From NCBI GenBank assembly GCA_963708025.1, contig CAVPSB010000004.1, positions 1 to 46,990 of the forward strand: DNA of 46,990 bases, given 5' to 3'. The position numbers were made by a program, and so were the translations under genes. The notes under the pieces are model-generated. The model saw nothing but the letters and a program-made list of their open reading frames with translations. It ran no database searches and was not told the DNA's origin. Of this stretch, positions 1 through 46,990 are shown piece after piece. Within the stretch, counting starts at the first letter, position 1. Each line of letters begins with the position of its first letter. Source of the stretch: an uncultured Candidatus Rokubacteria bacterium. Its GTDB lineage: Bacteria; Methylomirabilota; Methylomirabilia; Rokubacteriales; DASRDR01.

Positions 1-90
1 CGATGGGACGAACCCTCGGCGCCGAGCCGCGGGCGTGCCTCCCGGGTCGCGGTGACCGGCGCCTACTCGGTCGGCCTCGACGTCTCTCGG
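1..90 (+). pseudogene. Degenerate fragment of an ArsK-like MFS gene (paralog of 3232-4453), cut by the window start
   Basis: Reads MGRTLGA..ASRVAVTGAYSVGLDVS across an indel, versus PMEQDLGASRVAVTGAFSVGLGVS at about 3361-3432. Confidence 0.5.
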
Positions 91-233
91 CCCCGACCCC
101 TCGGTGTGCTGGCTGCGCGCCGGCTCGCTCATCGTCGCGGCCCTGGCCGTGCTGCCCGTCGATACGGGAGCGTCGTGGTCACCGAGGGCAGCTTCTTCCT
201 CCGCGCCGAAGCCGTCCGGAACACGCCGTCCTG

Positions 234-627
234 ATGGCCGGGTCCGCGGCGCCGCCTGGGGCGGCGGGCTCGCCGCGACCGCCTGGCTCGGCGCGCATGT
301 CGGGTCACCGGCGGTGCGGACGTGGCGGCCCGGGACGGGGACGCCTCGGCGGCTGGGCCCCCTGTCGGTCCGGGTGGCCGGCGAGGGGCCGCGCCGGTTC
401 GTGCTGCTCCACGGTCTGGCGGGCTCCGGCGAGGCCTTTGGCGCGGCGTATGACCAGCTCGCCGACCACGGCCAGCTGGCCGTCCCCGACCTCCTGGGGT
501 TCGGCCGCTCGATGGATCTCGACCGGCACGACTTCGGCCTCGACGCCCACCTCGACGCCCTGGACGCGATGCTGGAAGCGCTCGGCCGGCCGATGGCCCC
601 GTGACCGTCGCCGGCCACTCCATGGGG
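234..627 (+). pseudogene. Alpha/beta hydrolase, N-terminal half only
   Basis: FVLLHGLAGS and VPDLLGFGRS motifs; after an indel, GPVTVAGHSMG (nucleophile elbow) at 598-627; the sequence then switches to MFS. Confidence 0.75.
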
Positions 628-1618
628 TCGCGAGCGGCTTCTGGTCGGCGCTGGCGTTCCGGGCGCTGATGGGCGCCGGCTGGGCCGGCAGCTACATGCC
701 AGGGCTCAAGGCCTTGAGCGACCTGGCGGAGGGCCCGCAGCAGTCCCGAGCCGTGGCCGCGCACGCAGCGGCCGTCGGCGTGAGCGGTGCCCTCTCGTTC
801 GGCGTCGCGGGCGCGGTCAACGTGTGGCTCGGGCTGGCACTGGGCGCTGGTGCCCGGTGCACTCGGCGCCGCCCTGGCCTTCGCGCTGGTGCTGGTCGGC
901 GTGCCGTCTCCGACCTCCGGGCGGTTGCGGGCCCGCGCCGCGCCCTGCTCGACTTCCGGCCCATCCTCCGCAACCGGTCGGCGCTCGCCTACTCGGTGGC
1001 GTACTGCGTCCACACGTGGGAGATGTCCGCGCTGCGCGGCTGGGTCGTCGCGTTCCTGACGTTCGTGGCGGCTCGGGCGCCCGGCGCGTGGACGCCGCTG
1101 GCGCCCGCCACCGTCGCCAGCGTGATGGGTCTGTTCGGCGTGTGGGCCAGCGTGTGGGGCAACGAGCTGGCCATTCGATTCGGCCGCCGCCGCTTCATCC
1201 TGGGCATCATGCTCGGCTCCGCCGCGCTGGCGGCCGTGATCGGCTTCGGCGCCGCGCTCCCGTACGCGGGCGCGGCCGCGCTTCCGTGCTGCTGTACGCG
1301 ATCCTGATCTGGTCGGACTCGTCCTCGCTGACCGCGCGGAGTGCCGGCAGCGCCGAACCCGGCCGGCGCGGCGCGACGCTCGCCGTCCACTCGACCCTCG
1401 GGTACGCCGGCGGGTTCCTCGGTCCGCTGGCCCTCGGTGCGACGCTGGATCTTGTCGGCGGCGCGAGCGTGCTGGGCTGGGGGGTGGCCTTCGGCCACGT
1501 CACGGTTGCCCTGCTCCTCGGGGCGCTCGCGTTCGTGTGGCTGCGCCCGGCCGATCTGGCCGGCGATCGTTCGGTGGGGGCGGCCATCGCCGCGGTCCCA
1601 CCCCTGAACCGGACCTGA
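625..1618 (+). pseudogene. MFS transporter, N-terminally truncated and frameshifted
   Basis: Hydrophobic helices SGFWSALAFRALMGAGWAGSYMPGLKALSD, HTWEMSALRGW and RRGATLAVHSTLGYAGGFLGP across frames; no start or first TM helices. Confidence 0.75.
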
Positions 1619-1701
1619 CCTCGTCCCACGCAGGACCGCGAGCCACGGCATTGATGGTTCCGGATCCAACAACGACCAAGGCCCAAGGAGGCGAGACGAC
1701 C

Positions 1702-3226
1702 ATGACCCTCGAAGCGCTCCCTGTCGCTGTCATCGGCGCCGGCCCTGTCGGACTCGCGGCGGCCGCCCACCTCGTCAGCCGGGGCGAGACCCCGATCGTC
1801 CTCGAAGCCGGCGAGCGGGTGGGCGCCACGGTCCGCCAGTGGGGGCACGTCCGGATCTTCTCGCCGTGGCGCTACAACGTCGACGCGGTCGCCGTCGCCA
1901 TGCTGGAGAAGGCCGGCTGGACCATGCCGGATCCCGACCACCTGCCGACCGGCCAGGAGCTCGTCGAGGACTACCTCGAGCCGCTCGCCGAGCTTCCGGA
2001 GATCCGGCCGCACCTGCGCCTCCGCACGCGCGTCGTGAGCATCACGCGCCGCGGCCACGACAAGCTGCGGACGTCGGGGCGAGAGCAGGCGCCCTTCGTC
2101 CTTCGCGTGGTCACGCCGGCCGGGGACGAGGCGATCACGGCCCGCGCGGTGATCGATGCGTCGGGCACGTATGAGTCGCCGAATCCGCTCGGCGCGGACG
2201 GGACCGATGCCCACGGGGAAGCCCGGGTGCGAGATCGCGTGTTCTACGGGATTCCCGACGTCCTGGGCGCGCAGCGCCCGCGCTACGCCGGCCGGCGCGT
2301 GGCGGTCGTCGGCAGCGGCCACTCGGCGCTGAACACCCTGATCGATCTCGCCGAGCTGGCCGTGGCCGAGCCCACGACGCGCATCACCTGGATCGTTCGG
2401 CGCCCGCCGTCCGACCGGGTCTTCGGCGGGGGCGTCGCCGACGCCTTGCCGGCGCGCGGGGCGCTCGGCCAGCACGCGCGGCAGCTCCTGGAGCACGGCA
2501 CCGTCCGGCTGGTCGTCGGCCGGATCGCGGCTGTTTCCAACGCGGCGACGGCCTGGCCATCCTCGACGAGGCCGGCACCACCCTGGTCGTCGCGGACGAG
2601 GTGGTGGCGGTCACGGGATTCCGGCCGGATCTGGGCCCACTCCGCGAGCTTCGTCTGGATCTCGACCCCATCATGGAGGCGCCGCGGGCGCTGGCCCCCC
2701 TGATCGACCCGAACGTCCACAGCTGTGGGACCGTCCCCCCGCATGGCGTCGAGGAGCTGACCCAGCCCGAGCCTGACTTCTTCGTGGTGGGCATGAAGAG
2801 CTACGGCCGCGCGCCGACGTTCCTCATGCTCACGGGCTACGAGCAGGTCCGGTCGATCGTCTGCGCGCTGACCGGGGACCTGGCGGGGCTCGGCGCGTCG
2901 AGCTGACGCTGCCGGCGACCGGTGTCTGCAGCACCCAGCCGAGCGACGCTCGAGCCCCGGCCAGTGGTCCCTCCGGTCCGTCGTGCTGCGGGGGTCCGGC
3001 GCCCGCGGAGGTGGACGCCTGCTGCGCCCAGGACGCGGAGGCCAAGGCGGTCGGCCAGGCTGGCTGTGGCTGCGGATCAGACCGCCCGGCGGACGCCGCG
3101 GTGGCGGGTGCGGCCGGTGGCGAGAGCCCGGGGGCGATCACGGGGGGACCACGGCCGAGCGCGCCGCCGCTGGTGCCCCTCAGCGCGCTCCGGAAAGGCC
3201 CACGAACGAGCGCCTGCTGCGGCTAG
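1702..3226 (+). CDS. FAD/NAD(P)-dependent oxidoreductase (ars-associated flavoprotein monooxygenase type) with Cys-rich C-terminal tail; frameshifted
   Basis: AAGGAG RBS; VIGAGPVG and VVGSGHSA Rossmann motifs; HSCGTVPPHG and GMKSYGRAPTFLMLTGYEQVRS; tail SCCG..ACC..CGCG..SACCG*; indels near 2540 and 2890. Confidence 0.85.
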
Positions 3227-3231
3227 GCGGG

Positions 3232-4453
3232 ATGCGGGCCCCGGGCCCGACCTGGAGGATCGCGCCGGAGCGCTACGGCTGGGTGATCGTCGCGACGCTC
3301 TCCGTGACGGAGACGGTCACCTGGGGCATCGTCTACTACGGCTTCCCGGTCTTCCTGCGGCCGATGGAGCAGGACCTCGGCGCCTCGCGGGTGGCCGTGA
3401 CCGGCGCCTTCTCCGTCGGCCTCGGCGTCTCGGCGCTGGCGGCGCTCCCGGTCGGCCGCTGGCTCGACCGCCACGGCGCGCGCGGGCTCATGACCGCCGG
3501 CTCCGTGCTGGCCACGCTCCTCGACCGCTCGCGTGGGCGCGCGTCGAGAGCCTGCCCGCGCTCTACGCGGTCTGGTTCCTCATGGGACTGGCCATGGCCG
3601 CCACGCTCTACGAGCCGGCGTTCGCGGTGGTGGTGTCGTGGTTCCCGCGAGGGCGCGACCGCGCGCTGCTGACGGTGACGCTGGTGGCCGGGCTCGCCAG
3701 CACGATCTTCATGCCCATCGAGGCGTGGCTGCTGACGCCGGTCGGCTGGCGCAGTGCGCTCACGTCCTGACGGTGGTGCTCGGCGTGATCACGATTCCGC
3801 TGCACGCGCGCTGCTGCGCCGGGCCCCGGCGGGCCGCGGACGGCCGAGCGGGCGGCCGCGCCGCGACCCCGACCTGACGCTGGACGCGGCGGCGCGGACG
3901 CCGGTGTTCTGGGTCCTCGCGCTCGCCTTCTTCGTCGGCAACTTCGCCACCGCCGCCCTCACCACGCACCTGATCCCGTTCCTGGTGCGACCGCGGCTAC
4001 TCCGCGACCTGGGCGGCCATGGTGATCGGCTGGATGGGGGCGATGCAGCTCGCGGGCCGCGTCGTCTTCGTGCCGCTCTCCACGCGGTTCGGGGCGCGCG
4101 TCATGGTGGCCGCCGTCTTCGGCGCGCAGGCGCTCGGGATCGCGCTGCTCCCGCTGGTCGGCGCTGGTGCGCACGCTGGTGCCGTTCATCGTGCTCCAGG
4201 GCGCGGCCAACGGCATGGCCACGCTGGCGCGCGCCACGTCGCTGGCCGAGATCTTCGGCGCGCGCCACTACGGCGCCATCGCCGGCGCCGTCGCGCTCGG
4301 CTCCAACGGCGCCCGCGCGGTCGGTCCCGTCGGCGCCTCGCTCCTGTCGGCCTCGGCTCGTACCCGGCGGTGTTCTGGGCGCTCGCCGTCTCGCTGGTCA
4401 TGGCGGCCGTCACCCTCCTGATTGCTGGCGCAAGGGTCGAGAGCGGCGAGTAG
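3232..4453 (+). CDS. MFS efflux transporter, ArsK-like; frameshifted
   Basis: TETVTWGIVYYGFPVF, GRWLDRHGAR, AATLYEPAF, TLVAGLASTIF; context of ars genes. Confidence 0.8.
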
Positions 4454-4479
4454 CGGCGTCGCTCGGGGCCCGGGAGCGC

Positions 4480-4510
4480 CTCTTGACGGATCAAGAGACG
4501 TTGATACCAT
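4480..4510 (+). promoter_or_regulatory. Sigma70 promoter overlapped by an ArsR/SmtB-type operator
   Basis: TTGACG(4483-4488)-16-TACCAT(4505-4510) with extended TG; ATCAA-N6-TTGAT at 4490-4505; also inverted repeat CTCTTGA-cgga-TCAAGAG. Confidence 0.7.
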
Positions 4511-4524
4511 CGGACCTGCCGACG

Positions 4525-4708
4525 GTGATCTGCGGGACGCTCCGCCAGATCGATCGTGAGCACCGCCGGATCGTGGTCGGAACCGCGGATCTGCCCGGGG
4601 GAGACGGACCGCCTACTCGAGCGACTCCAGGCCGGCATGCCGATCCAGGTCGTCGCCGACGTGCGGGGCGGGGAGACATGGGTGGGGGCGATCGAGCGCG
4701 ATGGCTGA
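4525..4708 (+). CDS. Small hypothetical beta-rich protein, frameshifted
   Basis: ICGTLRQIDREHRRIVVGTADL..LLERLQAGMPIQVVADVRGG..WVGAIERDG* pieced across frames. Confidence 0.35.
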
Positions 4709-4768
4709 GGGGCGCATCTCCCCGGTGGCGCGGGTGACCCGGCTGGGCGCCCGGAGAGGTGTCGCGAG

Positions 4769-5869
<1,101 letters not shown>

Positions 5870-5873
<4 letters not shown>

Positions 5874-6334
5874 CGCGACGCCGGGTGCTCTTCCTGTGCA
5901 CCCACAACTCGGCGCGGAGCCAGATGGCGGAGGGGTTCCTCCGCGCCCTGGCGGGTGAGCGGTTCGAGGTCGCGAGCGCGGGGACCGAGGCGACGCGGGT
6001 GCACCCGCTCGCCCTGCGCGTCATGAGCGAGGTGGGGATCGACATCCGCGGTCATACGTCGAAGACGGTGGACGGTCTGCTGGGCGATCCCTGGGACTAC
6101 GTCATCACGGTCTGCGATAGCGCCAACGAACGGTGCCCGGTCTTCCCCGGCCGGACCACCCGGCTTCACTGGGGCTTCGAGGATCCGTCCCAGACCAGCG
6201 GGACCGAGGCGGCGCGGCTCGAGGTCTTCCGGCGGATCCGGGACGAGATCGCGCGGACGCTACGCGGCTGGCTCGCGACGGTGTCCTGCCTGTGGGCGTG
6301 GCCCACGTCGCCAGCCGGCGGGCACTCGACCTGA
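5870..6334 (+). CDS. arsC: Arsenate reductase, LMW-PTP/thioredoxin type
   Basis: [37 protein letters not shown]; overlaps the acr3 stop (GTGA). Confidence 0.92.
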
Positions 6335-6654
6335 CCCGGGTGGATCAGCGGCCTGGACGGGGCTCCGGGAGAAGACCGCCGCTCGGTGGTGTGGCCGCCC
6401 GCGTGGCGCTCGTCATCCTGGTCGTGGCGCGCATCGGCCAGGGTCTCTCGGTCGCGGAGCTCCGGGGCGCGGCTTGGCGGGGCGGCGAGCGGGGGCCCGC
6501 GGTGCGTGCGATCGGGCGGTGGCTGGTTCGGCGCCACTGCCCGGCCAGTTGACCGAGCACTGACGGGAGAGTCCCACCCGGGGGCGCGGAGGCGCGCCCG
6601 GGTGCGAGGGTGGGACCCGACTCGAACGTCTTGTCTCACCGGATCGCGGCCGCG

Positions 6655-7380
6655 TCACGGGTCCCGCTCGAGCGCGGCACCGTGCGCGCGTTCGGGCTCA
6701 GGCGTCCCGTAGAGGAGCCGTGCGGCGGCCAGGCGTGCCGTCGGGAAGAGCCACAGCGCGACGACGGTCGCCGCCGCCGCTCCCGCTCCCGACGCCAGGA
6801 CGGCTGGACCGATGGGCGGCGGGACAGGGGCCCCGCGGCCCCAGGACGCCACGGAGGCGGCGACGAGGGTGAGCGGGTTCCCCGAGGCGCCGGCGTTGGT
6901 GAACCAGAAGCATGCCGATGCGTACGCCCCCACCGCCAGGGGGACCCGGACGTCCTGGCGATGCGCCACGCCGAGGGCGACGAGGACGAAGCCGAACGCC
7001 GCGACGCCCTCGCGCGTCAGGACCACGTGCTCCGGCACGCTGCTGGGCAGCCCGGCGGCGAATGTCAGCGGCACCAGGATGCCCGCGACGTACCCCATCG
7101 TGGCCGCCGTGAGGAGCTGCACGGCGAGCACGATGAGACAGCGCCCCGCGCCTTGCTGCCCGACCAGGGCAGCGACGAGGGTGAGCCAGGGGTGCAGGTG
7201 GATGCGGGCGACCGAGCCGGGGCCCCACAGAGCGAGGCCGTAGCCCAGCCCGAGGATCAGCGCCGCGACGACGGCGCTCGCGAGCGGCGCATCCGCGGCC
7301 TCGACCCGGGCCGCACCGGAGAAGGCCGTCGCCGCCAGGATGGTCGCGACGGCCACCGCCTCGGCCGCGAGCCTCCTCAT
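6655..7380 (-). CDS. Divergent MIP/aquaporin-family channel (AqpS-like)
   Basis: MRRLAAEAVA start, about 6 hydrophobic segments, IHLHPWLTL and AVGAYASACFWFTNAGASGNPLTL at the two NPA positions. Confidence 0.7.
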   Translation of the reverse strand: MRRLAAEAVAVATILAATAFSGAARVEAADAPLASAVVAALILGLGYGLALWGPGSVARIHLHPWLTLVAALVGQQGAGRCLIVLAVQLLTAATMGYVAGILVPLTFAAGLPSSVPEHVVLTREGVAAFGFVLVALGVAHRQDVRVPLAVGAYASACFWFTNAGASGNPLTLVAASVASWGRGAPVPPPIGPAVLASGAGAAAATVVALWLFPTARLAAARLLYGTPEPERAHGAALERDP

Positions 7381-7789
7381 GCGATCGCGTTGCACCCTCG
7401 GGGTCGCTCCACGCGCCCGATCCACGTCCCGACGTGGCCAGCCACGTGATCCGCGACCCTGGGGTCGTACGCCCCCTGGGCGTGGCGCGCTGTGCGTTCC
7501 GGAGGCGCGAGGCATGCCACGGGCGCTCATCATCGGCGCTCCTCCCGTAGATGAGGGACGCTGTCCGCGCGTCTGGGGGTGATGTCCGACCGAAAAGGTC
7601 GCCGGACCTAGTGTGACAGGAGTGCCCCACGTGAGGCAGAACTTCCGCTCTCCGGACCCGGCGTGAGAACCGAACCCACCCTGACCGCACTGGTCGTCGC
7701 GCGCCGAGACCCCCTGAATGATCCATTCGACTAGAGCGTATGCACCAGCCGGCTGACCGGGGGCCGTCGTGGATTCACATGACGCGGTG

Positions 7790-7805
7790 TGGCACACCCG
7801 TTGCT
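7790..7805 (+). promoter_or_regulatory. Sigma54 (-24/-12) promoter
   Basis: TGGCAC-acccg-TTGCT, a consensus match, 55 bp upstream of the ATG at 7860. Confidence 0.85.
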
Positions 7806-7859
7806 CATTCGACGTCGCGGTTTGTCTGACCTCAGTCCACCGGAGCGAGGAGGTCGCCC

Positions 7860-8741
7860 ATGTCGTCTCCCGGTCCCGACGAGACTTGCCGGCCTCGAAC
7901 CGTCTCCCGGCGCCGCTTCCTCCAAGGCGTCGGAACGGCCGCCGCCACGGCGGTCGCCGTGGGCGAGGCACCCGCCCGGACCGAAGCGGCGGCGCCGTGG
8001 GTGCCGCTGCCGACCCTGCCGTCGGATGCGCCACCGAACCTCCTGCTGCGCCTCCAGGCCGACGTCCGGCGGGCGCTCGAGAAGCCGGTCGAGCAACGCC
8101 GGTGGGTGATGGGGATCGATGTCCGGAAGTGCGTGGGATGCTCCGCCTGCACGATCGCCTGCGCCGTCGAGAACAAGCTGCCGCCTGGGATGTTCTACCG
8201 GGTGGTCCAGGAGGAGATGACCGGGGAATATCCCGACGTTCGTCGTCGGTTCTTCCCGCGGCCGTGCCTGCACTGCGACAATCCGCCCTGCATCCCCGCC
8301 TGTCCGGTCGAGCCGGTCAAGGCGACCCACAAACGCCCGGATGGCATCGTGGCGATCGACTACGAGCGGTGCATCGGTTGTGGGCTCTGCGTCGCCGCGT
8401 GCCCCTACGGCGCCCGGTCCCTGGACAACGGGGATTTCTTCACGGAGGGGACGCCCCGCCGCCAGGCGTACGAGAGCGCACCGGCCTACGAGTACGGCCG
8501 CGAGTGGACGCGCGATGGGTCCAGCCTGCCCGTGTCGAAGGCGCGCAAGTGCCATCTGTGTCTCCACCGCTTGGAGGCCGGCATGCTCCCGGCGTGCGTG
8601 ACCACGTGCATCTGCAACGGGGTCTACGTCGGCGACGCGAACGACCCGGCGAGCCTGGTGAGCGAGCTGGCGCGGCAGCCCAACGTCGTGCGGCTCCGGG
8701 AAGAGCTGGGCACCAAGCCGTCCGTCTTCCACATCGTGTAG
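7860..8741 (+). CDS. ttrB: 4x[4Fe-4S] electron-transfer subunit (TtrB/SrdB/NrfC type) with Tat signal
   Basis: [64 protein letters not shown]. Confidence 0.88.
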
Positions 8742-8750
8742 GAGGAGATC

Positions 8751-11700
8751 ATGAGCGGGCACCCTGACAGCCGGCGCGCGTTCCTGAAGACGGCGGCGCT
8801 CTTTGGCGGATCGGCCGCGGCGAGCCGGATTCCCGACGTGCTCAGGGGGCTGCCCGCGGCCGAGGCCGCGGGCGCCCCCTACCCCCTCGCCGAGCCGGAG
8901 CGCCTCCTCTACTCGGTCTGCCAGCAGTGCAACACCCAGTGCGGGATCAAGGTCAAGCTCCACGACGGCATCGTCGCCAAGATCGACGGGAACCCGTATT
9001 CCCCGTGGAACATGGTCCCGCATCTGCCGTATGCCACGCCCGTGATCCAGGCGGCGGCGGTCGAGGGCGCCCTGTGCCCGAAGGGGCAGGCCGGCATCCA
9101 GACGGCCTACGATCCCTACCGGATCGTGAAGGTGCTGAAGCGCGCCGGCAAGCGCGGCGAGAACAAGTGGCGCTCGATTCCGTTCGACCAGGCGATCGCG
9201 AGATCGTCGAGGGCGGGCTCCTGTTCAAGGACGTCCCCGGCGAGGAGACCCGGCAGGTGGAGGGGCTCAGCGACCTGTGGGCGGTCCGCGACCCGAAGTC
9301 GCCTGAAGGAGCTGGCCGGATGACGCGAAGAAGGTGGCCGCCAAGCAGATGACCCTGGCCGACTTCAAGGCCAAGCACGCGGCTCGCCTGGACGCGCTCA
9401 TCGACCCCGATCATCCGGACCTCGGGCCCCGGAACAACCAGTTCGTCTTCATGTGGGGACGGGTCAAGGGCGGGCCGGGGCGATCTCATCCGGCGCTTCA
9501 CCAGGCGGCGCCTTCGGCTCGGTCAACGCCCACGGCCACACGACGGTCTGCCAGGGCTCGCTCTACTTCACGGGCAAGGCCATGAGCGAGCAGTACCGTA
9601 CGACCGACGGGCGAAGTGGTCGTGGACGGGCGGGGCCAAGTTCTACTGGCAGGGCGACCAGCAAACGGCCGAGTTCATGCTCTTCGTCGGCGCCTCCCCG
9701 TTCGAGGGCAACTACGGCCCGACGAACCGCGCGCTCCGCATCGCCTCACCGGGTCGCGGACGGGTCCGCTGAAGATCGCGGTGGTCGACCCGCGCGCCTC
9801 GAAGATCGCCGGCCAAGGCCTGGAAGTGGGTGCCGATCAAGCCGGGCAGCGAGGGGGCCCTGGCGCTCGGCATGATCCGCTGGATCATCGAGAACCAGCG
9901 CTACGACGCCCGCTACCTCGCGAACGCCAACAAGGCGGCGGCCGACGGCGGACAAGGAGCCGACCTGGTGCAACGCCGCGCTGGCTGGTGAAGCTCGAGA
10001 AGGGCGAGCCCGGGCGCGTTCCTGCGCGCCTCGGAGATCGGCCTCCCCGTCGAGACGCGGACGATCAAGGACGCGAGTGGGGGCGAGACCGCCTACGCGT
10101 TCGATCCGTTCCTGGTCTGGAAGGACGGGAAGCCGATGCCCGTTCGACCCCAACGACGAGACAAGAGCCCGGCCGAGGGCGACCTGCTCGTCGCGACCGA
10201 GGTGAACGGCATCACGGTCAAGACCGGGTTCCAGATCCTCTGGGAGCACGGCCGCGGCCCGGAGCCTCGAGCGAGTGGGCGCAGCTGGCCGGCATCGACC
10301 GCCGCGCGACATCGAGGAGCTGGCCCGGGAGTTCACGAGCCACGGCAAGCGGGCGGTGGCCGACATCCACCGCGGGCGTCTCCCAGCACACCAACGGCTT
10401 CTACAACGTCTTCGCCTGGTACACGCCTCAACCTGCTGATCGGCAACTACGACTGGAAGGGCGGGATGGTCAAGGCCACCACCTACGACCCGACCGGTGG
10501 CAAGACCGAGAAGGACTGGCGCAGCCGTTCCCGATCAGTCGCACCAACGGCAAGCTCGACCCGTTCGGGATCAGCGTGATCCGCCACGGCGACAAGTACG
10601 AGGAGACGACGCTCTTCGCCGGCTACCCGGCCAAGCGCCCGTGGTTCCCCCTCTCCTCCGACATCTACCAGGAGATCATCCCGTCGATCGGCGACGCGTA
10701 CCCGTACCCGGTCGAAGGCGCTGTTCATCTACATGGGCTCGCCGGTCTACTCGCTGCCGGCCGGCCACACCAACATCGAGGTCCTGGCCGATCCGCGAGA
10801 AGATCCCGCTGTTCGTCGCCAACGACATCGTGATCGGCGAGACCTCCATGTACGCCGACTACATCTTCCCGGACGTCTCGTACCTCGAGCGGTGGGAGTT
10901 CGCCGGCTCCCACCCGAACATGGTCTGGAAGGTCCAGCCCGTCCGCCAGCCGGTCATCGCGCCGATCCCGGAGACCGTCACGGTCTTCGGCCAGGCCATG
11001 CCGATCAGCCTGGAGGCGATGCTCCTGCGCGATGGCGGAGAAGCTCGGGCTGCCCGGCTTCGGGCCCGACGGGTTCGGTCCCGGCCAGCCCTTCACCCAC
11101 CCCGACCACCTCTACCTCCGCATGGTCGCGAACCTGGCGGCCGGCGACAAGGCGCCGGAGGCCCTGCCGGACGCCTCCCCGGACGAGATCCGGATCTTCC
11201 TCGACTCGCGGCGGCACTTGCCGACGACGGTGTTCGACGCGGCCCGCTGGCAGGCGATCGTCGGGGCGGACTGGTGGCCGAAGGTGGTCTATCTCCTCAA
11301 CCGCGGGGGCCGGTTCGACGACTTCGCGAAGGGCTACGAGGGCGAGCAGGCCAAGAACAAGTACGGGACGCTCATCAACTTCTACCAGGAGAAGACCGCG
11401 AAGACGAAGAACGCCATGACCGGCCAGCCGTTCCCCGGCATCGCCAGCTACGTCCCGGCGCCGGCCGACGCCCTGGGACGGCCGCTCCCGGACGAGCGGG
11501 ACGGGTACGACCTCCGGATGATCACCTTCCGGGAGATCTTCCACACCAAGTCCCGGACCGCGGCCAACTACTGGCTTCTGTCCCTGTTGCCCGAGAACAG
11601 CGTGCTCATGAACCCGCAGGACGCCGCCCGGCGCGGCCTGGCGGACGGGGAGCGGGTCCAGATCCGGTCGCGCTCGAATCCGGCCGGCGTCTGGGACTTC

Positions 11701-11982
11701 CGGAACGGCAAGACCCGCCCGATCGCCGGACGGCTCACCGTGACGCCCGGCATCCGCCCCGGCGTCGTGGCCTACTCCCTCGGACACGGGCACTGGGCCT
11801 ACGGCGCCGAGGACGTCGTGATCGATGGCCAGGTCGTCAAGGGCGATCCCCGCCGCGGCGGCGGGATCCACGCGAACGCCGCGCTCCGGGTGGACCCGGT
11901 GCTCGGGAACACCACGCTCAGCGATCTGACCGGCGCCAGCGCCGTCTTCTACGACACCTCCGTCACGGTGACGCGCGCCTGA
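8751..11982 (+). CDS. ttrA: Molybdopterin oxidoreductase catalytic subunit, tetrathionate reductase (TtrA/SrdA) clade; many frameshifts
   Basis: Tat [22 protein letters not shown]0 cluster; [20 protein letters not shown] (Cys ligand position); [24 protein letters not shown]-terminal domain; about 1070 codons. Confidence 0.85.
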
Positions 11983-11993
11983 GAGGAGGGCCG

Positions 11994-12320
11994 ATGGCCG
12001 AGCTGCCGCAGCCATTCCAGCGGTTCCGTGACCAGAACCCGGCGGTCGTCACCGCCTACGAAGCGCTCGGCGAGGCGTGCGCGCAGGCCGGGCCGCTCGA
12101 GCCAAGGACGCGGGAGCTCGTGAAGCTCGCCCTCGCGATCGGCGCGCGGCTCGAGGGGGCCGTCCATTCGCACGCCCGCCGGGCCCTCGAGGCCGGCGCC
12201 AGCCGGGCCGAGATCCAGCACGTGATCGTGCTGGCGGCGCCGACCCTCGGCTTTCCCACCACGGTCGCGGTCTCGACCTGGGTGGATGACGTGCTGCGCT
12301 TGACGGAGACGACCCGATGA
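11994..12320 (+). CDS. Carboxymuconolactone decarboxylase/AhpD-like protein
   Basis: [49 protein letters not shown]. Confidence 0.85.
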
Positions 12321-13181
12321 GCGCGCCGGACGCCGGGGTCGATCGGCCGCTGGCGGCCCGCGCCTTCCAGGACCTCCTGGCGGAGGCCGTCGCCTTCCAC
12401 GGGCACCTCTGCCCGGGCCAGGTCCTCGGCGTCCGCATGACGCTGGCGGGCTGACGGGCTCGAGCGGCCGAGGGCCGCCGGGAAGGGCCTGGTCGTTCGT
12501 CGAGATCGATCGCTGCGCGACGGACGCCATCCAGGTCCTGACCGGCGTGAGCATCGGCAAGCGCACGCTGCGCCATCGACTGGGAGATGGCGGCGACCTT
12601 CGTCGACGTCGCGGGGGCGTTGGGGGTTATCGCTCGGACGCACGCGTGGCGGCAATCTCGACTACGGGAAGATGGCGGCCACCTGTATTTCGGTCGACGC
12701 GCGGCGCCGGGCCGTCCGGGTCGTGGCGCGGGACGATGCCCGGCACCGCGCCGCCGAGTGGGCGCCGGCCGAGCCGGATCGCCGGCAGGCGCAGATGGTC
12801 GCCTACGAGGTGATGCCGGAGGCCGCGCTGCTCCGGATCGACCCGGTGGTGATCCGCCCGGGCTGGCTCGACCGGCGGCGCCGGCGCGTCGCGTGCGAGG
12901 CGTGCGGCGAGGGGATCACCTACGAGCGTGAAGTCGTGCGGGGCGGCCGCACCCTCTGCCGATCCTGCGCCGGGGACGGATACTACGCGCGGGTGAGTTC
13001 CCCGGCCTCGAACGGACCCGGTCAGACCGAGGGCCAGACGGTGTGGGCGGTGACGGTCGCCGTCGCCCCGCGGGCCGTCCGTGGCATCGGACGCCGTGAC
13101 GGACGGGGGGCTGATGTGCAGCCGGGAGTGCCGTCCGATCGCGCCCGACGCCGGCCGGCACGACTTTCAGGCGATCTATGA
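12317..13181 (+). CDS. FmdE-family protein with C-terminal zinc finger; frameshifted, 3' end uncertain
   Basis: [55 protein letters not shown]. Confidence 0.85.
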
Positions 13182-13723
13182 CGAATTCCAGCCGAAGATC
13201 CGTCGCTACCTGACGCGCCTCGTCGGCGCCACCGAAGCCGAGGATCTGACCCAGGAGGTCTTCGTCAAGGTCAGTCAGGCCCTCCCCGATTTTCGGGGGG
13301 ATTCCAGGGTCTCGACCTGGGTCTATCGCATTGCGACGAATGTCGCCTTCGATCGGCTGCGGAGCCCCTCATATCGGCGCGCGGCTCGAGTGCCGCTGGA
13401 GGGCCCCGAGCTCGCGGCCGGTCGACGGGTCCGGCATCGAGCAGGAGCTGATTCGGAAGGAAATGCAGGCGTGCATCCGCGGGTACATCGAGGACCTCCC
13501 GCCGCCGTACCGATCGGTGGTGCTGCTCAGCGAGGAAGCGGAGCTCACCAACCAGGAGATCGCCGACGTGCTGGGCCTCACCCTCGACACGGTCAAGATC
13601 CGGCTCCATCGCGCGCGGGGTCGGCTCAGGAAGGACCTCGGCCGCGGCTGCACGGTCTCTCGGGACGAGCGCAACGAGCTCGCCTGCGAGCCGAAGGTCG
13701 GGGGTGTATCCTCCGAGGACTGA
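13114..13723 (+). CDS. ECF RNA polymerase sigma factor (SigZ-like, Cys-containing C-terminal extension); one frameshift
   Basis: AEDLTQEVFVKV, STWVYRIATN, EIADVLGLTLDTVKIRLHRAR, C-terminus GCTVSRDERNELACEPK. Confidence 0.88.
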
Positions 13724-13759
13724 CCGCCGTCTATAGGGGCGGAGAAGGGAGGTCAGGCC

Positions 13760-14017
13760 ATGAAGCTCGACGATCGGATCACCGAGTTGGTCGCCATCGG
13801 GGCCTCGGTCACCGCGAACTGTCTCTCGTGTCTGGAGTACCACGTGAGCAAGGCCGCGGAGGCCGGCGTCGACGAGGAGGAGATCGCTGGGGCCATCGAC
13901 GTGGGCAAGATGGTCCGCAGGGGCGCGGCCGGCAAGATGGACAAGCTCGTGGAGAGCCTTCGCCGGACTGCCCCGTCGGGAACCAGCGGCCCGACCCAGA
14001 GCTGTGGGTGTGCGTGA
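13760..14017 (+). CDS. CMD/AhpD-like protein with CxxC
   Basis: ELVAIGASVTANCLSCLEYH, C-terminal SCGCA; GGAGG RBS. Confidence 0.85.
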   Translation: MKLDDRITELVAIGASVTANCLSCLEYHVSKAAEAGVDEEEIAGAIDVGKMVRRGAAGKMDKLVESLRRTAPSGTSGPTQSCGCA

Positions 14018-14048
14018 CGGCGCCGTGCCCGTGACGGAGGAATCGGCG

Positions 14049-14285
14049 ATGTGGGGACCAGGACCGTGGGGCATGCCGATGTGGGGCCTGGGCTGGGTGT
14101 TCCCGCTCCTCGGGTTGCTGTTCATCATCGGCATGATGGTGTTCTGTGCGCGCGCGATGCGGGGGATGATGGGCGGCGCGGGGATGTGTGGCCATGGCGA
14201 GCGCCACGTGAGCGACGCGGACGACCTTCGGCGCGAAGTGCGTGAGCTCCGCGAGGAGGTCCAGAAGCTTCGAGCAGGCCGTTGA
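14049..14285 (+). CDS. Small Met/Gly-rich single-TM protein with C-terminal coiled coil
   Basis: GGAGG RBS; MWGPGPWGMPMWG, TM helix, GMCGHG, LRREVRELREEVQKL. Confidence 0.65.
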   Translation: MWGPGPWGMPMWGLGWVFPLLGLLFIIGMMVFCARAMRGMMGGAGMCGHGERHVSDADDLRREVRELREEVQKLRAGR

Positions 14286-14395
14286 GGCGAGGCGTCGCCG
14301 ACCGCCCCGGCCGCTGAACGGGTCTCGCGCGGTCGCACGACGCCGCGGCCGCGATGAACCCGATCCGGTTGCAGAAGGCCGAACGCGGTCCAGCG

Positions 14396-16201
14396 TCAGG
14401 CTGGCGAACGATCCCGGGCCGCCAGCTCGCGCAGCCGCGCCGGTCCGGCTGCGTCACTCACCTGAAACGGGACGAGCGCGACGCGCTGAGCCAGATCCGC
14501 TGCGACTCTGCGGATCAGCGCGCACCTCGGCGTTCGCCCGCTGCTGCAGGACAGGATCGGTCAGGTGCGCCGCGAGCAGGCTCGCGTTGATCACCCACGC
14601 GAATGGTTCGATGCCCGCCTGTCGCAGGTCCTCTTGAAGGGCCTGCGCCTCGAGGACCGGTGTCGTCTCCGCGAGCGTGACGATGAGCACCTTCGTCACC
14701 TCGGGATCGCGCAAGATCATCAGCGGCGTGACGAACCTCGGCTGCCCTGGTGTTCGGCTCGTGCGGCACCAGCTGGCGATGGAATGACACCGGCCGTGTC
14801 GAGCAGGCGCAGCGTGTGGCCGGTCGGCGCCGTATCGACGACGACCAGCTCGTGTTTCGCACGCACGACGATCTTCGAGAAGGCGACGAAGAACGCGATC
14901 TCGTCGTAGCAGGGAGACTGCAGTTCCTCGTGCAAGAGCGCACGGTGCTCCGCATCAAGCCCTGGCGCCTTGCTGGCGAATGTCTCATCGCGATAGCGGC
15001 GCGCCTCCGCGACCGGGTCGATACGGCTGACGCTCAGCCCCGGGACATCGCTACGGCCAGTGTTTCGGTCAGGTGCGCCGCGGGATCGGTGGTCGTGAGA
15101 AGGACGGGTCGGCCGCGATCCGCCAGCGCGACGGCGATCGAGGCGGCGATGGTCGTCTTGCCGACCCCGCCCTTGCCCATGACCATGACCAACCCGTGAT
15201 CACGGGCCGCGAGTTCCTCAATGATCGAGGCGAGCGGCGGAATCGCTGGCATCTCGACACTCGTCGCGCGCGGCTCGCGGACCCTGAGGTTCCTCTCCCT
15301 TCGGTTCGGCCAAGAACGCGCGCACCATCGGCAGACCCACGATGTTGAAGCCGCGCATCGGCACGTCGATGCGCCGAAGCGCGCGCAGGCCCGCCGGCAT
15401 GTCAGCCAACGCCTTGTTCGCCCGCTCCTCGACCGCCAGAGCCACTGGATCGTGACGGTCTGTCGCGCGGAACACCGCGTTGACGATCAGCACCTGGTTC
15501 TGCATCCCAAGCGCGCCGAGTTCCGTGCGGGTTCGTTCAGCCTCCAGAAGCGCCACGCGATCGGGCCGCGCGACGAGCACGAGGGTGGTCGCACTGGCAT
15601 CGCCCAGCGTGCGCACGGCCTCTTGGTAACGCGCCTGCTGCGCCTTCAGGCCCGCCAGCGGGCCCAGACACGACACGTCAGGGTTGCTCGTATCCAGGTA
15701 GCGACTCCAGGCCGCCGGCAGTTGCAGCAGGCGCAGCGTGTGGCCGGTCGGAGCCGTGTCGAAGACGACGTGATCGACTGACTGCATCAGCGCGTCCTGA
15801 CCGAGCAGCACGGTGAATTCGTCGAAGGCCGCGACCTCGACGGTGCAGGCGCCGGCGAGCTGCTCTTCGAGCTGGGCGAGCTCCGCGGCCGGGCACGGTG
15901 CCGCGGTAGGGGGCGATGGTGCGCGTCGCGATAGTCCCGCGCGGCCGCATCGGGATCGATGTTCATCGCGAGCAGGTCTGGGGCACCCGGAACGGACCGA
16001 CGGCGTGTTCCCGAGCGCACGCCGAGGACCGCGTCGAGGTTCGACGCCGGGTCGGTGCTCACCAGCAGCGTGCGTCGACCCCGATCGGCAAGACCGACGG
16101 CGGTCGCACACGCGAGCGACGTCTTGCCGACGCCGCCCTTCGCCTGTGAAGAAGTAAAAGCGGACCGGGTGCTGGATGAGCTCGAGCACGGCGTCGCTCA
16201 C
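14396..16201 (-). CDS. arsA: Arsenical pump-driving ATPase; frameshifted
   Basis: Two GKGGVGKT P-loops, two DTAPTGHTLRLL, STDPASNL, metalloid Cys in GACTVE, SCLGP and SPC. Confidence 0.93.
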
Positions 16202-16439
16202 ATCGCCTCGTGGGATGACGGCGCGGCGCGACTCAAGATGGACGCCGCTCGCCGGGTCCACCCGAGCGGCTCAGGCCGTGGCAGTCCCACTCCTTCTTCA
16301 GCGCGGTCATGCCGGCCACTTGGTCAAGGCTGTCATGGCATCCTCCCGGCTCGCGGAGGAACGGACCTGCTGAGCGGACGGTGCAACGCCGGTGCCACGG
16401 GTCCTTGGCTGGCAGGGTGCCACTTCACGACGAGCCGCG

Positions 16440-16640
16440 TCCCGGTTTGAGGCGTTGCTGACCCACCTGGGCACCCGCGCCCCCATGCGGGCGTGACGCC
16501 ACCGGCCAAGACCTCCACGACGTAGGGGTGAAGTGGTCGGGAAGCTTGGCACGCTTGAGGGTCCGGGCGAAGGCGCGGCGGACGTTCGCAACCTGGAGCG
16601 ATGTCGCGGTCTCGGAACAGAACACGAGCGCCGGCATCTC
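16440..16640 (-). mobile_element. Degenerate tyrosine integrase C-terminal remnant
   Basis: PALVFCSETATSLQVANVRRAFARTLKRAKLPDHFTP precedes the position of the HxLRH box, which is destroyed. Confidence 0.55.
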
Positions 16641-16772
16641 ACGTCGCCGGACCGAACCTGTGCGATGTGGCGGGCAGGGCGTCCTGGTCGGGCCCGCTGT
16701 CGGGCAGGCGTCCAACAAGGAAGCCTGTGGGTGGATCGCAAGAGTGTAGGGCTCGTCGAGCGGCATCACGCC

Positions 16773-17243
16773 TCACCCCTCACGCTCACGACGGCGGTGC
16801 CTCGCCGCGATCTCTCGTGCCGTCACGCCCGTTGCCCCGACCACGTGGTCCAGCACGCGGCGAACCCGGCCGAGTAGTGCGAGCAGGGCGCGTCCGTGTG
16901 GTGTCAAGGCGGTGCCTCTCGCAGCGCCCTTGCCGGGACGAGCGTGCGTCAGGGGAGCGCCCAGCGTGCGTTCGGCCTGGCGAAGGTATCCCCAGGCATG
17001 GCGATAGGACCACCCCACGTGCCGGGCCGCGGCGGCGAGCGATCCCAGGCGCCGGAGGTGACGGAGCAGATGCCATCCGCCCTCCCCGATGAGGAACCGG
17101 CCACCCTCGGCTTCGAGCCAGACCTTGGTGCGAACGTGGAGGCCGACTATGTTCGGCGGTGCCTTTTGACGGCTCGCTCGCCCACCGGTACCCTCCGCCT
17201 CGGTCGGCGAGCGACGGCGTGGCAGGCGCTCCCGAGCCCGCAT
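16773..17243 (-). CDS. ModE-like winged-helix regulator, DNA-binding domain only; start uncertain
   Basis: KVWLE..FLIGEGGWHLL..GSLAAAARHVGWSYRHAWGYLRQAERTLG..GTALTPHG. Confidence 0.85.
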   Translation of the reverse strand: MRARERLPRRRSPTEAEGTGGRASRQKAPPNIVGLHVRTKVWLEAEGGRFLIGEGGWHLLRHLRRLGSLAAAARHVGWSYRHAWGYLRQAERTLGAPLTHARPGKGAARGTALTPHGRALLALLGRVRRVLDHVVGATGVTAREIAARHRRREREG

Positions 17244-18090
17244 GGCCCCTCATCATACCGAGTCGTTGACGGGAAGGACATCGGGGTGGCGGCAGCCCGC
17301 GTGGGCGATCGTCACGGGCACCGGCGTCGGAATGCTCGGCGGCTTGCTAGGGCTCGGGGGGGCCGAGTTCCGACTCCCCGTGCTCGTACGCCTGTTTGGC
17401 TACGGCCTACCGCGAGCGATCCGCTTCAATCTCGTCATCAGCGGTGTGACGGTCCTCGCGGCGCTCACGACGCGGGTGATCTTGACCGGATCCACCAGTG
17501 CCCATCTGACCTCGCTTGGCGCACCGGTTCTGGGCATGATCCCTGGCGGCATGGCCGGGGCGTACCTCGCCGGGACGTGGTTGATCACGGTCTCCGAGGC
17601 CGCGCTGCATCGAATGGTGCGGACGCTGTTACTGGGTATCGGTGTGCTGTTGATTGTCGAAGCCGGGGTACCCTGGGCGTCGGCTGGCCTCCCCCTGGGG
17701 CCGCTGGGCCTGGCGGCGCTCGGATGTGTGGCTGGTCTGGGCATTGGCGTGGTCAGCAGCGTGCTCGGCGTCGCCGGCGGCGAGCTGATCATCCCGACCC
17801 TCATCTTTGGCTTCGGGGCTGAGGTCAAATTAGCCGGCACGCTGAGCCTGCTGATCAGCCTACCGACGATCCTCGTCGGACTTCGGCGCCACTGGGTCCA
17901 GGGGCATCGATTCGACGGTGGCGATCTTGCGACGATGATTCTCCCGATGGCCGCCGGGTCCATCGCCGGGGCCGTGCTGGGCGGCGCGCTCGTCCGCTAT
18001 GCGCCTGCTCCCGCCGTGAAGATGCTTCTGGGCCTCGTCCTGATCGGATCCGCGCTGAAGGCGTTCTCGCCAAGCCGAGTAGCCTCCTGA
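17242..18090 (+). CDS. TauE/SafE sulfite-exporter family permease
   Basis: GGLLGLGGAEFRLP and SSVLGVAGGELIIPTL repeats; about 8 TMs. Confidence 0.88.
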   Translation: MAPHHTESLTGRTSGWRQPAWAIVTGTGVGMLGGLLGLGGAEFRLPVLVRLFGYGLPRAIRFNLVISGVTVLAALTTRVILTGSTSAHLTSLGAPVLGMIPGGMAGAYLAGTWLITVSEAALHRMVRTLLLGIGVLLIVEAGVPWASAGLPLGPLGLAALGCVAGLGIGVVSSVLGVAGGELIIPTLIFGFGAEVKLAGTLSLLISLPTILVGLRRHWVQGHRFDGGDLATMILPMAAGSIAGAVLGGALVRYAPAPAVKMLLGLVLIGSALKAFSPSRVAS

Positions 18091-18226
18091 CCTGGCTAAC
18101 GGAAGGCGAGCGGACGACGGGGTTCGCTGAGGATATGGACACTCACGGGTTCCGGGCAACCTAGCACCGAGCCCTGCCAGCACGACCAGCCTGGCGTCCT
18201 AGCGGCGACGAGCACGACACAAAGCG

Positions 18227-18462
18227 CCGCTTGCTACCACGCTGCTACCACTCCACCCCGATTCAGGGTGATCCAGGCTGACCTCCGTCTACCAGTCCGG
18301 CTCGTAATCATCGATACTTGGCTCATCCTGGGTTTCGCCAGAGGGTCCTTTTGAGCAGGGAGTCGAAGGTTCGAATCCTTCACGCCTCACCACCGTATCT
18401 CCGCGAACTTCCACCGTGCCCGACGTCTGATAGTCTTCTGCCCGCATCCCGCTTGCTACCAC
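18227..18462 (+). repeat. Direct repeats resembling integrase arm-type sites
   Basis: CCGCTTGCTACCAC at 18227-18240 and 18449-18462; third core TGCTACCAC at 18243-18251. Confidence 0.7.
18348..18392 (+). mobile_element. 3' half of tRNA-Lys(TTT): att-site duplication marking an island end
   Basis: Canonical spacing: loop CT-TTT-GA, GCAGG, variable GAGTC, T-arm GAAGG-TTCGAAT-CCTTC, acceptor ACGCCTC, A, CCA; no D-arm or 5' acceptor strand upstream. Confidence 0.8.
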
Positions 18463-18625
18463 TTCGATCGTCGACGGGAACCTGGTCCGCCGCCGCGCCT
18501 CGACGGATTCGGCGGACACCTCGGCGTCGCCGGTGTGGCAGCCCGCTCTTCGTCTTCGGCGGAGAGGCGGCCACTCCCGACGGGGCAGTCCACGTCAACC
18601 TCGAGAGCATTCGGCATCGACGCCA

Positions 18626-18661
18626 TACGGCCCCCGGAGGCGGGATGCCGCCGGAGGCCGT
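18626..18661 (-). terminator. Imperfect hairpin downstream of groEL
   Basis: ACGGCCcCCGGaGGC..GCCgCCGGaGGCCGT; no clear U-tract. Confidence 0.35.
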
Positions 18662-18694
18662 CGGAGTCGCCGGATGCTCTGGCCGGCGGGTTAG

Positions 18695-20365
<1,671 letters not shown>

Positions 20366-20418
20366 TCAGTCGTTATCGGAGTGAGTGAGTCTGCAACGCC
20401 ACGGCGCGTGGGGGGTCG

Positions 20419-20730
20419 TTACTCGAGGATCCCCAGGATGTCCTCTTCCTTCATGATGAGGAGCTCCTCCCCGTCGATCTTCACCTCGCTGCCGGACCAC
20501 TTCCCGAAGAGGATGCGGTCCCCCGCCTTGACGGCGAGAGGCAGCGTCTTCCCGTCATCGGTCACCTTGCCGGTGCCGACCGCGATGACTTGGCCCTCCT
20601 GGGGCTTCTCCTTGGCGCTGTCCGGGATGATGATGCTGCCGTGCTTCTCGTCCTGCTCCTCGAGGCGCTTGATGAGGACCCGGTCGTGGAGCGGACGCAG
20701 CTTGGTCTTCAGCTTGGTTGTCGTAGCCAT
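20419..20730 (-). CDS. groS: Co-chaperonin GroES
   Basis: [31 protein letters not shown]. Confidence 0.99.
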
Positions 20731-20812
20731 CGTGCGAGAGTCTCCTTCCTTACACGTGCAAGGGCTGGGTGGAGGACACGCGGGAACCGACCCGAGGATC
20801 GCCGTCGGGCTA

Positions 20813-20866
20813 TTAGCACTCCCGAGGAACGAGTGCTAGTCTACCGCGCTCGCAGGCCAGGGTCAA
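20813..20866 (-). promoter_or_regulatory. CIRCE (HrcA operator) and sigma70 promoter of groESL
   Basis: TTAGCACTC-N9-GAGTGCTAG at 20813-20839; on the minus strand TTGACC(20866-20861)-17-TAGACT(20843-20838). Confidence 0.92.
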
Positions 20867-21098
20867 CCGCCACCGGTGGGTCGGACCGCTCCGCCGCGTC
20901 CCCAGGCCCGCGGCCGTCCCGGCTAGGAAGCCCAGCTCACGCACTTCTGGCAGCACACGCCGGGGTCGTGGCCGCCATAGCCGGATAGTGCGAAAGAGAG
21001 CAGGCAGAGTCAGAAGAAGGAGCCGTGGTCGCCGGCCGCCCTCTTTGCGCCTCACCCGGCAATGCGAGGGTACCGTGATCGCTCCCCGGGGAGCGGCG

Positions 21099-21422
21099 TC
21101 AGGCGTCGACCAGAATCTTGAACCCGCCATGGACCATGCGCTTGGTGTCGAAGGGCATCGACTTCGGATCCATCGTCGCGAGTCGCGGGTCCTTCATCAC
21201 CTTTGCGTTGACGCGATCCCGATGCGCGCGCGACTTGAACACGACCCAAGAGAACATCACCGTCTCGCCGGGCTTGAGCTTCATCACGCGCGGGAAGGGC
21301 ACCCCCCACTTCATGGCGAGGTCGTCGCCGACACATTCCCGAAACTCGAGGGCGCCGTGCTCCCGCCAGATCCTGCCTCCCTTTTGGGCGAGGCGGCGAT
21401 ACGCCTGCAGGTGTTTCGTCGG
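21099..21422 (-). pseudogene. DUF1428-family protein lacking its N-terminus
   Basis: WREHGALEFRECVGDD, ETVMFSWV, HRDRVNAKVMKDPRL, MPFDTKRMVHGGF; the usual MxYVDGFV start is absent. Confidence 0.8.
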
Positions 21423-21629
21423 ACGGCCACGACCGTGCGGATCCGGCACGACAAGGTGTCCATCACCGACGGCCCCTTCGCCGAGACGAAGGAGCAGCTG
21501 GGCGGCTTCTTTCTGATCAACGCCAGGGACCTGGACGAGGCCGTCCAGCTCGCCTCGAAGATCCCGTCGGCGCGCACGGGGAGCATCGAAGTGCGGCCGA
21601 TCAGCGAGGGAGGCTGCCAGCAGCCCTAG
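21423..21629 (+). pseudogene. YciI (DGPF) family protein, C-terminal half only
   Basis: TATTVR..TDGPFAETKEQLGGFFLI..GSIEVRP. Confidence 0.85.
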
Positions 21630-21688
21630 CCGAGGGACGCGCCACTTATCGCAGGCTGGCCCTCGAGACGGAGGCGCCTCGATCCGTC

Positions 21689-21895
21689 CTAGGCAGGATG
21701 GATACGCTCCTCCGGCAGCTCCACCCGCTTGACGCCCTTGAAGGTGAAGATGAGCTCGACCCGATACGTCGGCGGGTTCGACGACGTCTGCTCGAGCACC
21801 GTGGCCGGGACCTCGCGGACATTCTCGCTGAACGCCACGCCCTGGATCGTCATCCGGGAGAGATCGACCTTGACCCGCTGGTTCGGCGCGAACAT
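21689..21895 (-). CDS. Small hypothetical protein (68 aa)
   Basis: GGAGG RBS; MFAPNQRVKVDLS..YRVELIFTFKGVKRVELPEERI, natural amino-acid composition. Confidence 0.7.
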   Translation of the reverse strand: MFAPNQRVKVDLSRMTIQGVAFSENVREVPATVLEQTSSNPPTYRVELIFTFKGVKRVELPEERIHPA

Positions 21896-21924
21896 GACCA
21901 CCTCCGTGCTTGGCCCTCTCCCCG

Positions 21925-22914
21925 TCACCGGAACGCTGGCATCACCTCGCGCGCGAAGAGCTCGAGCTGTCGCATGATCTGCGCGTGTGGCATCCCCGGG
22001 GTGAAGAGGCGGCAGATCAGGTGGGTCATGCCGTACTGGGCGACGTACGGCTGCAAGCCCCGCACGATCTGCTCGGGCGTGCCGATCAGGAAGCGGTCCA
22101 CCATCAGCCGGTCGAGGTCCGCGGCGGTCTCGGCATCGATGAAGGGGTGCTTCCACGTCCCGCCGTATTCCTTCCCGTAGGCGAGCATGAGATGGCGGTC
22201 GGCGAGATCGCGCGCCTGGCGCTCGGTCTCGGTGACGATCACCTCGCGGGTCACCGGCCACTCGCGCGGGGACCCGGTGAGGCCGGCCGCCCGGCGGTGC
22301 TCGAGGATCGTCTCGCGGCTCCGGAGGAGTCGGGGGAGGTCGGCCGTCGGCCCGGGTAGCCAGGCGTCGCCGAGGGTGGCCGCGCGGCGGAGCGCGAGGT
22401 CGCCCCACCCGCCGATCCACAGCGGGGGATGCGGCTGCTGGAGGGGTTTGGGCTCGATCCGGGCGTTCTCCACCGCGAAGTGCTTCCCCCGGAACGTCAC
22501 CCGGTCCCGGGTCCAGAGCGCCTTCACCAGGGCCAGCCCCTCTTCCAGCCGCGCGCCGCGCTTCTCGAGCGGGGCGCCGTAGAGCGCGAACTCGTCCGGC
22601 CGGTAGCCGATGGCGACGCCCAGCACCAGCCGCCCGCCCGAGAGGGCGTCGAGCCACGCCGCTTCCTCGGCGAGGCGGACCGGGTGGTAGAAGGGGAAGA
22701 CGACGACGTTGGTGCCCAGCGTGATCCGGGACGTCCGGGGCGCGAGGGCCGTCAGCACCTGGAGGGGCGAGGGCCAGTAGTGGTCGCGGACGCCGTGGTG
22801 CTCGGCGAGCCAGACGGAGTCGAACCCGAGCTCCTCGGCCCGGGTCGCCTCGGCCAGGACCTCGCGGAAGAAGTGCCCACCCTCGGTGGGCTCGATGCCG
22901 AACTTCAGCGCCAA
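21925..22914 (-). CDS. LLM-class flavin-dependent oxidoreductase
   Basis: AEELGFDSVWLAEHH, HPVRLAEE, SGGRLVLGVAIGYRPDEF, PKPLQQPHPPLWIGG. Confidence 0.93.
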   Translation of the reverse strand: MALKFGIEPTEGGHFFREVLAEATRAEELGFDSVWLAEHHGVRDHYWPSPLQVLTALAPRTSRITLGTNVVVFPFYHPVRLAEEAAWLDALSGGRLVLGVAIGYRPDEFALYGAPLEKRGARLEEGLALVKALWTRDRVTFRGKHFAVENARIEPKPLQQPHPPLWIGGWGDLALRRAATLGDAWLPGPTADLPRLLRSRETILEHRRAAGLTGSPREWPVTREVIVTETERQARDLADRHLMLAYGKEYGGTWKHPFIDAETAADLDRLMVDRFLIGTPEQIVRGLQPYVAQYGMTHLICRLFTPGMPHAQIMRQLELFAREVMPAFR

Positions 22915-22927
22915 CCCACGGCTCGCG

Positions 22928-23737
22928 TCAGTACCGGATCACGCCCAGGCGCCGGAGAAGGCCGTGGATGCGCTCGGCGTAGACGTTGAAGGTGGGATAC
23001 GCGCCGAGGTGAGCCGGCCGCGGGCGCGGGAGGTCGATCGCGATCTCGTCGACGATGCGGCCGGGGCTCGGTGACATCACCAGGATGCGGTCGGAGAGGC
23101 CGATCGCCTCCTCGATGCTGTGGGTGATGAAGAGCACCGTCTTGCGCGTCTCCATCCACAGGAGCTCGAGGTCGTGGCGGATCTGCGTGCGGGTGAGCGC
23201 GTCGAGGGCCCCGAAGGGCTCGTCCATGAACAGGACCGAGGGCTGGTGGATCAGGGCCCGGGCGATCGACACCCGCTGCCGCATGCCGCCGGAGAGCTGT
23301 CGGGGGTAGCGGTCGGCGGCGGACTCGATGCCGAGCTTCTGGAAGAGGAGCCGGGCAGCCTCCCGCGCCGGCCCCAGCGGCTGACGGCGGATCTGGGGCT
23401 GGAGCAGGACGTTGTCCAGCGCGGTCCGGAAGTCCAGGAGCAGGTGATCCTGGAAGACGATGCCCACGTCGGTCAGCGGGCGGTCGAGCCGCCGGCCATC
23501 GACGAGGACGGCCCCGCTGCTGGCGGCCATCAGACCGGCGCCGATGAGCATGAGCGTGCTCTTACCGCAGCCCGACGGGCCGATCAAGCTGACGAACTCG
23601 CCCCCGGTGATGGCGAAGGAGACGCCGTCGATCGCCGTGAAAGGCCCCTTCCTGGTCTCGAACCGCTTCCGGATCTCCTGCCCGACGATGGACGCCCCCC
23701 CGATGGAGGGCGTCCGCTCCGCTGCCGCCTCGATCAC
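22928..23737 (-). CDS. NitT/TauT-family ABC ATP-binding protein
   Basis: [30 protein letters not shown]. Confidence 0.95.
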
Positions 23738-24735
23738 GAAGGGCAGGCCGGCGGGTTCGCCGGCAGGAAGTCCGTCGTGTAGTAGTCGGTGATGGGCCGG
23801 TCCTTCGGCAAGCCCAGGTAGGTGGTGAGCAGGTCGTAGGTGATCTGCCAGTTCTTGTCGGGCACGCGGCCGAGGGCGGTGGCGCCGGGCGCGCAGACGA
23901 GCAGGAGATCGACCCGGAGCTGCTTCAGGATCTGGTCCTGGTTGGCGGCGGCGAACTGCTCGACCACCGCCGCGGCCGCCGCCGCCGGGTTCTTCCGGGC
24001 CTCGTCCCAGCCTCGCAGGCTCACGGCGACGAACCGCCGGTACAGCTCGGGATCCGCCTTCAGCTTGTCTTCCCGGGCGATGATCGACAGCCCGACGGTG
24101 GGCACGCCGATATCCCGATAGAAGAGGTCGGTGACCTTGAACCCGCGGTCGCGGATCTGCACGCTCTGGAAGTCGGCCCCGGCCAGGATGGCGTCGACCT
24201 TCTTCTCGAGCAGCGCGCCCACCAGCGCGGCCGGGTCGATGTTGACGATGTTCACCTTGTCCTTGTCGATCTGGTTGGTGGCGAAGATCGGATCGAGGAG
24301 CGTCGTCTGGGCCGTCCCCGGCTGGACCGCGACCCGCTTGCCGATGAGGTCCTTGGGGGACTTGATCCCCGTCTCCTCGAGCGAGATGATCGCGAACCCG
24401 TTGGTCTGGAGGATCGGCGCCAGGATCTTGACCGGTCCTCCTTTCGAGCGGATCTGCATCGCCGCCGGCGCGTCGGCGAAGCCGACCTGGGCCTGACCGG
24501 TGGCCACCAGCTGGGCCGTGGTCGCCGACCCCTTGCCCTCCTCGATGGTCAAGTCGATCCCGGCCTCCCGGTAGAGCCCGAGCTTCTTGGCGTACATGAA
24601 GCCGGCCTGGGGGCCGCCGGCGAGGAAGTTGAGCGTCAGCGTCAGCGGCTTCAGGGCCTGCGCGCCGGCCGGCAGCGCGCTGCCGACGAGGACGGTCAGG
24701 CCGACGATCAGGGCCAGCCAGGGTCTTCTGGTCAT
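23734..24735 (-). CDS. NMT1/THI5-like ABC substrate-binding protein
   Basis: Signal peptide MTRRPWLALIVGL..AGAQ; GLYREAGIDLTIEEGKGS; GIKSPKDLIGKRV. Confidence 0.9.
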   Translation of the reverse strand: MTRRPWLALIVGLTVLVGSALPAGAQALKPLTLTLNFLAGGPQAGFMYAKKLGLYREAGIDLTIEEGKGSATTAQLVATGQAQVGFADAPAAMQIRSKGGPVKILAPILQTNGFAIISLEETGIKSPKDLIGKRVAVQPGTAQTTLLDPIFATNQIDKDKVNIVNIDPAALVGALLEKKVDAILAGADFQSVQIRDRGFKVTDLFYRDIGVPTVGLSIIAREDKLKADPELYRRFVAVSLRGWDEARKNPAAAAAAVVEQFAAANQDQILKQLRVDLLLVCAPGATALGRVPDKNWQITYDLLTTYLGLPKDRPITDYYTTDFLPANPPACPS

Positions 24736-24782
24736 CGTGTCCTCCAGGTGAGGGTTCGGGGTCACCGGGTCGGGGGGACGAC

Positions 24783-25598
24783 TCACGACTTGCGCTGCCA
24801 CGGCATGAGCAGGATCTCGAGCGCCTGGACGCCGTAGCTGAACAGGATGCCGACGAGGCTCAGCGCGACGAGGATCGCGAAGATCAGCGGCATGTCGAGG
24901 TAGCTGGTGCCGCGGAGCAGGAGGTAGCCCAGCCCGGCGTTGGCGCCGACGAACTCGGCCACGATCGCGCCGGTGGCCGAGAAGACGATCGAGACCTTGA
25001 GCCCGGAGAAGATGTAGCCGAGGGCCGAGGGCAGCCGGATGTAGCGGAAGGTCTGCCACCAGCTCGCTCCCATGGAGCGGGTCAGGTAGAGGACGCGCTC
25101 GTCGAGTGACCGGAAGCCGGCCATGCTGGCGACGAGCGTCGGGAAGAAGCAGAGGAGGAAGGTGAACAGCACCTTCGGGAAGGGGCCGAAGCCGAACCAC
25201 ACCACGAACAGCGGGGCCACCGCGATCTTGGGCACGAGCTGGAAGAAGACGATGAGCGGGTAGAGCGACAGCTCCAGGGACCGGACGGAGACGATCAGGA
25301 AGCCGAGGGGCACCGAGATCAGCGTCGCGAAGAAGAAGCCGAGCAGGATCTCCTGCGCCGTCACCAGCGTGTGCTGCCAGATGAGCGCCCGCGACTGGGC
25401 CAGCCTGGCGAAGAACTCGGTCGGCACCGGCAGGATGTACTCCGGCACGCCGAAGGCGCGGACGAGGAACTGCCAGGCGAGCAGCAGCAGGGCGAACGTC
25501 GCCAGCGGACACAGGATGACGAGGAGCACCCCCGGGCGGGAGCCGGCCGGGCCGGCCGCCGGGGGCGGTGGCGCCGTGATCTCCTCGTTCATGCTCAT
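24783..25598 (-). CDS. NitT/TauT-family ABC permease
   Basis: VPKIAVAPLFVVWFGFG, RLPSALGYIFSGLK, GAIVAEFVGANAGLG. Confidence 0.93.
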   Translation of the reverse strand: MSMNEEITAPPPPAAGPAGSRPGVLLVILCPLATFALLLLAWQFLVRAFGVPEYILPVPTEFFARLAQSRALIWQHTLVTAQEILLGFFFATLISVPLGFLIVSVRSLELSLYPLIVFFQLVPKIAVAPLFVVWFGFGPFPKVLFTFLLCFFPTLVASMAGFRSLDERVLYLTRSMGASWWQTFRYIRLPSALGYIFSGLKVSIVFSATGAIVAEFVGANAGLGYLLLRGTSYLDMPLIFAILVALSLVGILFSYGVQALEILLMPWQRKS

Positions 25599-25687
25599 CG
25601 GGGTGGTGGCTGCCGGTCGTTCATCATAGGACAGACCCGCCGGTCGGGGAAGATCCGGGACCACGACCGAGCCGCACCGATCATAGC

Positions 25688-25751
25688 TTGACAGCGCGGA
25701 ACGCGCCATCTACCCTTTTCGTATTCCAGACTCGCTTTCCGGATTGTGGAA
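25688..25751 (+). promoter_or_regulatory. Sigma70 promoter and candidate IclR operator in the divergent intergenic region
   Basis: TTGACA(25688-25693)-17-TACCCT(25711-25716); TTCC-N7-GGAA at 25737-25751. Confidence 0.55.
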
Positions 25752-25893
25752 GACGGGCCGACGCCTCCGGCGACGGTCCCGCTCGGGCTCGCCGCACCAT
25801 CGACCTCCCGCCGCTCGGCCGCCGCCGGCGACCGGGGCGACGGCGGCGCGGCGTGACCGTGGACGCCGACAACACTGGCGACGGAGGCGGACG

Positions 25894-26589
25894 GTGAGCC
25901 TGGCGGGTCAGGGCGTGGTGGCGATCTGGAACGACATCGAGCCGGAAGGACGGGCGAACTTCTACGAGTGGCACAACCGGGAGCACATGCCGGAGCGGGT
26001 GGGCATTCCCGGGTTCCGGCGGGGCCGGCGCTACGTCGGGCGCGACGCGCGGCCCGAGTTCTTCACCCTCTACGAGACGGACAGCCCCCAGACCCTCGCC
26101 GGGACCGACTACCTGACCCGCCTCAACAACCCGACGCCGTGGACCCGGCGGTCGGTCATGGCCTTTCGCAACGTCTCGCGGTCGCTCTGTCGCGTCGCGC
26201 TGTCGCTGGGCGTCGGACAGGGCGGCGCCATCGTGACGTGGCGATACGACGTCGCCGAGGGACGCGAGGAGGAGCAGCGCCGGCTCCTGGCCCAGGGCAT
26301 CCTGCCGGAGCTGGCCGACCGGCCCGGCGTCGCCGGTGTCCACCTCTGCCTCGCCGACCAGGCGGCCAGCGGCATCGAGACGGAAGAGAAGCGGGGCCGA
26401 GCCAAGGCGCTCGTCCCCAACTGGGTCATCCTGGTCGAGGGCGCGGGCGACGTCGCCCTGCTCGAGGCCGCGTGCCAGGCGGCCCTGCCGGAGGAGACGC
26501 TGCTCGCGGCCGGCGCCGTCGCGCCGATCGAGCGCGGGCTGTACCAGCTCCAGTACAGCCGCTGCAAGACCCCGGGCACGGCCGGATGA
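25894..26589 (+). CDS. DUF4286/EthD-like dimeric alpha-beta barrel protein
   Basis: FYEWHNREHMPERVGIPGFRRGRRY, FFTLYET; GGAGG RBS. Confidence 0.75.
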   Translation: MSLAGQGVVAIWNDIEPEGRANFYEWHNREHMPERVGIPGFRRGRRYVGRDARPEFFTLYETDSPQTLAGTDYLTRLNNPTPWTRRSVMAFRNVSRSLCRVALSLGVGQGGAIVTWRYDVAEGREEEQRRLLAQGILPELADRPGVAGVHLCLADQAASGIETEEKRGRAKALVPNWVILVEGAGDVALLEAACQAALPEETLLAAGAVAPIERGLYQLQYSRCKTPGTAG

Positions 26590-27397
26590 AGGGGGCGGGA
26601 CCATACGCGTGCTGGTGACGGGGGCGGCGAGCGGGATCGGACGGGCGACGTGCCTCCGCCTGGGACGCGACGGCCGGTCGCGCGGTGAGGCGGCCAAGGT
26701 CGCGGCGGTGGACCTCGGCCCGTCGCCCGCGCTCGACGAGCTGGTCGCGGAGCTGCGCGCCCTCGGCGCAGAGGCGCTGGCCCTCCACGGCGACATGGGG
26801 GAGGCCGACGCGCCGGCCCGCGTGGTCAGCCAGGCCGTGGAGCGCTTCGGCGGCCTGGACGGCCTGGTGAGCAACGCGGGAATCAACCGGCCGGGCGCGC
26901 TCTTGCAGTACTCCGTCGAGGACTGGGACCGCCTGTTCGCCGTCAACACCCGCGCCACCTGGCTCCTGGCCCAGGCCGCCCACCCCGCCCTCCGCGCGTC
27001 GCGCGGCGCCATCGTGGCCGTGGCCTCGATGTCGGGCGTCCATCCCCACGCCAACCTCGGGGCGTACGGGCCGAGCAAGGCGGCGGTGATCATGCTGGTG
27101 CAGGTGCTGGCGCAGGAGCTCGGGCGCGACGGCATCCGGGTCAACGCGCTGTCGCCCGGCATGGTGCGGACCGGCATGACCGCGAAGGTGTACGCGGACC
27201 CCGGGGTCGCGGCCGAGCGCGACGCGCTGGTTCCCCTCGGCCGCGTCGCCACGCCGGAGGACATGGCCGACGTCATCGCCTTCCTGCTCGGGCCGGACGC
27301 CCGCTACGTGAACGGCCACAACCTCGTCGCCGACGGCGGCGTCACCGGGAACCTGCTGGGTCGTCTCCCGGGGCTCCGGGAGGTGACGCGTGGTTGA
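26586..27397 (+). CDS. SDR-family oxidoreductase; one indel near the start
   Basis: VLVTGAASGIG, VSNAGI, YGPSK, IRVNALSPG. Confidence 0.92.
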
Positions 27398-28220
27398 CGG
27401 CGCGGGCCGGGGAGGTGGCCTGCGGAAGACGCCCACGAGGGGGAGGAGCGCGGGCGCGCCGGTCGCCGGCGGCCTCAAGTCACTGCACAAGACGATCCGC
27501 GTCCTCGAGTGTTTCTCGATCCGGGAGCCTCGCCTCTCGCTCTCCGAGATCGCGCGGCGCGTGGGCCTGCCCGCCAGCACGACCCACCGCATCCTGGCGA
27601 CGCTGCGCGCGGCCGGCTTCGTGGAGCAGGACGGGGAGCGCGACCAGTACCGCCTCGGCCTCAAGCTCTTGGAGCTGGGGAGCGTCGTGCTCGCCACCAT
27701 GGAGCTGCATCGCGAGGCGGCGCCCTTCGTCGAGGCGCTCGGGCGCGAGAGCGGCGAGACGGTGCACCTGGGAGTGTTCGACGGCTCCCAGGTGGTGTCG
27801 ATCGAGAAGATGGACTCCGCCCACGAGCTGGCCCTGAACGTCACGATCGGCAAGGGAGCGCCCGCCTACTGCACGGGCGTGGGTAAGGCCCTGCTCGCCT
27901 TCCAGCCCGACGCGGTCGTCAGCCGCGTCGGCCGGGTCGGGCTCCGGCGGCACACGGCGAACACCATCACCGATCTCGGGAAGCTGCGGCGGGAGCTGGA
28001 GCGGGTGCGCAAGCTGGGCTACGCGGTCGACAACGAGGAGCACGAGGTCGGCGTGCGGTGCGTGGCGGCCCCCATCCGCAGCTACACCGGCGGCGTGGTC
28101 GCCTCCCTGAGCGTCTCCGGCCCCGCGACCCGGATCACGACCGCCGCCATCCCGCGCCTGGCCGAGCGGGTGAAGGAGGTCGCCGCCAAGCTGTCGGCGC
28201 AGCTCGGGTACCGCGCCTAG
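27390..28220 (+). CDS. IclR-family transcriptional regulator
   Basis: LSLSEIARRVGLPASTTHRIL, ETVHLG, CTGVGKALLA, GYAVDNEEHEVGVRCVAAPI. Confidence 0.95.
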   Translation: MVDGAGRGGGLRKTPTRGRSAGAPVAGGLKSLHKTIRVLECFSIREPRLSLSEIARRVGLPASTTHRILATLRAAGFVEQDGERDQYRLGLKLLELGSVVLATMELHREAAPFVEALGRESGETVHLGVFDGSQVVSIEKMDSAHELALNVTIGKGAPAYCTGVGKALLAFQPDAVVSRVGRVGLRRHTANTITDLGKLRRELERVRKLGYAVDNEEHEVGVRCVAAPIRSYTGGVVASLSVSGPATRITTAAIPRLAERVKEVAAKLSAQLGYRA

Positions 28221-28359
28221 CGACGCGGGGGAGAGAAGTGCTGCATGGAGCTGCAGGGCCGGCCGGCCGGCGAGCCCCGGCCGCCCATGCCGGCGACGTC
28301 GGAGACGCAGGCGACGGCGATCCGACGCGCCCTGTCCAACGCCGGCCTTTGATCTTCCG

Positions 28360-28384
28360 GAGGGGGTCTTCCGAGACCCCCCTC
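28360..28384. repeat. REP-like hairpin, copy 1
   Basis: GAGGGGGTC-TTCCGA-GACCCCCCTC. Confidence 0.55.
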
Positions 28385-28389
28385 TGTCC

Positions 28390-29424
28390 TCAGCTCGGGA
28401 CGAACTCTCGGACCGGCTCGGCGGGGGCCGGCCGGCGGTCCGGACGCGAGGCGAGCGCGGCGTCCCGCGCGGGCTCGCCGATCCGTCCGGCGTGGGCCAG
28501 CGCCCCCACCAGGTTCAGGATCAGGCGGGCGCCGAGCAGGCTGGTCTGGTCGTTGAGATCGTGCGCCGGCACGATCCCGACGAGATCGAAGCCGACCACC
28601 GGGCCTCGGGCCGCGATGCCCTTCAGCAGGTTGGTGGCCTCGAAGTAAGTCAGGCCGCCGAAGGCCGGCGGTTCGACGCCGGGGGCGATCGCTGGGTCGA
28701 GCGCCGCCGCATCCAGGCTGATGTAGTAGCCCGACGCCGCCGGGACGCGCCGCAGGACGTCGCGGACGCCGAGCTCGTGAACCTCCTCGGCTCGCACCAG
28801 GACGCTCCCGAACGCCAGGGCCGCCTCGACCTCGCGGCGGCGCTCGCGGCCCCCGCCGCGGAGGCCGATCTGCACCATCGAGGTGACCCCGGGAAGCTCC
28901 GCCGCCCGCCGCATCGCGGAGCGCGGCCCGTCCTCGACGCCGTTGACCTCGTCGCACCAGTCGAGGGTCGGGCCCAGGTGAACCACGGCGAGCGGCCCCC
29001 GCCCCGAGTACGCACGGAGGGTAGGGATCGCGGCCGCGTGATCGCCGCCGAGCACGATCGGGACCGCTCCCCGGTCGAGGATGGCCCGGATCACGGCGGT
29101 GGCCATGCCGGCGTTCTCCGCGTACCGGCCGGGGCGACCGCCCACGTCCCCCCAGTCCACGAGCCGGACCCGGCGGCGGGCCAGGAGGTCGCCGCCGAAG
29201 TCGAAGTCGTAGTGGTCCAGGCGGTCGGCCAGCCGGAGCGACTGCTGGCGCACGGCCGAAGGGGCGGCGCTGGAAGGCGCCCGGGAGCCCGCCAGGTCGT
29301 GGGGGGTGGTGTAGGGGATGCCCACGACGGCGAGGTCGGCGGCTGGCGGATCGAGCGGCGTCGCGCGGTCCGCTCCGAGGAAGGTCGGACGGCCAATCGG
29401 GATCGGGTCGGTCCTGGCCAGCAT
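28390..29424 (-). CDS. Agmatinase/arginase (ureohydrolase) family protein with degenerate metal ligands
   Basis: VVGIPY, DWGDV, VLGGDHA, VQIGLRG, LDPAIAPG..GGLTYFE; DAHxD reads GPTLD, DxD reads DAA. Confidence 0.85.
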   Translation of the reverse strand: MLARTDPIPIGRPTFLGADRATPLDPPAADLAVVGIPYTTPHDLAGSRAPSSAAPSAVRQQSLRLADRLDHYDFDFGGDLLARRRVRLVDWGDVGGRPGRYAENAGMATAVIRAILDRGAVPIVLGGDHAAAIPTLRAYSGRGPLAVVHLGPTLDWCDEVNGVEDGPRSAMRRAAELPGVTSMVQIGLRGGGRERRREVEAALAFGSVLVRAEEVHELGVRDVLRRVPAASGYYISLDAAALDPAIAPGVEPPAFGGLTYFEATNLLKGIAARGPVVGFDLVGIVPAHDLNDQTSLLGARLILNLVGALAHAGRIGEPARDAALASRPDRRPAPAEPVREFVPS

Positions 29425-29569
29425 GCCTGTCCTCCGTGAACCGGGTGAATCGAGGATCGCGTTGGCCGGCGCCGTCCGACGGGACCAGCGAAGCGGCGGC
29501 GCCCGGCCGCATGACGCCGCGAGCATACCCCACCCCGGCCGCTGCTTGCCAGTCGCGGATCGCGCGCCG

Positions 29570-30820
29570 CTACTTCTCAGGGCTGACGCGGGAGGCCGGC
29601 GCCGGGTCGCCGGCCTCGAGGGCAGCCCGGGTGAACGCCTCGCCGGCGATCGCCAGCGGCGAGACCGCCAGCGCGTCGTGCCGCCCGGCCACGTGGGCCG
29701 ACAGCTCGGGCGAGGCCAGGCGGACGACGACGGGCACGCCGGGGTGGCGACGGCGCGCGGCGAGCGCGACGTGGAGGTTGGTGGCGTCCGAGTCGGTGAG
29801 GGCCAGCACCGCGGCGGCGGTCTCGATCCGGGCGAGGTCGAGGGTCGCATCGATCGACGCGTCAGCCACGATGACGTGGTGCCCGTCCGCCCGGAGCGTG
29901 CTGACGTGACGGCTCTCTCCGTCCCGCTCGACCACCACCAGCCGATGGCCGTGCCCGGCCAGGAGCCGCGCGACCCGGACCCCGACGTTGCCGGCTCCGG
30001 CCACCACGATGTGGCCGTGACCCCGGACGGGCACGCGGCCCCGGATCGCGTCCAGCCGCCGGGAGACGACGCTCCCGGTGAAGAGCGCGTAGAGCGCGGC
30101 GATGAAGGCCGCGCCGGCGAACATGACCACCATCCCGACGAGCTTGGCCAGGTCGGAGGCGTCGCGCAGGGCGATGTCCCCGTAGCCGACGGTCGTCACG
30201 GTCGTCCACACGAAGTAGAAGGCGTCGAGGAGCCGCAGGTTCAGCGAGTAGGCGAAGTACACCGCCGAGCCGACGACGATCAGCACGAACGCCGCCAGGA
30301 TGCGGGCCAGGACCCGATCCACCGGAATCGCCCGCCACTGGCCGGGCTCGCCGGTCACGGGTGACGCTCGCCGGGCTTCGATCGCCGAGCGCGGCTCGGC
30401 CAGCGCCCGCAGGGCCAGGTCGGCGAACACGGGGGCGCTCAGGCCCGACATGCTGAGCACGGTGACCCGGGGGAGCGTGTCGTGGAGGTAGGCGGTGAGG
30501 TCGGGGTCGAAGAGCCGGACGACCAGCGGCAGGTCCTCGCGGAGCCGGCGGACCAGGAGCGCGGCGTTAACGTTCTCGGCGTCGTTGTCGGCGGCCAGCA
30601 CGAGGGCCGAGGCCGAGGCGAGCCCCGCGGCCTCCAGCGCCCGGACCATCCGGGCCGATCCCGGGATCACGCGCACGCCGAGCTGCTCCAGCTCGGGGAG
30701 CGCCTCCGGCGCGTCGGCCGGTGAGGTGATCGCCCGAGTCTCGACGCCGGCCGCGACCAGCCGCTCGACGATCGCCAGCCCGAGGGGCTCGAGCCCGGCT
30801 ACGATGACCGCCGGCTTCAC
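29570..30820 (-). CDS. Potassium channel protein (RCK - 2TM pore - RCK)
   Basis: TVTTVGYGD selectivity filter; two TrkA-N domains (VIVAGLEPLG, IVVAGAGNVG, ALTDSDATN). Confidence 0.9.
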   Translation of the reverse strand: MKPAVIVAGLEPLGLAIVERLVAAGVETRAITSPADAPEALPELEQLGVRVIPGSARMVRALEAAGLASASALVLAADNDAENVNAALLVRRLREDLPLVVRLFDPDLTAYLHDTLPRVTVLSMSGLSAPVFADLALRALAEPRSAIEARRASPVTGEPGQWRAIPVDRVLARILAAFVLIVVGSAVYFAYSLNLRLLDAFYFVWTTVTTVGYGDIALRDASDLAKLVGMVVMFAGAAFIAALYALFTGSVVSRRLDAIRGRVPVRGHGHIVVAGAGNVGVRVARLLAGHGHRLVVVERDGESRHVSTLRADGHHVIVADASIDATLDLARIETAAAVLALTDSDATNLHVALAARRRHPGVPVVVRLASPELSAHVAGRHDALAVSPLAIAGEAFTRAALEAGDPAPASRVSPEK

Positions 30821-32550
30821 GCCGAGCCCCGGAGCACGGCGCGGAGCCAGGCCTCGAGCGTCACCAGGAGCCAGATCTTCGCGCCGTGGCGCGGGCGGAG
30901 GCCACCGAGGCGCCCGGCCAGGAGCCGCTCCAGCCAGGGGCGCCGGACGAGGGGCCAGGCGGCCAGCCCGTCGAGCAGCCGCTCCCGGGCGTGGGCGTGG
31001 AGCGGGCCGCCGCGCGGCGCGAACCACCCCTCGACCGGCACCAGCATCCCGCTCTTGGGGCGCTCCAGGATGGCGCGCGGCAGGAGGTCCCGCACCGCCT
31101 CCTTGAGGAGGTACTTCTCGACGGAGCCCCGCAGCCTGAGCTGCGGCGGGAGGGCGAGGGCCGCCTCGACGATCGTGCGGGCGAAGAGCGGCGACCGCGG
31201 CAGCAGTCCGAACGGGGCGCTCGCGGCGTCGACCTTCGGCAGGATGTGATGCCCTCCCTTGAAGGCGACGTTGAGCGCCGTGAGCTTGGTCACGAAGCTC
31301 CGCCAGCGCGGGTCGGCGAAGTACGGGCGGAGCGACGCCGGGAGCGGCGCGGCGACAGCGCGGCCTGGACCTCGTCGGTCAGCATCGCCGGCAGGTCGTC
31401 GTAGCACTTCTGGTGGGCCCGGAGGTAGCTCGTCTCGCGCGCCCAGGGATCGTCGGCCCCGAGCGTGGCACCGTCGCCCAGCCACTCGGCGAGCAGCATC
31501 GGCAGGTTCTTCGGCCCGCCGAAGCACGGGTCGCCGCCCTCCCCGTTGAGGACCACGCCGACGTCGGCGGCGGCCTCGCGGAAGAGGAGCGCGTTGGGGA
31601 CCGTGAGGGGATCGCCGATCGGCTTCCCCAGGACGGCGACGGCGTCGTCGAGGTGGCGGAGGACGACCGCCGGCGACAGCTCCACGATCCGGTGGTCGGT
31701 CGCGCAGTGCTCGGCCACCAGGGAGCTCCAGGGCAGCTCGTTCGCGTAGCCCCGCCCGAACGACACCGAGTAGGTCAGCACCGGCTTGTCGGCGAGGCGC
31801 CGGGCCAGGGCGACCACGAGGCTCGAATCGACGCCGCCCGAGAGGAACGCCCCGACCGCCTCGCCGGCCGGCAGGCGCCGCTGCACCGCCTCCTCGAGAC
31901 GCGCCCGCAGGGCCGAGCGGAGCGCCGGCCTCGTCGGGAGGCTCCGCGTGGGCCGGCTCGGCGGGGAGCGTCCAGAAGCGCTCGCGGGCGAGCCGGCCCT
32001 CCCGGACGTGGAGGACCTCGCCGGGCAGGAGCTCGCGGATGCCGGACACCAGGGTCGCCGCGCCCGGAACATAGGCGTAGGTGAGGTAGGTGGCCACGGC
32101 GGTGAGGTCGAGCGACCGCGGGACGAGGCTGGTCGCCAGGAGCGCGGGCACGGACGAGGCGAAGGCGAGGCCGTCGGGCAGGGGAGCGTAGTAAAGGGTG
32201 CGCTCCCCGATGGCGTCCCGGGCGAGGTGGCAGGCGCCGTCGGCCGTCCGCCACGCCACCACGAAGGCGCCGTCCACATCGGCGAGGCGGCCGGCGGCGA
32301 GGAGCGCCCGCCACTGGCCGAGGGCCTCGACGCGCGCGCCGTCGAGCCAGCAGGCGTCCCAGTCGGCAACCACGTCGGACCCGGGCTCGGCGGTCAGGAT
32401 GCCGGACCCCGGACCCAGCGCTCGCGCGAGCGCGGCCGTGGCTCGCGGATCGGTGCGGCCCATCAGGCCCCCGATCCGCCCGACCGGCCGGCGGCGCGGG
32501 GCCGCGCTTCCGAACGGGGGACCGGGCAGCGCCTGGATGACCCGCGTCAT
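30817..32550 (-). CDS. Asparagine synthetase B-like ATP-dependent ligase #1, no N-terminal Cys; frameshifted
   Basis: LARDAIGERTLYY, FLSGGVDSS, LNGEGGDPCFGG, EKYLLKEA, RPKSGM. Confidence 0.88.
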   Translation of the reverse strand: MTRVIQALPGPPFGSAAPRRRPVGRIGGLMGRTDPRATAALARALGPGSGILTAEPGSDVVADWDACWLDGARVEALGQWRALLAAGRLADVDGAFVVAWRTADGACHLARDAIGERTLYYAPLPDGLAFASSVPALLATSLVPRSLDLTAVATYLTYAYVPGAATLVSGIRELLPGEVLHVREGRLARERFWTLPAEPAHAEPPDEAGAPLGPAGASRGGGAAAPAGRRGGRGVPLGRRRFEPRGRPGPAPRRQAGADLLGVVRAGLRERAALELPGGRALRDRPPDRGAVAGGRPPPPRRRRRRPGEADRRSPHGPQRAPLPRGRRRRRRGPQRGGRRPVLRRAEEPADAARRVAGRRCHARGRRSLGARDELPPGPPEVLRRPAGDADRRGPGRAVAAPLPASLRPYFADPRWRSFVTKLTALNVAFKGGHHILPKVDAASAPFGLLPRSPLFARTIVEAALALPPQLRLRGSVEKYLLKEAVRDLLPRAILERPKSGMLVPVEGWFAPRGGPLHAHARERLLDGLAAWPLVRRPWLERLLAGRLGGLRPRHGAKIWLLVTLEAWLRAVLRGSA

Positions 32551-32554
32551 GGGG

Positions 32555-33635
32555 CTAGCCGAAGGCGTCGGCGCCACCGTCCGAGTCCCCGGCATCGTCC
32601 GAGAACGAACCCTCGTCGTACGTGACCGCGCCGTTCGTCCCGCTTCCGCTACTCCCGCCGTTCTCGTCGTCGTGGTCGGGAGCGCCGTTGATGGCGCGGA
32701 AGAGCCGCTTGAGGATCTGCTCGGGCCGGATCGCGGCCAGCTCCAGGACGAAGCCCGACAGCCAGGCGGCTTCCGCCGGCGTGATCCCGTCGCCGGGCGC
32801 GACCGATCCGGCTTCGCTCGGGAGGAGGAGCCCCCGGAAGGGGCCGGCGTGCCGGGGCCGGAGCCCGACGTCGGTCACGTGGCCCAGGTGCTGGAACCAC
32901 TCCCCGGGCTGTGCGAGCCGATGGGCCAGCCGGCAGCCCGGGGCCGTCGCGTCGTGCAGCGCGAAGACCTGGAGGCGCGGGTTCTTCCGCAGCATGGCGC
33001 GGACGGTCTCGAACGGGCCCGGCGGGTAGCCGCCGAGGGCGAGGACCGCGCAGTTGTTCTCGAAGTGGAAGTTGTTGGCGATGCAGGAGGTCGGCGGTCC
33101 GGGCCCGATCGCAGATGACGGCGCGGTCGAACGAGTAGTCGGCGAGGTCGGGCTCGGCCGCCCGCGCCGCCGGCGCTGGGGTCTTTCGCACGATGACCCC
33201 CTTGGGGGAGCGGTGAACCGCCTGCCAGCGGGTCCACATCGCGTCGAACGTCGCCCGGGGGACCTGCACGGTCGTGGCAATCCGCCGGCGCATCAGCCAG
33301 GTGAAGAGCCCCGTCGCCACCGCGGCGACGACCACCGCGACGAACCCCGAGCCGGACTGGACCCCGAGGAAGAACGCCACGACCATCACGACGATCACGC
33401 CGACCACCGGGACTCGGCGGCGTCGGCGCCGGCGGCAGACCTCGTAGTAGAGGTGCTCCACCCCCCAGCGCACGCGGCCCCGGGCCGAGACCGCGTCGAT
33501 GGCCGACTGGAAGGCGGCGTCGGTGAACAGGTCGCCCTTCCGGGGCTCGAAGGCGAACTCGTTGTGACATTGCGGACAATGCCGATCGGCCCGGTCCTTG
33601 TACTTGCTGTCGTGGTCGCAGCGGATGCACTTCAT
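32555..33635 (-). CDS. Hypothetical protein: Zn ribbon, 2 TM, TopoVI-A/Spo11-like Toprim domain, acidic tail; one frameshift
   Basis: CIRC..CPQC; two hydrophobic helices; RAVICD..NNCAVLALGGYP..VFALHDAT..DVGLRP..ELAAI; tail DEGSFSDDAGDSDGGADAFG*. Confidence 0.75.
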
Positions 33636-35384
33636 CCGAGGCCGCCATCCGGGCGCCGGCCGCGGCCGTCGACGAAGACCCGGAGCCACGCCTCCAGCAT
33701 CGCCAGCGCCCACAGCCGCTCCCCGATGCGGCGGCGCCGCGTCTCGTCCGGGTCGTTCCGCCCGCGCCGGAGCCGCTCCACGTACTCCGGCCGGAAGAAG
33801 CCCCGGCGCGCGAGCGACGCCGGCCCCAGCAGCTCCTCGATCACCGGCCGGAGCGGCCCCAGCACCCAGTCGGTGACGGGCACGCTCATCCCGAACTTCC
33901 GCCGCCAGACGACCTCGCGCGGGAGGTGCTTCTGCATGATGAGCTTCAGGACGTACTTCTCGCAGGCCCCGTGGAGCTTCATCTGGGGTGGGAGCCGGAA
34001 GGAGGCCTCGGCCAGGGCCCGGTCGAAGAGGGGGACCCGGGCGTCGAGCGCCCAGGCGTTCGACATCCGCTCGGCGCGCGGCAGGATGTTCTGCGAGCCC
34101 TTCAGCGCGATGTCGGCCAGGCGGATCCGGTTCAGGAACGTCCCGGCCGCCTCGCTGTGAACGTAGGGGGCGAGGTGGGCCCGCCGCTGCCCGGGACCAC
34201 CGACCCGGGCCCGGAACCCGGGCGTGTAGAGCCGGTCCTCCCGCCCGTAGAACCGGTGGTAGGAGCGGAGGTACCGCTCCTCCCGGCTGTCGTCCTCGTA
34301 CAGCCCGGCGTAGAGCTCGGCCGCGATCATCGGCTTCGAGGTCCAGCCGCCGAAGAACTGGTCGCCGCCCTCGCCGTTGAACACGGCGGAGAGCCCCGCC
34401 TCCCGGGCGGCGCGCCCGAGGAGGTACTGCGGCCCAGTCACCGCGTCGCCGAACGGCAGGTCGAGCTTCCACACCAGGTCGAGCAGCACGGGACCCACGT
34501 CCTCCCCGCCGGCCTTGACGAAGGTCAGCGGGAGCCCCAGGTGCTCGGCGACGATCCGGGCCTGCGGCTTCTCGACGCTCCTCGCCCCGAAGTCGAGGCT
34601 GAAGGCACGGACGCCCACCCCGGCCTTGTGGAGCCAGACGGCGACGCCGGAGGAGTCGATCCCGCCGGAGAGATAGAGCCCGACCTCGGCCTCGCCGTTG
34701 AGCCGCCGCGCCACCGCCTGCCGCCACGCGCGGCGGATCGCGCGGACCGCGGCCCCGCGGTCGGCCAGCTCGGGATCGATCGCCTCGCGCAGCGTGAAGT
34801 ACGGGGTGATCGCCAGTCGCTGGCCGTCCCACTCGGCGACCCGGCCCGGGAGCAGCCGCCGCACGCCCTGGATCGGCACGTCCTCGCCGGGGACGAACGA
34901 GAAGGTCAGGTACTTGTGGAGAGCCACCGGGTCGGGCTCGACGGGCAGGTCCGGGATCGGCCAGGAGCTGCTTCAGCTCGCTGGCGAAGTAGAAGACGCC
35001 GCGGTGCTCGACGTGGTAGAGCGAGCGGACCCCGAAGGGATCGCGGACCAGGGTGAGGCGGCGCCGCCCGCCGTCCCACCAGGCGCCGGCGAAGGCGCCG
35101 TCCAGCGCGTCGAGACCGTCGGGGCCGGGACGGAGGCGCTCGGCGAGGGCGGCGGCGGGCGATTCGACGGGCGGGGCGAAGGTGCCGGCGCAGGCCACCA
35201 GGTGGGCGCCGTCGCGGTGGATCCCGGGTGACTTGCCGGGCCGCCCGCCCCACCAGCGGTAGCCGAGGGCCACCCCGGGCGCGGTGGCGACGTCGGTCCG
35301 GTCGCCCCGGTAGTCGATGGCGGCGAGCATCGCGTCGACGAGCGCCGGATCGGCCGCGCCGACGAACCCGCAGATGCCGCTCAT
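33632..35384 (-). CDS. Asparagine synthetase B-like ATP-dependent ligase #2 (MSGICG start); frameshifted
   Basis: LVRDPFGVRSLY, FASELKQLL, YLSGGIDSS, FNGEGGDQFFGG, RVPLFD, EKYVLK, RRKFGM. Confidence 0.9.
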
Positions 35385-35444
35385 GGGACTACCCGCCGGT
35401 CGGACACGACCGCCGCTTCCGGCGGGCGCGCCGTGCAGGTCTGG

Positions 35445-35922
35445 TCACACGTGCCGGGCGATCTCGGCGAGCTGCGCGGCGTGCTCCTCCCCGTGCTCCG
35501 CCACCCGGCGGGCCAGCCCCTCGATCGACATCGGACCCAGCTCGGGATGCCGGCCCTGTCGCGCCCAGCGCGCGGCGGGCAGGGTGCCGCAGGAGACGGG
35601 CGACCTGCTGGTGCTCGGCGACGATCGTGTCCACCAGATCCGGCACCGCCTCGCCCTGCTCGAGGCTGGCCTGGCGGTGAGCCGCCTCGTCGTAGTCGGC
35701 GAAGATCGGGTCCGTCTCGTAGAACAGCCGGCGGATCCGGAGGCCGTGGACCATCACCACGGTGTTGCGGAGATGGATCAGCGTCTCCAGCGCCGACCAC
35801 TCGCCCTCGCGCGGCGGCGCCGCGTGCCGAGCGGGCGGGACGCGGGCGACGGCCTGGCGCACCGCGTCGGCGGAGGTCCGGATGCGGTCGATGAGCTGCT
35901 GCTGCTCGGTGCTGAGTGTCAT
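35445..35922 (-). CDS. DinB-family protein; one frameshift
   Basis: EGEWSALETLIHL, GRHPELGPMSI, AEHGEEHAAQL His triad; AGGAG RBS. Confidence 0.85.
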
Positions 35923-35939
35923 GATGGATCTCCTGGGGA

Positions 35940-36851
35940 CTACGCCATGCCCCGCATCCGCGGGTCGAGCGCGTCGCGGAGCCCGTCCCCGAGGAGGTTG
36001 AAGCCCAGCACCGCCAGGAGAATGGCCAGCCCCGGGTAGGTCGTGAGCGCGGGCGCCCGGAAGATGTACTGCCGGCCCTCGCCCAGCATGGTGCCCCACT
36101 CGGGCGTCGGCGGCTGAACTCCGAGCCCCAGGAAGCCGAGCCCGGCGGCGACCACGATCGCGAAGCCGAGGCTCAGCGTGGCCTGGACGATGACCGGGGC
36201 CATGGCGTTGGGGAGCACGTGCCGGAAGATGATCGCCCGGCGGCGCTGGCCGATCGCCTCCGCCGCCTCCACGTAGGCCTGCTCGCGGATCGCCAGCACC
36301 GAGCCGCGGACCAGCCGGATGAACGAGGGGACGGCGCTGATGCCGACCGAGAGGATGACGTTCTGGAGGCCCACCCCCAGGATGGCCACCAGCGACAGCG
36401 CGAGGAGGAACCCCGGGAACGACAGGAGGATGTCGGCGAGCCGCTGGATGGCCAGGTCCACCCGGCCCCCGTAGAAGCCGGAGACGGCGCCGAGGGGGAC
36501 GCCGACGAGGAGGCCGACGCCGACGGCGAGGAAGCCGATCAGGAGCGACAGGCGGCCGCCGTAGAGCAGGCGGGCCAGCATGTCGCGGCCCAGGTGGTCG
36601 GTGCCGAGGGGGTGGGCGAGCGAGGCCGGCTTGAGGGCCTGGGAGAGCTGCTGGCGCTTCGGGTCGCTGGCCGTGAGCAGCGGGGCGGCCAGCGCGAGGA
36701 CGAGCAGGACGACGAGGAGCGCCAGCCCCGCCATCGCCGCCCGGTGGCGGCGGAAGCGCTGCCAGCCCTCCTGGAACTGGCGCCGCCGCGGCGACTCCAC
36801 CGCGACCGCCGGTCGGTCAGCCGTAGTGGATGCGAGGGTCGATGACCGCAT
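35940..36851 (-). CDS. Peptide/nickel ABC permease (DppC-like); start uncertain
   Basis: HPLGTDHLGRD, YVEAAEAIG, RHVLPN, PPTPEWG, NLLGDGLRDALDPR. Confidence 0.93.
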   Translation of the reverse strand: MRSSTLASTTADRPAVAVESPRRRQFQEGWQRFRRHRAAMAGLALLVVLLVLALAAPLLTASDPKRQQLSQALKPASLAHPLGTDHLGRDMLARLLYGGRLSLLIGFLAVGVGLLVGVPLGAVSGFYGGRVDLAIQRLADILLSFPGFLLALSLVAILGVGLQNVILSVGISAVPSFIRLVRGSVLAIREQAYVEAAEAIGQRRRAIIFRHVLPNAMAPVIVQATLSLGFAIVVAAGLGFLGLGVQPPTPEWGTMLGEGRQYIFRAPALTTYPGLAILLAVLGFNLLGDGLRDALDPRMRGMA

Positions 36852-37746
36852 AGCAGAGGTCCACCAGCAGGTTGACGAGGATGAACAGGGACGAGAAGAC
36901 GAGCACGATCCCCTGCACCATCGCGTAGTCGCGCGAGAAGATCGACTCGATCAGCAGCAGCCCCATCCCCGGCCAGCCGAAGACCGACTCGGTCAGCACC
37001 GCCCCGCCGAGGAGGGCGCCGAACTGGAGCCCGACCACGGTGATGATGGGGATGAAGGCGTTCTTGAGCGCGTGCCGGGCGACCACCAGCCGCTCGCCCA
37101 GGCCCTTGGCCCGGGCGGTGCGCACGAAGTCCTGGCGGAGCACCTCGAGCATGCTCGAGCGCGTCATGCGGGCGATGAGCGCGACCGAGAACGCGGCCAG
37201 CGTGAGGGCGGGCATGACGATGCTGGCCAGGCCCTCGGAGCCGGCGGCCGGGAGCCAGTTGAGGTGGACCGCGAAGACGATGATGAGCATCAGCCCGAGC
37301 CAGTAGACCGGCATCGAGACGCCGAGGAGGGTGGTGAGCGAGAGCACGTAGTCGAACGTCGAGTAGGGGCGGGTCGCGGCCAGGGTCCCGGCCAGGATCC
37401 CGAGCGCGGCGGCGAGGGCGGCGCTGGTGAGCGCCAGGCGAAGGGTGGCGGCCAGGCGCGGCCGGAGCTCCTCGATGACGGGCGCGGAGGTGCGGGCCGA
37501 GACGCCCAGGTTCCCCCGGGCCAGCCGCGCGAGGAAGATCCCGTACTGCGCGTGGAGCGGCCGGTCGAGGCCCAGGTCGGTCCGGATGCGCGCGACGTCC
37601 TCCTCGGTCGCCAGGAGCCCGGCGATGACGCGAGCCGGGTCCCCGGGCAGGAGCCGCACCATCAGGAAGACGATGAGCGAGACGCCGACGAGCGTGACGA
37701 CCGAGGCCACGAACCGCTGGGCGAGGTACCCGTGGAAGCGGTTCAT
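36817..37746 (-). CDS. Peptide/nickel ABC permease (DppB-like)
   Basis: LLPGDPA, RSSMLEVL, ARAKGL, TESVFGWPGMG, IDPRI. Confidence 0.95.
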   Translation of the reverse strand: MNRFHGYLAQRFVASVVTLVGVSLIVFLMVRLLPGDPARVIAGLLATEEDVARIRTDLGLDRPLHAQYGIFLARLARGNLGVSARTSAPVIEELRPRLAATLRLALTSAALAAALGILAGTLAATRPYSTFDYVLSLTTLLGVSMPVYWLGLMLIIVFAVHLNWLPAAGSEGLASIVMPALTLAAFSVALIARMTRSSMLEVLRQDFVRTARAKGLGERLVVARHALKNAFIPIITVVGLQFGALLGGAVLTESVFGWPGMGLLLIESIFSRDYAMVQGIVLVFSSLFILVNLLVDLCYAVIDPRIHYG

Positions 37747-37776
37747 GGCCCCGGTCGCCGGTCGCCGGCCGCCCGG

Positions 37777-39336
37777 CTACTGGGCGGGACGGGCGTAGAT
37801 GGCGTAGAACTTTTCGTTCGGGATCGAGCCGATGTCGGTCACCTTCGACGAGTAGACGATCGGGAAGCGCTGGACGTAGAGGAAGAGCCAGGGCGCGTCG
37901 GCCCAGACCTTCTTCGACAGGTCACAGTACATCGTCTTCCGCTTCTCGGGATTCGACTCCCGGTCGGCGGCCACCACCCACTCGTCCACCCGGGCGTCCT
38001 TGTAGAAGCTGGTGGCCAGCCCGGCCGGCGGGTGGTAGCCGGACCAGAACTGAAGCGACTGCATCGACGCGTCCAGGAAGTTCGGCGCCCAGCCGAGGTA
38101 GGCCAGGTGATGGGTCGTCTTCTCGGCCGGGCCCGTGTTCACGATGCTGACGTAGGACGGCCAGTCCATGGTCGCCAGCTCGGGCTCGATCCCCACCTCC
38201 CGCAGGTAGCCGGCGACGGCCTGGCTGGCTTCCTTGTCCTGGACGTAGCGCCCGGTCGGGTGGATGAACGGGATCTTCGTTCCCGGCTTGACCCCCGCCT
38301 CGGCCAGGAGCTGCTTGGCCCGGGTCGGGTTGTACTCGTAGGCGCCCACCTTGCAGTAGCCGAAGAGGCTCGGCGCCATCGGGCCGTCCATCGGGTCGGC
38401 GGCGCCGAACAGCACGTTCTGGATGATCGCCTGCTTGTCGACCGCGTAGTTGAGCGCCTGGCGCACCCGGACGTCGCCGAGCGGCGGCTTGGTCGTGTTG
38501 AGCGAGATGAAGATCGTCCGGTTGCTCGGCGCCAGCAGGACCTTGACCGCCGGGTTCCGCGACAGGGCCGGGAGGTCCGCGATGGGCGGCAGGACCATGA
38601 GGTCGACCTGGCCGGCCAGGATCAGGCTCTCGCGCGTCGCCGCCTCGGGGACGCTCCGGAACACCACGGTGTCGTAGGTGGGCTTCTTGCCCCAGTACTT
38701 GTCGTAGAGCGTGACGGTGACGCTCTCCCCCTTCTTCCGCTCCTTGAAGACGTACGGCCCGGTGCCGATCGGGTGCTGCATGTTCTTGTACTCGTTGCCG
38801 TGCTGGTCGGCGGCCGCCGGCGAGACGATGCCGGCGGTCGTCGACGAGAGGGCCATGACGAACGGGGCCGAGGGCCGCAGGAGCGTGATCTTCACCGTGG
38901 CGGGGTCGACGACCTCGATGTCCTTCAGCGGGAAGGGGGCGCGGACGGGCACCCGCACGTTCGGGTCCTTCAGCCGGTCGAGGTTCCACTTCACGGCCTT
39001 GGCGTCGAACGGGCTGCCGTCGTGGAAGGTCACGCCCTTGCGGAGCTTGAGCGTGTACTGGGTGCCGTCGGGGGAGACCGTCCAGCTCTCGGCCAGCAGC
39101 GGGCGCACCTCGCCCTTCGGGTCGAGGAAGGTGAGCGTCTCGACCATGTAGTCGAGGACGTTCGCGACCGTGGTGGTCGTGGTCTGGACGGGATCCAGCG
39201 TGTCCGGATCGATCCCGACGGCGACCCGGAAGGTGGCGGCCGGGGCGGCGCCGGCGAGCGCCACGACGACGAGGACGGCCAGCGCCGCCAGCGGGAGGCG
39301 CCAGGCACGCGCGCGGGAGCTTCGCGAATCGACCAT
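37777..39336 (-). CDS. Family-5 ABC substrate-binding protein (DppA/GsiB-like)
   Basis: AAGGAGG RBS, signal peptide, PLLAESW, LRKGVTFHDGSPF, GTGPY, VRQALNYAVD. Confidence 0.95.
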   Translation of the reverse strand: MVDSRSSRARAWRLPLAALAVLVVVALAGAAPAATFRVAVGIDPDTLDPVQTTTTTVANVLDYMVETLTFLDPKGEVRPLLAESWTVSPDGTQYTLKLRKGVTFHDGSPFDAKAVKWNLDRLKDPNVRVPVRAPFPLKDIEVVDPATVKITLLRPSAPFVMALSSTTAGIVSPAAADQHGNEYKNMQHPIGTGPYVFKERKKGESVTVTLYDKYWGKKPTYDTVVFRSVPEAATRESLILAGQVDLMVLPPIADLPALSRNPAVKVLLAPSNRTIFISLNTTKPPLGDVRVRQALNYAVDKQAIIQNVLFGAADPMDGPMAPSLFGYCKVGAYEYNPTRAKQLLAEAGVKPGTKIPFIHPTGRYVQDKEASQAVAGYLREVGIEPELATMDWPSYVSIVNTGPAEKTTHHLAYLGWAPNFLDASMQSLQFWSGYHPPAGLATSFYKDARVDEWVVAADRESNPEKRKTMYCDLSKKVWADAPWLFLYVQRFPIVYSSKVTDIGSIPNEKFYAIYARPAQ

Positions 39337-39580
39337 GCTCTCCTCCTTGGACTGCGGGTTCGGACCAGGAGCCCGGCCGGTGGGCCCGCCGGCGGCCGAC
39401 GCCGCGGCGGCCCACCCCGTGCGGGAATGTGCCGAGATCATACCCCGGGCGGGTCGGGGCGCGCGACCCCTCCTGGCGGGCGCCGGGAGGGCGCCGGCGT
39501 GATCCCGGAGAAGGCCGCCTCACGCAGCCCGTGTCGAGCGGCGCTCCGAGCGCCGGCCTCGCCGGCGCGACGGCGGGGGG

Positions 39581-39612
39581 CTTCGGGGGGGTGTTCCGAC
39601 ACCCCCCCGAAG
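39581..39612. repeat. REP-like hairpin, copy 2
   Basis: CTTCGGGGGGGTG-TTCCGA-CACCCCCCCGAAG perfect stem. Confidence 0.6.
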
Positions 39613-39615
39613 TAT

Positions 39616-39984
39616 CTACCGCTTGAAGCGCACCACGTCCGCGTTCAGCTTGAGCGGCCCCTCGGGGTCCCTCGGCTCCTCGAGCTTCCGGACCACCACC
39701 GCGTCGCCGCCCACCTCGTAGGCCTTCTGGCGGAGCTCCCCCTCGATCTCCTGGAGCTTCGGCGGCGTGAACTTCGACCGCCGGTAGTCCCACGTGATCT
39801 GGCCGATCTTGTCGTAGGGCTCGGGCGGCTCGCCCTTCTCGATGATCTTGACGTCGGCGGCCGTGCCCCGCGGGGCGAACGTCGGCCCGACCTGCTGGTA
39901 CTGCATTCCCGCGGCGCACCCGCCGAGCAGGGGGAGGCCGAGAAGCAGAAGAACGAGGACAGTTCGCCGGGATCGGAATTCCAT
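39616..39984 (-). CDS. Putative lipoprotein (YbjQ/DUF4156-like fold)
   Basis: Lipobox LGGC; ELRQKAYEVGGDAVV; GGAGG RBS. Confidence 0.75.
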   Translation of the reverse strand: MEFRSRRTVLVLLLLGLPLLGGCAAGMQYQQVGPTFAPRGTAADVKIIEKGEPPEPYDKIGQITWDYRRSKFTPPKLQEIEGELRQKAYEVGGDAVVVRKLEEPRDPEGPLKLNADVVRFKR

Positions 39985-40118
39985 GCCGTCACCTCCGTGA
40001 AAGGGTAAGGGTCGATCGGAGAGACCCCGCCGGCCATCGGGGGATCCTCACCGCGAGGGTAGCAGGAACGGACCGCCGCTGGAAGACGCCCGGGACAGGG
40101 CGCCCGGGCGGGGCCTCG

Positions 40119-41164
40119 CTACGCAAGGAGCGGGCCTGACGCCGCGTGGATCCGACCCGTGGCGCGCAGCAGGGTCTCCTGCACCAGGAGCTCGTGGTCC
40201 AGGGAGCGATCCGGGGGGCTCCCGTCCCGGAGCCCGGCGACGAACGCCGCCAGCTCGAGCTCGTACAGCTCCTGGCGGGACTGGGGCCGCACGGCGAGCC
40301 GCTGCTCGCCGGCCCGATGCTCGCCGTGGGCCTCGGCCAGGCAGAGCCGGATCGGGCCGGCCGGCTCGAACGGCTCCATGATGGCGCTGCCCCGCGTCCC
40401 GTACACCTCGAACCGGCGCGCCATGGGCGGCGGCTCCATCGCGGCGATGTCGACGAGGGCCAGGGCCCGCGGGTAGCCGAGGACGCCGAGGGTGTTGTCG
40501 TGGAAGCCGGGCACCTCGCCGCTCGCGTCGTGGCGCAGGAAGGCGCGTGACCTCGGTGGGCCGGCCGAGCAGCCACAGGATCTGGTCCAGCATGTGGCCG
40601 GCCAGGTCGAAGAAGATGCCGCCGGGGTGGCGCGCGATCACCCGCCGGGCGGCCGGCGGGATGCAGGTGGACATGTGGGCGCGGATGGCGAAGACGTCGC
40701 CCAGCAGGCCCGCGCGGGCCCACTCGGCGATCTGCCGGAAGCCCTCGTGGTAGCGGAACATGTACCCCATCTGGATCCGGAGGCCCCGGGCCCGGGCCTC
40801 GGCCACGATCCGCTGCCATCCCGCCCAGTCGTCGCCGGCCGGCTTGTCGTACCAGACGTGCTTGCCCGCCCGGACGATCGCGGCCGTCTGCTCGAGGCTC
40901 TCGTCGTTCCGGCCTTCCGAGGCGACCGCGACGATCGTCGGGTCGTCGAGCAGCTCCGCCGCGCTGTCGAACCACCGCACCCCGTGGTAGGGGCGGCCGG
41001 GGCCGCTCAGCGCCGCCCGGCGGGCCGGGTCCGGCTCGAACACGCCGACCAGCTCGACGTCGGGGGACCCCGGAGCGCGGCCAGCTTCCCGTCGGCGTGG
41101 CCGTGCCCGGTGCCGTACTGGGCCATCCGGATCGGTGCCGCGGACCGGGCCCGCGCCGGCTCAC
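40119..41164 (-). CDS. Gfo/Idh/MocA oxidoreductase; frameshifted
   Basis: AQYGTGHGHA, GKHVWYDKP, GGIFFDLAGHMLD, EVYGTRGS. Confidence 0.88.
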
Positions 41165-42301
41165 GCGGACGGCCGCGCCGAGGCCGTCGTCGTCCCCCCA
41201 CAGGCGCTCGCCGCGCAGGAGGAACGCGCGGATGTCGTAGGGACCGGGACGCTGGGGCGCCAGGTGGCCCGACTCCACCATCAGGTCGAGGGGATTGACC
41301 CGGGTCTGGAGCGGCAGCACGACCCGCTCGTGACAGCGGGCCGACTCGTAGACGGCGTGGATCATCTCCAGCGCCTTGTAGGCGTTCTCGGCGCGGCCCC
41401 GGTGGGTGTCCCGGGTGCCCACGATCCAGTCGGCCAGCTCGTCGGCCTGCCCGGCCGCGCCCTCCCGCCACTCGAAGCGGTCGCCCTCGTCGGCGAGCTT
41501 GAAGAACCGGCCGTCCGGCCGGTGCGTCTGCCAGAGCCCGCCGGTCTCCGCGTTCAGGAGCTGGACCGCCTCCGTGGTGAGGTTGATCAGGCCGTCGGTG
41601 CCGTAGACGTGCGCGCCCTGGAAGAGGGTCGGCGTGACGTCGGCCAGGATCAGCGCCCGGGCCCCGCTCGCGAACTCGAACACCGCCACCGCGCCGTCCT
41701 CGATCCGGGTCGTCCGCTCGAACCGGTCGGTCTTCCGCTCGACGTTGCCCATGACCCACCGGCACTCCTCGTCCCCGAGCAGGTAGCGGAACATGTCCGC
41801 CTGGTGCGTCGAGTAGTTCGGCAGCCCCTGGCCGCCGAAGCTCACCAGCAGCGACACCCGGCCGATCGCACCCCGGGCGATGAGCTCGCGCGCCAGCGTG
41901 TACGCCGGCAGGAAGCGGCGCTGGTGGCCGATGACCAGCTTCACGGAGTTCCGGTGGCAGGCGACCAGCATCTCGTCGGCGCGACCGAGCGTCTCGGCCA
42001 TGGGCTTCTCGCACAGGATGGCCTTCGGGCGCCGGGCGGCGGCCGTCACCGTCCAGGGCGCGTGGCCGGTGTGCCACGTGCAGACGGACACGACGTCCAG
42101 GCGCTCGCCGTCCAGCATGGCCCGGGCGTCCCGGTAGTGCGTGGTCTGGAGCCCGAACTGCGCGTCGAACTCGCCCATCGCCGCCTCGTCGAGGTCGGCC
42201 AGCGCCGCGACGTCGTAGCGCCCGGTCGCGAGGTACCCGTCGACGTGGTGCCGGGCCATGTTCCCGCAGCCGATGACGCCGACCCGAAGCCTCCCGGTCA
42301 C
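41161..42301 (-). CDS. Gfo/Idh/MocA oxidoreductase
   Basis: VGVIGCGNMA, ILCEKPMA, GHQRRF; stop probably shifted by an indel. Confidence 0.9.
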
Positions 42302-42339
42302 TCCGGTGTCCTCCTTCCGCCCGTGGCCGCCCGCGGCCG

Positions 42340-43214
42340 TCACCCTTTGACCGCGCCCATCGTCAGGCCACCCGCCAGATAGCGCTGGACGATCAGCGAG
42401 AGTACCAGGATCGGGACCGTGATGATGGTGGCGGCCGCGGTGAGCCCGCCCCAGTTCACGTCCTCGAAGGAGACGAAGCTGTAGACCGCCATGGGGAGCG
42501 TGATCGTGTCCTTGCCGCCGAGGATCAGCACGAAGATGAAGTTGTTCCACGACGCGATGAAGCTGAGGATCGTCGCCGCCACGATCCCGGGCCGGCTGAG
42601 CGGCAGCACGATCCGCACGAAGGTGCCGACCCGCGAGCATCCGTCGATCAGGGCCGCCTCCTCGAGCTCGCGCGGGATGTCCTCGAAGAACCCGGCCATG
42701 ATCCAGATGACCAGCGGCAGGACGACGATGATGTGGGTGAGGACGATCCCGCTCAGCGTGTTGATCAGCCCGAGCCGGCGGTAGATCACGAACAGCGGCA
42801 CCAGGAACGCGATGCCGGGCAGGATCCGGACGGTGAGCACGATGAACCCCAGCGCCGCCTGGCGATGGCGGGCCATGCTGTACGCGGCCGGGAGGCCGCA
42901 GACCAGGCCGATGCCGACGGCCGCCACGGCGATGATCGTGCTGTTCAGCATGTACGAGAAGAACGGATTCTTCGTGAAGACGTCGACGTAGTTCTGGAGG
43001 GTCGGCCGGAAGACCCAGAGGGGCGGATAGGCCGTGGCCTGCACGTTGGTCTTGACCGACGACAGGACCATCCAGACCAGGGTGAAGAGGAAGAAGGCCA
43101 GGAGACCCGCGAGGGTCCCGTAGAAGAGCACGCCGCTCGGCGACCCGCGCGAGTCGCCGCCGCCGGCGCCCGCCCGCCGGACGTCGGGTCGCAGCGTCCG
43201 TCGGGGCGCGTCAT
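42340..43214 (-). CDS. Carbohydrate ABC permease (MalG-like)
   Basis: IPRELEEAALIDG, SWNNF, GLTMGAVKG; indel near the start. Confidence 0.93.
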
Positions 43215-43218
43215 GCCG

Positions 43219-44178
43219 TCACGCCCACGAGCGCTCGCGCGCCCTGATCCATACCATGCTCGCTCCCGCGACGATCAGGGCGAAGACCACGATGACGGCG
43301 GAGCCGTAGCCGATGTCCAGGTACTTGAAGGCCTGATTGTAGGCGTACACGTAGAGCGTCTCCGAGCCGAAGCCCGGCCCCCCCGCCGTGATCACCCAGA
43401 TGAGGTCGAACACCTTGAGCGCGTCGATGGTGCGGAACATCAGCACGACGACCAGCACGGGCTGGAGCAGCGGCACGGTGATGCGCCAGAAGATCTGCCA
43501 GCGCGAGGCCCCGTCGATCATCGCCGACTCGAACGGCTCGAGCGGCAACGACCGGAGGCCGGCCAGGAGGATCAGCATCGCGAAGGGCGCGAAGTGCCAG
43601 ACGTCGACCAGCACGATGCTCGGGATCGCCAGCCGGGGGTCGGCGACCCAGAGGCTCGGGGGCAGCCCGACGAGCTGCAGGAAGTAGTTGAGGACGCCCA
43701 GGGTGGGGTTGAACATCATCATCCACACCAGCGAGGTCGCGACGGGCGTGGCGACCATCGGCAGCAGGAACGCCGTGCGGGCCCACCGGGCACCGCGGAA
43801 GTCCCGGTTCAGGATCAGGGCCATCACCATCCCGAGCACGATCGACCCGGTCACGGAGAGCGCCGTGAAGTAGCACGTGCGCCCGAAGGCGTCCCAGAAC
43901 CGCTCGTTCGTCAGCGCCGTCAGGTAGTGGCTGAGCCCGACGAGGGTGTACCCCCGGAGCGTGAGGTCGTAGGTCCGGATGCTCAGCAGGAGCGTGTAGA
44001 CGAGCGGGTAGACCATGAGCCCGAGGACCAGACACAACGCGGGCAACGGGAAAAGAATGTGCAGGTGCCCGTCCACGAAGCCGATCGCGCGGGCGCCGAG
44101 CGGCCTCGGGCTGACACCCGGGCGCCCGTCGGGGGCCACGGCCGACACCCCCCTCTCGGGCGGCGATCCGGATCGCAC
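43219..44178 (-). CDS. Carbohydrate ABC permease (MalF-like)
   Basis: ESAMIDGAS, DALKVFD, TAGGPG. Confidence 0.93.
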   Translation of the reverse strand: MRSGSPPERGVSAVAPDGRPGVSPRPLGARAIGFVDGHLHILFPLPALCLVLGLMVYPLVYTLLLSIRTYDLTLRGYTLVGLSHYLTALTNERFWDAFGRTCYFTALSVTGSIVLGMVMALILNRDFRGARWARTAFLLPMVATPVATSLVWMMMFNPTLGVLNYFLQLVGLPPSLWVADPRLAIPSIVLVDVWHFAPFAMLILLAGLRSLPLEPFESAMIDGASRWQIFWRITVPLLQPVLVVVLMFRTIDALKVFDLIWVITAGGPGFGSETLYVYAYNQAFKYLDIGYGSAVIVVFALIVAGASMVWIRARERSWA

Positions 44179-44252
44179 GCGCCGGCCCCGGCCCTAGCGT
44201 CGGACCCCGGCGCCGATCCCCCGGGCGGACGAGGAGGCGGGGCCCCGGGATG

Positions 44253-45624
44253 TCACGACTTCTTCGCGCGCTCCTCCTTGAGGAGGTCGACGCACTGGGT
44301 GAACGCGATGCTCAGCGCCGCCTTGACGTTGCCCCCCTGGATGGCGGTCACGATGACCTGACCGATGTAGTCGCGGGCCTTCGAGACGTTGGTGATGGAG
44401 AGCGGGGCCACGCCGGGGTAGTTGATCTGCGCCGAGGCGCGGCCGGTCTCCAGGAACTCGGGATCGAGCGCCTTCACCACCTCCGGATCGACCCACGCCG
44501 ACTGGCGCGGCGCCAGGCCGCCCTTCAGCATGTACTGCTTCGACGTCGTCTTGTCGCTGAGGTACTGCACGAGGGCCCAGGAGGCCTCCTTCTGCTTGCC
44601 GAGCGCCGAGATCGCCAGCCCGTTGACGTTCGGCTGGTAGGGCGGCAGGCCCCGCCAGTCGGCGGACCGCGGGCCCGTGGGCGCCGAGGGCGTAGCCGAC
44701 CTTGCCGGCGACCGTCGACTTCGACGGGTCGGCGAAGATCGTGATGAACGTGATGTCGTCGAACAGCATGGCCGCGCGCCCCTGGCTGAAGATGCTCGTG
44801 ACCTCCGCCCAGTGGTTGTTCACCGAGCCCGGCGGCCCGTACTCGCGCAGGATCGATCCCCACCACTCGAAGGCGGCCAGCGCCTCCGGCGTGTTGAATG
44901 CGACGTCGCCGCTCGTGCGGTTGAACCACTGCCCGCCGAAGTCGTAGAGGACGGGCGCGAACATCGAGGTGGCCGCCGCCCCCTTGCCCCGAAGCACGAT
45001 TCCGAACACCTGCTTGTTGGTGCCCTCGTGGATCACCTTGGCCGCGTTCTTCACGTCCTGCCACGTCTTGGGGCGCTCGAGCTTGAACTGCTGGAAGAGG
45101 TCCCGGCGGTAGTAGAGGATCGGGAGCGCCGCGGCGCGATCGGGGATGATCGGGACCTGCCCCTCGATCGTGGCCGCGTCCCGCACGTTGGGGATGAAGT
45201 CGTCCCAGGCGAAGTCCGGGCTGGTCAGCTCGGGGTTCCTGATCATCGGCCGCATGTCCGTGTACCACCCCGACGTGAAGAACTGCTTGCCTTCCTGCGC
45301 GTAGTAGCTGAGGAAGACGTCCAGATCGGTGGCGCCGCCAAGGTGCTCGACCTTGACCTTCTGGCGCCACAGGTCCTCGGGCAGCATCTCCCACTGGACC
45401 TTGATCCCGGTCAGCTGCTCGAACTCCGCGAGGCGCGCCTGCTGGATCTCCGACAGCGGGAACTTGAGGGTGAGCACGCGGAGCTTGGCGCCGGCGTGCT
45501 TGCGCCAGTTGAACGTCTGGGCGCCCGCCGGGACCGCGATCCCACCCTGGCCCAGGGCCGCCAGGGCCGAGCCGCCGGCGAGCCCTGCCAGGAATCTGCG
45601 CCGCGACAGGGGTCCAGCCATCAT
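44253..45624 (-). CDS. Carbohydrate ABC substrate-binding protein with Tat signal; frameshifted near 44660
   Basis: LSRRRFLAG, EFEQLTGIKV, LYYRRDLF, FSQGRAAM. Confidence 0.9.
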
Positions 45625-45802
45625 GGCCTCCTCTCCGTGTTGAGGGCGTCATCCGGCACGCACCATGGCGACGCGCCGCCACCGGGTTCCGCCGGCGAGC
45701 CGACTGCCGGTCGATCATAGGCGAGGATCGATCCCGGTCGCAATGGGCCCGGTGGCCGGCCGGCCGTCCGGCAGGTACGATGGCGCTGACGGAGGCAAGA
45801 CG

Positions 45803-46990
45803 ATGGTAACGGCGACGGCTTGAGTGTCCTCGCTGCGGGCCGGGGTACGCCGCCAGCCGCTCTTCGACTCTGGCCCGGCCTGCGCGCGGCTTGGGCGCCA
45901 ACCTCTGGCCGGCGCGACGACGAGGCCGCCGCGGCCCGGACGCTGACGTGGCGAGCCTCGCTGGGCGCCCCTGGACATGTGGCGCTACGCCGAGCCGCTG
46001 CCGGTTGACCCGGCCCGGCGCGTCACGTCGGCGAGGGCGGCACGCCGCTGACCGAGCTGCCGCGGCTGGCCGGCCGCCACGGCCTGGCCCGCTTACGCCG
46101 AGGACGAGACCCGCAACCCGACCTGGTCGTTCAAGGCGGCCGGCCGCGTCGCGTGTCGAAGGCGGTGGAGGCGGGGCGGGGTCGGCTCGACTCCTCGACC
46201 GGGACCAGGGCGCGGCCACCGCCGGCCACGCGGCCAAGGCGGGCCTGCCGGCGGTGGTCTTCACCTTCGGGCGGGTGCCCTGGACCATGAAGGTCTTCAT
46301 GGCGGTCAACGGCGCGATGGTGCTGCAGGTTGACGATGATGGGCTCGCCGGCGCACCCTCGAGGCCTGCGTCCGTGAGCTTCACTGTACCCCGTCTGGAT
46401 CGTCAGCGATCTTCCTGTTGGCGCGAACCCCGATGGCGTGGAGGGGTACAAGACCATCGCGTTCGAGATCCGCGAGCAGCTGACTGGCGGCGGCCGGACG
46501 TCACCGCGTCCCGACCGACTACGGCGACGCCCTGGCCCGCGCGGAGAAGGGCCTCCGGGAGCTCCGGAGTCTGGGCTGATCGGCCGGCTTCCCCGGCGGC
46601 GGCGCCGAGCGCTTCGGCCCCCTCAGCCGGGCCCTGGCCGCCGGCCTTGATCCGTCCCGCCCGTCCTGACCGGTCCTACGGTGGCGATCTCGATCGACGC
46701 CGCGACAGCATGATCCAGGCGCGTGACGCGATCCGCGCCACCAGCGGACCGCCATCGCGGTGCCCGAAGAGGCGATCATCGCCACCCAGCTCGAGGCTGC
46801 CCGGGCCGACGGCCTCTTCCCCCGAGCCATCGTCGGCGTGCGCGCTGGCCGGCGCGCGCTTGCTGCGCGAGCAGGGCTGGATCAGCCCGGACGAGACCGT
46901 CGTCGCCTTCATCACCTCGATGGGGCTGAAGGACCCCGCCGCCACCCGCCCGCACCTCCCCGAGCCACCGTTCGTCGAGCCGACCGTCGA
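45803..46990 (+). CDS. Threonine synthase-like PLP enzyme; heavily frameshifted, runs off the window
   Basis: CPRCG, MWRYAEPLP, EGGTPL, DETRNPTWSFK, EGYKTIAFEI, FPEPSSA, FITSMGLKDP. Confidence 0.8.

What the first reader, a model, noticed from the sequence alone, without database searches (positions are those of the whole stretch)
7860..11982. TtrA-clade molybdoenzyme inside an ars island: candidate non-Arr respiratory arsenate (or thioarsenate/selenate) reductase
Seen in sequence: Tat-exported 4x[4Fe-4S] and Mo-bisPGD subunits with TtrA/SrdA-like motifs, placed between acr3-arsC-aqp and arsA. From general knowledge, this clade includes tetrathionate reductase, Bacillus selenate reductase SrdA and homologs implicated in arsenate respiration (e.g. 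in Pyrobaculum and Anaeromyxobacter). Inference: the context favours an arsenic substrate that arrA-based surveys would miss; the nearby TauE raises thioarsenate as an option.
Basis: partly seen in the sequence, partly recalled or inferred. Interest (0 to 1): 0.82.

Follow-up and report, generated by a model that had tools for sequence, protein, structure and literature searches.

The report
Ttr-like arsenate reductase beside ars genes
A soil Rokubacteria genome carries, next to its arsenic-resistance genes, a periplasmic molybdenum enzyme of the already described "tetrathionate-reductase-like" arsenate reductase group, and the many breaks in the gene look like assembly errors rather than decay.

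Summary
7860-8741 encodes a Tat-signalled 4x[4Fe-4S] protein. 8751-11982 encodes a Tat-signalled Mo-bisPGD catalytic subunit. Both sit among acr3, arsC and arsA.

The catalytic gene carries 22 single-base frame breaks (9198-11028). It has no in-frame stop and no extra substitutions, and near-identical short contigs from four public runs lack these indels. The breaks are most likely assembly errors.

The protein belongs to a large, tightly conserved clade: at least 580 species representatives, mostly uncultured. That clade includes sequences a 2024 paper lists as >70% similar to the Ttr homologues of Anaeromyxobacter PSR-1 and Geobacter OR-1, which are reported As(V) reductases.

- Read through the breaks, it is 53-57% identical to those sequences and 31% to a bona fide TtrA.
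- It keeps the Gly-Arg pair reported for arsenic enzymes; this is absent from true Ttr in my alignment.
- 22 of 73 homologous loci carry ars-type genes.

This is a new member in Rokubacteria, not a new kind. Its oddity is that it has no NrfD anchor, no cytochrome and no arsenic sensor nearby, so the electron donor is unknown. Thioarsenate and selenate remain untested.

The parts
7860..8741 (+). Iron-sulfur electron-transfer subunit (TtrB-like), 293 aa, intact. It has a Tat motif SRRRFLQ and four Cys groups for 4 [4Fe-4S] clusters.
   Evidence: Translation. Pfam Fer4_11 2.8e-18. NCBIfam TtrB 170 bits (cut-off 416) and ArrB 137 bits (cut-off 450).
8751..11982 (+). Mo-bisPGD catalytic subunit (Ttr-like arsenate reductase clade), about 1070 aa when read through 22 single-base frame events at 9198-11028. 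Tat motif SRRAFLK at the start.
   Evidence: Identity to P0001 is 88.6% (N-terminal intact part), 89.7% (frameshifted middle) and 93.1% (C-terminal intact part).
8919..9077 (+). FS0 [4Fe-4S] Cys motif of the catalytic subunit (CxxCxxxC...C). Codons at 8919, 8928, 8940 and 9075.
   Evidence: The columns are invariant in alignment A1.
9454..9462 (+). Trp-Gly-Arg: the Gly-Arg pair that is invariant in the clade and absent from bona fide TtrA.
   Evidence: The motif is described in PMC12949373.
9549..9551 (+). Cys ligand of molybdenum, within [10 protein letters not shown].
   Evidence: Cys is present in 76 of 76 clade rows.
11997..12320 (+). Small CMD (AhpD-like) protein directly after the catalytic gene. 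The start coordinate is approximate.
   Evidence: Pfam CMD 1.6e-15. tblastn with locus homologues covers 11994-12299. The same family follows the enzyme in 10 of 73 loci.
12290..13178 (+). FmdE-like protein with a C4 zinc ribbon, split over three frames.
   Evidence: Pfam FmdE and zf-dskA_traR hits in three ORFs. tblastn finds it in frames 2, 1 and 3. The same family lies downstream in 18 of 73 loci.
13054..14017 (+). ECF-type sigma factor (regions 2 and 4 in two frames) followed by a second CMD-domain ORF (13724-14017).
14457..16270 (-). ArsA arsenite-pump ATPase with two halves, split over several frames.
   Evidence: Five ORFs with ArsA_ATPase hits.
4709..5822 (+). Acr3 arsenite efflux permease (SBF family) with one frame break near 4995. 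By my search it is the only acr3 in the genome.
   Evidence: Pfam SBF 2.3e-26. tblastn finds it in two frames. It is the one place found in G000.
5774..6334 (+). Thioredoxin-type (LMWP) cytoplasmic arsenate reductase ArsC, intact.
   Evidence: Pfam LMWPc. NCBIfam arsC_pI258_fam 141.6 bits, cut-off 174. tblastn 68% to a Rokubacteria ArsC.
6655..7392 (-). Possible divergent aquaporin/MIP-like membrane protein. Weakly supported.
   Evidence: No Pfam or NCBIfam hit. All 30 nearest ESM Atlas clusters are MIP, score 0.92.
17170..18090 (+). TauE/SafE family anion exporter.
   Evidence: Pfam TauE 1.5e-26. The family recurs in 5 of 73 loci.
1240..2700 (+). Flavin/NAD(P) oxidoreductase whose best NCBIfam model is ArsO. 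The match is far below the cut-off.
   Evidence: Pyr_redox_3. ArsO 47 bits against a cut-off of 425.
2872..4450 (+). MFS transporter, split over three frames.

Best explanation
This is a two-subunit, Tat-exported periplasmic molybdoenzyme of the 'Ttr-like' (non-Arr) arsenate reductase clade, and it is most likely intact in the living organism.

Proposed mechanism:
- Both subunits carry their own twin-arginine signal.
- Electrons pass through four [4Fe-4S] clusters in the small subunit and one in the large subunit (FS0) to a Cys-ligated Mo-bisPGD centre.
- There, arsenate bound by the conserved Gly-Arg pocket is reduced to arsenite.
- Arsenite is then handled by the adjacent Acr3/ArsA efflux genes, and ArsC handles arsenate inside the cell.

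Shown here: domain make-up, signals, ligand residues, clade membership and recurrent ars linkage.

Inferred: the substrate, the direction of the reaction, and that the frame breaks are errors of the assembly.

Unknown: the electron donor. The window has no NrfD anchor, no c-type cytochrome and no arsenic sensor.
For: 1. Anatomy. Tat motifs, 16 Cys in the small subunit, the FS0 Cys motif, the Mo-ligand Cys and the Pfam domains are all present.

2. Clade.
- The motifs CNT[QG]CGIK and HGHTTVCQ mark at least 580 species representatives.
- In an 81-row tree, the window, P0001 and 74 others form one clade (SH-aLRT 98-99). This clade excludes a bona fide ttrA, a Pseudomonas TtrA, and Azospirillum, Citrobacter arsenatis and Halomicrobium enzymes.
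- A 32-row mixture-model quick tree keeps the clade, with SH-aLRT support 85-88 against Halomicrobium and 98-100 against the rest.

3. Link to studied enzymes.
- Five rows nested in that clade (P0147, P0153, P0145, P0215, P0121) carry accession numbers.
- Table S2 of PMC11462812 lists those accessions as >70% similar to the PSR-1 and OR-1 TtrA homologues.
- That paper states these homologues are induced 14- and 6-fold under As(V) respiration and have As(V) reductase activity.
- The paper's Anaeromyxobacter ttrA primer matches the window at 9430-9450 with 3 mismatches, against 0 expected by chance.
- Read-through identity is 55.6-56.9% to the five Table S2 sequences (53.3% to Geotalea daltonii) and 31.2% to true TtrA.

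4. Motif.
- Gly-Arg at P0001 236-237 is present in 76 of 76 clade rows.
- It is absent from the three Ttr/Azospirillum outgroup rows.
- This fits the distinction drawn in PMC12949373.

5. Context.
- ars-type genes occur in 22 of 73 loci; acr3 or arsC in 11 of 73.
- An ArrX-like phosphonate-type binding protein occurs in 22 of 73 loci.
- A rough chance expectation is under 1%: 3 acr3/arsC places in 8.17 Mb of G000.
- The window holds the genome's only acr3, and the genome has no ArrA equivalog (best 240 bits against a cut-off of 1600).

6. Frame breaks are probably artefacts.
- 18 of 22 are single extra bases, not in homopolymers.
- There are no in-frame stops.
- Identity is the same inside (89.7%) and outside (88.6%, 93.1%) the broken stretch.
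- Contigs from runs X1-X4 leave out one base at 9299, 9320, 9472, 9509/9513, 9748, 9768, 9977 and 10427, and add one at 9598. These positions match my events.
- Low-ORF-quality 6-kb bins make up 90 of 1335 genome-wide, and they are enriched near contig ends (29 of 165 against 61 of 1170).
Against: - No enzyme of the window's own subclade (Rokubacteria/Limnocylindria) has been assayed. It is only 53-57% identical to the group that contains the studied enzymes.
- I never saw the PSR-1 or OR-1 sequences or the two primary papers, which are not held. The link runs through a supplementary table and second-hand statements.
- I did not see Figure 2B of PMC12949373, so which Gly-Arg it means is inferred from my own alignment.
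- 51 of 73 loci show no ars-type gene within reach.
- The window has no ArrX/S/R-like sensor genes and no NrfD. The arsR search of G000 found no place on this contig. No CxxCH-bearing ORF lies in 1-18700.
- The contigs laid are 90-99% alike and all from one study. They show that close relatives lack the indels, not that this organism does.
- NCBIfam's best models are TtrA and TtrB, far below their cut-offs.
Confidence: 0.62

Rival explanations
1. The gene is a true pseudogene in a decaying arsenic island, and the enzyme is no longer made.
For: - The catalytic gene has 22 frame events.
- acr3, MFS, FmdE, the ECF sigma factor and ArsA are also split across frames.
- Good-ORF cover is 0.04, 0.49 and 0.00 in the first three 6-kb bins, against 0.58 genome-wide.
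Against: - There are no in-frame stops and no large deletions, and 18 of 22 events are insertions.
- Amino-acid identity to P0001 is not lower in the broken stretch.
- Contigs up to 97-99% alike lack the indels at the same positions.
- Similar low-quality patches occur across the assembly and cluster at contig ends.
Confidence: 0.1
2. It is a genuine tetrathionate (or other sulfur-compound) reductase that merely lies near ars genes.
For: - The best NCBIfam models are TtrA and TtrB.
- Sources name homologues 'tetrathionate reductase subunit A'.
- TauE (sulfite-exporter family) lies nearby.
- PMC11462812 itself cautions that environmental 'ttrA' may mix both activities.
Against: - The TtrA model scores 444 bits against a cut-off of 1750.
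- Identity to a bona fide TtrA is 31%.
- There is no TtrC, TtrS or TtrR.
- The Gly-Arg pair is present.
- ars linkage recurs across the clade.
Confidence: 0.08
3. It works in the opposite direction, as an anaerobic arsenite oxidase (Arx-like), or in periplasmic detoxification rather than in energy-conserving respiration.
For: - There is no quinol-oxidising NrfD anchor and no cytochrome in the window.
- It is embedded in a resistance island.
- PMC5492636 proposes an auxiliary, ars-co-regulated role for the Melioribacter 'TtrA'.
- From general knowledge, Arr and Arx are close relatives that run in opposite directions.
Against: - The only activity reported for this clade is As(V) reduction (second-hand).
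- 27 of 59 homologous operons do carry NrfD.
- 7 of 19 anchorless operons have multihaem cytochromes nearby, as expected of respiratory enzymes.
Confidence: 0.12
4. The substrate is another oxyanion: selenate (SrdA-like), antimonate or thioarsenate.
For: [quoted passage not shown]
- TauE recurs in 5 of 73 loci.
- TauE also lies next to arsC on the Citrobacter arsenatis plasmid.
Against: - No selenium- or antimony-related gene recurs among the neighbourhood clusters that I annotated.
- The clade holds the relatives of the As(V)-reducing enzymes.
- I had no SrdA sequence, so its place was not tested.
Confidence: 0.08

Closest known systems
Ttr-homologue respiratory arsenate reductases of Anaeromyxobacter sp. 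PSR-1 and Geobacter sp. OR-1 (Muramatsu 2020 and Tsuchiya 2019, known to me only through PMC11462812 and PMC12949373)
   Same: - It falls in the same well-supported clade as sequences listed as >70% similar to them.
- The Gly-Arg pair, Cys ligand and FS0 motif are the same.
- The nearest locus rows to those references (L063, L080, L083, L048 second copy, L088) also have FeS directly followed by the catalytic gene, with no NrfD.
- ars genes are nearby in L063 and L083.
   Different: - Identity is only 53-57% and the subclade is different (Rokubacteria/Limnocylindria).
- No multihaem cytochrome and no arsR lie nearby in the window.
- Nothing in this subclade has been assayed.
Melioribacter roseus 'TtrABC' with ArrTSR and arsRPCB (PMC5492636)
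   Same: The published neighbourhood is a phosphonate-type binding protein, a histidine kinase and a response regulator upstream, with an ars operon beside it. This is the commonest pattern among the 73 loci.
   Different: The window lacks the sensor trio and the membrane subunit. I did not have the M. roseus sequence.
Bona fide tetrathionate reductase TtrBCA with TtrSR (enterobacterial type; here a Citrobacter freundii plasmid copy, L097)
   Same: Gene order is B before A. Both subunits are Tat-signalled (for Ttr this is general knowledge). Both have a Cys-ligated Mo-bisPGD, and TtrA/TtrB are the best NCBIfam models.
   Different: - Identity is 31%.
- Scores are far below the equivalog cut-offs.
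- There is no TtrC, TtrS or TtrR.
- The Gly-Arg pair is present here and absent there.
- The branch between them is long.
ArrAB respiratory arsenate reductase (Shewanella sp. ANA-3, PDB 6CZ7)
   Same: Both are soluble periplasmic AB enzymes without a dedicated membrane subunit, with the same proposed substrate and a Gly-Arg in the pocket (per PMC12949373). ArrA is the second-best solved relative by sequence.
   Different: - The ArrA model scores 89.5 bits against a cut-off of 1600, and ArrB 137 against 450.
- The protein is about 1070 aa against an 814-aa chain.
- Only local alignments could be made.
Ttr-like BCA operon on the Citrobacter arsenatis LY-1 plasmid, divergent from arsRDABC (L096)
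   Same: It is a Ttr-like enzyme next to ars genes and a TauE gene, and it has Gly-Arg at the same alignment position.
   Different: Identity is 35%, it lies outside the clade on a long branch, and it has a membrane subunit.

Membership tests
Ttr-like (non-Arr) respiratory arsenate reductase clade (PSR-1/OR-1 type) | The catalytic subunit groups with the PSR-1/OR-1 homologues and apart from bona fide TtrA. | tested here: met
   This was tested through proxies. P0147, P0153, P0145, P0215 and P0121 carry accessions listed in Table S2 of PMC11462812. They share a clade with the window. Identity is 53-57% to these sequences against 31% to TtrA. The PSR-1 and OR-1 sequences themselves were not available.
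Ttr-like (non-Arr) respiratory arsenate reductase clade (PSR-1/OR-1 type) | A Gly-Arg pair in the substrate pocket, absent from true Ttr (PMC12949373). | tested here: met
   Window codons 9457-9462 encode the pair. It is present in 76 of 76 clade rows and absent from the three Ttr/Azospirillum rows. The figure defining the motif was not seen, so the position is inferred.
Ttr-like (non-Arr) respiratory arsenate reductase clade (PSR-1/OR-1 type) | Cys ligand of Mo, an FS0 [4Fe-4S] motif, and Tat export. | tested here: met
Ttr-like (non-Arr) respiratory arsenate reductase clade (PSR-1/OR-1 type) | Arsenic-responsive control (ArrX/T-S-R trio or ArsR) beside the operon. | tested here: not met
   Queries for the binding protein, kinase and regulator found nothing in the window. 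The one binding-protein query hit was a shadow ORF over the FeS gene. arsR queries hit four other contigs but not C4. Among relatives, the binding protein is present in 22 of 73 loci.
Ttr-like (non-Arr) respiratory arsenate reductase clade (PSR-1/OR-1 type) | As(V) reductase activity, with no tetrathionate reduction. | not testable with these tools
   This needs an enzyme assay.
Bona fide tetrathionate reductase TtrBCA | The score reaches the NCBIfam equivalog cut-offs for TtrA and TtrB. | tested here: not met
   TtrA scores 444 bits against 1750 for P0001, and 102 bits for the window's C-terminal ORF. TtrB scores 170 against 416.
Bona fide tetrathionate reductase TtrBCA | A TtrC (NrfD-type) gene between B and A, and the TtrSR regulators. 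| tested here: not met
   Only 9 bases separate the two genes. No NrfD, kinase or regulator hit was found in the window. None of the five NrfD places in G000 lies on C4.
ArrAB respiratory arsenate reductase | The score reaches the NCBIfam ArrA/ArrB equivalog cut-offs. | tested here: not met
   ArrA scores 89.5 bits against 1600, and ArrB 136.6 against 450. No ArrA equivalog occurs anywhere in G000.
SrdBCA selenate reductase (Bacillus selenatarsenatis) | Phylogenetic grouping with SrdA. | not tested
   No SrdA sequence could be obtained with the tools. The lineage is known from PMC7331816 only.

The most novel reading that the evidence does not exclude
The Rokubacteria form may be a distinct working variant. 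It is an anchorless, cytochrome-less BA enzyme whose constant companions are a cytoplasmic CMD protein and an FmdE-like zinc-ribbon protein, not a TorD-type chaperone or a quinol dehydrogenase. If so, it may draw electrons from a still unknown periplasmic partner. Alternatively, it may serve the ars island as a periplasmic arsenic redox step (in either direction) rather than as a classical respiratory terminal reductase. In this reading FmdE would be a new kind of maturation factor for this clade.
Probability: 0.2. Interest if true: 0.55.

Novelty: new member of a known kind. Interest (0 to 1): 0.35.

Why it matters
Arsenate-respiring capacity in soils and aquifers is usually surveyed with arrA. 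PMC11462812 reports that Ttr-like genes out-express arrA in paddy soils.

This window adds Rokubacteria, an abundant uncultured soil lineage, to the holders of that enzyme. The 73 loci show that the clade is very large, spans many phyla, and is repeatedly tied to ars genes and an arsenic-type sensor trio.

The window also gives a clean example of the anchorless form with no obvious electron donor, which is an open mechanistic point.

It is not a new kind of system. The scan has met the same clade before on other DNA.

Tried and rejected
- Structure prediction of P0001 with the 20-row alignment A1 gave mean pLDDT 45.2 and pTM 0.37. That is too poor, so no fold search was run.
- PDB sequence searches gave only local alignments to PsrA (2VPW) and ArrA (6CZ7). 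These skip the stretch with the Gly-Arg pair and the Mo Cys, so residue equivalence to ArrA R165 could not be shown. PDB chain ids are not usable as sequences.
- The primary papers on PSR-1 and OR-1 are not held.
A look-up of ten cluster representatives did not contain the OR-1 or PSR-1 accession.
- An apparent ArrX-like hit on C4 was a shadow ORF on the strand opposite the FeS gene.
- No ORF of the 80 related loci matches window 6300-7870.
- Pfam and NCBIfam find nothing for the putative aquaporin.
- The careful tree search did not finish in time. The mixture-model quick tree was used instead.
- A literature search for Rokubacteria with arsenate, ttrA or tetrathionate reductase listed no paper holding 'Rokubacteria' among its 15 best of 177.


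Full report
**What is there**

The window is the whole of contig C4 of an 8.17-Mb, 49-contig assembly. The assembly is rated 99.67% complete and 8.18% contaminated. One genome of the same order (G032) is identical over 2563 bases to a record titled Candidatus Rokuibacteriota (L065). The organism is therefore a Rokubacteria relative.

G+C is 66-75%.

The small subunit at 7860-8741 (+):
- It is an intact 293-aa protein with an SRRRFLQ twin-arginine motif and four cysteine groups.
- It carries Fer4 Pfam domains.
- Its best NCBIfam model is TtrB, 170 bits against a cut-off of 416.

The catalytic subunit starts nine bases later, at 8751:
- It has an SRRAFLK motif, Molybdop_Fe4S4 at the N-terminus and Molydop_binding at the C-terminus.
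- Its middle runs through all three frames.

**The frame breaks**

I aligned the DNA to P0001, a 1071-aa full-length homologue, with a frameshift-aware alignment.
- It gives 22 frame events between 9198 and 11028: 18 single extra bases and 4 missing bases.
- There is no in-frame stop, and 966 of 1067 codons are identical.
- The events are not in homopolymer runs.
- Identity to P0001 is 88.6% in the intact N-terminal part, 89.7% in the broken middle and 93.1% in the intact C-terminal part. The broken stretch has therefore not drifted.

Contigs of four public runs (one study, 90-99% alike) behave as follows. They leave out one base at 9299, 9320, 9472, 9509/9513, 9748, 9768, 9977 and 10427, and add one at 9598. 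These positions match my events.

Neighbouring genes in the first 18 kb are also split across frames: acr3, MFS, FmdE, the ECF sigma factor and ArsA. Across the assembly, 90 of 1335 6-kb bins have almost no clean ORF cover. Such bins are commoner near contig ends, 29 of 165 against 61 of 1170.

I read the breaks as consensus errors of the assembly. The contigs come from close relatives and from one study, so this is strong but not final.

**Family**

- P0001 scores 444 bits on the TtrA equivalog model (cut-off 1750) and 89.5 on ArrA (cut-off 1600).
- G000 has no ArrA equivalog.
- Homologues of 1050-1100 aa are very many and very conserved. Twenty from several phyla are 62-83% identical to P0001.
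- Two motifs of the alignment mark at least 580 species representatives. The best 80, all from metagenome-assembled or uncultured genomes of many phyla, were fetched with flanks.
- Cultured Geobacteraceae also hold members.

**Link to known enzymes**

PMC11462812 (abstract, passages and supplementary tables read) treats 'ttrA' homologues as respiratory As(V) reductase genes. It cites work on Anaeromyxobacter PSR-1 and Geobacter OR-1, which I could not read.

Its Table S2 lists sequences >70% similar to those two enzymes. Several accessions in it are those of my P0147, P0153, P0145, P0215, P0121 and P0249.

In an 81-row tree, the window, P0001 and 74 others, including five of these references and Geotalea daltonii, form one clade (SH-aLRT 98-99). 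Outside it lie:
- a bona fide ttrA;
- a Pseudomonas TtrA;
- Azospirillum, Citrobacter arsenatis and Halomicrobium enzymes.

The 81 rows were 68 locus proteins of 950 aa or more, 7 database proteins, the read-through window and 5 outgroups. A 32-row mixture-model quick tree agrees, with support of 85-88 at the weakest node. The careful search did not finish.

The window sits with Rokubacteria and Limnocylindria rows (L011-L013). The published references form another, nested subclade.

Read-through identity:
- 70-78% to Rokubacteria and Limnocylindria rows;
- 53-57% to the references;
- 40% to Halomicrobium, and 35% to C. arsenatis and to Azospirillum;
- 31% to true TtrA.

The paper's Anaeromyxobacter ttrA primer matches 9430-9450 with three mismatches, against none expected by chance.

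**Active site**

PMC12949373 (sections and passages read) makes three relevant statements:
- True Ttr does not reduce As(V), and the Ttr-like enzyme does not reduce tetrathionate.
- A Gly-Arg pair is present in Arr, Arx and Ttr-like arsenate reductases but absent from Ttr.

In my alignment, Gly-Arg at P0001 236-237 (window 9457-9462) is present in 76 of 76 clade rows and in the C. arsenatis enzyme. It is absent from the true TtrA, the Pseudomonas TtrA and the Azospirillum row. A second Gly-Arg five residues later is shared by the clade and the TtrA and Azospirillum rows, so it cannot be the discriminating one.

The Mo-ligand Cys (9549-9551) and the FS0 cysteines are kept. I did not see the paper's figure, and I could not align ArrA through this stretch.

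**Neighbourhoods**

I clustered ORFs of the 80 loci and named the recurrent clusters with Pfam. Seven loci were dropped because their catalytic ORF was under 600 aa or not clustered. That left 73 loci with 80 catalytic genes.

The commonest order is: phosphonate-type binding protein, histidine kinase, LuxR-type regulator, FeS, NrfD, catalytic subunit, FmdE-like protein, then cofactor-synthesis genes. This is the pattern published for Melioribacter roseus.

Counts over the 73 loci:

| Feature within reach | Loci |
|---|---|
| ars-type genes (arsR, acr3, arsC, ars-type thioredoxin) | 22 |
| acr3 or arsC | 11 |
| Binding protein | 22 |
| FmdE | 18 |
| CMD | 10 |
| TauE | 5 |

Among the 51 loci with 10 kb or more of flank, ars-type genes occur in 18. 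On the tree, ars linkage changes state at least 19 times among 57 rows. It is therefore not one inherited arrangement.

As a rough yardstick, G000 has three acr3/arsC places in 8.17 Mb. That makes a chance hit in a 23-kb stretch under 1%.

**What is unusual here**

Of 59 catalytic genes with 3 kb or more upstream:
- 27 have NrfD between FeS and the catalytic gene;
- 11 have a gap where NrfD was not recognised;
- 19 have FeS directly adjacent, as in the window;
- 2 have no FeS upstream.

Adjacency is more conserved on the tree, with 8 changes among 56 rows. Anchorless operons more often have a multihaem ORF within 5 kb: 7 of 19 against 3 of 38.

The window has none of the following:
- a CxxCH motif in any ORF of 40 aa or more in 1-18700;
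- an NrfD on the contig;
- a sensor trio.

An arsR search of G000 found four places, none on this contig. Downstream lie CMD, FmdE, an ECF sigma factor with a second CMD ORF, then ArsA, LysR and TauE. The electron donor and the regulator are therefore open.

**Distribution**

- In the window's family, 1 of 20 other genomes (G001) has an orthologue.
- In the rest of the order, 5 of 20 do (G023, G025, G031, G032, G033).
- One more (G039) has a 40%-identical relative.
- The count of genomes without an orthologue includes the unpublished G038.

**Verdict**

The kind is already described, so this is a new member in Rokubacteria. The scan has reported the same clade on other DNA, with ars islands and with cytochromes in place of an anchor. 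Those notes prompted my cytochrome check.

Thioarsenate, selenate and the direction of the reaction remain untested.

Noticed in passing
window 1-18000; G000 genome-wide: The assembly has patches dense in single-base indels, here about one per 83 bases in 9198-11028. 90 of 1335 6-kb bins have almost no clean ORF cover, and such bins are enriched near contig ends. Gene calls in these patches will be fragmented.
   Followed up: partly
window 11997-13178; L011-L090: A small CMD protein (10 of 73 loci) and an FmdE-like zinc-ribbon protein (18 of 73) recur directly downstream of the catalytic gene. No TorD-type chaperone was among the recurrent clusters that I annotated. FmdE may be the maturation factor of this clade.
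   Followed up: partly
L018, L036, L046, L048, L055, L056, L080: Anchorless (FeS-adjacent) operons have a same-strand ORF with 2-10 CxxCH motifs within 5 kb in 7 of 19 cases, against 3 of 38 operons with room for NrfD. This suggests cytochromes replace the membrane anchor in many lineages.
   Followed up: partly
L096 (Citrobacter arsenatis LY-1 plasmid NZ_CP037863.1): A different, long-branched Ttr-like BCA operon lies divergently next to arsRDABC and a TauE gene on a conjugative IncFII plasmid. Hits with the same score occur on plasmids of Citrobacter freundii, Salmonella, E. coli and Enterobacter ludwigii (H14-H22). Only H14's annotation was read.
   Followed up: partly
window 6655-7392 (-): This membrane-protein ORF has no Pfam or NCBIfam hit, yet all 30 of its nearest ESM Atlas clusters are aquaporins. 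It may be a divergent MIP channel with altered NPA boxes, or a damaged reading.
   Followed up: partly
L011, L018, L019, L026, L031, L048, L052: Seven loci hold two catalytic-subunit genes of the clade within about 20 kb. One copy in L052 (at 1626) is the deepest branch of the clade. L026 is titled a Nitrososphaeria archaeon.
   Followed up: no
window 13054-14017 (+): An ECF-type sigma factor is followed by a CMD-domain ORF where an anti-sigma factor would be expected. It lies between the enzyme genes and arsA.
   Followed up: no
window 18698-20835 (-): Intact groES-groEL genes mark where clean reading frames resume. The rest of the contig carries ABC transporters, asparagine synthases and an IclR regulator, so the ars-enzyme block sits in ordinary chromosomal context.
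   Followed up: no
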